Below are positions 1 through 32,074 of a stretch of DNA of 32,074 bases, piece after piece; the stretch's first letter is position 1, and each line of letters starts with the position of its first letter. The stretch is taken from assembly GCA_964456345.1 (NCBI GenBank), contig CAYVZO010000002.1, positions 1-32,074 on the forward strand, written 5' to 3'. Below the pieces are notes generated by a model. That model had not been told where the DNA came from. It saw only the letters and a program-made list of their open reading frames with translations, and ran no database searches. This DNA comes from an uncultured archaeon. GTDB taxonomy: Archaea > Aenigmatarchaeota > Aenigmatarchaeia > GW2011-AR5. The position numbers and the translations under genes are program-made.

Positions 1-26
1 CTTTCACTTCGTAGCCCATAATATCA

Positions 27-917
27 CTAGAATGTTATCATATTCTTAAATTCTTTAAAACGTGATTCGATGTCTTTCATTTCTATCCTAACAAGGTTGT
101 TAAGACTAAAATCCTCGACATTGAAGGAAGCAAGAGCTGAGCCGTATACCACTGACCTGCAGATGTTCTCGTAACTGAACCCGTTTTTCGATATGTATCC
201 GCTCAATGCGCCTGCAAAGCTGTCACCAGCACCTGTAGGGTCCTTGACGTTCTCCAGGGGATAGCCTGGAAGCAGGAACAGCTTGTCCTTGGCAAAAAGG
301 AGTGCGCCATGCTCCCCTTTCTTTATGACAACTGCGTCAAGACCGAGCTCCAACGCATTTTTCCCTGCTGTAATCAGATTCGTCGTGTTGAAAAGCTCCC
401 TTGCCTCTGCATCGTTCAGCAGGGCGATATTGCTCTTTTTTATAACCTCCAGAAGCTTGTCTCGCTTTCTTTCTATCCAGTAATTCATGGTGTCCATGAC
501 CACAACCGGTTTGTCCATCTGCTCCAGGACATGGAGCTGCAGCTCAGGGTCTATATTCGCAAGAAAAACATAGCTGGAGTCCCTGTATTCTTCCGGTATC
601 TCGGGTAAGAAGTTCTCGAAAACATTAAGATGTGTCTCGACCGTATGCGCCTGGTTCATGTCGTATTCGTAATAACCGGACCAGCGGAACGTACTGCCTT
701 TTACAGCCTTCAAACCTTTTGTGCAGATTTTGTTCTTAACGAATATGTCGTGTTGCCTGAAATCGTCGCCTACTACGGCAACTATGCCGGGCTCTGCAAA
801 GAACCTTGCAGACAAAGAAGCATATGTAGCAGAGCCGCCTAACGCTTCCTTGACAGAACCAAAAGGCGTCTCTATCGTGTCGAAAGCAACAGAACCCACG
901 ACCACCAAATCGACCAT
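27..917 (-). CDS. PfkB-family carbohydrate/nucleoside (phospho)sugar kinase
   Basis: 296-aa ORF. N-terminal VVGSVAFD beta-strand start and C-terminal DPTGAGDSFAGAL, which matches the PfkB signature-2 (DxxGAGD). Transcribed divergently from the isomerase/aldolase pair. Confidence 0.85.
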   Translation of the reverse strand: MVDLVVVGSVAFDTIETPFGSVKEALGGSATYASLSARFFAEPGIVAVVGDDFRQHDIFVKNKICTKGLKAVKGSTFRWSGYYEYDMNQAHTVETHLNVFENFLPEIPEEYRDSSYVFLANIDPELQLHVLEQMDKPVVVMDTMNYWIERKRDKLLEVIKKSNIALLNDAEARELFNTTNLITAGKNALELGLDAVVIKKGEHGALLFAKDKLFLLPGYPLENVKDPTGAGDSFAGALSGYISKNGFSYENICRSVVYGSALASFNVEDFSLNNLVRIEMKDIESRFKEFKNMITF

Positions 918-968
918 GCTAATAAATCAAGAAAGAAACTTCTTAAGTGTTTCAGCCAAACCTACTAT

Positions 969-1964
969 ATGATTGTCAACGGAGAGCATTACCGCACGGT
1001 ATGGTTCGATAAAGGCATTGTAAAGATGATTGACCAAACCAAGCTGCCTTTCTCGTTCGAAGTTTACGAATGCAGGAATTACAAAGAAACGAGCGAAGCC
1101 ATAAGGAACATGGTTGTCAGGGGCGCGCCTGCAATAGGGGCTGCAGCTGCTTTTGCCATGGCACAGGCATTTCTTGAGAAGACGGACATAGAAAAAGCGA
1201 AGAAATACATAGAGGACACAAGACCGACTGCACAGAACCTCTTCTACGCTGTCAACAGGGTCTATGAATGCGGTCCAGAAGAGGCGCACAAAATAGCAGA
1301 CGAGAGTATTGTCGAGTGCGAGATGATAGGGCAGAATGGAGAAGTGCTCATAAAAAGCGGTGATTATATAGAAACCCATTGCAACGCCGGCTGGCTTGCA
1401 TGCGTGGACTGGGGCACTGCCACTGCACCGATATACAAGGCGTCCAGAAACGGGAAAAAAGTTTTTGTCTACGTGGACGAGACGCGGCCGAGAAGCCAGG
1501 GAGCAAGGCTCACTGCCTGGGAAATGAAAAATGAGAAAATACCGCACGCAATAATTCCTGATAACGCAGGAGCGTACTACATGTCAAAAGGGAAGGTAGA
1601 CATGGTCATCGTCGGCGCAGACAGGATTGCAAAAAATGGCGACACTGCAAACAAGATAGGCACTCTGGAGAAGGCAATAGCTGCAAAGGAGTTCGGAGTG
1701 CCGTTCTACGTCGCAGCGCCTTTGTCCACCGTAGATATAAAATGCAATACAGGTGAAGATATACCTATAGAAGAGCGTAACCAGGCAGAGGTCCTCTACC
1801 AGGAAGGGCCGGACGACAAAGGAATTGTCCATAAAATACTTGTTTCCAGCCCTGGCTCAGCTGCAAAAAATCCTGCTTTCGATGTGACGCCTGCCAAATT
1901 CATAACGGGAATAATAACCGAGAAGGGCATAGTCAAGCCGGACGAGATAAAAGACATTATGTGA
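969..1964 (+). CDS. mtnA: Methylthioribose-1-phosphate isomerase type protein (eIF-2B alpha/beta/delta family; MtnA/M1Pi-like)
   Basis: 331-aa ORF with the MtnA-type N-terminal module (VWFD..IVKMIDQTKLPF..YE) followed by VRGAPAIGAAAAFAMA and TRPTAQNL motifs. The C-terminal GADRIA.NGDTANKIGT is typical of the family. Confidence 0.88.
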   Translation: MIVNGEHYRTVWFDKGIVKMIDQTKLPFSFEVYECRNYKETSEAIRNMVVRGAPAIGAAAAFAMAQAFLEKTDIEKAKKYIEDTRPTAQNLFYAVNRVYECGPEEAHKIADESIVECEMIGQNGEVLIKSGDYIETHCNAGWLACVDWGTATAPIYKASRNGKKVFVYVDETRPRSQGARLTAWEMKNEKIPHAIIPDNAGAYYMSKGKVDMVIVGADRIAKNGDTANKIGTLEKAIAAKEFGVPFYVAAPLSTVDIKCNTGEDIPIEERNQAEVLYQEGPDDKGIVHKILVSSPGSAAKNPAFDVTPAKFITGIITEKGIVKPDEIKDIM

Positions 1965-1968
1965 TTTA

Positions 1969-2553
1969 ATGCCAGACAAGTACAAAGGAATAAAGTTCAC
2001 GGTCAGCCTGATAGAAAGGAAGAGGCTGGATTATAAGGAAATAGACGAACTGATAAAATGGTGCAGGCAGTTCCATGAACTGGGACTCGCGCCTGCTTAT
2101 GAAGGAGGCAGCTCAGGCAACCTGAGTTTTCGTATTGGGAAAAACTTCGTCATAACAGCTGCTAAAACTGCTCTCGGAAGTATAACAAGAAACGATTTTG
2201 TTGAGGTTGTTTTTTGTGATATGGAAAAGAAGCAGATAGCTGCTATCGGGTTAAAAGAGCCGTCTTCCGAGACAATGCTTCACTCAGCTATATACAAGGC
2301 AAGGCCAGACGTGAATGCAGTATTCCACGGCCACGATGAGAACGTGATGAAATGCCTGGAAGAACTGGACATTGTCGCGACAGAAGAGGAGAAGCCTTAC
2401 GGCACTGTCGAGCTCGTGGAAGAGGTGCTGAAAGTCCTCGGAAACAACTATTACGTTGTCATGAAAAACCACGGGTTCATCGCTCTGGGAAAAACAATGG
2501 AACAGGCCGGAGAAAACGCAATAGAAATGTATAAAAAATCTGTGAAAGCCTGA
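1969..2553 (+). CDS. Class II aldolase/adducin-family protein (MtnB dehydratase or ketose-1-phosphate aldolase)
   Basis: 194-aa ORF starting 4 nt after the isomerase stop. Zn-ligand pattern HGH (VFHGHDENV) plus a later NHG (VMKNHGFIALG), as in FucA/MtnB-type class II aldolases. Confidence 0.85.
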   Translation: MPDKYKGIKFTVSLIERKRLDYKEIDELIKWCRQFHELGLAPAYEGGSSGNLSFRIGKNFVITAAKTALGSITRNDFVEVVFCDMEKKQIAAIGLKEPSSETMLHSAIYKARPDVNAVFHGHDENVMKCLEELDIVATEEEKPYGTVELVEEVLKVLGNNYYVVMKNHGFIALGKTMEQAGENAIEMYKKSVKA

Positions 2554-2593
2554 GTAATTAAAAAGATTTCTGTATTGCACAGTAAAAATATAT

Positions 2594-2618
2594 TTAAACA
2601 ACCTTTAAGGTTGTTTAA
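2594..2618. repeat. Perfect palindrome TTAAACAACC-TTTAA-GGTTGTTTAA
   Basis: Read directly: 10-nt arms are exact reverse complements. Lies between the aldolase stop and the ppdK start, so it could be an operator or a terminator hairpin. Confidence 0.6.
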
Positions 2619-2625
2619 CATATCC

Positions 2626-2644
2626 AATTCAGCTTTGCTGAATT
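2626..2644. repeat. Perfect hairpin/palindrome AATTCAGC-TTT-GCTGAATT
   Basis: Read directly: 8-nt arms and a 3-nt loop, immediately upstream of the ppdK TATA-like box. Confidence 0.6.
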
Positions 2645-2650
2645 AAATAT

Positions 2651-2660
2651 ATTTAAATAT
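2651..2660 (+). promoter_or_regulatory. TATA-box-like element (ATTTAAATAT) for ppdK
   Basis: Archaeal TATA consensus-like sequence ending about 35 nt upstream of the ppdK ATG. A near-duplicate (AAATATATTTAAA) sits at about 2585-2598. Confidence 0.4.
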
Positions 2661-2694
2661 AATATCTGAATTATACTGAAGGTTGGGAAAGTTA

Positions 2695-5337
2695 ATGGGT
2701 CATAAATACGTCTACTCCTTTGGAGAGGGCTCTTCCGGAATGAAAGAACTGCTGGGGAACAAAGGGGCACAGCTTTCAGAAATGACCAAGATGGGCCTTC
2801 CCGTGCCTCCAGGATTCACCATAACGACTGAAGCGTGCATATATTGGTACAAGAACGGCAAATACCCCGAAGGTCTTGAACAGCAAATAGAAGAGAAGCT
2901 TAGCGAACTGGAACAGAAGACAGGAAAGAAATTCGGGAGAGACCTGCTGGTTTCTGTACGTTCCGGCGCAGCAGTGAGCATGCCTGGCATGATGAACACA
3001 GTGCTAAATCTCGGAATCAACGACGAAGTAGTGAAATACCTTGCAGAAGAAAACGAGAAGTTTGCTTACGACTGTTACCGCAGGTTTATACAAATGTTCT
3101 CCGATGTTGTCCTTGGCATGAAAATTGACAAGTTCGAGAAAATCCTCGAGAGCTACAAGAAAGGCAGGAACGACACGGACCTTACTGGAGAGGAACTGAA
3201 AAAAATAACTGCCGAATACAAAGAACTTGTGAAGAAGGAAGGAAAAGAAGTGCCTTCTGACCCGCATGAACAGCTCAGGATGGCTGTCCAGGCTGTGTTT
3301 GATTCCTGGAACAGCAAAAGGGCCATTACCTACAGGAAAATAAATAATCTTTCTGATGACATGGGTACAGGCGTGAACGTACAGACGATGGTTTACGGCA
3401 ACAGGAACGATAACTCAGGCACAGGCGTGGGCTTTACGCGAAATCCCAGCAACGGAGAGAAGGAATATTACGGCGAATACCTCCTGAACGCCCAGGGCGA
3501 GGATATAGTTGCAGGGATAAGGACGCCAAGGCATATCGATGATATGAAGAACGAGATGCCGGAAATATACAAAGAGCTTACCAAGATATACAGAATCCTT
3601 GAGCAACATTACAAGGATATCCAGGACTTCGAGTTCACGATAGAAGACGGCAAACTATATATGCTCCAGACCAGGACGGGAAAAAGGACAATACAGGCTG
3701 CTGTCAAGATTGCAGTTGACATGGTCAAGGAAGGCCTTATAGACAAGAAGGAAGCAGTAATACGCATAGACCCGTACCAGATTGACAAGCTCCTTCACAG
3801 GAAGGTTGACCCTTCTGCTGAAAAGAACGTTATAGCAAAGGGTATCAACGCCTCGCCCGGCGCAGTCTCGGGCATGGTCGTATTCGAGCCTGACGCTGCT
3901 GTCGAATTCGCAACCAAAGGAAATGACGTCATACTCGTAAGGCCTGAAACGACGCCGGATGATATACACGGAATGAACGCTGCAAAAGGCATTTTAACTT
4001 CAACAGGAGGCATGACATCCCACGCAGCAATAGTTGCAAGGGGGATGGGAAAGCCGTGCATAGCAGGATGCGGTGACATAAAGATTTCCCTGCAGGAAAA
4101 GAAATTTTCCGCTGGTGTTAACATAATCAAGGAAGGCGACATGATAACAATAGATGGGAGCTCCGGCGAGGTCATAATCGGCGATGTCAAGACAGTCGAG
4201 CCCGAGATAAACAAGGATTTCAAAGAGATTCTGTCCTGGGCTGACGGAATGAGAGTGTTAGGAGTAATGACCAACGCCGACACGCCAGGCGATGCGGCGA
4301 AGGCACGCGAATTCGGAGCTGAAGGCATCGGCTTGTGCAGAACAGAGCACATGTTCTTTGCGGAAGATAGGCTGCCTATAATGCAGAAGATGATAATGAG
4401 CGACAGCGAAGAAGAAAGGAGGGCAGAACTTGGCAAGCTGCTGCCGATGCAAAGGAATGATTTTATAGAAATATTCAAGGCAATGGACGGACTTCCTGTC
4501 ACCATAAGGCTGATTGACCCGCCTCTGCACGAATTCCTGCCAAACATCGAAAGGCTCGTTGCAGAGGTCACCGAATTGAAGATAAGGCTGAACAAGCACA
4601 ACGAAAAAGAGCTTATACAGAAAGAGGCGTTGCTTGACAGGGCAAAGGCCCTGGACGAGTTCAATCCCATGCTCGGGCTCCGCGGGTGCCGCCTCGGCAT
4701 CATGTACCCCGAGATAATAGACATGCAGGTCAGAGCGATAATAGAAGCTGCTGTAGAAGCCGGAAAACATGGTGTGAAGGCTGTACCAGAGATAATGGTG
4801 CCGCTCGTTGGCCATAAAAAAGAGATAGAGATAATCAGGAAAAGGATAGAAAGTTTGATAAGGGAGATTCTCAGAGACGAGGAACTGGATTATAAAATCG
4901 GTACGATGATAGAGCTGCCCAGGGCCTGCGTAAGGGCAAGCGAGATAGCAGATCACGCCGATTTCTTTTCTTTCGGCACGAACGACCTCACCCAGACCAC
5001 GCTCGGCTACAGCAGGGATGATGCAGAGGGCAAGTTCTTCAAGGAGTACTTGGAACAGGGCATACTCGAGGATGACCCGTTTATAAGGCTTGACCAGCGC
5101 GGCGTTGGAGCGCTGATGAAGATAGCTGTCGATTCTGTAAAGGGCAAGAAGATAAAGCTTGGTATATGCGGCGAGCATGGCGGCGACCCGTCTTCAATAG
5201 AATTCTGCCACATTTTGGGCTTAGATTACGTATCCTGTTCGCCTTTCCGCGTGCCTGTTGCCCGTCTGTCAGCAGCCCAGGCAGCGGTCAAGTCCGGTTC
5301 GCGTTTGAAGAGAATCAAATCAATACTGCACCGCTGA
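2695..5337 (+). CDS. ppdK: Pyruvate, phosphate dikinase
   Basis: Roughly 880 aa. N-terminal KYVYSFGEG...GNKGAQLSEMTKMGLPVPPGFTITTEAC, phosphohistidine region GGMTSHAAIVARGMGKPC, and PEP-utilising C-terminal domain (GLCRTEHMF, FFSFGTNDLTQ, ICGEHGGDP). I prefer the ATG at 2695 over the TTG at 2683 used by the ORF track. Confidence 0.95.
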   Translation: MGHKYVYSFGEGSSGMKELLGNKGAQLSEMTKMGLPVPPGFTITTEACIYWYKNGKYPEGLEQQIEEKLSELEQKTGKKFGRDLLVSVRSGAAVSMPGMMNTVLNLGINDEVVKYLAEENEKFAYDCYRRFIQMFSDVVLGMKIDKFEKILESYKKGRNDTDLTGEELKKITAEYKELVKKEGKEVPSDPHEQLRMAVQAVFDSWNSKRAITYRKINNLSDDMGTGVNVQTMVYGNRNDNSGTGVGFTRNPSNGEKEYYGEYLLNAQGEDIVAGIRTPRHIDDMKNEMPEIYKELTKIYRILEQHYKDIQDFEFTIEDGKLYMLQTRTGKRTIQAAVKIAVDMVKEGLIDKKEAVIRIDPYQIDKLLHRKVDPSAEKNVIAKGINASPGAVSGMVVFEPDAAVEFATKGNDVILVRPETTPDDIHGMNAAKGILTSTGGMTSHAAIVARGMGKPCIAGCGDIKISLQEKKFSAGVNIIKEGDMITIDGSSGEVIIGDVKTVEPEINKDFKEILSWADGMRVLGVMTNADTPGDAAKAREFGAEGIGLCRTEHMFFAEDRLPIMQKMIMSDSEEERRAELGKLLPMQRNDFIEIFKAMDGLPVTIRLIDPPLHEFLPNIERLVAEVTELKIRLNKHNEKELIQKEALLDRAKALDEFNPMLGLRGCRLGIMYPEIIDMQVRAIIEAAVEAGKHGVKAVPEIMVPLVGHKKEIEIIRKRIESLIREILRDEELDYKIGTMIELPRACVRASEIADHADFFSFGTNDLTQTTLGYSRDDAEGKFFKEYLEQGILEDDPFIRLDQRGVGALMKIAVDSVKGKKIKLGICGEHGGDPSSIEFCHILGLDYVSCSPFRVPVARLSAAQAAVKSGSRLKRIKSILHR

Positions 5338-5360
5338 TTCAATCACAAGGCAATTACGGA

Positions 5361-5380
5361 TTTTTTTCTGGCCAGTTTTT
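5361..5380 (+). terminator. Oligo-T tracts (T7 then T5) after ppdK
   Basis: TTTTTTT at 5361-5367 and TTTTT at 5376-5380, about 25-40 nt after the ppdK stop. Archaeal intrinsic terminators are oligo-T runs. Confidence 0.4.
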
Positions 5381-5407
5381 AAGAAGGTTGCTGGAATAAA
5401 GTTTAAA

Positions 5408-6556
5408 ATGACAGGCGAATCAGATTACCAGGAAAGGGAAGCCAGGGCTGTCGAAGCAATCAAAAAAGAGATAAGAAGCAAACATAACATTGTCCCTTCA
5501 ACCAAAGGATTGTTTGTGGAACTCTATTATCAAGGCTCTGTCTTCCCCAAGCATTACATGTCTACTGCAATCGATGGCGTGGGCAGTAAGGTAATTCTGG
5601 CTGTTTTATTGAATAAGTACGACACAATTGGAATAGACTGTGTTGCGATGGCAAAAAATGACGAATGCGGCCATCCTGGCAACGGCAATATCCATACATA
5701 CATGTATCTTGATTATCTTGCGTGCCAGAATGAGATAGAGGAACAGTATATAACAGGGGATATAATAAGAGGGATTGAAGCAGGACTGACACTGGCTGAC
5801 ATCTCTGACGTAACAAGGCTCTGCATAAAGCCGAACCTGGGAAAAGGTGAAACAGCGAGCCTGGACGAAATTGTGGCAGGGCCAAAATCCGGGTATGGTT
5901 TTGACCTTGCCGGCGCAATGATAGGATTCGTCGAGAAAGATATAGCAAGAGATGCATTGAAAACAAGGCCCAAGGATGGCGATGCAATAGTTGCATTCAG
6001 GAGCAGTGGCGTCCACAGCAACGGCTATACTGATTTCAGGCATTACTTGTTGGACGGCGAATTTGAAGAAAGGGATAAATTCAGAAAAAGGTACAAAGGA
6101 AGGTTTTCTGTCCATGACAAAATGCCTAATTCTCAAAGAACTATCGGAGAAGAATTACTAACACCCACAAGAATATACGCGAAGTTGATGGCAGATATGG
6201 CCAAACATGACATACGTATGATAGGAATCAACAACACCGGGTACGGCCTTCATAACTTCAACAGGGTCGGACATGATGTCCAGTATGTTATTAACGAGCC
6301 ACTGGAACCGCAGGATATATTCAAACTGATGCAGGAAGAATCCGGTTTCGACGACAAGGAGATGTACAGGAAATTCAACATGGGGATGGGGTTCTTTGTT
6401 GTAACAAAACAGTTGTACGCCAACAGGATAATTAGGACTGCAGAAGACCATGGTATAGAAGCTTCTGTTGTCGGTGAAGTCAAAGAATATTCAGGGGAAC
6501 CCAGGGTGGTTTTGCGTAAGAGCGGAAAAGAGCTGCCATTCGTCGGTTATGGTTAA
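5408..6556 (+). CDS. AIR synthase (PurM)-related protein, divergent
   Basis: 382-aa ORF with DGVGSK (compare PurM DGVGTK), LDYLA, and SSGVHSNGYT (compare PurM SSGxHSNG). An atypical insertion (NDECGHPGNGNIHTYMY) replaces the canonical ND...G..P.F segment. Confidence 0.7.
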   Translation: MTGESDYQEREARAVEAIKKEIRSKHNIVPSTKGLFVELYYQGSVFPKHYMSTAIDGVGSKVILAVLLNKYDTIGIDCVAMAKNDECGHPGNGNIHTYMYLDYLACQNEIEEQYITGDIIRGIEAGLTLADISDVTRLCIKPNLGKGETASLDEIVAGPKSGYGFDLAGAMIGFVEKDIARDALKTRPKDGDAIVAFRSSGVHSNGYTDFRHYLLDGEFEERDKFRKRYKGRFSVHDKMPNSQRTIGEELLTPTRIYAKLMADMAKHDIRMIGINNTGYGLHNFNRVGHDVQYVINEPLEPQDIFKLMQEESGFDDKEMYRKFNMGMGFFVVTKQLYANRIIRTAEDHGIEASVVGEVKEYSGEPRVVLRKSGKELPFVGYG

Positions 6557-6587
6557 GTAATTAAAGCCTTGCCCCAGTATAGAAATT

Positions 6588-6944
6588 ATGCAGGAATATA
6601 ATGATGAATTGATTGACGGGCATTATAACCACAGAAGCAGCTTTGATATGAAGAAATATCTTGAGTTCTACAAGAAAATCAAGATTAACGACCTTCCGGA
6701 CTACGTACCTAAGTTTGTTCGCGGTGCTACTGACATGTCGAAAATATGGTTGAGGAAGGGCATGGATTACGCAGAAAGGGTATGGGTCCTTGCACATGAA
6801 ATTGCCCATATAGCCAATCCCTTTGAAAGAAACGAGAATGTAATAGATTACTATGCCCCTGCATTCGTCCCAGCAGCACAAAATATCCTGCAGAAAGGTG
6901 ATAGGGAATTTATGATCGGACCATATAGAATTCCAAGGATTTAA
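6588..6944 (+). CDS. Small hypothetical protein with an HExxH motif (putative mini-metallopeptidase)
   Basis: 118-aa ORF co-directional with its flanking genes. Contains VLAHEIAHI (HExxH). No obvious SD. A competing antisense ORF (6561-6881) has no motif. Confidence 0.45.
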   Translation: MQEYNDELIDGHYNHRSSFDMKKYLEFYKKIKINDLPDYVPKFVRGATDMSKIWLRKGMDYAERVWVLAHEIAHIANPFERNENVIDYYAPAFVPAAQNILQKGDREFMIGPYRIPRI

Positions 6945-6967
6945 GTCTTGTTCCCAACTATTTCTTT

Positions 6968-8263
6968 ATGTACAACTCTCCAGAGGAGAAAAACAGGAAC
7001 GTCTACATAGAGACTTACGGCTGTTCGTCGTCTAAGAACGATTCTGAGATAATGGCAGGTCTGTTAAGCAAGGGCGGCTTTGAGGTTGTCAGTAATATAG
7101 AGCTGGCAGATGTCGTTATTGTCAACACATGCATAGTAAAGCAGGTGACGGAGAACAAAATCCGCTTCCGTATCAGCAGGATACAGAAAGAATACCCGGA
7201 AAAGAGATTAATCATAGCAGGCTGCATGCCTGAAGCAGAATACGAGATTGCCAGGAAGATTGCGCCGTCTGCTTCTTTGGTCAGCACGAATAAAGTAACT
7301 GACATCGTAAAAGTGGTTGGCAAAGCTTCAAAACAGAGAGTAGAGCTTCTCGGCAGGCCTGAAAAAGAAAAGATATGCCTGCCCAAAATCAGGAAGAATC
7401 CTGTTGTTGATATAGTGGAGATATGCTCGGGCTGCAATTACGCCTGCAGCTACTGCATAACGAAACTTGCAAAAGGCGCGCTATACTCATATCCACCTGA
7501 AAAGATAGCTGAAGAAATAGCCAAAATGCATAACAACGGGTGCAAGGAGTTCTGGATAACCGGTCAGGATGTTGCTTCGTATAATTACAAGGGACTGCGG
7601 TTGCCAGGCCTTATCAATAAAATAACGCACGTTAAAGGCAGGTATTTTTTGCGCTTGGGCATGATGAACCCTGCCGAGGTTTTGCCTGTCCTTGGCGATT
7701 TAATAAAGGCGTACCAGCAGAAACAGGTTTTCAAATTCATTCATATCCCTGTCCAGAGCGGCAGCAACAGGATATTAAGTGCGATGAACAGGAATTATTC
7801 CGTTGATGACTTCAAAAAAATTATTTCTGCTTTCCGTTCAGCATTTCCGGATATCACGGTCTGGACAGACGTCATAGTCGGCTTTCCGGGCGAGAACGAG
7901 AATGACTTCGAAGAATCCCTAGATTTAATAGAAAAAACAGGGCCTGATTTCGTCAATGTCTCGCAGTTTGCCGTGAGGCCAGGAACGAAGGCAGCAAAGA
8001 TGAAGCAGATACCGACAGAGATAAAGAAGGAGAGGAGCAGAAGGATGGCTGAAATTGCTGAAAAGATGTCGATGAAAGCGAATGAGAAATGGCTGTCTTG
8101 GTCAGGATTAGTTCTTATAGACGAGTACAACTGCCTCAAGAAGAACTATATCGGCCGCAACGCCTCCTACAAGCCTGTTTCCGTGAAACAGGGTCCCCTT
8201 GGCGATTTCATAGACGTGAAAATATCGTCTGTGGAGAAAACCTGCCTGGTTTCAGAAAAATAG
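6968..8263 (+). CDS. Archaeal MiaB-like / MtaB-type tRNA methylthiotransferase (radical SAM)
   Basis: 431 aa. N-terminal UPF0004 cysteines (YGCSSSKND, NTCIV, AGCMP), radical SAM CNYACSYC (CX3CX2C), and a C-terminal TRAM-like segment. Confidence 0.9.
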   Translation: MYNSPEEKNRNVYIETYGCSSSKNDSEIMAGLLSKGGFEVVSNIELADVVIVNTCIVKQVTENKIRFRISRIQKEYPEKRLIIAGCMPEAEYEIARKIAPSASLVSTNKVTDIVKVVGKASKQRVELLGRPEKEKICLPKIRKNPVVDIVEICSGCNYACSYCITKLAKGALYSYPPEKIAEEIAKMHNNGCKEFWITGQDVASYNYKGLRLPGLINKITHVKGRYFLRLGMMNPAEVLPVLGDLIKAYQQKQVFKFIHIPVQSGSNRILSAMNRNYSVDDFKKIISAFRSAFPDITVWTDVIVGFPGENENDFEESLDLIEKTGPDFVNVSQFAVRPGTKAAKMKQIPTEIKKERSRRMAEIAEKMSMKANEKWLSWSGLVLIDEYNCLKKNYIGRNASYKPVSVKQGPLGDFIDVKISSVEKTCLVSEK

Positions 8264-9382
8264 AAGGAAAAGGAATACCAGGGAGGTTACCACGAACATC
8301 ATAGGCAGGGAAACGCCGAACAGGATTATTGCAGCTACAAGGAGTGCCTTGGCAGAGCATAATACGACATCCCTGAAAACCATGAATTCCAGCGTATTCT
8401 CGCCTCTTGCAGCGCTGCATGCTGACGCGAACAGCGGGACAGATATCAGCATAATAACCACTCCTCCGAGGAAGCTCAGAACGACTATATCGAATTCATT
8501 TGACGCGTATGCCATAAGGACCAGTATGGAAGCAATCAGGACACCTCCCCTTCTTATGAGGTTCTTTTTGTCAAGCCTGTCACAGAGCTTTCCGATAGAT
8601 ATCGTGATCAGTGCTATTCCGAGCAGCCCGATGCTTCTCGATATACCCACTATCATGGTCTCGCCTATCAGGAGGAAAATGAAAAGAGGCCATAAGATGT
8701 AGAGAATAATATCTGCCCAGCCCCTTATAGAAAAATTGAACAGGTAGAACTTGTTCTTTACAGAGAATATCTCCCTCCAGGAATAGTTTATCGTATCCTT
8801 TCTGTCTGGTGTCTGGAAAAGCGGAAATATGGAGACCAGTATGACCAGCGACGCTATTACGAAGAGTATCTCGAAACTGAACAGCAACAGTATAAAAGCT
8901 CCCAATAGCGGGGCGAAGGCGATGAAGAACGAAGGCAGCGCGTTTATGAGCGCGGTTTCTTTTCCTGCCTCCTTCTCGTCAAAGTTATCTGCGAAATCCG
9001 TATTAAACGCGATCCAGTACAGACCCTGGCCGATTCCAAAAACAGCAGCAACGAAATAAAACGGGACTCCGAACTCTATCGAATTCAACAAGAGGAAAAA
9101 TAGTATCAAGATAGGCGATGCCAGGGAAATCGTATGCTTTAACCCCACCTTTGAAATCAGGAAAGCAGCAAAAGGCGAGGCAGCTCCTTGGGCAAGGAAC
9201 ATGACGAATATGTAGAACAGTGCGTCGTTGAGCGAGAAGCCTATATCAAGAAGGTAGATTGGAACGAAGACAGAAATCATTGCAATGCCAAACGTGTTAA
9301 TGACTTCGTTGAGGTATATCTCTTCCAGCTCTTTCTTCGTGGTAAACAGCCTGTGAAACAGTACAGAAAAATGGCCAGACAT
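8252..9382 (-). CDS. Multi-pass membrane transporter, MFS-like
   Basis: 376 aa, very hydrophobic with about 10-12 predicted helices by eye. Its stop overlaps the convergent MiaB-like gene by 12 nt. Confidence 0.65.
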   Translation of the reverse strand: MSGHFSVLFHRLFTTKKELEEIYLNEVINTFGIAMISVFVPIYLLDIGFSLNDALFYIFVMFLAQGAASPFAAFLISKVGLKHTISLASPILILFFLLLNSIEFGVPFYFVAAVFGIGQGLYWIAFNTDFADNFDEKEAGKETALINALPSFFIAFAPLLGAFILLLFSFEILFVIASLVILVSIFPLFQTPDRKDTINYSWREIFSVKNKFYLFNFSIRGWADIILYILWPLFIFLLIGETMIVGISRSIGLLGIALITISIGKLCDRLDKKNLIRRGGVLIASILVLMAYASNEFDIVVLSFLGGVVIMLISVPLFASACSAARGENTLEFMVFRDVVLCSAKALLVAAIILFGVSLPMMFVVTSLVFLFLLFF

Positions 9383-9390
9383 ATTATCGC

Positions 9391-9771
9391 CTAAAACGGC
9401 ATTACGCTGAGCATAATGCCTATCAAATAAGGTGATACGTAGAGGCTCATGACGAAATAGACTGCGAAAGCTACGAGCAATACCTTAAGCTTCGTCTTTG
9501 TATCCGCTTCCAGCAGCAGCTCTCCGAAAGCTATCCATATTATGAGGGGCAGAAGCAGCTCTGAATAGATTCCTGTCATGCCTATGTAGGGCGCTATTAT
9601 GGGTGCGAAGAAGAACGAAAGCAAAGCCAGGACAAAGGTCTTTTTTCCCTCTATATTATGCGCGATGAAGTTATCAGACAGTATGACAGCGATAAAGGCT
9701 ATGAGCGTGTTTATGAAATAAACTACAAGGACTGAGAACGTAAAAGGCAGGTAGATTCCAAATAACTCCAT
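9391..9771 (-). CDS. Small hydrophobic membrane protein (about 4 TM), unknown function
   Basis: 126-aa ORF, co-directional and 8 nt upstream of the MFS-like gene. No recognisable motif. Confidence 0.5.
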   Translation of the reverse strand: MELFGIYLPFTFSVLVVYFINTLIAFIAVILSDNFIAHNIEGKKTFVLALLSFFFAPIIAPYIGMTGIYSELLLPLIIWIAFGELLLEADTKTKLKVLLVAFAVYFVMSLYVSPYLIGIMLSVMPF

Positions 9772-9791
9772 AGTATTTACTTGATTTCTTG

Positions 9792-11561
9792 CTATTTAAA
9801 TTTTCTAACCAACTTGAAAACAGTCTTTCCGTCAGCACGCCCTCTGATGCGGTCCATAGCTATTCCCATAAGTGCTGACTCGTTTTTTTCCGGGTTCTGT
9901 TTTACGATGTCAGAGACTATGGATTCGATCTCCTTCTCGCTGAGCAGCCTAAATTTGTTCTCGACATCCTTTATCGTCTTTCCTTGCGCGAGCATCGCCA
10001 ACGAATCAGACACTGCCTTGTTTGGGATTTTCTTTTTCTTGACCAGAGAAAGTATGTCTTTCAGGTCTTCTTTATTCGGCTCTTGCAGAACACCCTCTCT
10101 CCTCAGGTCCTTGGTAACGGAAAGTAGCACGTCAGCGATGAGAACAGGCATGTCGAATTCCCTGTTGAGCTCCTCGAACAGCTCGTAGTAGCGTGATCTT
10201 ATAAGCTGGCCTGAAAGCTCCTTTGGAAGTAACTTATCCAGCTCTTTCTCCCTTTCCAGCAGCGTCTTGGGCGGTTTAATGCCTTTTGCATCTATCTTTA
10301 CAGGAGGTATATCCGTCTCAGGGTACATCCTCTCGCTGCCGGGCAGAGGCCTTGTGTACTTAGACCCGATGCCGTCGCTTACGCGGGTTTCTTCAGGCAC
10401 GCCTTTTAAGCAGTAACTTGCTCTTGAAACAACTGCGTCCACTGCTTTTTCCGGGCTCTTGCCGGCGATTATCAATACAAGGTCCTGTTCTTTGGCGCCC
10501 ATTCTTTTTCTAAGGTTTTCGAATTCTTTATCCAGGTCATATTTTCCAAGTTCCTCGTCGCTATGTATTATCCCGAATCCATAGGCTTCTGCGTAAGATG
10601 ATAGTTCACGACCGAAAGTCCTGTCTCCTACCTCTTTCTTCAGCAGACCGGAGAAGCCAGGCAGGAGTATGGCAATGACATCTCCCTTTTCTTCAAGAAT
10701 CTTCTTTATGAACCTGCAGTTCGTATGAGCAAATACGCTGGTTGCTTTTTTCGTCTCAGGATTCCTGGAGCCTCTTTTCTTCAGTTCGTCCCTTATCTCC
10801 AGCAGGGCTTTCTGCCTTTCAACCTCGTTCCTGACCAGTTTTGGTATTTTCTCGAGTTCCTGGAAGCCCTTTATCTCCACGCGTGCGCCGTTTCGTATCG
10901 AAACATTAACGTCCTGGCGTATCGAACCGATGCCGCGAACAACGGGCACGCTCCTGAGCATGAATCCTATCTTCTCCGCAGCCTCCTTGACCTGCTCAGG
11001 TGTCTTCAGGCTGGCGTCTGTAGCTATCTCTGCCAAGGGTATGCCGAGCCTGTCCAGCCTGTAGACAACAGCGCCTTTCTCCTTGCTAACAGCTGGTGCA
11101 GAATCCTCTTCCAGGCACACTGTCTGAATTCCTACTTTGCCGAAGCTCGTATCAATATGACCGTCGTACCCGATTAGGGCGGTCCTCTGGAAGCCTGAAA
11201 CAGAAGAGCCGTCTAAGACCGTCTTTCTCATCACATGGACTTCGTCTACGAGCCTACATCTCAGCATCTTGCATATCTGTACGCTTATGCGAAGAGCCTC
11301 CTTGTTCATAGGCTTAGGGGGTTCTTCATCCAGCTCTACCATACAGGAGGATTCAGGATTTATTTTGTATATGAATTTCCTGCCTCTCAAGAATTCGTAA
11401 AGAGCAGCGGGGTCGAACCCTCCCAGCTCGCCTGCCACAGCTCTCAGCTTTCGCTGGACCTCTAAAGGGAAGCTCTCACTCTTCGTTATCGGGCAATCAC
11501 AGAACAGCTTGTGCTTTGCATCCAGCTGCTGATGTATCTCGATGCCGCACTTAATATCCAT
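9792..11561 (-). CDS. gatE: Glutamyl-tRNA(Gln) amidotransferase subunit E
   Basis: 589 aa. N-terminus MDIKCGIEIHQQLD..KLFCDCP is diagnostic of the GatB/GatE family, and the AspRS-like insertion and length fit the archaeal GatE. Confidence 0.95.
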   Translation of the reverse strand: MDIKCGIEIHQQLDAKHKLFCDCPITKSESFPLEVQRKLRAVAGELGGFDPAALYEFLRGRKFIYKINPESSCMVELDEEPPKPMNKEALRISVQICKMLRCRLVDEVHVMRKTVLDGSSVSGFQRTALIGYDGHIDTSFGKVGIQTVCLEEDSAPAVSKEKGAVVYRLDRLGIPLAEIATDASLKTPEQVKEAAEKIGFMLRSVPVVRGIGSIRQDVNVSIRNGARVEIKGFQELEKIPKLVRNEVERQKALLEIRDELKKRGSRNPETKKATSVFAHTNCRFIKKILEEKGDVIAILLPGFSGLLKKEVGDRTFGRELSSYAEAYGFGIIHSDEELGKYDLDKEFENLRKRMGAKEQDLVLIIAGKSPEKAVDAVVSRASYCLKGVPEETRVSDGIGSKYTRPLPGSERMYPETDIPPVKIDAKGIKPPKTLLEREKELDKLLPKELSGQLIRSRYYELFEELNREFDMPVLIADVLLSVTKDLRREGVLQEPNKEDLKDILSLVKKKKIPNKAVSDSLAMLAQGKTIKDVENKFRLLSEKEIESIVSDIVKQNPEKNESALMGIAMDRIRGRADGKTVFKLVRKFK

Positions 11562-11609
11562 ATAATTTAATATGAAAACTTTATATTAAATCCTTTTCAA
11601 TAATGGATT

Positions 11610-12173
11610 ATGAACTTTCTTAATCCTGGTGAGAAGATATACGCGTCATTCAAGACTAGCAGGAAATATCCCCATCTGATGAAGCTCTTCCTCATAGGAG
11701 CTGGCATGCTTGCTTTCTCTGCAGCCTTATTCTTCCGGCTATTGGAAATACCTGATATTTTCGGGCTTAGAATAAACGATTCCTTGCTGATGCTGTCGTT
11801 TATTGTAGGTTCTATGCTTGTATTAGGCGGGGAAGTCCGGAGAAAGCATATAGGAACGTATTACATAACAAATTCCCGCATAGTTGTCGATAGAGGTGTT
11901 TTCGGCACGAACATGGACTCCGTGTCGTATCCTACAATAGTCAACATAAAAGTTTCACAATCCTTCTTCGAGAAGTTGTTCGGCCTCGGCAACCTTGACG
12001 TATCAACGTCGAGAGGCCAGCAGGAAATAACAATGAAGGGCATTCCCACTCCAAAGAAAGTGGAAAATACCATATACAGGCTGATGGAAGGGCGGACATC
12101 GCAACAAAGCTATCCGCAGAGAAGCTACAGACAACAAAGAAGCTATAGGCAAGTGCAGAGAAGGAAATATTAG
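11610..12173 (+). CDS. Membrane protein with bacterial-type PH (bPH_2/YdbS-like) domain
   Basis: 187 aa. Two N-terminal TM helices, then YYITNSRIVVDRG...SVSYPTIVNIKVSQSFFEKLFGLGNLDV. The basic tail carries an RSYRQ repeat. Confidence 0.65.
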   Translation: MNFLNPGEKIYASFKTSRKYPHLMKLFLIGAGMLAFSAALFFRLLEIPDIFGLRINDSLLMLSFIVGSMLVLGGEVRRKHIGTYYITNSRIVVDRGVFGTNMDSVSYPTIVNIKVSQSFFEKLFGLGNLDVSTSRGQQEITMKGIPTPKKVENTIYRLMEGRTSQQSYPQRSYRQQRSYRQVQRRKY

Positions 12174-13477
12174 ATAAGGAACGTTTCTATTCTTTTGTTG
12201 ATTTCTCCTGCTATATTTTTTGCCATTAATTCCTTTATTTTCTTCATGTTCCTCGTATGGCCAAGAACCCAGCCAAGCTTTATGTAAGCAACCTCAGGCA
12301 GCATGTCCTCGCCCGGAATGGCGCCTGTCTCGAAGAGTATGCGAAGATTCGTGTAGACGTTCTGGTTCACTCTTCCGTACAACGTCTGCGAGGTTATCAC
12401 GACTGGCAGCCTGTCTGCCAGGTCCTGAACTGCCGGTATCCAGGATTTCTCTGCAGAGGTGGGCACGTGCCCGAGCCCTGTCCCCTCTATAACGATGCCT
12501 TTGTATTTCTTGTCGGCAAAGAACTTTAGATAGTCAGGATCGCTTCCAGGGTATGCTTTCACTAAAGCGACCTTCTCCTCGAACTTTGTGTCAGCCTTCA
12601 CAACGCCGCTGCTTCTTTTCCTGTATTCGTTCGTTATTTCCATCCGACCGTCAGGCCATATCTTTGCAATTGGCTCGTCATTAATCGGACGGAATGCGTC
12701 CCTGCGTGAGGTGTGCATTTTCCTGACTTTCGTGCCGCGATTGAATAAACAATAATCATCGCTTGTATTGGCATGCATGCAGATGCCTACTTCTGCTATA
12801 TCGCTTACTGCAGCATGCGCAGAGCATATTATATTCTGCGCTGCGTCGCCGCTGCCCCTGTCGCTGCTTCTTTGCGCGCCTACGAGAACAACGGGCTTTG
12901 TCAGGTTTTTCAGCATGAATGATAATGCAGCTGAAGTGTAGTGCAGAGTATCCGTGCCGTGGGTTATAATGACTCCCTGGTTGTTTTTATTTAACTCCCT
13001 TGCAGCAGCCTTTGCAAGCGCCTGCCAATCGCCTGGACCCATGTCCTCGCTCATTCTCGTGAACGGCGACACGATGTCAAGATTCACTATATTTGAGAGT
13101 TCAGGTACATTATAAAGCAGCTCTTCAGGCCGCATCAATGAGACAACTCCGCCTGTTTTGTAGTCAACACGAGATGTAATCGTCCCGCCTGTTGTTATCA
13201 AAACGACCTTTGGCTTGTTCTTGTCGAACTTCGGAGGCAGTATCTTTACTTTTCCGATTTCTTTCTTTCCTGCCAGCTTTTTTATTTTCGCGTTTTTGAA
13301 GTCCACGCCAATATTGTATCCGCTGTCCAATTTTATTACAAGAGAGTTCGGATCGCCTGAGGACTTGGGCATCAGAATGCCCTCGAATCTCTCCTGCCCT
13401 TTCTTGACAGATATCCTCTGGCCAATGAGTATATTTTTCTTCTTCAACACGCTTTGTATCCTTTTGCTGTAATCCAT
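12170..13477 (-). CDS. gatD: Glutamyl-tRNA(Gln) amidotransferase subunit D (asparaginase-like)
   Basis: 435 aa. Asparaginase-type motifs TTGGTITSRVDYKTGGV and ITHGTDTL, plus the N-terminal GatD-specific domain. Confidence 0.95.
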   Translation of the reverse strand: MDYSKRIQSVLKKKNILIGQRISVKKGQERFEGILMPKSSGDPNSLVIKLDSGYNIGVDFKNAKIKKLAGKKEIGKVKILPPKFDKNKPKVVLITTGGTITSRVDYKTGGVVSLMRPEELLYNVPELSNIVNLDIVSPFTRMSEDMGPGDWQALAKAAARELNKNNQGVIITHGTDTLHYTSAALSFMLKNLTKPVVLVGAQRSSDRGSGDAAQNIICSAHAAVSDIAEVGICMHANTSDDYCLFNRGTKVRKMHTSRRDAFRPINDEPIAKIWPDGRMEITNEYRKRSSGVVKADTKFEEKVALVKAYPGSDPDYLKFFADKKYKGIVIEGTGLGHVPTSAEKSWIPAVQDLADRLPVVITSQTLYGRVNQNVYTNLRILFETGAIPGEDMLPEVAYIKLGWVLGHTRNMKKIKELMAKNIAGEINKRIETFLI

Positions 13478-13512
13478 AATTATAACTGGTCGCTATAGAA
13501 TATAAATGTGAA

Positions 13513-14685
13513 TCAGCGTTTCCTCAGGAGAACGAAAGCAACGACAACTATCACAACAATAAACATCCCGATAACGGTGCTGCTGGTGACTGATAACCCC
13601 GTAATCGTTATAGTTTCCCTCTCGCCGAAGTCGTACGCAAAGACTTTGCTAAAATAACGTGCTGCATCGCCGCTAACGACAATAGCTGCTTCTCTGTTGT
13701 GCTCTGGCGAGTTCTGGTTCCAGTTTATGGACGAAATCAACGCGATTTTATCGTCTATCACCATGGCTTTTGCGTGGACTTTCTCCACACCTATATCTTC
13801 AAGATCAGCCAACCTTGCCTCCATGCTGAGGTTCTCTTCCCTTGCTATATTGTTCACGTACTCAGCTGTGTAATAGTTGCTGGTTGGGTCGTCTTTATCG
13901 AGATTGTACCAGTAGCTGTCCAACAATATTTTCACGTCCAATCCTTCACGGGCCTTGTTTATGACAGCCTCCAGTAACGGGTTGGTCGTGTAGCTGCCTT
14001 TGCTGCCCCAGTACCTATAGATATAGAAATGCTCTATGCAGATGCTATCTTCGGCAGACAGAATAAGCTTCAGAATATCGTCCGTTGCATTAGGAGCAAA
14101 AAACGCGTATGCGTCCCCATAATAGCTGGATGGCATGAAAACAGGTGCGAAGCTACTCTTTTCGTAATCGATGGAGTAATTAGCAAGGTCGCATGCAAAC
14201 GGCACAGCGTTCTTTAAGTCGCTGTCAAAGACAACTGAGAACTGCTTCGCTATCTCTTCGTCATCGACAACAGCCCCAAAGCCGCGGTTATTGCTTGTGC
14301 CAAAATTCTCCGTGGTGACCAACACTTCTTCGCCTTTTATCACGTATTTCGCATGCATGAAGCGGTGCGGACCGTCGTAGAGCATGACAGTGACGTTGTT
14401 CTTCTGAAGCTCGCATAAAATCCCTTTGTCAGGGATACCACCTACAGGGCCTGAATCAAGCAGAAGGGTTATGTTAGCTCCCTTGCCCTTTTGCTCTATC
14501 AATTCGTCCATTATCCAAGGATTAGAGAACGTGTATGAAGCTATTTTCAGCTCGTCTGCATCTCTCAAAAAACTGCTAAGAACGGAAAAGCTGCTGTCGG
14601 GGTTTGTGAAAGTCGTTATTGATGCGGCATTCACGACACCGGGGCAAAGTACGATCAAAAGCAGGTATTTAACCCACATGTTCAT
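13513..14685 (-). CDS. Secreted, C-terminally anchored phospholipase D-superfamily protein (two HKD-type motifs)
   Basis: 390 aa. N-terminal signal-like helix (MNMWVKYLLLIVLCPGVVNA) and C-terminal TM (VIGMFIVVIVVVAFVLL) followed by RKR. Motifs are HAKYVIKGEEVLVTTENF (the Asp position is Gly) and the canonical HAKAMVIDDKIALISSINWN. Confidence 0.8.
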   Translation of the reverse strand: MNMWVKYLLLIVLCPGVVNAASITTFTNPDSSFSVLSSFLRDADELKIASYTFSNPWIMDELIEQKGKGANITLLLDSGPVGGIPDKGILCELQKNNVTVMLYDGPHRFMHAKYVIKGEEVLVTTENFGTSNNRGFGAVVDDEEIAKQFSVVFDSDLKNAVPFACDLANYSIDYEKSSFAPVFMPSSYYGDAYAFFAPNATDDILKLILSAEDSICIEHFYIYRYWGSKGSYTTNPLLEAVINKAREGLDVKILLDSYWYNLDKDDPTSNYYTAEYVNNIAREENLSMEARLADLEDIGVEKVHAKAMVIDDKIALISSINWNQNSPEHNREAAIVVSGDAARYFSKVFAYDFGERETITITGLSVTSSTVIGMFIVVIVVVAFVLLRKR

Positions 14686-14740
14686 TAATATCGAAAGAGC
14701 CTTTAAAAAAGCGTGAAAAAATAACCTACATTGCAGGATG

Positions 14741-14789
14741 GAAATCTTTAAATATGAATAGTTACTTTAAGGTAGTGAAATAGGTGTGG
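14741..14789 (+). promoter_or_regulatory. Promoter/5'UTR module A: GAAATCTTTAAATAT (BRE/TATA) ... GTAGTGAAATAGGTGTGG (SD GGTG)
   Basis: The 15-nt box is identical to 15545-15559, and the downstream 18-nt box nearly matches 15586-15604. GGTG lies 5 nt upstream of the ATG at 14792. Confidence 0.6.
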
Positions 14790-14791
14790 AT

Positions 14792-14860
14792 ATGGGCTAT
14801 TCTGAAAAGGCTGCTGAGAGCAATATGCCAAAAATCTTTTCAAGAAGGTGTGATTCATGA
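14792..14860 (+). CDS. 22-aa leader sORF (MGYSEKAAESNMPKIFSRRCDS), stop overlaps the next start (ATGA)
   Basis: Preceded by an SD (GGTG). Its TGA at 14858-14860 overlaps the ATG at 14857 of the 214-aa ORF. Below the ORF-track length cutoff. Translation not proven. Confidence 0.35.
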   Translation: MGYSEKAAESNMPKIFSRRCDS

Positions 14861-15501
14861 GTTTTTTGTCAAGCCTATTCGGTCCTCCGAACGTGCCTGT
14901 TAAGACTCGCTCTAAAAAACCAGGACAGCGAAAAAAGCCTAGAGTGGTCCGCAGAGTCGTACACGGTCAGGAGTATCCTTTCTACAGGACCAAAAACCTT
15001 GGAAAGGCGTTGGAGCGCTCAGGCATACATCATATCCTGACAGGAATAAGGAACAGTGAATGGGAGAGGTTTAAGGACAACGGCCACAAGATGAGATGGC
15101 ATCCTCACATCATAAACAGCTACAAAATCAATTACGATAATACGCCTGTTCTTTACGTGCCTGGCCAGCGCGGCTATAAACAGCCGAAAGTGCCTGCAGG
15201 CAGAAACAGCTTCCAGCCGTTGGGGAACCTTGTCCATTACGAGTTGAGGCTTCCCAGAGGCGAATTCAGCGTAGCCGGCTTCTTTCCACGGGAGTACCTT
15301 TATCTCGACATCGCACTGGTTCCTGGAAACGAAGAAACAAGGAAAAGGTCAGAAAGGTACGTGTCGTTCAACGTCATTGGCTACAGAGAAAACAACGTGA
15401 CAGGCAACATTGACGCTGCTTATTCTAAGCTTACGCGCGGAATCGAGAAGTCGACGTTAAATAAATACGTAAAAGAGGCGCTCAACTCCATAAGCGCCTA
15501 G
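14857..15501 (+). CDS. Orphan basic protein, 214 aa, N-terminal LFG motif
   Basis: SD GGTG lies 7 nt upstream. N-terminus is MSFLSSLFGPPNVPVKTRSKKPGQRKKPRVVRR. I recognise no family. Confidence 0.6.
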   Translation: MSFLSSLFGPPNVPVKTRSKKPGQRKKPRVVRRVVHGQEYPFYRTKNLGKALERSGIHHILTGIRNSEWERFKDNGHKMRWHPHIINSYKINYDNTPVLYVPGQRGYKQPKVPAGRNSFQPLGNLVHYELRLPRGEFSVAGFFPREYLYLDIALVPGNEETRKRSERYVSFNVIGYRENNVTGNIDAAYSKLTRGIEKSTLNKYVKEALNSISA

Positions 15502-15544
15502 AAAAGGGGTTTAAATACGCCTAAATTAACTACTCTATAGTAAC

Positions 15545-15604
15545 GAAATCTTTAAATATAGTCGGCAGTGCATTACTACCTAGTTGTAGTGAATATAGGT
15601 GTGG
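15545..15604 (+). promoter_or_regulatory. Promoter/5'UTR module B: GAAATCTTTAAATAT ... GTAGTGAATATAGGTGTGG
   Basis: Duplicate of module A with a spacer 10 nt longer. GGTG lies 8 nt upstream of the ATG at 15610. Confidence 0.6.
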
Positions 15605-15609
15605 GTTGT

Positions 15610-15741
15610 ATGAAAAAGAAATATCCAAAAAATGGAATCGGTAAGAGAATCCATTATTGCGGCAGCGGATTCAAAGGCGAGGTTATAAAGGCTCGCGGCA
15701 TAACTTTCTGCACGTTTTGCGGCCACGAGTTCAGGGAGTGA
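15610..15741 (+). CDS. 43-aa zinc-ribbon-like sORF (MKKKYPKNGIGKRIHYCGSGFKGEVIKARGITFCTFCGHEFRE)
   Basis: SD-led. HxC ... CxxC spacing is compatible with a small Zn knuckle pair. The stop directly abuts the next ORF. Below the ORF-track cutoff. Confidence 0.45.
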   Translation: MKKKYPKNGIGKRIHYCGSGFKGEVIKARGITFCTFCGHEFRE

Positions 15742-15747
15742 TTGAAA

Positions 15748-16287
15748 ATGCTCTGTGTAAGAGAAGGTCCGATTTACGAGAGAATGAAAGACCTCAATCT
15801 GTCAGACCTGATAATAGAACTCTTTGGCAATATTGATTCTAGAGGAAGCTCGGCAAAGCCGAACTTCCGCACTTCAACAGACTACAGAGGAGGCTCAACA
15901 GGACATGGTATAGAGTATACAATGCCTTATGACTTTGATATAGGAAGCTACGACCCTCGGACTGGAGAGATACAGGTAAGCAAGTATTTTCCTAATGGCA
16001 GGCCTATTTCTGAAAGGGCTCAGAGATACATATTCGCGCATGAAGACGGCCATAGACGGGGTTATGATGAGATTGACACAGCGCTGTTTGCAGAAAGTGC
16101 AGCTGACCCTGATTTATGGCTCATGGTAATGGGTTACAGGGCAGCTTTTGCCAAGCAAGGCAGGAACTGCAGGGACGCTGAAGTATACAGGGGCATTACA
16201 GAAAGGTACGGAAGAAGCGAAATAGCCCCTCTGCTCAGGGCGATAGACAAGATTGGCGATGAAATAATAGCAGAGGGTAAGAGGTGA
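15748..16287 (+). CDS. Orphan protein with HExxH motif (FAHEDGH), putative small metallopeptidase; N-terminal LFG motif
   Basis: 179 aa from the ATG at 15748 (the ORF track uses the TTG at 15742). Contains ELFGNIDSRG near the N-terminus and RAQRYIFAHEDGHRRGYDEID. GGAG lies upstream. Confidence 0.6.
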   Translation: MLCVREGPIYERMKDLNLSDLIIELFGNIDSRGSSAKPNFRTSTDYRGGSTGHGIEYTMPYDFDIGSYDPRTGEIQVSKYFPNGRPISERAQRYIFAHEDGHRRGYDEIDTALFAESAADPDLWLMVMGYRAAFAKQGRNCRDAEVYRGITERYGRSEIAPLLRAIDKIGDEIIAEGKR

Positions 16288-16292
16288 TTTGG

Positions 16293-17492
16293 ATGGTAGG
16301 CAACACAAAGGAATTGATTTATAATCTTTTCGGGGATAGTCAAAGAATACCTACAAGCGGATTGTTCGGCGGACCGCTTGGTTGCTTTGCCAACGAGATG
16401 GTAGCAACCGGCTCTGGTGCCTACCCAATATCAGAGGGCAGGCCGATGCCGACTTTCGTATACAGGAAGGGCGAGAAAGGCAGCAAGCCTGACACACCTG
16501 GTGCAAAGCCGGGCGATTATTCCGGAGGAAAAGAACCCGGAATGCCGTACATATCAGCAAGGCCTGTTTCAGGTCCTGCAAAAGAGCCGAATACAAAGAA
16601 ATCTAACGGTAATGCTAAGAAAGGGGTGAAAAAAGTGCCAGTAGATTTGGGAAAACCATTCAAAGAAATTGGGAAGAAAATCGGAGACTTTGGAAAACCG
16701 AAGAAAAAGGCTATGCCAGGTCAACCAGAACGGAAATATACCATGCAGAAAGTTAAAGAAGAAATAGACCTGTTAAGAGAGCAGACAGGGAAACTGTCAA
16801 CATCAGAGAAAGAGATTCTATATAGTGGTACCCATTTAAATGAGGAAATAAGGAATAAAACCTATTCATTGGGAAGAGAGATAAAATATCTAAGCGGGGT
16901 TCTCAACGACGACAAAGAAAGGTTTGGCAGAACAGCTAAAGTAGGAAACAAAAAATTTGAATTAACCAAAAAAAATACAAGGAATTCAGCATCTGGTAAA
17001 TATGTTGCTGAAGCGCAAGACGGGGCTGCTGAATTCATACCAACAGCTGAAGAGGAGTATAGAAGCATCCTAAGCAATATGACGACAACAAAAGAAACAA
17101 CCAGTAGAATATTGCAAGAACTTACAGACATGTGGGATGCGGTGACGTTCCAAATGGAACGCTATGCAAAAGCTCAGACAGATATCAGAGATGCTTGGGG
17201 AACCTACGATGAACAGCTAACAAGTCTCTCAGGAATGAAGACACTGGAAGAGATGGGAAAAGAAAGTCCACTCTACAAGAAATTGGAAGAAATTGGAAAA
17301 GACGTATCAGAAGGGAAAGAGCTAGAGAAAGCATATAAAGACCTGTACGAATCTATGGAAACAACTGAAGCATTTCTTGGAGAATATGCATTCAAAGCAC
17401 GCGGATTAATAGACAGAATAGAAAGAATGGAACCAGCTGTTGACAGAAAGTTGAATGACATAAATAGCTATAACATAGAGCAGGCTTCCTAA
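16293..17492 (+). CDS. Orphan protein: LFG N-terminus, Lys/Pro/Gly-rich disordered linker, long coiled-coil C-terminal half
   Basis: About 399 aa from the ATG at 16293, which has GAGGTGA 3 nt upstream. The GTG at 16284 overlaps the previous stop and is an alternative start. ELIYNLFGDSQRIPTSGLFGGPLG is followed by KPGDYSGGKEPG...KKGVKKVP...GKPKKK and then heptad-like E/K/L-rich sequence. Confidence 0.65.
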   Translation: MVGNTKELIYNLFGDSQRIPTSGLFGGPLGCFANEMVATGSGAYPISEGRPMPTFVYRKGEKGSKPDTPGAKPGDYSGGKEPGMPYISARPVSGPAKEPNTKKSNGNAKKGVKKVPVDLGKPFKEIGKKIGDFGKPKKKAMPGQPERKYTMQKVKEEIDLLREQTGKLSTSEKEILYSGTHLNEEIRNKTYSLGREIKYLSGVLNDDKERFGRTAKVGNKKFELTKKNTRNSASGKYVAEAQDGAAEFIPTAEEEYRSILSNMTTTKETTSRILQELTDMWDAVTFQMERYAKAQTDIRDAWGTYDEQLTSLSGMKTLEEMGKESPLYKKLEEIGKDVSEGKELEKAYKDLYESMETTEAFLGEYAFKARGLIDRIERMEPAVDRKLNDINSYNIEQAS

Positions 17493-17494
17493 AA

Positions 17495-17510
17495 TTGTTT
17501 TTTCTTTTTT
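17495..17510 (+). terminator. T-rich terminator (TTGTTTTTTCTTTTTT) after the orphan operon
   Basis: Begins 3 nt after the TAA at 17490-17492. Oligo-T runs of 6 each. Confidence 0.5.
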
Positions 17511-17543
17511 CCTCTTTAATTCTAAGCCTTTTTCGAACAAATG

Positions 17544-17632
17544 GACGCACAGAGGTGCGTCAGTTCGTTAACGGCTTAAGCGAAAATGTAGCTTACACTA
17601 TTAATGGTATAGACTATCCGCGAAGCGGATAG
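17544..17632 (+). other. Cluster of four perfect palindromes/hairpins (candidate sRNA or operator array)
   Basis: GACGCAC-AGAG-GTGCGTC (17544-17561), CGTTAACG (17566-17573), GCTTAAGC (17574-17581), and CTATCCGC-GAA-GCGGATAG (17614-17632) followed by TCTTTTT. Confidence 0.4.
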
Positions 17633-17667
17633 GGTATCTTTTTATTTATCCGATATGTATTATATTC

Positions 17668-18315
17668 ATGGCTTTGGAAGACATAGGTATATTGTTGTTC
17701 GTGGATATCCTGAAGATGACTGAATATCCGGGCTCGCCTTTCACAGGCAATATCATAAATGACCTGGTAATGTTCCTTCTCGTGCCTACCATATTCATCA
17801 TAGTGGTCATCTACACGCTTGTGGGGAGATTGACTCCAAACGGCAAGATAAAATTATTGCTCAGTGTGGGAATATTCCTGTTCATAGTGTTCGGAGGGTA
17901 TTACCCGATGTTTGCCTACCTCGCAGGTCCGTACTTCCTGTTCCTGATAATATTCCTAGGCCTTATAATGTTCTTCTTCGGCCACTTCGGCCTTCGGAGA
18001 GGCGAAACTCAGCACATGCCAGGAAGGGCATTGATGGCTGCCACAGACAACTCGGCAAAAGCCTCTGGAGAAGCACTGCACCATCTGCCAAGCAGGCTTC
18101 AGGGCCTTGTTGTTGCGCCCAGCCTGAACATGAGAGACAGGGCAGAGCTGGAAAGGGCTGCCCGTGGGCTAGACCGAGAAATAGAAGACTTACAGAAAGC
18201 TTATGATAGAATGGTGGAAACCGGTGCTCACGGTACTGGAGACGTTGCATTAAGGCTTCAGGAAAAACGAAATCAGAGAAGAATGATAGAAGCAGCTCTT
18301 ACAGGTACTAAATAG
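17668..18315 (+). CDS. Membrane protein P1 (3-4 N-terminal TM helices plus cytoplasmic coiled-coil tail), distant paralogue of P2-P4
   Basis: 215 aa. FLLVPTIFIIVVIYTLV resembles the FLLPWLxTFAVxYGLL core of P3/P4. TTTTTATTTAT lies about 20-30 nt upstream of the ATG, suggesting a leaderless or short-leader mRNA. Confidence 0.65.
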   Translation: MALEDIGILLFVDILKMTEYPGSPFTGNIINDLVMFLLVPTIFIIVVIYTLVGRLTPNGKIKLLLSVGIFLFIVFGGYYPMFAYLAGPYFLFLIIFLGLIMFFFGHFGLRRGETQHMPGRALMAATDNSAKASGEALHHLPSRLQGLVVAPSLNMRDRAELERAARGLDREIEDLQKAYDRMVETGAHGTGDVALRLQEKRNQRRMIEAALTGTK

Positions 18316-18323
18316 TGGTTACA

Positions 18324-18782
18324 ATGCTCGAATTATCTTCTGAAATGGTTGCTTTGTTAACCTCATTTCTGTTCGTCTTTGCTATAATATATGCGCTGCT
18401 TATATACACGAACATATTCACGCAATCGAGGCGCTCGGCAGTGATTATATCCCTGGTTATAGCGTTCTTCTCTGTTGTCTACGGCCCCATGGTAAGCTTA
18501 CTGCAGAACATACTGCCTATAGCAAGCCTGTTGCTCGTATTCCTCTTTTTCATAGTGTTCATCAAGAAGCTTATAGAAGGAGGCGGGATAAAAGACTCAG
18601 CGCCCATAACAGTTTCGCTGGCAATACTTCTGGTTGTTCTCGCTTCTACGTGGGGTAGTCTTGGGCTCTATCTCCCTTATCCGCTAACGCCTGATACGGT
18701 TTTATGGATAATAGGGATATTCGTTATATTGCTGATATTTCTCGGCGTATACTACCATAATCCGAAGGGGGAACAAAAATAA
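18324..18782 (+). CDS. Membrane protein P2 (multi-pass), paralogue family
   Basis: 152 aa from the ATG at 18324 (the track uses the GTG at 18315, which overlaps the P1 stop). LLTSFLFVFAIIYALLIYTNIF...VIISLVIAFF aligns with P3/P4. Confidence 0.65.
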   Translation: MLELSSEMVALLTSFLFVFAIIYALLIYTNIFTQSRRSAVIISLVIAFFSVVYGPMVSLLQNILPIASLLLVFLFFIVFIKKLIEGGGIKDSAPITVSLAILLVVLASTWGSLGLYLPYPLTPDTVLWIIGIFVILLIFLGVYYHNPKGEQK

Positions 18783-18827
18783 TTAACTATAAAAGCATGG
18801 GATGATAAATATTGAAAGAGGATATGT

Positions 18828-19343
18828 ATGGCTGACATCGTAACAACGCTGATGACGCAGTTAAGCTCCATAGGGTTCTTTGAGTTCTTGCTGCCCTGGC
18901 TTTTCACGTTCGCAGTTGTATACGGCCTGCTGATGAAGGTCGGGGTCTTTGGAGATGTCAGCAAAAAGGTCTCTCCAGTAATCGCAATAGTAATAGCATT
19001 CTTCATAACACCTTATGCAGGCCCCTGGCTTGCAAGCTATTTCTCGACGCTGTCTACGGAAATAGCAATCGTGCTTGCAGGCATACTGACTTTGGTGCTT
19101 TTCGCAGGTATGATAGGCTTCAAAGCGGATGAGCTCAAGAGCAAGAAATGGGGCCTTCCCATAGTGGTCGTGATGGCTGCAATCGTGTTCTTCTTTGCCC
19201 TTGGCGGCGAGTTTACTGCAGTAACAATCGGTGAGAACACGATAATGACCGTGGTGTTCATCGCGTTCCTGATAATAGCTGTATGGTTCATAACAAGCAA
19301 CGGAAAGAAGGAAGAGAAGACACAAACAGGTGGAGCTTCATAA
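18828..19343 (+). CDS. Membrane protein P3 (about 5 TM), paralogue family
   Basis: 171 aa. MADIVTTLMTQLSSIGFFEFLLPWLFTFAVVYGLLMK. SD GAGGA lies upstream. Confidence 0.7.
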   Translation: MADIVTTLMTQLSSIGFFEFLLPWLFTFAVVYGLLMKVGVFGDVSKKVSPVIAIVIAFFITPYAGPWLASYFSTLSTEIAIVLAGILTLVLFAGMIGFKADELKSKKWGLPIVVVMAAIVFFFALGGEFTAVTIGENTIMTVVFIAFLIIAVWFITSNGKKEEKTQTGGAS

Positions 19344-19359
19344 TGAACGGGTAATTCTG

Positions 19360-19833
19360 ATGGCAAGTCCTTTTGACAGCCTGGTTCTGATGCTGAAAGA
19401 TATTGGATTTTTCGGATATTTCCTGCCCTGGCTCCTGACGTTTGCTGTCATCTACGGACTGCTTGTAAAGTCCAAAGTTCTGGGAGAGGACCAGAAGATA
19501 ATCGGGGTTGTTTCCCTTGCGATTTCCTTCTTCGTGATAGGATTCGGCAGCATCGTCCTGGGCGAGTTCTTCGCATCATTGTTCGGGATGGGAATTGTCG
19601 TGTTGTCAGTCATCCTGGTAATGGTTCTTTTCGTGGCAATGGCAGGCGGCGACGTGAGCAAGCTTGCAGAGAACAAGCAGGTAATAGCCCTGCTCGTAGG
19701 CGTTGGCATAGTAGTCATAATAGCCCTTATGAGCAGTTTCGGCTTGGTTGTCAGCGAGGAATGGCTCACCCTTCTTGCAGTGCTGGTGATGCTTGGAATA
19801 GCTTTTGCATTTATAACGAGCAATAACAAATAG
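19360..19833 (+). CDS. Membrane protein P4 (about 5 TM), close paralogue of P3
   Basis: 157 aa from the ATG at 19360. MASPFDSLVLMLKDIGFFGYFLPWLLTFAVIYGLLVK aligns residue-for-residue with the P3 N-terminus. The track's GTG start at 19330 is unlikely. Confidence 0.7.
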   Translation: MASPFDSLVLMLKDIGFFGYFLPWLLTFAVIYGLLVKSKVLGEDQKIIGVVSLAISFFVIGFGSIVLGEFFASLFGMGIVVLSVILVMVLFVAMAGGDVSKLAENKQVIALLVGVGIVVIIALMSSFGLVVSEEWLTLLAVLVMLGIAFAFITSNNK

Positions 19834-19847
19834 GAAGCATGTCTTTA

Positions 19848-20489
19848 TCAGGCTTGCCTGTTCTTCATCTCGTGTATCATCGACGAGAGCGATTCTATGT
19901 TCCTTGTTAATGAAGGCAGGAACTGCTTGAACGCTTTCTCTAGGCCTCCGACACGGGCTTCCAAATCTTCCATCTGATTGATGACGTCGTTGACCCTGCT
20001 ATCCTCTACAGGAGTTTTGATTTCTTCTGCAGGTTTTGCGTTCTTGACTTCAGATTTCAGGGTGTTGAAATCCTCTTCCAGCTTATCCATCTGCTCCTTT
20101 ATTTTCTGCCATTTTTCCTCAACAACGCCTTCAACAAGCTCTTCCACTATAATTTCCGGGGAGATGTCCTTTGCATCAGCTTCATTCATTTCCGGCATCT
20201 CTGTTTCGGAGAAAACGTCCTGTGTAGGCGTCTCTTCCTGGAACGTCTGCGTGAAGCTGCTTTCCAGGCTGCCTCTTTGCGGCTCTGCTACAATAGGCTC
20301 TTTCTTCTGGGTATCCTGGCTAACGCCCTGCTTGACCGACCTCAGCATGGCAGCCTCTATCTCATCGTAAGCATATCCCTTGGATTTCAGCTCCCTGATT
20401 ATGTCCCTGTCGCTGAGGCCGTCTCTCTGCATTGCCTGGATCTCATCCAGAGGTATTGCCTTCTTTGTCTTCTTTTTCCTGAAAAACAT
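19848..20489 (-). CDS. Coiled-coil protein with N-terminal UBA-like helical hairpin
   Basis: 213 aa. IPLDEIQAMQRDGLSDRDIIRELKSKGYAYDEIEAAM, then an acidic linker, then a heptad-rich C-terminus. No family recognised. Confidence 0.6.
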   Translation of the reverse strand: MFFRKKKTKKAIPLDEIQAMQRDGLSDRDIIRELKSKGYAYDEIEAAMLRSVKQGVSQDTQKKEPIVAEPQRGSLESSFTQTFQEETPTQDVFSETEMPEMNEADAKDISPEIIVEELVEGVVEEKWQKIKEQMDKLEEDFNTLKSEVKNAKPAEEIKTPVEDSRVNDVINQMEDLEARVGGLEKAFKQFLPSLTRNIESLSSMIHEMKNRQA

Positions 20490-20550
20490 TTCACCATCTC
20501 TTAGACAATGTGTTCTAGTTTTCTATTTATTTAATTGTTTTTCCTTGTAT

Positions 20551-20928
20551 TTAACCTTTTTTCGAAAGTATCTCTTCCAGCTCTTCCTTTGTCACGAATT
20601 CCTGCCTTATGGGGCTGAGCAGGTCGAACATCTTTTCTATCTCCTTCAGGTCCTGTTTTTTCGCGAATTTGTTTATCTGGTTGTTTATCTTTTCCAGGTT
20701 GTTCTTGAGCTTTGATATGTCGTTCGTGGCTTCGTTGACGATAACATCCAGGTCAGAGAACTTCTCGCTGATTTTGTCTGTCCTTGAAAGGTTTGCAGCC
20801 TCAAGCGAGCTCGTCTTTTCCTCGAGAATGGATATCCTTTGCTCCAAGTCGCGGAGTCTCCTGCTCTCCTCGTTCGTCCTCCTGACCAATTCCTGGAGAA
20901 TCATCTGAAACTTGGAATCCTCTGGCAT
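20551..20928 (-). CDS. Small all-coiled-coil protein
   Basis: 125 aa, E/K/L/N-rich heptads throughout (RLRDLEQRISILEEKTSSLEAAN...). Transcribed divergently from the ATPase gene across a 107-nt A/T-rich spacer. Confidence 0.6.
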   Translation of the reverse strand: MPEDSKFQMILQELVRRTNEESRRLRDLEQRISILEEKTSSLEAANLSRTDKISEKFSDLDVIVNEATNDISKLKNNLEKINNQINKFAKKQDLKEIEKMFDLLSPIRQEFVTKEELEEILSKKG

Positions 20929-21035
20929 CTAAGACCATCTCGTTTGCTAATTAAAGTTGTCTTTTCCTGTATTTTAAGTTTTAGTTTAATCGAAAAAGGC
21001 TTAAAACAATTAGAAAAAATAGTTAAGTAGTTGCT

Positions 21036-23261
21036 ATGGTCTGCGAATATGAGTATGACGAAGAGAAGCAGTGCATAAGGATAAACTGCCTGGGCTGCAT
21101 ATACGGATGTTCTATAGAAGACAGCGATGTATGCATGGCAACCACGATTGACAAGCTGATAGAGTTAAAGCGCCTGGTCCGTGTAGTTTTGGCAGAGAAC
21201 AGGGAGCATGAATACGACTTCGGGGACATAAAGCTTCTTCTGGAAATAGCAAACTCGATTGAAAGGATATCAAGGGAGGGAATAGTCGCGCTGAGGAATA
21301 TAGTGATATCCGAGTGCGAGGAAGAAGCGCCGGAACGCTACGCATTCCTGAGGAAACTGCTTAACGATCTCAGGTACGATCCTATAGAGGCTTACAAGAA
21401 CCTGTTGCGGGAGATACGCCACTCACGGACGCGGAGCGAAAAAGAGGACGAGATACACAGGAAGTGCAATGCTCATTATATAGAAAACACGCTTCTTCCG
21501 ATAAAGAGTATGCTCGACAGATGCAGGTTGATACAGCTTTCTAAAGAGCGGCTGACAGAGCACAAGGACCGCTCTCTTTACAGGAAGATATTCCACCCCA
21601 GCATAAGGCCAAACTTCATGTATACCAGGTATGTTTCGCTTCCGCCGTCGAACGCAGAGCTCATAGAGAAATATGAGTTAGGAGGCACGGATGTGGAGAT
21701 ATACCAGGTGCCCAACAACGTGAGAAAGCTGTACTACCTGATACCGCCGGAATTCAAGCTCAAGGAAAATGAATACACTCTTTTAGATACTGCACGCCAG
21801 TATCTGGGCCGGCACGAGCCGGGAGAAACGGAACTGGAGCATCCTGAGCGTGTAAGGGAGAACATATTCCGTATAGGCCTGGACATGCTGAGGGATATCG
21901 CAAGGGAGCAGAAGATAGACGTAACGGAAGAAAAGCTGGAGCACCTTGCAAACATCCTGGTAAGGTATACGATAGGTCTCGGGGTACTCGAATTGTTCCT
22001 GGAAGACGAGAACATACAGGACGTGGAGATAAACTCTCCTGTTGGCCAGCTTCCTGTATATGTTTTCCATAATAACCACCTTGAATGTGAAACGAATATC
22101 GTGCCAAGCAGGGAAGACGCGGAGTCATGGGCAACACGATTCCGTTTATCAAGCGGCCGCCCTTTAGATGAAGCGAATCCTGTGATGGATACAGAGCTTA
22201 TCGTGCCTGGCGGTCGCGCAAGGGTAGCAGCGATCACTAGGTCACTCTCGCCAGACGGCCTCGGCTTTGCGTTCCGTCGCCACAGGTTCAGGCCCTGGAC
22301 ATTCCCCCTGTTCATAAAAAACAGGATGATGGATTCTCTTTCTGCGGCAGTGTTATGGTTCACCATAGACGGTGCAAGAACGATGCTTATAGGAGGAACA
22401 AGAAGCTCAGGCAAGACAGCCTTCCTAGGTTCCTGCATGGTGCAGATAATGCCCAAGCTGCGAGTAATAACTGTCGAAGATACGCTGGAGCTGCCTGTCG
22501 AGCAATTGCGGGAAATTGGTTATAATATAGAGCGCCTGAAGTCGCGTTCCGTAATAACCCGCGTGGAGACGGAGCTTCCTGCTGATGAGGCGCTGCGCAC
22601 CGCGCTGCGTCTGGGCGATTCCTGCCTGATAATAGGCGAGGTACGCAGCAGGGAAGCGCTGGCTTTGTATGAGGCAATGCGCATTGGCGCGCTCGCCAAC
22701 GTAGTTGCAGGCACTATTCACGGCGAATCTGCATACGGAATCTTCGACCGTGTCGTTAACGACCTTACAGTACCTACAACAAGCTTCAAAGCCACGGACC
22801 TGATAGTCATATGCAATATGTTAAGGTCTCCGGACGGGCTGAACTCTTTCCGCCGCGTCGTCGAGATGACTGAGGTCCGTAAGCACTGGAAAAGCGACCC
22901 AATGGATGAGAATGGCTTCGTGAATCTGTTTGAATATTCAGCCCGCGAGGATTCGCTCAAGCCAAGCAAAACTCTTCTGATGGGTGAATCAGAAATCTTA
23001 AACAACATAGCAGAGCGCGTCCGCGAATGGAAAGGCCGCTGGGACGCTGTGTGGGGGAACATAGAACTCAGGGCGAACGTGTTCGACACGCTTGTAAAAT
23101 ATGCAACTTCAAAGAACAAGCCAGAGCTTCTGGAAGCTCCTTTCGTAATGGAGTCGAATTCTAAATTCCACTTAATAAGCAGTGCGGTTAAGGAAGAGCT
23201 GGGCGCTCTAGACAGCAAGGTAATATACGGCAAGTGGCACGAGTGGCTCAGAAACTTCTAG
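21036..23261 (+). CDS. Type IV filament/secretion ATPase (PilB/FlaI/VirB11 superfamily) with extended Cys-rich N-terminus
   Basis: 741 aa. Walker A GGTRSSGKTA, Asp box ITVEDTLEL, Walker B CLIIGEVRSREA, His box GTIHGES, and an upstream LELFLEDENIQDVEINSP motif typical of FlaI/GspE N-domain ends. The N-terminus is MVCEYEYDEEKQCIRINCLGCIYGCSIEDSDVC. Confidence 0.9.
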   Translation: MVCEYEYDEEKQCIRINCLGCIYGCSIEDSDVCMATTIDKLIELKRLVRVVLAENREHEYDFGDIKLLLEIANSIERISREGIVALRNIVISECEEEAPERYAFLRKLLNDLRYDPIEAYKNLLREIRHSRTRSEKEDEIHRKCNAHYIENTLLPIKSMLDRCRLIQLSKERLTEHKDRSLYRKIFHPSIRPNFMYTRYVSLPPSNAELIEKYELGGTDVEIYQVPNNVRKLYYLIPPEFKLKENEYTLLDTARQYLGRHEPGETELEHPERVRENIFRIGLDMLRDIAREQKIDVTEEKLEHLANILVRYTIGLGVLELFLEDENIQDVEINSPVGQLPVYVFHNNHLECETNIVPSREDAESWATRFRLSSGRPLDEANPVMDTELIVPGGRARVAAITRSLSPDGLGFAFRRHRFRPWTFPLFIKNRMMDSLSAAVLWFTIDGARTMLIGGTRSSGKTAFLGSCMVQIMPKLRVITVEDTLELPVEQLREIGYNIERLKSRSVITRVETELPADEALRTALRLGDSCLIIGEVRSREALALYEAMRIGALANVVAGTIHGESAYGIFDRVVNDLTVPTTSFKATDLIVICNMLRSPDGLNSFRRVVEMTEVRKHWKSDPMDENGFVNLFEYSAREDSLKPSKTLLMGESEILNNIAERVREWKGRWDAVWGNIELRANVFDTLVKYATSKNKPELLEAPFVMESNSKFHLISSAVKEELGALDSKVIYGKWHEWLRNF

Positions 23262-23310
23262 CCAACCACGGATTTTTATAGCAACTGTTACAAATATAAT
23301 TCAGGTAGTT

Positions 23311-25356
23311 ATGCCTCTGGAAAGAAGGAAGAAAGCGCTGGAGATACCGAGCTCCCGCGAGAGGTTGGTCAGGGAGAATCTCAGGGAGCTCAAGAAGCTT
23401 GAATCGCGCGAGTACAAAATATACAAGGAAGAAGAAAAGCTGGCAACGCTGCCGCGTACTCTCTACGAGAAGGCGTGCAGGATCTCGTACAGAATAATAA
23501 AAGTCACGCCTGACAAGAAGACAGGCAAGATGCTGAAGGACGCGATAGAATTCTCACATCTCAGGGTTACGCCTAGCCAGGTTGCTTCTTTCACCATAGT
23601 ATTCGCGATGCTTGTCTGCTTCCCGACACTTATACTGACGGCAACAAGGATTTTCCTTGCCTCGCCTGACCCTGTTACAGGAGATATAGTGCCCGGCTTC
23701 GGCCTGGATGCCGGCTACAGCATGCTCATATTCGTTCTTGCGATCCCGTTCACTTACTACATATACGTCTATCCTGTGCACACGAAGAAGAAGTACGAGA
23801 TGGACGCAGGCTCGGAAATCGTAACCATGATAATGTACATGGCAATGTACATGAGGAATACACCCAACCTAGAGGGCGCACTTAGGTTCGCTTCAGAGAA
23901 CATTTCAGGCCCGCTTGGTTTCGAGCTCAGGAAACTCCTCTGGGATGTCGAAATCGGTAACTATCTTACGGTAAACGAGGCCCTTCTTGCTTACACGAAG
24001 AAATGGTCGCGAAACAGGGAATTCATCGAGGCGGTTGAGATAATAATAACCTCGCTCAATCAGAGCGGTGAAAGAAGGGTTACGATGCTTAACGAAGCAA
24101 TAAACATCATACTCAGGGGCAACATGGAGAATGCGAAGCACTTCAACCAGAGCCTCAGAACGCCTGTTACTGTCGTGCACGCCATGGGCATAGTGCTCCC
24201 TGTACTCGGCCTTGTGCTGTTTCCCATAGTAGCGTTCTTCCTCAACGTAGACATAATGGCGCTCTTCATAGGATATGACATATTGCTTCCTGTGTTCCTT
24301 TTCTTCATAATAAAGAACATACTGGAGAAAAGGCCCGCCACCTTTTCCAAGATAGACATATCTGACAATCCCAACATACCCAAGGAAGGAAGATTCAGAT
24401 TCAGGAAGAGGGACATAAAAGCATGGCCGATTGGAATCCTCTCAAGCATTGCAGTGTTTTCAATCGCTTTTCTGATATACATGGCAGAGGGCCAGAACGG
24501 GGTACTCTCGCCTGTGCTCTTTGTATTCTCCGTTGCGATAGGGCTTTCAACCTACTTCATTCTGGTCTCTTCACCTTTCCTAAAGGTAAGGTCAACTACA
24601 AGGGACATTGAGAGCGAGTTTGCAGAAGCGCTGTTCCAGATGGGAGAGCAGATATCCAGCGGTGTGCCCATAGAACTCTCCATGGAACATTCAGTAAGGA
24701 GAATAGGAAACCTCAAGATAAAGGAATTCTTCCAGAAAGCGCTGAATAATATAAGCCAGCTCGGATTGACATTCGAGCAGGCGTTCTTTGACAAGAAATA
24801 CGGGGCAGTGAACCTCTATCCATCAAGGCTTATAAAGTCTGTTATGCGTGCTGTCTCGGAGTCCTCGCGCAGGGGAGTGAAAACAGCCTCTATGGCCATG
24901 CTTACCATATCCAGATACCTGAAAGGGATTCACCGCACGCAGGAAGATGTCAAGGACGAGCTCAGCGAAACGCTGAGCTCGCTGAGGTTCCAGGCGTTCT
25001 TTCTCTCACCGATGATATCAGGCGTCGTCGTCACGCTTGGTATAGTAATACTCACCATACTTGAAGGCCTGGGCGCATCAACTGCAGGGTTCTCTTTCAT
25101 GGAGCTGCCGCTTCTGCTGAATGAAATAAATGTCACCTCTTTCCAGTTCGTCTTCGTGGTTGCTGTATATCTGTTCGAGACCTGCTTGATACTCTCTTTG
25201 TTTATAAACGGCATAGACAACGGAGAGGACCCGATAGAACTTAAAAGTTTGGCTGGATATTCACTGGTAATAGGATTTGTAGTCTTTATGACAACGCTGT
25301 TCATAACGTTCATGATATTCATGCCTTTGCTGACGCCGTTGTTGGGACTCGTATAA
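23311..25356 (+). CDS. Polytopic platform protein of the PilC/FlaJ/TadC (T2SS-F) type
   Basis: 681 aa, directly downstream of the ATPase. Alternating soluble helical segments and TM clusters (at least 8 helices by eye), the usual archaeal FlaJ/PilC architecture. Assignment rests on architecture and synteny rather than on a strict motif. Confidence 0.7.
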   Translation: MPLERRKKALEIPSSRERLVRENLRELKKLESREYKIYKEEEKLATLPRTLYEKACRISYRIIKVTPDKKTGKMLKDAIEFSHLRVTPSQVASFTIVFAMLVCFPTLILTATRIFLASPDPVTGDIVPGFGLDAGYSMLIFVLAIPFTYYIYVYPVHTKKKYEMDAGSEIVTMIMYMAMYMRNTPNLEGALRFASENISGPLGFELRKLLWDVEIGNYLTVNEALLAYTKKWSRNREFIEAVEIIITSLNQSGERRVTMLNEAINIILRGNMENAKHFNQSLRTPVTVVHAMGIVLPVLGLVLFPIVAFFLNVDIMALFIGYDILLPVFLFFIIKNILEKRPATFSKIDISDNPNIPKEGRFRFRKRDIKAWPIGILSSIAVFSIAFLIYMAEGQNGVLSPVLFVFSVAIGLSTYFILVSSPFLKVRSTTRDIESEFAEALFQMGEQISSGVPIELSMEHSVRRIGNLKIKEFFQKALNNISQLGLTFEQAFFDKKYGAVNLYPSRLIKSVMRAVSESSRRGVKTASMAMLTISRYLKGIHRTQEDVKDELSETLSSLRFQAFFLSPMISGVVVTLGIVILTILEGLGASTAGFSFMELPLLLNEINVTSFQFVFVVAVYLFETCLILSLFINGIDNGEDPIELKSLAGYSLVIGFVVFMTTLFITFMIFMPLLTPLLGLV

Positions 25357-25423
25357 GTGGTGTTTATGAGATGCCATTACGAAACAGAATTAACGCTATA
25401 GTATCAACTTGGGTGCTTTGAGA

Positions 25424-26566
25424 ATGAAAATAGCCATGTTCACGGATACTTACGACCCCCAGGTAAACGGCGTTGTGAAATCCATAAAGGAATCCTCGAA
25501 TGAGCTGAGGAAATGCCATCACAAGGTATACATCTTCTCGCCTGAGTCGCCGCAATTCATAGCAATAAGCAGGTTCGTAAAATCCATGAAATCGGTGCCT
25601 TTCATAAAATATCCGGGCTACAGGATAGCGATACCGTATTCCGTGTTCATAGATCCTGTGTTCAGAAAGACGAAATTCGATGTGGTGCACGTGCACACGC
25701 CTTTCTCGCTCGGCGTTGCAGGGATGGTACTTGCGAAATACCACAAGATACCGCTTGTGGGTACTTTCCATACACTCCTGCCTGAGTACGTACACTATTA
25801 CATAGAGCGCCTGCGAAGGTTCGGCTATGCACGTCATCTCACAGGCAAGGCGATGTGGAAATACTGCTCATGGTTCTACAACAGGTGCGACTGTATAATA
25901 GCGCCTTCAGAGGAGATAAAGGAACTGTTGAAAAAGAAGGGCTTCAAAAAGGAGATAAAAGTCGTGCCCACAGGAGTGAGGATAAAAAGGGCTGACGAAA
26001 CGAAGGCAGCACTGAAAAAGAAGTATGGCTTCAACAGCAACAAGGTAATACTCCATATAGGCAGGATAACAAAGGAGAAGAACATCATGATAATACTGGA
26101 TGCTCTCAAGAAGCTTCTCAAAAAGGACAAGAAAATAAAGTTCGTGATTGCGTCGGACGGTCCCCACAGGGCTGAGCTGGAGAACTACACGGAAAGGCTG
26201 GGGCTGAAGGAAAACGTGGTCTTCACCGGCTATATATCGCCGAAAAGGCTTTATGAACTCTACCGAATGTCAGACGTATTTGTAATGGCTTCAAAGACAG
26301 AGACCCAGGGCCTTGTACTTATGGAAGCAGTAACCAACTACGTGCCGATAGTTGTGATGAACTATCCTGTCATATCCGACTTCGTGAAAAAGAATGGCGT
26401 GGGATTCGTTGCAAACAAGAACAACTTCTCCGAGATGGTTGGCAAAGCCCTGCACAACAGGAAAGCCAGAAAGAACTTCATGAACAACGGGAAGAAACTG
26501 CTGCATGAATACAGCATAAATGCGTGCGCGAAGAAACTCGCAAAGATATACTCCGAATTGTATTAA
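25424..26566 (+). CDS. Glycosyltransferase family 4 (GT-B, group 1)
   Basis: About 380 aa from the ATG at 25424 (MKIAMFTDTYDPQVNGV). C-terminal GRITKEKN...SKTETQGLVLMEA, an E-x7-E-type motif. Confidence 0.85.
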   Translation: MKIAMFTDTYDPQVNGVVKSIKESSNELRKCHHKVYIFSPESPQFIAISRFVKSMKSVPFIKYPGYRIAIPYSVFIDPVFRKTKFDVVHVHTPFSLGVAGMVLAKYHKIPLVGTFHTLLPEYVHYYIERLRRFGYARHLTGKAMWKYCSWFYNRCDCIIAPSEEIKELLKKKGFKKEIKVVPTGVRIKRADETKAALKKKYGFNSNKVILHIGRITKEKNIMIILDALKKLLKKDKKIKFVIASDGPHRAELENYTERLGLKENVVFTGYISPKRLYELYRMSDVFVMASKTETQGLVLMEAVTNYVPIVVMNYPVISDFVKKNGVGFVANKNNFSEMVGKALHNRKARKNFMNNGKKLLHEYSINACAKKLAKIYSELY

Positions 26567-27249
26567 CCCCAGTACTCAGGCAACGATTTGCGGTTTAGGA
26601 AATAAGTGAGCGTTGCCTTAAGGTTCAATTTCAGGAATTTAAGCATGCCTCTCCGCATCCGCCTCGATGAAACGAATATTCCTATGTCGTCCATGAAAAA
26701 AAAGCGGCCGTACAAAGAGATTCTTCTTGCCATATCGTGGTCCTCGTTGGTAAGGAGGTTTGAGTCGAAACCGCCAGCCTTTCTGAAAGTCGCAGCATCG
26801 AAGGCAAAGCAACAGCCGTTGGTAATTATGAACCCTGCCCTTGTGGCGTATTTCACGAGAAGGTTCCAGAACCACACGAGACTGGTATCGGTTTTTTGCT
26901 TGAAAATGCAGCCGACTATTGGCTCTTTGAAATTACCCTTTAATCTCTTAAGAAAATCCCCTGGAACGACGACATCGGAATCAATGAACACCAATATATT
27001 TCCGCGGGCTTTTTTTGCACCCGTGTTCCTCGCCACTCCGGGCCCTCTCCTCTTTTCGAACAAGACCTTCGCGTATTTTCTTGCTATCCTTACTGTGTTG
27101 TCTTGGCTGTGGCTGTCAACCACGATTATTTCGTAACGGCCTTTCTGCTTCCTTATAGATTCAAGGCAATCCCCTATGTATTGTTCCTCGTTCTTCGTGG
27201 GAATTATGAAAGTGAAGTCTACTTCCGGCATAGGATTCCCATTTCCCAT
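26563..27249 (-). CDS. Glycosyltransferase family 2 (GT-A), soluble short form
   Basis: 228 aa. FTFIIPTKNEEQYIGDCLESI, IIVVDSHSQDNT, and a DxD-like FIDSDV. Confidence 0.85.
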   Translation of the reverse strand: MGNGNPMPEVDFTFIIPTKNEEQYIGDCLESIRKQKGRYEIIVVDSHSQDNTVRIARKYAKVLFEKRRGPGVARNTGAKKARGNILVFIDSDVVVPGDFLKRLKGNFKEPIVGCIFKQKTDTSLVWFWNLLVKYATRAGFIITNGCCFAFDAATFRKAGGFDSNLLTNEDHDMARRISLYGRFFFMDDIGIFVSSRRMRRGMLKFLKLNLKATLTYFLNRKSLPEYWG

Positions 27250-27830
27250 ATGTTCTCGCTGCTTGCAACAGGTTTCATGCCTAAAGATACTACCATATCA
27301 AATACCGTCTCTCTCTTCAGCGGTTTTTCATAGCCGACAAATTCCTCGAACTTGTCGCCTAAAAACGCCCGGAACGTCTTGTACCGCACAGTGGGATGGG
27401 GGAAAAACAAAATAAGGTGGCCGCCCTTCTTCACAGCATCTACGTGGACTTTTATCAGGTTCACCTGGTCTTTACCCTTGAAATGCTCTATAAGCCCGTC
27501 GCTGAACACCAGGTCGAACTTGTTCCTGTATTTGAGTGACAGGGCACTTCCTATTCTGTAGTCGATGCTGGGATGGTTGTTCGTATCAAGAAATACCTGT
27601 CTTGCCTCAAGTGAGTTGTCCACAAGCACCGCCGATCCGCCGTATATATCGAGTATTCGTTTTGTCAATAAGCCGGAGCCTGCGCCTATCTCCAGTATCC
27701 TTGGGTTTTTTATACGCCCTATATTGCTCTGCCTCAGCAGTTTCTTGTAGCTTCTGAACGAAACAGACCAGAACAGGTCCATCAAAAATTTGTTCTTGCC
27801 GTAAACGCTCCAGTACTTGTCCCACGCCAT
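27219..27830 (-). CDS. Class I SAM-dependent methyltransferase
   Basis: ILEIGAGSGLL (motif I) and VLVDNS (motif II). I place the start at Met60 of the 262-aa track ORF (MAWDKYW..., CAT at 27828-27830), because upstream sequence is occupied by a tRNA gene. Met46 and Met55 are also possible starts. Confidence 0.75.
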   Translation of the reverse strand: MAWDKYWSVYGKNKFLMDLFWSVSFRSYKKLLRQSNIGRIKNPRILEIGAGSGLLTKRILDIYGGSAVLVDNSLEARQVFLDTNNHPSIDYRIGSALSLKYRNKFDLVFSDGLIEHFKGKDQVNLIKVHVDAVKKGGHLILFFPHPTVRYKTFRAFLGDKFEEFVGYEKPLKRETVFDMVVSLGMKPVASSENIWEMGILCRK

Positions 27831-27871
27831 CAAACCACTACCCATACTATATACGCAACACAATAAAAGCA

Positions 27872-28021
27872 TGCCCCTGCCGAGAGATTCGTGTCCTTTC
27901 TTCCGTGGGCATTTCGAACTCGGATTATCAGGTCCGCAACCTGACGTCCTTTCCGGCATCCTTTTAGCTTTTTTTGTAATCGCTTTTTCCAAAAGGGCTG
28001 AATCCATTAGACTACAGGGGC
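27872..28021 (-). tRNA. tRNA-Arg (anticodon GCG) interrupted by two non-canonical introns (D-loop about 51 nt; T-loop 27 nt)
   Basis: Minus-strand read: GCCCCTG-TA-GTCT-AATGGAT[...intron...]A-GGAC-G-TCAGG-TTGCGGA-CCTGA-TAAT-CCGAG-TTCGAA[27 nt]T-CTCGG-CAGGGGC-A. The 7-bp acceptor stem pairs perfectly across 140 nt. D stem is GTCT/GGAC. Conserved positions present: G18G19, U33, G37, G53-C61, T-loop TTCGAAT. TATA-like CTTTTTAAAT spans -26 to -35, and CTTTTATT follows the discriminator. Exact splice junctions are not resolved. Confidence 0.8.
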
Positions 28022-28046
28022 TTTTTTATATCTAGCAGTTATAGAG

Positions 28047-28056
28047 ATTTAAAAAG
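28047..28056 (-). promoter_or_regulatory. TATA-like box (CTTTTTAAAT on the minus strand) for the tRNA gene
   Basis: 25 nt separate it from tRNA position +1 (28021). It resembles the AATCTTTAAAT core of modules A and B. Confidence 0.4.
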
Positions 28057-28086
28057 ATTATCGTACCAATAAATAAGGAGATTGCC

Positions 28087-28248
28087 ATGGCTTTAAAATG
28101 TGTATCTTGTCATATAAATCTTGCTTCAGAAGATAATTTTAGCAAGTTCAAGTGCCCTGCATGCGGAGAAGGGGACATCGTAAGATGCGAGGAATGCAGG
28201 AGGAAGTCCACACCCTATGAATGCGGGTGCGGTTTTGAAGGGCCTTAG
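28087..28248 (+). CDS. Zn-ribbon protein (COG2888-type, conserved partner of aEF-1beta)
   Basis: 53 aa, MALKCVSCHINL...FKCPACGEGDIVRCEECRRKSTPYECGCGFEGP, with four CxxC-type knuckles. SD AAGGAG lies 6 nt upstream. Located immediately before aEF-1beta, as in many archaea. Below the ORF-track cutoff. Confidence 0.8.
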   Translation: MALKCVSCHINLASEDNFSKFKCPACGEGDIVRCEECRRKSTPYECGCGFEGP

Positions 28249-28256
28249 GCGATTCT

Positions 28257-28526
28257 ATGGGTATGGTTGCTGTCACGTTTAAAGTCATGCCTGGTTCTGC
28301 TGATGCGGACCTTGATGCCATTAAGAAACAGGTCAAGGAAAACCTGTCACGGATAAAGAATATCAAGCTGGAACAGGTAGAGGAGAAGCCTGTTGCGTTC
28401 GGCCTAAAGTGCCTGGAAGTCCTTGTTACTATGCCTGATACCGGTGGCACGGACAAAATAGAGGAAGAGATAGCCAACGTGCCTGGCATCGAGTCTGTAA
28501 ATACCGAAGACGTGACATTAATATGA
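28257..28526 (+). CDS. ef1b: Translation elongation factor aEF-1 beta
   Basis: 89 aa. MGMVAVTFKVMP...VEEKPVAFGLKCLEVLVTMPD..GGTD.IEE.I..V.GIESV is characteristic in both length and sequence. Confidence 0.9.
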   Translation: MGMVAVTFKVMPGSADADLDAIKKQVKENLSRIKNIKLEQVEEKPVAFGLKCLEVLVTMPDTGGTDKIEEEIANVPGIESVNTEDVTLI

Positions 28527-29239
28527 AAAAGGCTCTGATGGCGATCTACTCATCAGCTCCTGTCTGGATATCCCTTCTCGTCGGTTTCCTATTCCACTTC
28601 AGTTTGTTTGACACCCTAATCCTTGCAATCATGTCTGAGGCAGCCATAATATTCATGATTTTCCTGTCAGGCAGGCTCAACTTCGAGCTCTTCAGAAAAA
28701 TCACGCATATTGTAGGGATATTGTTCATCATATACATGGTATATGCGAATGCCGACAGGAACCTTTTGTTGTTGGTCATAGGAATAGCTGCTGCTCTCTC
28801 GTTGCCTGTATACATTTGCCCGATACGGTTCCCTGACACAATAAAAAACCTGGCTGTAAAATCCGTGAGAAGCGGCGAACGTTCTATACGCTGCGTTACT
28901 CATTTCCTTGTTGCTGCATTCATCATGCTCCTGTTCCTCCCCTACAGCTTCGTAATACTCGGTTTTCTGATAGCGTTGATAGGAGACCCTGTTGCGTTCA
29001 TAGTAGGAACCAGGTATGGAAAAAGGAAGATAGTTGGTGAGAAGACTCTAGAAGGCTCCCTTGCATTCTTTATCTGTGTCCTGTTTGCGATGTTACTTTT
29101 GGGTATCAACTTTGCAACAGCGGTTGTATTAGCATTCACAGGAGCAGTAGTCGAGCACGTAACCGTGAAGTATCTGGATGACAATGCAACAGTGCCAATC
29201 GTAACATCCTTTGTATATTATTTGGTTTTTCTGGTGTAG
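28523..29239 (+). CDS. Polyprenol/dolichol kinase - cytidylyltransferase family membrane protein (COG0170-like)
   Basis: 238 aa, about 7 TM. GDPVAFIVGTRYGKRKIVGEKTLEGSLAFFI matches the CTP-transferase-1 / Sec59-type signature. Its ATG overlaps the aEF-1beta stop (ATGA). Confidence 0.7.
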   Translation: MKKALMAIYSSAPVWISLLVGFLFHFSLFDTLILAIMSEAAIIFMIFLSGRLNFELFRKITHIVGILFIIYMVYANADRNLLLLVIGIAAALSLPVYICPIRFPDTIKNLAVKSVRSGERSIRCVTHFLVAAFIMLLFLPYSFVILGFLIALIGDPVAFIVGTRYGKRKIVGEKTLEGSLAFFICVLFAMLLLGINFATAVVLAFTGAVVEHVTVKYLDDNATVPIVTSFVYYLVFLV

Positions 29240-30744
29240 AAGTCGTCACTCAGCTTTCTTCCTGTCTGCTTTTCCCATTCCTTTATACTTATCCCGAACT
29301 TCTTCTGCGACTTGTCCCTGTACCACTCAGGAACTACATTGAAAGCGCAGAACGGGATAATCCTGCCTTCAGGCATTGCGTAGTGTATGCAGCAGCGATT
29401 GACCCGCTCTATATCGTAATTATAAAGGTCCTGGAAATGCATCATTCCTATGAACAATGATTTTCTATGGAACTCTCCAAGAGCTTCATAGTTGTGTTTT
29501 ACCAGTGCATTATATAATAGCTTTGCAAGGCTGAACTCTTTCGGCTGCTTCTCCTTGTCTATGAAGCTCCCTATTTTGTATAGCAATTTCAAACCGGCAA
29601 CATGCTTGCTCTTGCCTGATTTTATATCCCCTGCCTTCTCGTCAAGGTATTCGAGCAAGCCATCTATGTTGACAAACCTTGTTATAGGGAGCAGTTTTCC
29701 ATCCTCCTTGAATACGTATGTTCCCATGCCGCAGGCGAAGTGCGTTGAGAGCTTGTACTGCGGCTTCTTCGTGAATGCCTCGACAAAATTGCTGAATGGC
29801 ATGGACGCAGGCACAGGATAGAAGTCGTCCTTTGTTATCTGACCATCTGTCTGCTCCTCTATCTTCTGTATGGTGTCAGGTATTGTTATCCTGTATTTCT
29901 CCCTTTCAGTGCGGGGCATTCTTCCCACAAGGGAGACGGGCTGGTAATTAACAGACTTCACTATATCCATGTTATCCGATGCATATTTGATTATAGCGCC
30001 TATCTCATTATCATTGACTGATTTTATTACCGTAGGCACCAGAACGACTCCGATGCCTGCTTTCCTGCAGTTCTCAAGAACGCCAGGCACCTCCCAGTGG
30101 TTCTTCGGGTTCGTCTTCGCGCTGACACCATCAAAGCTAAGGTACAAAGTATTGACGCCTGCTTCGCGGAGCTTCTTCGTGAGCTCTAGATTCCTGGAAA
30201 TATTTATTCCGTTCGTATTCAACTGTACGTGGTCCATTCCCTCCTCTTTGGCTATCTTTATTATTTCAATAAGGTCCTTCCTCATGGTAGGCTCCCCGCC
30301 GGTAATCTGCAGTGCGTTGCACGGGACAGGTTTCTCGTTTCTGAGGGTTTTTATCATATCCCTTATCTGTCTCAGTGTTGGTTCGTAGACATAGCCCTGT
30401 TTCTGCGCGTAATAAAAGCAGTACCAGCACCTCAAATCACATCTATTCGTGACAGCAATGTTTGCAAGCGCGGTATGGCTCTTATGCAGTTTGCACAGAC
30501 CGCAGTCCCTGGGGCAGTCAGGCTTTTCCTTAGCCACGTTCGGGTTTTCTACTCCTACTCCGTCGTTTGCGTATTTTTTTGCCCGCATGTACATATCATA
30601 AGAGCCCCAGTAGAGGTCCTTGAAAACGCCGTGTTTCTCGCACTTTTTTGAAATCCAGACCTTGCCGCCTTCCTCGTACACGTCGGCTGATATTTTCTTC
30701 AGGCACTCCGGGCACAACGAAAGGGTTTTTTTTATAGGCTTCAT
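29218..30744 (-). CDS. Radical SAM enzyme, COG1964 / tetraether lipid synthase (Tes, GDGT-MAS)-like
   Basis: 508 aa. N-terminal rubredoxin-like knuckles CPEC...CEKHG, then CPRDCGLC followed by CDLRCWYC (two CX3CX2C motifs), and ITGGEPT. Size and N-terminal architecture fit my recollection of the MJ0619/Tes family. The radical SAM assignment is firm; the Tes assignment is tentative. Confidence 0.6.
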   Translation of the reverse strand: MKPIKKTLSLCPECLKKISADVYEEGGKVWISKKCEKHGVFKDLYWGSYDMYMRAKKYANDGVGVENPNVAKEKPDCPRDCGLCKLHKSHTALANIAVTNRCDLRCWYCFYYAQKQGYVYEPTLRQIRDMIKTLRNEKPVPCNALQITGGEPTMRKDLIEIIKIAKEEGMDHVQLNTNGINISRNLELTKKLREAGVNTLYLSFDGVSAKTNPKNHWEVPGVLENCRKAGIGVVLVPTVIKSVNDNEIGAIIKYASDNMDIVKSVNYQPVSLVGRMPRTEREKYRITIPDTIQKIEEQTDGQITKDDFYPVPASMPFSNFVEAFTKKPQYKLSTHFACGMGTYVFKEDGKLLPITRFVNIDGLLEYLDEKAGDIKSGKSKHVAGLKLLYKIGSFIDKEKQPKEFSLAKLLYNALVKHNYEALGEFHRKSLFIGMMHFQDLYNYDIERVNRCCIHYAMPEGRIIPFCAFNVVPEWYRDKSQKKFGISIKEWEKQTGRKLSDDFYTRKTK

Positions 30745-30782
30745 ATTATCTACCTAATTGATGGACTTCAGGCTCCAGCTTA

Positions 30783-30806
30783 AACTTTTACTAATTATTA
30801 AAAGTT
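30783..30806. promoter_or_regulatory. Inverted repeat AACTTTTA-N8-TAAAAGTT in a divergent promoter region (operator candidate)
   Basis: Perfect 8-nt arms read directly. Lies between the radical SAM gene start (30744) and the wHTH regulator start (30841). Confidence 0.45.
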
Positions 30807-30840
30807 CTAAATTTTTAAAGTTATCCCTTCAATTATAGTC

Positions 30841-31272
30841 ATGGGCATGGACAAGATATACTCGACGTTCGCGGCAACAGCAAGCTCCATAGGCTACAGC
30901 GAGGTCCATGGAAAAATAATCGCTGCGCTGCTCATAAGCAACAAACCGCTTTCGCTGCAGAATCTCAGCAAGAAGACAGGTTACTCGCTCGCCTCCATAT
31001 CGCTTTCCTTGGACCTTCTGGAACTCGTAGGGATAATACGGAAATTCCGGAAAAACAGGAAATTGTACGTGAACATGGAAGGCGATATCCTGGAAGGGCT
31101 CAGGAACGCGCTGCTTTTCAAGATACAGAAAAACATAATCACGACGACAGCTGAATTCGAAAAGTACAAGAACCAGGAGTCCGAAAAGGCGATAAAGATT
31201 CTTGAGAAGCAGATAAAGCGCCTCGAGAAATACGTGAACGAGCTTGCAAAGATCGAAATACCGAAGGAATAG
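30841..31272 (+). CDS. Winged-helix transcriptional regulator (MarR/GbsR, COG1510-like)
   Basis: 143 aa. GYSEVHGKIIAALLISNKPLSLQNLSKKTGYSLASISLSLDLLELVGIIRK (HTH plus wing), then a coiled-coil tail. Confidence 0.75.
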   Translation: MGMDKIYSTFAATASSIGYSEVHGKIIAALLISNKPLSLQNLSKKTGYSLASISLSLDLLELVGIIRKFRKNRKLYVNMEGDILEGLRNALLFKIQKNIITTTAEFEKYKNQESEKAIKILEKQIKRLEKYVNELAKIEIPKE

Positions 31273-31343
31273 CTGTTATATGCAAGAGGTCAGGTGACCA
31301 AATCACTGAATCCATTTAAGAATTTTACCGGTTCTACTTATTT

Positions 31344-32074
31344 ATGGGCATACAGCTGACGAACATAGTAGAGGGAAAGGAAATAACATTAACAGACCTT
31401 TTCGACAAAAAAATAGCAATAGATGCGTACAACTGGATATACCAGTTCCTCTCGATAATAAGGCAGAGGGATGGCGAGCCGTTAAAGGATTCTCGCGGCC
31501 GGATAACCTCCCATCTTTCAGGCTTGTTCTACAGGACCATAAAGCTGATGGAAGCAGGCATCAGCCCTGTGTACGTTTTCGACGGGAAGCCGCCTGAATT
31601 CAAGAAATATACCGGTGAGCATAGACGGGATGTGCGTGCAGAAGCAGCAAAGGAATGGAAGGAAGCTCTCAAAAGAGGGGATTACGAAGAAGCGAAAAAG
31701 TATGCACAGAGGTCGGCAAAAATAACGGACGAGATAATCGAAGACAGCAAAGAGCTGCTTACTGCCATGGGCATCCCTGTTATACAGGCTCCTTCAGAAG
31801 GCGAAGCGTTATGCTCTGTCATGGTAATTCAAGGAGATGCCTATGCTGCAGCTACCCAGGACTATGACCCACTGCTTTTCGGCTGCCCCCGCCTGGTTCG
31901 CAACCTTTCTATAACAGGGAGGAAGAAGAAAGGAGCCTCACATATGCTCATAAATCCGGAACTGCTGGTTTTGAAAGACGTTCTTGACAGACTTGGCGTA
32001 AAGCAAGACCAGTTGATTATAGCAGGAATCCTTATCGGGACAGATTACAATATCGGCGGCGTTTCGGGGTTCGG
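31344..32074 (+). CDS. fen: Flap endonuclease 1 (FEN-1), 3'-truncated by the window end
   Basis: My own translation from the ATG at 31344: [87 protein letters not shown]...IQAPSEGEA...QDYDPLLFG.... No stop before position 32074, so it is absent from the ORF track. TATA-like CATTTAAGAA lies about 30 nt upstream. Confidence 0.9.

What the first reader, a model, noticed from the sequence alone, without database searches (positions are those of the whole stretch)
14741..25356. Candidate uncharacterised envelope/secretion locus built around an orphan PilB/FlaI-type ATPase and PilC/FlaJ-type platform
The ATPase (21036-23261) and platform protein (23311-25356) are the only recognisable type-IV-filament components in the window.
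- No ORF in the window has a class III (prepilin-like) signal peptide, meaning a short basic N-terminus, G/A cleavage site and hydrophobic helix.
- There is no prepilin peptidase (PibD/FlaK), no FlaH/KaiC-like protein and no archaellin.
- The pair is instead flanked by four tandem multi-pass membrane paralogues, two divergently transcribed coiled-coil proteins, and two promoter-duplicated operons of orphan proteins that share an N-terminal motif.
- A glycosylation/methylation cassette follows.

This gene content does not match the archaellum, Aap/Ups/adhesive pili or Ced-type systems as I know them. It could be a lineage-specific surface-filament, secretion or host-contact apparatus.
Basis: partly seen in the sequence, partly recalled or inferred. 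Interest (0 to 1): 0.78.

Follow-up and report, generated by a model that had tools for sequence, protein, structure and literature searches.

The report
DPANN type IV pilus locus, pilins unlinked
This is the motor and membrane platform of an archaeal type IV pilus from an Aenigmatarchaeota-like (DPANN) genome whose pilin genes lie elsewhere, and it sits in a gene arrangement, conserved across many related genomes, with two coiled-coil proteins and four small membrane proteins that nobody has characterised.

Summary
The ATPase (21036-23261) and platform (23311-25356) are real. They are the only recognisable type IV filament parts in the window. No prepilin, prepilin peptidase, FlaH or archaellin is present.

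The pair is not an orphan of unknown purpose.
- In 13 related loci, mostly Aenigmatarchaeota/DPANN MAGs, the orthologous pair (47-71% identity) is usually followed by arrays of genes with class III signal peptides (MKG|hydrophobic).
- In a tree of the ATPases, the window and L013, which both lack adjacent pilins, are sisters nested inside pilin-linked loci.
- So this is a type IV pilus core whose pilin cluster became unlinked. Glycosyltransferases follow the platform instead.

What is new is the accessory content.
- The coiled-coil pair E/F sits divergently upstream of the ATPase in most loci.
- The P1-P4 membrane module abuts E/F in 10 loci, including distant ones.
- Both are large families with no Pfam, NCBIfam or PDB relative.
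- Each module also occurs alone, so the link is preferential, not obligate.

B, C and D are fast-evolving ORFans with a truly duplicated promoter. Their tie to the system is unproven.

Verdict: a new variant of a known kind, of moderate interest.

The parts
21036..23261 (+). PilB/GspE/FlaI-family secretion ATPase, 741 aa. It has a variable N-terminal Cys-rich region (Cys at residues 3, 13, 18, 21, 25, 33) and intact Walker A, Walker B and His box.
   Evidence: Pfam T2SSE 1.5e-13. NCBIfam FlaI 132.7 bits against a cutoff of 550, and BasE and TadA also far below cutoff. PDB afGspE 6.5e-34. Motif positions. Orthologues at 47-71% identity in 14 loci; the tree of 13 ATPases, window included, is.
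23311..25356 (+). PilC/TadC/FlaJ-type polytopic platform protein, 681 aa, about 10 hydrophobic segments.
   Evidence: Pfam T2SSF 3.1e-10, two stretches. Transmembrane segments. Orthologues at 31-57% identity directly after the ATPase in L001-L004, L006, L013, L017 and L018, and one intervening gene or a short gap away in L012, L015 and L016. No solved relative by sequence.
20551..20928 (-). F: 125-aa cytoplasmic coiled-coil protein, divergent from the ATPase. Conserved motifs are ELVRRxNExxRRLRxLEQR and LKEIExMxDLLSPIKxxFVTKEE.
   Evidence: No transmembrane segment. Only coiled-coil noise in Pfam/NCBIfam. Homologues upstream of the ATPase in L001, L002, L005, L007, L012, L013, L015-L019. Alignment A5.
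19848..20489 (-). E: 213-aa cytoplasmic protein with three regions. These are an N-terminal three-helix bundle, a disordered acidic linker, and a helical hairpin ending in the near-invariant ARVGGLEKAFKQFLPSLTRNIESLS.
   Evidence: 237 clusters at E<=1e-3, of which the 120 best are listed at 39-53% identity and about 215 aa; none carries a consistent Pfam domain. Alignment A3. AF2 gives pLDDT above 90 for residues 14-58 and a hairpin at 111-212. Foldseek PDB finds nothing with E<1. Contexts.
17668..18315 (+). P1: 215-aa membrane protein with 3 transmembrane segments and a roughly 100-residue charged helical C-terminal tail. It is the first gene of the P1-P4 unit.
   Evidence: Transmembrane segments. 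Homologues at 30-58% identity at the same position in L008, L010, L013-L016, L018. No Pfam/NCBIfam hit above noise.
18315..18782 (+). P2: 155-aa protein with 5 transmembrane segments, a divergent member of the P family.
   Evidence: P2 against P3 gives 6e-7 over the N-terminal 58 residues. Homologues in L002, L008, L010, L013-L016, L018.
18828..19343 (+). P3: 171-aa protein with 5 transmembrane segments. It carries the family hallmark LGF[YF]xFLLPWLFTFAVVYGLL at the start of the first transmembrane segment.
   Evidence: 32 close homologues, none annotated. Alignment A2. The profile search finds 2347 representative clusters at E<=1e-3 and 848 at E<=1e-10. AF2 pLDDT 71, all-helical. Foldseek PDB finds no hit with E<1.
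19330..19833 (+). P4: 5 transmembrane segments, paralogue of P3. The family alignment favours the ATG at 19360 (MASPFDSL...) as the true start.
   Evidence: P3 against P4: 36% identity, 3e-23. Alignment A2.
20929..21035 (.). 107-bp divergent intergenic region between F and the ATPase, presumably a bidirectional promoter.
   Evidence: Sequence. Similarly short divergent spacers occur in L002 and L018.
17632..17667 (+). P1's own promoter region, with a TATA-like ATCTTTTTATTT about 20-30 nt before the ATG.
   Evidence: The same element lies at the same distance upstream of P1 in L002, L013, L014, L015 and L016.
25409..26566 (+). GT4 glycosyltransferase, 53 nt downstream of the platform on the same strand. 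It occupies the place where relatives have the pilin array.
   Evidence: Pfam Glycos_transf_1 and Glyco_transf_4. A 41%-identical GT4 directly follows the platform in L013.
14857..15501 (+). B: 214-aa orphan protein with N-terminal MSFLSSLFGPP followed by a basic stretch. Neighbour; membership of the system is unproven.
   Evidence: No Pfam, NCBIfam or PHROG hit. No tblastn match in any fetched locus.
15610..15741 (+). 43-aa zinc-ribbon ORF (CxxG...CxxC) that leads the second duplicated-promoter unit.
   Evidence: Weak A2L_zn_ribbon hit, E=0.0044.
15742..16287 (+). C: orphan protein of about 170-180 aa with an HExxH motif (FAHEDGHRRG). Possibly a small zincin.
   Evidence: Only a self-hit among 5.8 billion proteins. 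HExxH-bearing small proteins occupy the equivalent position in L008 (157 aa) and L010 (195 aa), but without detectable homology.
16284..17492 (+). D: 402-aa orphan with three regions. These are an N-terminal LIYNLFG motif, a Gly/Pro/Lys-rich low-complexity region, and a helical C-terminal half.
   Evidence: Only sub-threshold coiled-coil hits. No match in any related locus.
14719..14800 (+). Promoter copy 1, upstream of a 22-codon uORF (14793-14861) whose stop overlaps the ATG of B.
15523..15612 (+). Promoter copy 2, upstream of the zinc-ribbon ORF, C and D.

Best explanation
The locus is the assembly core of an archaeal type IV pilus of a locus type conserved in Aenigmatarchaeota and allied DPANN archaea.

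Proposed mechanism:
- A hexameric PilB/FlaI-like ATPase (21036-23261) drives a PilC/TadC-like platform (23311-25356). Together they extract prepilins from the membrane and polymerise them into a surface filament.
- In this lineage the pilin genes and the prepilin peptidase are encoded elsewhere in the genome. A glycosyltransferase cassette sits where relatives have the pilin array.
- The cytoplasmic coiled-coil proteins E and F share a bidirectional promoter region with the ATPase. I infer that they form a cytoplasmic scaffold or regulator on the ATPase, analogous in role to FlaX, FlaC/D/E or the arCOG07564 coiled-coil protein.
- P1-P4 is a separately transcribed membrane module that I infer forms a hetero-oligomeric inner-membrane sub-complex working with the machine. 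P1's cytoplasmic helical tail is a plausible contact for E/F.

Shown: the identity and intactness of the ATPase and platform, orthology to pilin-linked pairs, and conserved synteny of E/F and P1-P4.

Inferred: pilus assembly in this organism, pilins encoded elsewhere, and any physical or functional role of E, F and P1-P4.

B, C and D are treated as fast-evolving neighbours, not as parts.
For: Identity of the core:
- T2SSE and T2SSF domains, intact catalytic motifs, and afGspE/FlaI/CpaF as the closest solved relatives.

Orthologous pairs sit next to pilins. A strict class III scan (M-x(0-12)-[KR][GA] followed by a 20-residue hydrophobic stretch, at most 1-2 transmembrane segments) gave:
- none credible in the window;
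- 7 clustered downstream of the platform in L002;
- 7 downstream plus 1 upstream in L003;
- 3 flanking the pair in L004;
- 2 in L012, including a canonical MKG|ISPLIAAVLLIAFTV between ATPase and platform;
- 3 in L016.
L015, L016, L014, L012 and L018 also carry arrays of small proteins with an N-terminal transmembrane helix.

Derived state:
- In the NJ tree of 13 ATPases, the window and L013 (both without adjacent pilins, both with GT4 after the platform) are sisters inside the pilin-linked L012/L015/L016 clade.

Synteny of the accessories:
- F lies divergently upstream of the ATPase in L001, L002, L005, L007, L013, L015, L017, L018 and L019, with E beside it in all but the truncated L007. E and F are close by in L012 and L016.
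- The P module abuts E/F in the window, L001 (partial), L002, L013, L014, L015, L016, L018 and L019, and lies three genes from E in L017.
- These include loci anchored independently on distant P-family members, whose ATPases are only 52-60% identical and whose flanks differ.
- P1 keeps its own conserved promoter in six genomes.

Precedent in the literature (Makarova et al. 2016, PMC4858521):
- pilin-less ATPase/tadC operons;
- a variable N-terminal Cys-rich domain on subclade 4F ATPases;
- stand-alone pilin genes;
- nanoarchaeal ATPases without identified cognate pilins;
- an associated cytoplasmic coiled-coil protein.
DPANN T4P islands with 'dark matter' pilins are noted in Makarova et al. 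2019, PMC6393860.
Against: - No pilin or A24 peptidase is seen in 32 kb, and the rest of the genome is not available. Pilus assembly in this organism is therefore inferred.
- The modules are separable. P1-P4 occur without E/F or the ATPase within reach in L008/L009 and L010/L011. The ATPase/platform occur without E/F/P in L003, L004 and L006. In L014, E/F, P1-P4 and pilins are present with no ATPase within 10 kb.
- Part of the synteny among the closer Aenigmatarchaeota genomes could be inherited gene order, because GatD/GatE are also conserved nearby.
- No homology or structural evidence assigns any activity to E, F or P1-P4.
- The pilin-like genes of the relatives have no Pfam support. They rest on signal-peptide pattern alone.
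Confidence: 0.72

Rival explanations
1. The ATPase/platform pair has been repurposed, and together with P1-P4 and E/F it forms a non-pilus apparatus for secretion, membrane remodelling or host contact. This apparatus needs no pilins. B, C and D may be its cargo.
For: - No pilins in the window or within 20 kb in the sister locus L013.
- P1-P4 and E/F are conserved, uncharacterised and syntenic.
- Makarova et al. 2016 accept that some pilin-less archaeal ATPase systems (subclade 4D) may have changed function.
- B, C and D share an N-terminal hydrophobic-x-x-LFG motif. The same motif appears in equivalent-position genes of L013 and L014.
Against: - The same P/E/F/ATPase/platform arrangement in L002, L016 and L018 carries pilin or pilin-like arrays, and L015 carries an array of small N-terminal-helix proteins that the strict scan did not score. 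The accessory genes therefore coexist with pilins rather than replacing them.
- The window's ATPase is nested in the pilin-linked clade.
- C is an ORFan, and B/C/D have no counterparts by sequence elsewhere. They are not conserved cargo.
Confidence: 0.12
2. E/F and P1-P4 have nothing to do with the pilus. They are independent, widely conserved DPANN housekeeping genes, for example envelope or division-related. They sit beside the pil genes because of inherited gene order.
For: - The P module stands alone in L008 and L010.
- The ATPase/platform stand alone in L003, L004 and L006.
- GatD/GatE synteny shows this chromosomal region is conservative in Aenigmatarchaeota.
- P1-P4 has its own promoter.
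Against: - The adjacency survives in L017, L018 and L019. There the ATPase is only 52-60% identical, E is 25-31% identical, and the outer flanks are unrelated to the window's.
- F and the ATPase share a short divergent spacer, 107 bp in the window and a few tens of bp in L002 and L018.
- In loci anchored on P-family members alone, 3 of 5 have the ATPase within 10 kb. My rough estimate, not a computed value, is that a random gene in a ~1 Mb genome with one to three such ATPases would lie that close only a few per cent of the time.
Confidence: 0.16

Closest known systems
Archaeal type IV pili of subclade 4F in the classification of Makarova, Koonin and Albers 2016 (PMC4858521)
   Same: - PilB-like ATPase with an extra, variable N-terminal Cys-rich domain.
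- A TadC-like platform next to it.
- An associated cytoplasmic coiled-coil protein (arCOG07564).
- Major pilins usually encoded by stand-alone genes.
- ATPases of this clade reported in nanoarchaea without identifiable cognate pilins.
   Different: - Phylogenetic placement in 4F was not tested here.
- Homology of E/F to arCOG07564 is untested.
- Two coiled-coil proteins are present instead of one.
- A four-gene polytopic membrane module (P1-P4) is not part of the described 4F layout.
- The N-terminal Cys motif is lost in several orthologues (L013, L015, L017).
Archaellum (FlaI/FlaJ with FlaH, FlaF/G, archaellins, and FlaX or FlaC/D/E)
   Same: - Homologous ATPase and platform.
- Cytoplasmic coiled-coil accessory proteins that could play a FlaX- or FlaC/D/E-like scaffold role.
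   Different: - NCBIfam FlaI scores 132.7 bits against a cutoff of 550.
- No FlaH/KaiC, FlaF/G or archaellin in the window.
- Only stray sub-threshold FlaC_arch matches, in 3 of 27 members of the E family.
Haloferax/euryarchaeal PilB-PilC operons without linked pilins
   Same: An ATPase/TadC pair stands apart from the pilin genes and is presumed to use pilins encoded elsewhere.
   Different: Those operons are not accompanied by the E/F pair or the P1-P4 module.
DPANN type IV pili 'dark matter' islands (Makarova, Wolf and Koonin 2019, PMC6393860, Fig. 2A)
   Same: An ATPase and TadC in DPANN genomes, surrounded by unannotated genes with signal peptides that are interpreted as divergent pilins. 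The relatives L002, L003, L015, L016 and L018 look like this.
   Different: The text of that paper interprets the unknown neighbours as pilins. It does not describe cytoplasmic coiled-coil or polytopic membrane accessory families. The window itself lacks the pilin part.

Membership tests
Type IV filament (T4P/TFF) machinery | PilB/GspE/FlaI-family ATPase with Walker A, Walker B/Asp box and His box | tested here: met
   Pfam T2SSE 1.5e-13. Motifs at residues 454, 527 and 558. PDB afGspE, FlaI and CpaF.
Type IV filament (T4P/TFF) machinery | Polytopic PilC/TadC/FlaJ platform with T2SSF domains, encoded next to the ATPase | tested here: met
   Pfam T2SSF 3.1e-10, two stretches. About 10 hydrophobic segments. 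The gene starts 50 nt after the ATPase stop.
Type IV filament (T4P/TFF) machinery | Substrate pilins with class III signal peptides | tested here: inconclusive
   None in the 32-kb window. They are abundant next to the orthologous pair in L002, L003, L004, L012 and L016. The rest of this genome is not available.
Type IV filament (T4P/TFF) machinery | A24-family prepilin peptidase (PibD/FlaK/EppA) | not testable with these tools
   Absent from the window. The unannotated 6-TM protein at 28523-29239 has a CTP-transferase/dolichol-kinase-like GDPVAFIVGTRYGKRK signature (my own reading of the motif) and no GxGD. The P family has no conserved acidic residue.
Archaellum | FlaI equivalog score, plus FlaH, FlaF/G and archaellins in the locus | tested here: not met
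   NCBIfam FlaI 132.7 bits against a cutoff of 550. None of the other components found.
Sulfolobus bindosome (Bas) and bacterial Tad (CpaF/TadA) | Equivalog-level match of the ATPase | tested here: not met
   BasE 65.7 bits against a cutoff of 1000. TadA-family TIGR03819 107.3 bits against 373.
Ced/Ted DNA import system | CedB HerA/VirB4-like ATPase with CedA membrane proteins (definition from my own knowledge of the family) | tested here: not met
   No HerA/VirB4-type domain in any window ORF. The ATPase is T2SSE-type.
Makarova 2016 T4P subclade 4F | Extra N-terminal Cys-rich domain on the ATPase | tested here: met
   Six Cys in the first 33 residues. C3/C18/C21/C33 are shared by most orthologues but lost in L013, L015 and L017, which fits 'variable'.
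Makarova 2016 T4P subclade 4F | Phylogenetic placement of the ATPase within subclade 4F, and homology of the coiled-coil partner to arCOG07564 | not testable with these tools
Type IV pilins (as a reading of P2-P4) | Short basic leader, G/A at -1, a single N-terminal hydrophobic helix, then a globular domain | tested here: not met
   P2-P4 have a conserved G-F junction (LG|F[YF]xFLLPW). However, the 15-residue leader is uncharged or acidic and helical, -2 is hydrophobic, and the proteins have 5 transmembrane helices with no globular domain.

The most novel reading that the evidence does not exclude
E/F and P1-P4 together form a previously unrecognised sub-complex of the type IV pilus machine, widespread in DPANN. 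It would consist of a cytoplasmic coiled-coil scaffold plus a four-subunit inner-membrane module. It would play the role that PilM/N/O or FlaX play elsewhere and be tuned to the host-attached lifestyle of these ultrasmall archaea.

A bolder extension: the fast-evolving genes just upstream of P1 are lineage-specific clients or effectors handled by this module. In the window these are B, C and D, with their N-terminal hydrophobic-x-x-LFG tag and, in C, an HExxH motif.
Probability: 0.3. Interest if true: 0.65.

Novelty: new variant of a known kind. Interest (0 to 1): 0.45.

Why it matters
DPANN archaea live attached to host cells, and type IV pili are prime candidates for that attachment, yet no DPANN pilus machine has been dissected. 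This work makes three points.
- The apparently 'orphan' ATPase/platform pairs in these genomes belong to ordinary pilus systems whose pilin clusters move around. That guards against over-interpreting them.
- It defines two large protein families with no annotation. The E family has at least 237 clusters. The P family has about 2300 representative clusters.
- These families, together with F, are the most consistently linked partners of the pilus core in this group. They give concrete, testable candidates for the missing accessory parts of an archaeal pilus motor.

Tried and rejected
- **Pfam, NCBIfam and PHROGs** on B, C, D, P1-P4, E and F gave only sub-threshold or coiled-coil noise.
- **AF2 plus Foldseek (PDB) for P3.** pLDDT was 71 with 5-6 helices, and the best hit had E=1.9. 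No fold assignment.
- **AF2 plus Foldseek for E.** The N-terminal three-helix bundle is confident, but the best hits (UBA, Pex14-N, RecX) have E>1. I do not use them.
- **P2-P4 as cryptic prepilins.** The conserved G|F junction is tempting. I rejected the idea because of the uncharged leader, the five transmembrane helices and the lack of a globular domain.
- **The P family as the missing prepilin peptidase.** Rejected, because no conserved Asp or GxGD is present.
- **The 6-TM protein at 28523-29239 as the peptidase.** Rejected on its CTP-transferase-like motif.
- **Homologues of C.** None exist in the 5.8-billion-protein set. B and D gave no tblastn match in any of 19 loci.
- **Homology among the 'pre-P1' genes of different genomes.** Only L008_240, L015_135 and L016_136 are related to one another. 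None is related to B, C or D.
- **The inverted repeat 17520-17541 / 20985-21006** (upstream of P1, and in the F/ATPase spacer) as a shared operator. It is not conserved in other loci and, by my rough estimate, is near chance expectation.
- **Exact look-up of the window's ATPase** in public assemblies found nothing on record.
- **Pfam on the relatives' pilin-like genes** gave no hits. Their assignment rests on the signal-peptide pattern and clustering.
- **Literature searches** found no description of E/F or P1-P4.


Full report
**What the window is**

The 32-kb window is archaeal. It carries GatE (9792-11561) and GatD (12170-13477), identified by Pfam. The closest relatives of its genes are metagenome-assembled genomes labelled Candidatus Aenigmatarchaeota/Aenigmarchaeota, that is, DPANN archaea. 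No identical protein is on record for the ATPase. The best ATPase identity to any fetched genome is 71%, so this organism has no close sequenced relative.

**Checking the observation**

- The 741-aa product of 21036-23261 matches Pfam T2SSE (1.5e-13).
  - It has Walker A (GTRSSGKT, residue 454), Walker B/Asp box (GDSCLIIGEVR, 527) and His box (AGTIHG, 558).
  - Its nearest solved relatives are Archaeoglobus GspE 2OAP (6.5e-34), FlaI (3e-19) and CpaF.
  - It falls far below the NCBIfam cutoffs for FlaI (132.7 against 550), BasE and TadA.
- The 681-aa product of 23311-25356 matches T2SSF in two stretches and has about ten hydrophobic segments.
- Pfam/NCBIfam scans of all other sizeable ORFs found no prepilin peptidase, FlaH/KaiC, archaellin or pilin family.
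- My class III signal-peptide scans covered all ORFs and alternative starts. They found nothing credible, and no intergenic small ORF has a transmembrane segment.
- P3 and P4 are clear paralogues (36% identity, 3e-23).
  - P2 is related to P3 only over its N-terminal 58 residues (6e-7).
  - P1 is not detectably similar to P3. It is built differently, with three transmembrane segments plus a charged helical tail.
- E and F are soluble and helical.
- The promoter duplication is real. The 15-mer GAAATCTTTAAATAT occurs exactly twice in the window, at 14741 and 15545. Each copy is followed at similar spacing by GTAGTGAA..TAGGTGTGG and an ATG.

**Is the ATPase/platform pair an orphan?**

No. I fetched loci around relatives of the ATPase and listed their genes. 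In L002, L003 and L004 the pair is followed by runs of genes, and in L004 also preceded. Their products start with a short basic leader, K/R-G, and a roughly 20-residue hydrophobic helix. Examples are MKRKG|MILPYFFLIVMIIVL, MKG|SLSTAVTAGLIIL and MKLKG|ISLPIEMMVIIAIAVL.

A strict scan gave these counts:

| Locus | Class III-like genes |
|---|---|
| window | none credible |
| L002 | 7, all downstream of the platform |
| L003 | 7 in the downstream array, plus 1 upstream |
| L004 | 3 |
| L012 | 2, one a textbook MKG\|ISPLIAAVLLIAFTV between ATPase and platform |
| L016 | 3 |

L015, L014, L012 and L018 also carry arrays of small proteins with an N-terminal helix at the same place. These genes have no Pfam match, which is usual for archaeal pilins.

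A neighbour-joining tree of 13 ATPases puts the window and L013 together. These are the two loci with no adjacent pilins and with a GT4 glycosyltransferase right after the platform. They sit inside the clade formed by the pilin-linked L012, L015 and L016. Loss of linkage to the pilins is therefore a derived, local rearrangement. It is not the mark of a different machine.

**Are the neighbours conserved?**

*E family.* E belongs to a family of 237 clusters at E<=1e-3. The 120 best listed are 39-53% identical and about 215 aa long, and all come from DPANN-type MAGs.
- Its architecture is sharply conserved.
- AF2 predicts an N-terminal three-helix bundle (pLDDT above 90), a disordered acidic linker, and a helical hairpin ending in ARVGGLEKAFKQFLPSLTRNIESLS.

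*F.* F has conserved N- and C-terminal motifs across 12 loci.

*P family.* P3 has only 32 close relatives. A profile of the family nevertheless finds 2347 representative clusters at E<=1e-3 and 848 at E<=1e-10.
- All are unnamed. They include members labelled Nanohaloarchaea and one labelled Thorarchaeota.
- The hallmark is LGF[YF]xFLLPWLFTFAVVYGLL at the start of the first transmembrane segment.

*Gene order.* Contexts show a recurrent super-locus: [2-3 fast-evolving small genes] - P1..P4 - E/F - ATPase - platform - [pilin array].
- In Aenigmatarchaeota, GatD/GatE lie a few kb to the side.
- L013 reproduces the window almost gene for gene, including the PLD-like gene and the GT4 after the platform.
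- L015 and L016 add the pilin arrays.
- Loci anchored on distant P-family members, independently of the ATPase, show the same order. These are L017, L018 and L019, with ATPase identities of 56%, 60% and 52%. Their outer flanks are unrelated to the window's.
- P1 keeps its own TATA-like element (ATCTTTTTATTT) about 20-30 nt before the start codon in six genomes, so P1-P4 is a separate transcription unit.

*Separability.* The modules can be found apart.
- P1-P4 stand alone in L008/L009 and L010/L011.
- The ATPase/platform stand without E/F/P in L003, L004 and L006.
- L014 has P1-P4, E/F and pilins but no ATPase within 10 kb.

The linkage is strong and preferential, but not obligate.

**What B, C and D are**

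They give no hit in Pfam, NCBIfam or PHROGs. They have no counterpart by tblastn in any of 19 loci. C has no homologue at all among 5.8 billion proteins.

Genes at the equivalent position in other genomes are equally idiosyncratic. Only L008_240, L015_135 and L016_136 are related to each other.

Two recurring small features are worth recording.
- An N-terminal hydrophobic-x-x-LFG motif occurs in B, C and D. It also occurs in L014_216 (MTDRNLFG) and L013_47 (VGRLFGQQ).
- An HExxH motif occurs in C (FAHEDGHRRG), in L008_157 and in L010_195.

I regard these as leads, not evidence of membership.

**Mechanism**

The best-supported reading has four parts.
- The ATPase and platform assemble a type IV pilus from prepilins encoded elsewhere. 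This follows from homology, intact motifs and orthology to pilin-linked pairs.
- The GT4/GT2/methyltransferase cassette may serve glycosylation of surface proteins. So may the probable polyprenol/dolichol-kinase-like 6-TM protein at 28523-29239, whose motif is GDPVAFIVGTRYGKRK (the family assignment is my own reading of the motif). This is inference from position only.
- E and F share a 107-bp divergent spacer with the ATPase and are soluble coiled-coil proteins. I infer a cytoplasmic scaffold or regulatory role on the ATPase.
- P1-P4 are inferred to form a hetero-oligomeric membrane module. P1's cytoplasmic tail is a possible bridge to E/F.

None of the accessory roles is demonstrated.

**Comparison with what is known**

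Makarova, Koonin and Albers 2016 (PMC4858521) already describe several relevant features:
- archaeal ATPase/tadC operons duplicated without pilins;
- major pilins as stand-alone genes;
- subclade 4F ATPases with a variable N-terminal Cys-rich domain;
- a 4F-specific cytoplasmic coiled-coil protein (arCOG07564);
- nanoarchaeal ATPases of that clade with no identifiable pilins.

The window's ATPase has six Cys in its first 33 residues. The C3/C18/C21/C33 pattern is shared by most orthologues and lost in some. The resemblance to 4F is therefore good. I could not test phylogenetic placement or homology of E/F to arCOG07564.

Makarova et al. 2019 (PMC6393860) note DPANN T4P islands whose unknown genes are taken to be divergent pilins. 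I found no description of the E, F or P families in three literature searches.

The archaellum, bindosome, Tad and Ced systems are excluded as memberships on tested features.

**Verdict**

The finding is a real, conserved locus. Its core is ordinary: a type IV pilus motor and platform whose pilins are unlinked in this lineage. Its accessory content appears undescribed: the E/F coiled-coil pair and the P1-P4 membrane module, both large unannotated DPANN families.

I rate it a new variant of a known kind, with interest 0.45. It remains worth following, because it supplies specific candidates for the unknown accessory parts of DPANN pilus machines.

Noticed in passing
window 13513-14685 (-): A PLD-like protein with two PLDc_2 domains, an N-terminal signal-like segment and a C-terminal transmembrane anchor. 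A 43%-identical homologue lies near the same locus in L013.
   Followed up: partly
window 28523-29239 (+): A 238-aa protein with 6 transmembrane segments and no Pfam or NCBIfam hit even at E<=1. It carries GDPVAFIVGTRYGKRKIVGEKTLEG, which I read as a CTP-transferase/dolichol-kinase-type signature. That would fit the adjacent glycosylation cassette.
   Followed up: partly
window 29218-30744 (-): A radical SAM protein with the HMPTM N-terminal zinc ribbon (PF23545, 4.5e-20). From my own knowledge this family is tied to methanopterin-type cofactor methylation. It is unexpected in a reduced DPANN genome.
   Followed up: no
window 14793-14861 and 15610-15741 (+): Each duplicated promoter is followed at once by a small ORF. 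The first is a 22-codon ORF whose TGA overlaps the ATG of B. The second is a 43-aa zinc-ribbon ORF ending just before C. The duplication seems to include the 5' end of a leader gene that has decayed in copy 1.
   Followed up: partly
window 15742-16287; L008 8456-8929; L010 2169-2756: Small proteins just upstream of the P1-P4 module in three genomes carry an HExxH motif (FAHEDGHRRG, AAHEAGHRL, MHEILH). They show no detectable homology to each other. They may be fast-evolving zincins.
   Followed up: partly
window 14857-16330; L013 18261-18404; L014 13100-13750: An N-terminal hydrophobic-x-x-LFG motif recurs in B, C and D and in equivalent-position genes of other genomes. It is often followed by a basic or proline-rich stretch. 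Its meaning is unknown.
   Followed up: partly
window 17520-17541 and 20985-21006: A 22-nt inverted repeat, 86% complementary. One arm lies upstream of P1 and the other in the F/ATPase spacer. It is not conserved in related loci and may be chance.
   Followed up: yes
L014 (ENA ERZ27247683 k141_392360), whole 20.6-kb locus: E/F, P1-P4 and a pilin array are together, but no ATPase or platform lies within 10 kb. In that genome the motor genes, not the pilins, have moved.
   Followed up: partly
L004 2442-4907: The ATPase ORF is 821 aa. The tblastn match is split (query residues 1-147 at 2442-2909 and 144-741 at 3096-4901), implying an insertion of about 60 residues after the N-terminal region. A 74-aa ORF sits between the ATPase and the platform.
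   Followed up: no
L013-L016, between GatD and the genes upstream of P1: VapBC- or MazE/PIN-type toxin-antitoxin pairs recur at the same relative position in several genomes. The window has none there.
   Followed up: no
L018 (JGI 3300033150 Ga0366835_1016140; NCBI MHA1286671.1): A contig labelled Candidatus Thorarchaeota carries the complete DPANN-type arrangement: P1-P4, E, F, ATPase at 60% identity, platform, and small pilin-like genes. This suggests either mis-binning or transfer.
   Followed up: no
window 11610-12173 (+): A bacterial-PH-domain (bPH_2) protein is inserted between GatE and GatD.
   Followed up: no

Follow-up and report, generated by a model that had tools for sequence, protein, structure and literature searches.

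Three neighbouring genes of an uncultured DPANN archaeon, coding for the proteins ORF214, ORF179 and ORF399, specify Leu-Phe-Gly near the N-terminus of each product, as part of a common pattern Φ-[L/I]-x-x-L-F-G (FLSSLFG, LIIELFG and LIYNLFG, respectively). They lie in a stretch of 32,074 nt (GCA_964456345.1 CAYVZO010000002.1:1-32074), which was analysed as a whole and is henceforth termed the window. Judged from sequence, the best reading of the shared segment is a membrane-tethering helix like the tag of MinD, and we hold it tentatively, at somewhat less than an even chance. The segment would form a two-turn amphipathic helix with a Gly end, followed by a flexible linker, and would act like the membrane-targeting sequence of MinD or the N-terminal anchor of ESCRT-III/PspA proteins: its Leu/Ile/Phe face would dip into the cytoplasmic leaflet, aided in ORF214 by a polybasic stretch with a charge of +11. 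Three otherwise soluble, lineage-specific proteins would thereby be held at the membrane beside polytopic proteins and a pilus-type ATPase/platform pair. We infer both the membrane binding of the three proteins and their functional link to the pilus-type machine.

The motif and its setting in the three proteins

The first copy of the motif is F3-L-S-S-L-F-G9 of ORF214 (14863..14883, + strand), which begins MSFLSSLFG and has LFG at residues 7-9 (nt 14875-14883). The second, L21-I-I-E-L-F-G27 of ORF179 (15808..15828, +; MLCVREGPIYERMKDLNLSDLIIELFG), places LFG at residues 25-27, and the third, L8-I-Y-N-L-F-G14 of ORF399 (16314..16334, +; MVGNTKELIYNLFG), at residues 12-14. ORF399 has a second LFG at residues 24-26, within G-L-F-G-G (16359-16373, +). 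The preliminary description had recognized a shared N-terminal motif of the form [L/I]-x3-LFG: the LFG is indeed present in all three proteins, but this pattern fails in ORF214, where positions -4 and -3 are F and L. Two of its other readings change: it had placed LFG at residues 13-15 of the HExxH protein, ORF179, by starting from an internal Met that lacks a ribosome-binding site, whereas the supported ATG at 15748 gives 25-27; and the third protein, described as 402 aa, has 399 aa from the ATG at 16293, 5' of which lies AGGTGAT. No DNA-level repeat was found beneath the motif copies.

Helical wheels place the hydrophobic residues of each motif on one face; in ORF214 these are F3, L7, L4 and F8, with Ser/Gly on the opposite face. 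Such a short helix with bulky hydrophobics on one face stands at the terminus of ORF214 and of ORF399, but 17 residues in from the start of ORF179. The hydrophobic positions are identical across the three, and the polar faces are unlike: Ser-rich in ORF214, mixed in ORF399 and acidic in ORF179. At 7-10 residues the helices are very short, and hydrophobic moments of 0.30-0.43 are only moderate. In all three proteins 65-72% of the 40 residues after LFG are disorder-promoting; the net charge of this stretch is +11 in ORF214 and -1 in ORF179, where no basic flank follows the motif. The only basic residue at the ORF399 helix is K6, the Lys-rich region of this protein lying much further downstream.

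Neither a transmembrane segment nor a signal of the Sec, Tat or prepilin type is present in the three proteins: over 19 residues, their Kyte-Doolittle hydropathy peaks at 1.02, 0.76 and 0.78. A Sec or Tat signal was rejected: MSFLSSLFGPP is without a basic n-region and its hydrophobic residues number only four, with Ser between them, and no RR precedes any of the motifs. A class III signal was likewise rejected, as all ORFs were scanned by pattern and hydropathy and none of the three showed [KR][GA] followed by a hydrophobic helix. A double-glycine leader in ORF399 fares no better: the only GG among the three proteins is that of GLFGG, and its upstream register does not match LSxxELxxIxGG. Neither a C39 peptidase nor an ABC transporter was matched in the window.

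Gene organization and relatives

ORF214 (14857..15501, +) is a basic protein with GGTGTGATTC 5' of its ATG. Upstream of it lies a BRE/TATA-like archaeal promoter element, GAAATCTTTAAATAT, the first of two copies (14741..14755, +); the second (15545..15559, +) stands 5' of a unit of three genes. These code for: a 43-aa Cys/His small protein (HYC...CTFCGH; 15610..15741, +), the Zn-ribbon of the unit, in the best-scoring frame by codon usage and with GGTG 5' of its ATG; ORF179 (15748..16287, +), whose ATG is preceded by GGAGTGAT and is also the start of the 179-aa database entry; and ORF399 (16293..17492, +), in which the N-terminal motif is followed by ~130 Gly/Pro/Lys-rich residues and a C-terminal coiled coil. 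A T-rich tract, read from the sequence right after the ORF399 stop (17493..17530, +), is probably an archaeal terminator closing this unit. Two exact copies of the promoter 15-mer are present in the window, where 0.05 would be expected; it is part of a 37-nt repeat, a near-identical promoter being common to both transcription units (ORF214; Zn-ribbon/ORF179/ORF399). The region of the first copy is conserved also 5' of a homologous locus, L016, and that of the second has 80% identity with L018 903-982 in a related organism. In the related contigs L016-L018 the gene past the second promoter begins MTFVEEVVYNTARFLDNF.

Could these ORFs not be genes at all, and the motif an artefact of translated non-coding DNA? 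No homologues are detectable for ORF179 or ORF399, and long spurious antisense ORFs are present in the window, which would suit such an artefact. We nevertheless consider it exceedingly improbable: the annotated frame is the best of six by codon usage in each of the three (+0.17 to +0.23, the other five being negative), purine skew in the window agrees with + strand coding, a GGTG-type ribosome-binding site lies 5' of each start codon, and a syntenic homologue of ORF214 exists. An Rfam search returned nothing, no tRNA genes and no other sign of an integrated element were seen, and a PHROGs search and a scan of viral contigs with ORF399 gave no match, hence no support for a viral origin. A role of the three as a defence system was rejected, PADLOC having no match for any of them, and searches against PDB sequences gave chance matches only.

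The three proteins had been described as orphans. This holds for ORF179 and ORF399, for which a word-seeded search of 5.8 billion proteins gave no match other than the query itself. It does not hold for ORF214: the same search missed, and an exhaustive HMMER search covering this protein found, one distant homologue, P0004 (E 1.5e-10). P0004 is syntenic with ORF214, has the same ribosome-binding site and start codon, and shares the globular domain (ORF214 residues 43-213). It lacks the entire 42-residue N-terminal extension, which in ORF214 comprises FLSSLFG, PPNVP and then the polybasic stretch. Hence, the extension is not essential to the ORF214 family, and conservation of the motif in orthologues, by which the preliminary description had proposed to be judged, is not seen for this protein, its sole homologue being without it. 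Translation of P0004 is coupled to that of a 171-aa protein, which is Gly/Ala-rich and moderately hydrophobic. In the window, ORF214 is preceded by a 22-codon upstream ORF with a negative codon score (14792..14860, +), whose stop overlaps the ORF214 start (ATGA). The 171-aa gene (L016 1021-1536) is flanked by L016 917-1037 and 1527-1542, to which positions 14668-14793 and 14844-14859 of the window align; the short ORF is probably, by this alignment, a remnant of that gene, which is intact in L016. A 1,907-nt strain variant differs by a sole SNP, which makes L4M in the ORF214 motif, a conservative change on the hydrophobic face. An AlphaFold2 model of ORF214 from a three-sequence alignment is unusable (pLDDT 34).

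ORF179 has HEDGH at residues 98-102 (nt 16039-16053) and AESAAD (E116...D120) 14 residues downstream, so it is possibly a small zincin, although by our own estimate from composition HExxH is expected ~0.3 times per window. Searches of Pfam, NCBIfam, PHROGs, PADLOC and PDB gave no peptidase similarity. Its single-sequence AlphaFold2 model is unusable (pLDDT 36), with a low-confidence helix at residues 18-26.

The neighbouring pilus-type machine

Downstream of the second unit lie genes for four paralogous polytopic membrane proteins of 215, 155, 171 and 167 aa (17668..19833, +), with tblastn matches in L002, L012 and L001 and a conserved place beside the ATPase in relatives. They are followed on the opposite strand by genes for two conserved accessory proteins: cc213 (19848..20489, -), a cytoplasmic protein with an MFFRKKK N-terminus, a small helical domain, an acidic linker and a coiled coil; and cc125 (20551..20928, -), a coiled-coil protein whose L014 homologue begins MVELFKKEEK. 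Next come a FlaI/TadA-type secretion ATPase with a Cys-rich N-terminal domain (21036..23261, +; Pfam T2SSE 1.5e-13; NCBIfam FlaI 1.7e-38, below its cut-off) and a TadC/FlaJ-type platform protein (23311..25356, +; Pfam T2SSF 3.1e-10). The window encodes no pilin-like substrate, and a Peptidase_A24 search found no A24 prepilin peptidase among its proteins. The ATPase/platform pair had been described as lacking known substrates; ordinary pilin-like genes, however, adjoin its relatives in L002, L004 and L008, which argues that conventional substrates are not lacking in general.

Short M-x(0-3)-Φ-F-(G)-Lys-rich N-termini are found on cytoplasmic subunits of related loci, the subunits concerned varying between lineages. 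Besides the MVELFKKEEK of the cc125 homologue, orthologues of cc213 begin MLFHKKDKK, MIKLFGLGSKK, MKIFGGG and MKLPFLGGKK, and the ATPase begins MLFDKKTGK in L014 and MLFGRKKEK in L013; these N-termini share only the ΦF(G) plus Lys, not the full 7-mer. The three motif-bearing proteins are absent from all 15 loci recovered by ATPase-based scans of genome and metagenome contigs, most of which end before the corresponding region; in L003 and L006 the upstream context is different.

Readings of the motif and comparison with known systems

The membrane tether is favoured by the likeness to the MinD tag described below, by the one-sided hydrophobic faces and the disorder-type linkers, and by the absence from the three proteins of any other route to the membrane, be it a transmembrane segment or a Sec/Tat or class III signal. 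If any subunit can supply the tether, then ΦF(G)-Lys N-termini on different subunits in different lineages are what one would expect. We also count in its favour that P0004, without the extension, is coupled instead to the 171-aa hydrophobic partner, that the only strain SNP is conservative, and that the two units share a promoter. Against it stand the internal motif of ORF179, with its acidic face and no basic flank, a poor fit to binding of an anionic membrane, and the very short helices, the moderate moments, the ORF214 orthologue missing the extension and the failed structure predictions (pLDDT 34-36).

A coincidence, in which three unrelated N-terminal helices end in Leu-Phe-Gly with no common function, is on balance unlikely, yet it carries real weight. 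All three residues of LFG are abundant in proteins, hydrophobic helices are often capped by Gly, and the motif was chosen post hoc from a genome scan of unknown size. When the whole window serves as the null, 6-7% of trials give some consecutive trio with a common tripeptide in the first 30 residues; further, the three polar faces differ, LFG starts at different residues (7, 25 and 12) and the sole ORF214 orthologue is without the segment. However, shuffling the N-termini of these three proteins gives a common tripeptide in only about 1e-3 of trials, and 0/400,000 shuffles had it together with hydrophobic residues at -4 and -3, a requirement that was defined after seeing the data. LFG occurs 8 times in the 9,919 residues of the window against 3.4 expected, and five of these eight lie within the first 27 residues, in four proteins. 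Chance also does not readily provide for the disorder-type linker after every motif copy, or for the similar N-termini in the adjacent conserved module of other lineages.

The same face might instead sit in a groove of one shared partner as a docking peptide; such a partner might be cc125/cc213, the ATPase through its Cys-rich N-domain, or the 215-aa membrane protein through its cytoplasmic tail. This would parallel bacterial PilN, which binds PilM by a short N-terminal peptide. Identical hydrophobic positions combined with variable polar faces suit a groove better than lipid, especially for the acidic ORF179 helix, and the genes adjoin a conserved multi-subunit machine and have a promoter common to both units. 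No partner emerged, however, the peptide is missing from the ORF214 orthologue, and the trio is missing from every related locus with enough upstream sequence to show it; we regard docking as rather improbable. Less probable still is the earlier suggestion that the motif directs secretion or sorting, or marks the place where a propeptide is removed. Under it, any cleavage would follow LFG and might be performed by the HExxH protein, and export would use the ATPase/platform pair. The motif is common to adjacent, otherwise dissimilar proteins, one unit encodes both ORF399 and the HExxH protein, the window has no pilin-like substrate gene, and fast evolution, a lack of relatives and a place beside a surface machine would fit effectors of an episymbiont lineage. 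But such machines assemble class III prepilins, and the trio has neither the cleavage site nor the helix and the window no A24 peptidase; ordinary pilin-like genes stand beside the same ATPase/platform in relatives; and the motif is internal in ORF179, lacking in the ORF214 orthologue, and accompanied by no supported peptidase homology of ORF179. Thus, of the proposed targeting or processing signal, a 'targeting' peptide in the broad sense is retained as the most economical reading, and secretion or sorting via the ATPase/platform, or propeptide cleavage, is unsupported. A related conjecture, to which we give slightly less credence again, is that the motif is a tag recruiting non-pilin clients (a basic protein, a small zincin and a disordered coiled-coil protein) to a DPANN-specific ATPase/platform, to be assembled or exported for host contact. 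No type IV filament machine is known to have such a substrate class or such a signal; a new secretion signal is currently not supported by this locus.

If the membrane-tether reading is true, it would supply a testable localisation for three otherwise unannotated DPANN proteins, a small but real gain, and it would mean that subunits of an archaeal pilus-type machine repeatedly gain or swap short ΦF(G)-Lys N-terminal anchors. The locus is also a possible case of a tether that was exchanged: ORF214 has an anchor of its own, and in its relative a small hydrophobic protein is encoded separately as a partner.

Among known systems, some eukaryotic ESCRT-III N-termini contain LFG. The membrane-binding N-terminal helix of eukaryotic and Asgard ESCRT-III is the ANCHR motif (PMC8970359). 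ANCHR and helix α0 of PspA/Vipp1 resemble the segment in being N-terminal, very short, hydrophobic and aromatic; basic residues follow them, as in ORF214, and they are part of an otherwise soluble protein, often with a coiled coil. Membership in these families was rejected, as neither the trio nor cc213 has a Snf7 or PspA_IM30 Pfam match at E<=0.1; the only PspA match is a sub-threshold one to the coiled coil of cc213, at 17 bits against a cut-off of 243 bits. The C-terminal membrane-targeting sequence of E. coli MinD, KGFLKRLFGG, is an autonomous, transplantable tether (PMC5471200). FLSSLFG of ORF214 matches its core at 5/7 positions, a short-peptide resemblance and not homology; its hydrophobic positions are retained in LIYNLFG and LIIELFG, all have the Gly end, and ORF399 has its second GLFGG. 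The differences are that the MinD tag is C-terminal, whereas those of the trio are N-terminal or nearly so, that its polar face is Lys/Arg and not Ser-rich, mixed or acidic, and that the trio is without a ParA/MinD ATPase domain.

Class III prepilin and archaellin signals are likewise N-terminal and encoded near an ATPase/platform pair, but they depend on three features that are missing in the trio: a basic n-region, a [KR][GA] site and a ~20-residue hydrophobic helix. In their survey of archaeal type IV pili (T4P), Makarova et al. 2016 (PMC4858521) make no mention of the trio or of the paralogous membrane proteins. They do, however, describe clade-4 loci that add an intracellular coiled-coil protein (arCOG07564), the same ATPase clade being present in nanoarchaea without identifiable cognate pilins; by description, these loci resemble the module of cc125/cc213, ATPase and platform protein found here.

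Gene starts and transcription units

A codon-usage model built from the window's conserved genes ranks the annotated frame first among the six for ORF214 (a basic protein), the 43-aa Cys/His protein (Zn-ribbon gene), ORF179 (the HExxH protein) and ORF399 (disordered, with a coiled coil). All four, unlike most genes of the window, are preceded by a GGTG-type ribosome-binding site, which fixes their starts at 14857, 15610, 15748 and 16293, respectively, in agreement with the 214-, 179- and 399-aa genes called in the database. Such sites are also found at cc213 and cc125, coiled-coil accessory proteins encoded beside the neighboring ATPase; most window genes have an A/T-rich upstream region with no Shine-Dalgarno-like sequence and may be leaderless. 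Within the pyruvate phosphate dikinase gene lie two antisense ORFs, each of more than 300 codons (3795-5178, minus strand): hence, ORF length alone is no evidence of genes in this contig.

A BRE/TATA-like element, GAAATCTTTAAATAT, occurs at 14741-14755 and 15545-15559 with no further copy in the window, and a T-rich tract lies 3' of ORF399. Hence, ORF214 alone and the Zn-ribbon/ORF179/ORF399 genes are probably two co-regulated units; the membrane-protein unit is distinct from both. The duplication extends into the 5' leader (GTAGTGAA..AGGTGTGG downstream of the element), and this promoter/leader is retained in a relative (L016, about 975-1040; L018, 903-982) whose phospholipase D-like (PLD-like) protein is merely 53% identical, suggesting that one conserved regulator serves both sets of these fast-evolving genes. 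The intergenic stretch that separates ORF399 from the first gene of the membrane-protein array (17535-17640, plus strand) folds into three hairpins of -34.8 kcal/mol, against a shuffle mean of -21.5 kcal/mol (z = -4.4; 0 of 200 shuffles as stable); it has no match in Rfam; a small structured RNA and a terminator/regulatory element are both possible.

The shared N-terminal motif

The tripeptide LFG occupies residues 7-9 of ORF214, 25-27 of ORF179, and both 12-14 and 24-26 of ORF399. Its presence in all three, as in the preliminary description, is thus upheld, while the placement at residues 13-15 of ORF179 is not, as it needs an internal Met devoid of a ribosome-binding site. A common N-terminal pattern likewise exists, although not the proposed [L/I]-x3-LFG, which ORF214 does not fit: it is Φ-[L/I]-x-x-L-F-G (Φ: hydrophobic), namely FLSSLFG in ORF214, LIIELFG in ORF179 and LIYNLFG in ORF399. 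LFG is seen eight times in the window (3.4 expected), with five of these within the first 27 residues of proteins. Shuffled trio N-termini share a tripeptide in about 1 in 1,000 trials and the extended pattern in 0 of 400,000, an extension defined after the data were seen; under a window-level null, some consecutive trio has a common tripeptide in 6-7% of trials. By these figures the motif stands out, though not decisively so for something picked post hoc. No repeat at the nucleotide level was found beneath it. A 126-aa membrane protein with no known relatives (9391-9771, minus strand) begins MELFGIYLPF and is a fourth window protein with a near-N-terminal LFG, there inside a transmembrane segment.

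Word-seeded searches of 5.8 billion proteins retrieved only the query itself for each of the trio. The claim that these are orphans stands on these searches for ORF179 and ORF399; for ORF214 an exhaustive HMMER search recovered one homologue, P0004 (233 aa, E 1.5e-10), aligned to residues 43-213. P0004 is found on three short contigs (L016-L018) with a neighborhood as in the window. A PLD homologue (53% identity) lies on the opposite strand, P0004 shares with ORF214 the promoter element, ribosome-binding site and start codon (GGTGTGATTTATG), and a copy of the second promoter (80% identical) follows downstream. An in-frame TGA three bases 5' of its start precludes an N-terminal extension; hence, the 42-residue segment of ORF214 bearing the motif and polybasic stretch is missing from its sole orthologue. 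Lack of conservation in orthologues had been named beforehand as one outcome that would refute the motif's proposed role, and for ORF214 this outcome is what is seen. Translationally coupled upstream of P0004 is a 171-aa Gly/Ala-rich, moderately hydrophobic protein (L016, 1021-1536); in the window probably just its two ends are left, in a 22-codon ORF (14792-14860) that scores negative for coding and has a stop overlapping the start of ORF214 (ATGA). A strain variant (L019, 99.95% identical) differs at one base in 1,907, a conservative L4 to M change within the ORF214 motif.

The adjacent pilus-type module

The window is a complete contig (32,074 bp) and encodes GatD and GatE. Its secretion ATPase is most similar (47-66% identity) to proteins on contigs from uncultured archaea; two of these contigs carry the label Candidatus Aenigmatarchaeota, a DPANN lineage. 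The trio region has the PLD-like gene (13513-14685, minus) on one side and, on the other, a conserved module of pilus type that comprises four paralogous polytopic membrane proteins (17668-19833, plus), cc213 (19848-20489, minus), cc125 (20551-20928, minus), a FlaI/TadA-type ATPase (21036-23261, plus) and a TadC/FlaJ-type platform protein (23311-25356, plus). In tblastn searches the membrane-protein family, cc213 and cc125 adjoin the ATPase in several related loci. An archaeal pilus clade with an intracellular coiled-coil component, whose nanoarchaeal members lack identifiable pilins (PMC4858521), may be the wider context of this module.

Arrays of three to four such membrane proteins are kept beside this ATPase/platform clade (also L002, 622-2811; L012, 12-1708); they share an N-terminal segment approximating LxxLGFYDFILPWLFAFAVVYGLLVK and give only weak sub-threshold matches, none at curated cut-offs, in Pfam and NCBIfam. 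In the cc213 family (orthologues in L001, L002, L005 and L011) the architecture is conserved: the ΦF(G)-Lys N-terminus is followed by a small helical domain (GLSDxxIIxxLKxxGYSxxEIExAM), then by a Pro/Gln/Glu linker, and last by a coiled coil that includes EELVEGVVxEKW and GGLEKAFKQFLP. Against curated families it yields coiled-coil noise only. The L012 orthologue has an in-frame stop (ALRK*GFDS; about 2294-2296, minus) at a position that is Glu in the near-identical L001 copy, reflecting either a nonsense variant or an error in sequencing. The ATPase N-domain (21036-21140, plus) is Cys-rich and conserved in most relatives (MVCEYEYD...C..NCLGCIYGCS...C). In L004 the ATPase ORF is about 80 residues longer and its tblastn match falls in two pieces, suggesting an insertion.

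A candidate membrane tether

The motif had been read as a possible targeting or processing signal, near an ATPase/platform pair bereft of known substrates. The latter notion does not hold in general: typical pilin-like genes adjoin the pair in relatives (e.g. MKLKGISLPIEMMVIIAIAVLVLVV in L004), so the machine has conventional substrates elsewhere. The trio has no class III prepilin signal, nor is any stretch of the three proteins as hydrophobic as a transmembrane helix or signal peptide requires, and the window encodes neither an A24 peptidase nor a pilin-like ORF; secretion or cleavage is hence very improbable, and what survives of the proposal is targeting in the broad sense. Searches of Pfam, NCBIfam, PHROGs, PADLOC, PDB and Rfam gave no match, and structure predictions for ORF179 and ORF214 were too poor to use. 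In ORF179, HEDGH together with AESAAD further downstream might contribute to a site of the gluzincin-like kind; no supporting homology was found for this putative peptidase.

The best-supported mechanism, which we advance tentatively, is a predicted amphipathic helix by which three soluble proteins, fast-evolving and probably co-regulated, would be kept at the membrane's cytoplasmic face, close to the pilus-type module. Drawn as a helical wheel, the motif has its hydrophobic residues on one face; in each of the three proteins 65-72% of the 40 residues that follow LFG are disorder-promoting, and in ORF214 these residues have a net charge of +11. Against such a tether, the helix is short, the ORF179 copy is acidic and non-terminal, the segment is missing from the ORF214 orthologue, and the word-seeded searches gave no orthologue of ORF179 or ORF399. 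Chance, given the window-level rate, is a serious rival, if somewhat less likely than the tether; that the motif is a docking peptide common to the trio appears doubtful.

Independently of the trio, cytoplasmic subunits of the neighboring machine in related loci begin with short segments that follow the scheme M-x(0-3)-Φ-F-(G)-Lys-rich: cc213 orthologues (MFFRKKK, MLFHKKDKK, MIKLFGLGSKK, MKIFGGG, MKLPFLGGKK), the L014 cc125 homologue (MVELFKKEEK), and the ATPases of L014 (MLFDKKTGK, before the conserved Cys) and L013 (MLFGRKKEK). A tether moving among subunits would fit a generic membrane-anchoring role. The membrane-targeting sequence of E. coli MinD, KGFLKRLFGG, has been used as a portable membrane tag (PMC5471200), and ESCRT-III also has N-terminal anchors of this kind, the ANCHR motif (PMC8970359). 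ORF214 matches the MinD core FLxxLFG at five of seven positions, and the ORF179 and ORF399 copies have its hydrophobic register; rather than being members of the MinD or ESCRT-III families, the trio would merely work like those anchors.

Follow-up and report, generated by a model that had tools for sequence, protein, structure and literature searches.

The minus strand of the window, the whole 32,074-nt stretch of archaeal DNA that we analysed, very probably carries a functional archaeal tRNA-Arg(GCG) gene whose transcript would contain two protein-spliced introns of the bulge–helix–bulge (BHB) type, one in the D-loop and one in the T-loop. We established the structure and exact junctions of this gene, its conservation and covariation among relatives, and the geometry of the motifs at its splice sites; its transcription, the enzymes involved and the splicing itself are predicted.

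Direct reading of the minus strand from 28021 to 27872 gave 150 nt with the 7-bp acceptor halves GCCCCTG and CAGGGGC at its ends, exactly, to the base, as a first-pass annotation of the sequence had described. In minus-strand order, the stretch reads GCCCCUGUAGUCUAAUGGAU, 51 nt, AGGACGUCAGGUUGCGGACCUGAUAAUCCGAGUUCGAA, 27 nt and UCUCGGCAGGGGCA. In standard numbering, the first insert lies directly before A21 (20/21) and the second between A59 and U60 (59/60). No CCA is encoded at the 3′ end of the gene. The features of the locus are as follows.

28055-28047, minus strand: TATA-like box TTTTTAAAT, −34 to −26 from the mature 5′ end (direct reading)
28021-28002, minus strand: exon 1, 20 nt, GCCCCUGUAGUCUAAUGGAU; acceptor 5′ strand, U8 and A9, D-stem 5′ strand, and D-loop to the U preceding A21
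28001-27951, minus strand: intron 1, 51 nt, in the D-loop between mature nt 20 and A21; placed by arm folding and orthologous inserts
27950-27913, minus strand: exon 2, 38 nt, AGGACGUCAGGUUGCGGACCUGAUAAUCCGAGUUCGAA; A21, D-stem 3′ strand, anticodon arm, variable loop UAAU, T-stem 5′ strand, and T-loop U54-A59
27937-27935, minus strand: anticodon GCG, within exon 2
27912-27886, minus strand: intron 2, 27 nt, in the T-loop at 59/60; placed by arm folding and by the insert of the relative L001 at the same site
27885-27872, minus strand: exon 3, 14 nt, UCUCGGCAGGGGCA; U60, T-stem 3′ strand, acceptor 3′ strand and discriminator A73
27868-27865, minus strand: T4 tract, 4 nt past the discriminator (direct reading)

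The predicted spliced tRNA and its flanking signals

Removal of an insert of about 51 nt from the D-loop and one of 27 nt from the T-loop had been proposed to leave a 72-nt cloverleaf. ARAGORN called the joined 72-mer as tRNA-Arg(gcg), and the cloverleaf was the minimum-energy fold of the spliced sequence (−33.2 kcal/mol; z = −4.2 versus shuffles). When one insert was removed and the other left, ARAGORN made no call; both must go. The spliced sequence contains stems of 7/4/5/5 bp and a 7-nt anticodon loop with U33 and the anticodon GCG at positions 34-36. The anticodon loop is thus without interruption, as originally noted. The conserved bases U8, A14, G18G19, A21, U33, U54U55C56 and A58 and the pairs G53:C61 and A15:U48 are also present.

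The unspliced form of the gene was not seen by standard tools. ARAGORN found no tRNA in the whole 32-kb window nor, with its intron option, in the unspliced precursor. Similarly, Rfam yielded no tRNA at the gathering score and none at E ≤ 10 in a 2-kb search of positions 27000-29000. The expectation that standard annotation would miss this gene was therefore borne out. Nevertheless, the silence of these tools carries little weight because, as configured, they also miss relatives of the gene, including L032, which has an ordinary 12-nt intron at 37/38.

We also scanned both strands for chance occurrences using a loose criterion: a 7-bp acceptor stem together with a TTCRA loop closed by a T stem of 5 bp. 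There were no candidates with an intact T-loop and ∼10, including this locus, when an insert in the T-loop was allowed. The acceptor and T-stem criterion is therefore weak by itself. Among the ∼10 candidates, however, only this one gives a complete cloverleaf, has been retained with compensatory changes by its relatives, and corresponds to tRNA-Arg(GCG) genes that lack interruptions elsewhere; taken together, the evidence places it well beyond chance.

The first-pass annotation had further placed a TATA-like box at about −30 and a T-tract after the discriminator, and both are present. The TATA-like box lies within a block, AATCTTTTTAAAT(C/G)TCTA, that is invariant in the window and in the relatives L001 and L004; the spacer after the block varies. 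We infer that TTTTTAAAT is the putative archaeal promoter of the tRNA gene. The T4 tract is likewise a putative archaeal transcription stop, and the L001 and L004 copies of the gene too have T-rich trailers.

Conservation and intron turnover among relatives

The closest relatives of the locus were found through the downstream methyltransferase gene. On the contigs of two close homologues of its product, P0002 (79% identity) and P0003 (70%), EF-1 beta is likewise followed by the small zinc protein, a gap, the methyltransferase and glycosyltransferases, and the gap between the zinc protein and the methyltransferase contains the same tRNA gene. By contrast, none of the contigs with an EF-1 beta homologue designated L045-L050 contains it. 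The independent syntenic alleles are three only (the window, L001 and L004), with the following inserts.

Window: D-loop insert of 51 nt; T-loop insert of 27 nt
L001 / L002: D-loop insert of 48 nt; T-loop insert of 78 nt; same sites as in the window
L004 / L005: D-loop insert of 37 nt; T-loop intact, CCGGGUUCGAAUCCCGG

Across these three alleles, the inserts vary in length (51/48/37 and 27/78/0 nt) and mostly in sequence, whereas the exons are conserved. The spliced exons are identical at 66/72 positions between the window and L001, 68/72 between the window and L004, and 70/72 between L001 and L004 (92-97%). The differences are all double and compensatory (27:43, U:A to A:U; 28:42, C:G to U:A; 51:61, A:U to G:C), with no broken pairs.

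A wider set of genes was obtained by scanning one genome per species with the 20-mer of exon 1. This exon is identical in L001, L004, L032, L041 and uninterrupted tRNA-Arg(GCG) genes, the loci having been selected with that 20-mer. The set includes five uninterrupted archaeal tRNA-Arg(GCG) genes (L007, L027, L030, L040 and L042), all of which were called by ARAGORN. L032 has an uninterrupted D arm, GUCUAAUGGAUAGGAC, in addition to its 37/38 intron. L041 is a tRNA-Arg(GCG) gene of a Woesearchaeota genome (JAWABG010000033.1) that has an insert of 30 nt exactly where the window has its D-loop insert; as far as the tools used show, it is unannotated. Overall, the spliced tRNA of the window was identical at 61-70 of 72 positions to spliced or uninterrupted archaeal tRNA-Arg(GCG) genes. 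An alignment of 10 such sequences has 97.1% of its cells paired, and both partners have changed in 7 pairs; because the loci had been picked with exon 1, it is partly by construction that the 5′ strands of the acceptor stem and D arm do not vary. None of 500 shuffles of this alignment reached its percentage paired or its covariation score, and slid controls were 40-52% paired.

Intron-free counterparts in this set give the predicted junctions. L032 has no insert at the D-loop site, where it reads GGAUAGGAC, and its D-loop is AAUGGAUA; the T-loop of L004 is UUCGAAU, within the T arm listed above. Because the L032 D arm and the L004 T arm exist uninterrupted, the exact junctions are independently confirmed. 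A scan of metagenomes with the exon 2 pattern gave no matches. A second metagenome scan, aimed at D-loop-interrupted copies only, returned three uninterrupted tRNAs with variant D arms instead.

These comparisons bear on whether the locus is a decaying pseudogene, that is, a once ordinary tRNA-Arg(GCG) gene that two insertions have disrupted so that it yields no tRNA. Such a gene might well be unseen by standard tools and have a BHB motif in intron 1 that is merely relaxed, and other tRNA copies are possible outside a window of 32 kb. However, the interrupted gene has stayed in place in lineages whose neighbouring proteins are just 55-81% identical, its exons are 92-97% identical with all three stem differences compensatory, and its promoter block is invariant. 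Moreover, the complementarity of the T-loop and D-loop to the 3′ ends of the introns is kept despite differences in intron length and sequence. As a conserved locus, exons, promoter block and complementarity would not persist in a pseudogene, we consider this origin of the locus improbable and favour a functional gene with two introns.

The distribution of the T-loop intron does not follow the relatedness of the neighbouring proteins. Over five proteins, L001 and L004 share 63-90% identity with each other and 55-79% with the window. The identity between L001 and L004 exceeds that between L004 and the window in 5/5 proteins, and that between L001 and the window in 4/5, the exception being a GT2 glycosyltransferase (62.9 vs 65.6%). 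Although L001 and L004 are mutually closer, a T-loop intron occurs in the window (27 nt) and in L001 (78 nt) but not in L004. This pattern implies either a precise loss in L004 or two gains at 59/60. The D-loop 20/21 site is also occupied in the Woesearchaeota gene L041. Tentatively, the locus may capture the turnover of tRNA introns in Aenigmatarchaeota as it occurs in nature. If so, DPANN tRNA genes would have preferred insertion sites that are repeatedly filled or emptied, and the tRNAs reported missing in DPANN would largely be genes such as this one, processed by a broad-specificity EndA. The gain or loss of a T-loop intron among close relatives is the modestly novel point of this locus.

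Splice-site motifs and the overlapping ORF

A BHB is cut after the second bulge base. The motif has a strict 3-4-3 form, hBHBh′, and relaxed forms, HBh′ and hBH (PMC3239211). The first-pass annotation called for a BHB or relaxed BHB to be sought at both junctions of the tRNA gene. The T-loop intron has the strict form: when the T arm is folded together with intron 2, the structure of lowest energy is a 3-4-3 hBHBh′. More specifically, the motif comprises the 5-bp T stem, a central 4-bp helix, U54U55C56G57:CGAA, in which the intron's final bases are paired to U54-G57 of the T-loop, and an inner helix, UG.CC/GG.CA. Its bulges are A58 A59↓A on the 5′ side and U C↓U60 on the 3′ side, the arrow marking the boundary between exon and intron. 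The 78-nt T-loop intron of L001 forms the helix U55C56G57:CGA (3/4 pairs, with a U54-C mismatch) and the AA↓A bulge, on which an inner helix of 8 bp is directly stacked. The energy of this structure, −31.9 kcal/mol, is 0.6 above the minimum of −32.5 kcal/mol. The T-loop introns of the window and L001 are weakly similar (16/1000 shuffles).

At the D-loop junction, the strict form was absent and a relaxed form is plausible. The 5′ site of intron 1 is a clean 3-nt bulge, AU↓U, between UGG:CCG and an inner helix (HBh′-like) that consists of CA/UG followed by CCUUUUGG/CUAAAAGG. The 3′ site, AA↓A21, falls not in a proper bulge but within a 2 × 4 internal loop that leaves A14 unpaired. The modelled fold is thus consistent with a relaxed BHB. 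Pairing between the D-loop bases A15-G19 and the four bases preceding the last two intron bases recurs among the loci: 3/4 paired in the window, 3/4 in L004 and 4/4 in L041. In L041, the insert forms a perfect 4-bp helix, AUGG:CCAU, with bulges AU↓A and AA↓A. The D-loop intron of L001 is also 3/4 paired with A15-G19, in a different mismatch register. The geometry of the D-loop intron across these loci is therefore recurrent yet not strict. In addition, the inserts of the window, L001 and L004 share a core, AAAAGCGWU.

In the whole 150-nt precursor, the minimum-energy fold is not the cloverleaf: the cloverleaf-plus-BHB structure has an energy of −40.0 kcal/mol versus a minimum of −44.2 kcal/mol, a difference of 4.2.

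Other accounts of the inserts themselves were rejected. The GAAAGGAC-like string that had been noted in both inserts as an echo of the D-stem proved to be at chance level, with 318/2000 dinucleotide shuffles scoring as high; accordingly, we rejected the idea that intron 2 duplicates the junction of intron 1 and exon 2. Self-splicing group I or group II introns, whose ribozyme cores run to hundreds of bases, do not fit inserts of just 27 and 51 nt that have no Rfam match even at E ≤ 10. Finally, reading the sequence revealed no UGAUGA or CUGA boxes indicative of a C/D-box guide RNA within the introns.

In the pathway that we propose, the TATA box would set a transcription start lying a few bases upstream of 28021 and the T tract would end transcription, giving a precursor of ∼150 nt. 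RNase P and a 3′ nuclease would trim the precursor ends. EndA would cut twice per intron, at the BHB motifs, and an RtcB-type ligase would join the three exons into the 72-nt tRNA, to which CCA would be added after ligation. With a relaxed motif at intron 1 and neither intron at a canonical site, the host should need a broad-specificity EndA. Among DPANN archaea, candidate EndAs of broad specificity are the α4 type with an L3 loop, the ε2 type and the (αβ)2 type (PMC5829648). Neither EndA nor RtcB was found among the ORFs of the 32-kb window.

Alternatively, the tRNA gene could be real and the D-loop insert leave by some route other than the ordinary EndA one, with the help of a further factor or of a guide RNA; or the true junction could lie one or two bases away from that given above. 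In intron 1, the 3′ site does lie outside a 3-nt bulge and the helix register of L001 differs; in L004 and L041, the D-loop junction can slide by one base with the product unchanged. By contrast, the uninterrupted D arm of L032 fixes the product sequence, and in both the window and L001 a single cut pair yields that product. Furthermore, relaxed HBh′ and hBH motifs are established substrates of broad-specificity EndAs (PMC3239211), and a D-loop intron of Aeropyrum pernix was removed by purified EndA alone (PMC3241643). We thus regard a different route or a shifted junction as very unlikely, and excision of both introns by EndA at the junctions given above as the preferred reading.

The tRNA gene had also been described as masked by an ORF call, and this proved correct. 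The listed 262-aa ORF spans 27219-28007 of the minus strand and its first 59 codons overlap the tRNA gene. The true coding region is shorter.

27219..27830, minus strand: SAM-dependent methyltransferase, true coding region, 203 aa, starting MAWDKYW

P0002 and P0003 are 203 aa and start at M60 of the window ORF. All 14 of the 14 other homologues align solely past the first 59 residues (50-77% query coverage), and the Pfam methyltransferase domains start after residue 90. In L001 and L004, a TGA stands directly before the corresponding ATG and more in-frame stops occur across the tRNA. In the window, TTG stands in place of this TGA and the ORF consequently runs on upstream. Comparison with these sequences indicates that the first 59 codons of the 262-aa ORF are spurious. 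The masking is real in practice, as the public protein collection carries a 257-aa call for the same protein (P0001). Hence, although the uninterrupted ORF from 28007 to 27219 and the public call of P0001 would accommodate a stretch encoding the N-terminal 59 residues of a 262-aa methyltransferase with an incidental tRNA-like fold, such a coding function is hardly credible in view of the homologues aligning past residue 59 only, the closest two starting at M60, the late onset of the Pfam domains, the stops in L001 and L004, and insert length differences that are not multiples of three (51 vs 37 nt; 27 vs 78 vs 0 nt).

The host and comparison with known systems

The window encodes archaeal GatD/GatE, aEF-1 beta, an HVO_2753-type zinc protein and a methanopterin-type radical SAM methylase. 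The best matches of GatE share 52-62% identity with it. All of those with a phylum name are from Candidatus Aenigmarchaeota/Aenigmatarchaeota; the remainder are labelled just ‘archaeon’, GW2011_AR5 among them. Judging from this single marker, the DNA most likely comes from a DPANN archaeon that resembles Aenigmatarchaeota. The introns had been taken as a taxonomic clue pointing to Thermoproteales or to ARMAN-type archaea. The clue held at the level of DPANN but not for Thermoproteales or ARMAN (Micrarchaeota), the phylum-named matches of the single marker GatE being to Aenigmatarchaeota. Our literature search found no papers on tRNA introns in Aenigmarchaeota.

The identification has several consequences. 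The genome gains a tRNA for the arginine codons CGU and CGC that would otherwise be scored as missing, and the methyltransferase gene sheds 59 false N-terminal residues. The relaxed D-loop motif predicts a broad-specificity splicing endonuclease in the lineage, and the differences in the T-loop intron among close relatives provide a small test case for intron gain and loss. In DPANN archaea, EndAs with an extra loop accompany many disrupted tRNA genes, and the incomplete tRNA sets of DPANN and Asgard genomes point to disrupted tRNA genes that have escaped detection (PMC5829648). The present gene is a well-supported example of such a gene from an Aenigmatarchaeota-like lineage.

The nearest parallel is ARMAN-2, in which pre-tRNA-Cys and pre-tRNA-Pro carry introns at 59/60, the intron of tRNA-Cys being cleaved in vitro by the ARMAN-2 EndA (PMC3239211). 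As in the present gene, the organism is a DPANN archaeon, the 59/60 BHB intron is short (with a strict hBHBh′ in tRNA-Pro), and a gene may carry more than one non-canonical intron and be missed by standard tRNA finders (PMC3239211). The systems differ in that the second intron is in the D-loop here and in the T-loop in ARMAN-2. Moreover, the tRNA described here is Arg(GCG) and its host Aenigmatarchaeota-like, and the ARMAN-2 EndA is of the ε2 type (PMC3239211).

The D-loop intron has a counterpart in pre-tRNA-Thr2(UGU) of A. pernix, in which an intron within the D-loop is removed by purified recombinant APE-EndA alone, more slowly than a 37/38 intron (PMC3241643). The mature tRNA-Thr2 was detected in cells (Hirata et al. 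2011, PMC3241643). By contrast with the present case, that host is crenarchaeal, with an (αβ)2 EndA bearing a Crenarchaea-specific loop (PMC3241643), and the BHB of its D-loop intron is canonical rather than relaxed. The Woesearchaeota gene L041 shares with the window the same 20-nt exon 1, the D-loop site and the pairing of A15-G19 to the 3′ end of the intron. It differs in having no T-loop intron, a D-stem 3′ strand of GAAU, and an intron without evident sequence similarity.

In Thermoproteales, multi-intron tRNA genes are common, with up to three introns (PMC4033280). These genes resemble the present one in carrying several short, non-canonical BHB introns per gene and in the fast turnover of introns between relatives (PMC4033280). 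They differ in phylum, which is Aenigmatarchaeota here according to GatE. Intron transposition between tRNA genes has been described in Thermoproteales (PMC4033280). Overall, other archaea have already provided examples, with biochemical validation, of tRNAs with multiple introns at these positions, and the current understanding of them stands. The present gene is a useful annotation rescue and a modestly interesting case of a known phenomenon in a little-studied phylum.

Sequences flanking the tRNA 5' end

The region around the tRNA-Arg(GCG) gene was compared with two syntenic relatives carrying the same gene, L001 and L004. Intron 1 (28001-27951 in the window) contains a core, AAAAGCG.U, that is invariant in all three lineages, and the local pairing around it differs among them. 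The core may reflect simply common ancestry or some constraint. A further element was conserved in all three lineages:

A(A/G)ATATAAAAAA, 28022-28032: second A/T-rich block, abutting the tRNA 5' end on its upstream side

On the plus strand this block reads TTTTTTATAT and could be the TATA box for the divergent zinc-protein and EF-1 beta genes, in which case two back-to-back promoters would lie within 65 bp.

The 262-aa methyltransferase ORF is 59 codons too long at its start (27831-28007, minus strand). The codon directly preceding the true ATG (27830) is TTG in the window versus TGA in L001 and L004. The public protein collection holds a 257-aa version of the over-extended call (P0001).

Neighbouring genes and position of the locus

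Three stretches of the window bear on its gene content:

14857-19833, plus strand: run of seven ORFs, 155-402 aa, without Pfam match
21036-25356: T2SSE-like ATPase and T2SSF-like membrane protein, adjoining the seven-ORF run, which lies upstream
28523-29239, plus strand: membrane protein, 238 aa, without Pfam match

Together, the first two may constitute an archaeal type IV pilus-like cluster whose pilins are unrecognised. Synteny of the 238-aa membrane protein is kept, its counterparts in L001 and L004 being 234-235 aa long and 55-76% identical. Its motif GDPVAFIVGTRYGKRKI recalls the CTP-dependent dolichol or phytol kinase/cytidylyltransferase family.

In two further lineages, L049 and L050, EF-1 beta is 64-65% identical to that of the window. 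The EF-1 beta gene is separated by some 10 bp from an uncharacterised 129-aa ORF in L049 and from a 205-aa methyltransferase in L050; between EF-1 beta and the adjoining ORF, neither contig yielded a zinc-protein gene call or a tRNA. On this comparison, the tRNA locus is not fixed in the wider group.

tRNA-Arg(GCG) in other archaea

Additional loci contained the following tRNA genes:

L027:4133-4223, plus strand: tRNA-Pro(cgg), 91 nt, ARAGORN call, in a MAG labelled Methanosarcinales
L032, ~6142-6225, minus strand of the locus: tRNA-Arg(GCG) with 12-nt intron at 37/38, uncultured archaeon CAYJRA010000002.1
L041:2868-2969, minus strand: tRNA-Arg(GCG) with 30-nt insert, Woesearchaeota MAG JAWABG010000033.1

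The tRNA-Pro(cgg), whose length suggests an intron or long insertion, starts 15 nt past an uninterrupted tRNA-Arg(GCG). That tRNA-Arg is almost identical to its counterpart in a Nanoarchaeia MAG, L042, and the Methanosarcinales bin label may therefore deserve a check.

As configured here, ARAGORN and Rfam were blind to any tRNA intron. The L032 gene, which has the closest uninterrupted D arm and an intron of the ordinary kind, was undetected by ARAGORN and by Rfam at the gathering score; the L041 gene was likewise undetected by both. The L041 insert occupies the same D-loop site as that of the window; there the 4-bp helix AUGG:CCAU is perfectly paired and the bulges measure 3 nt.
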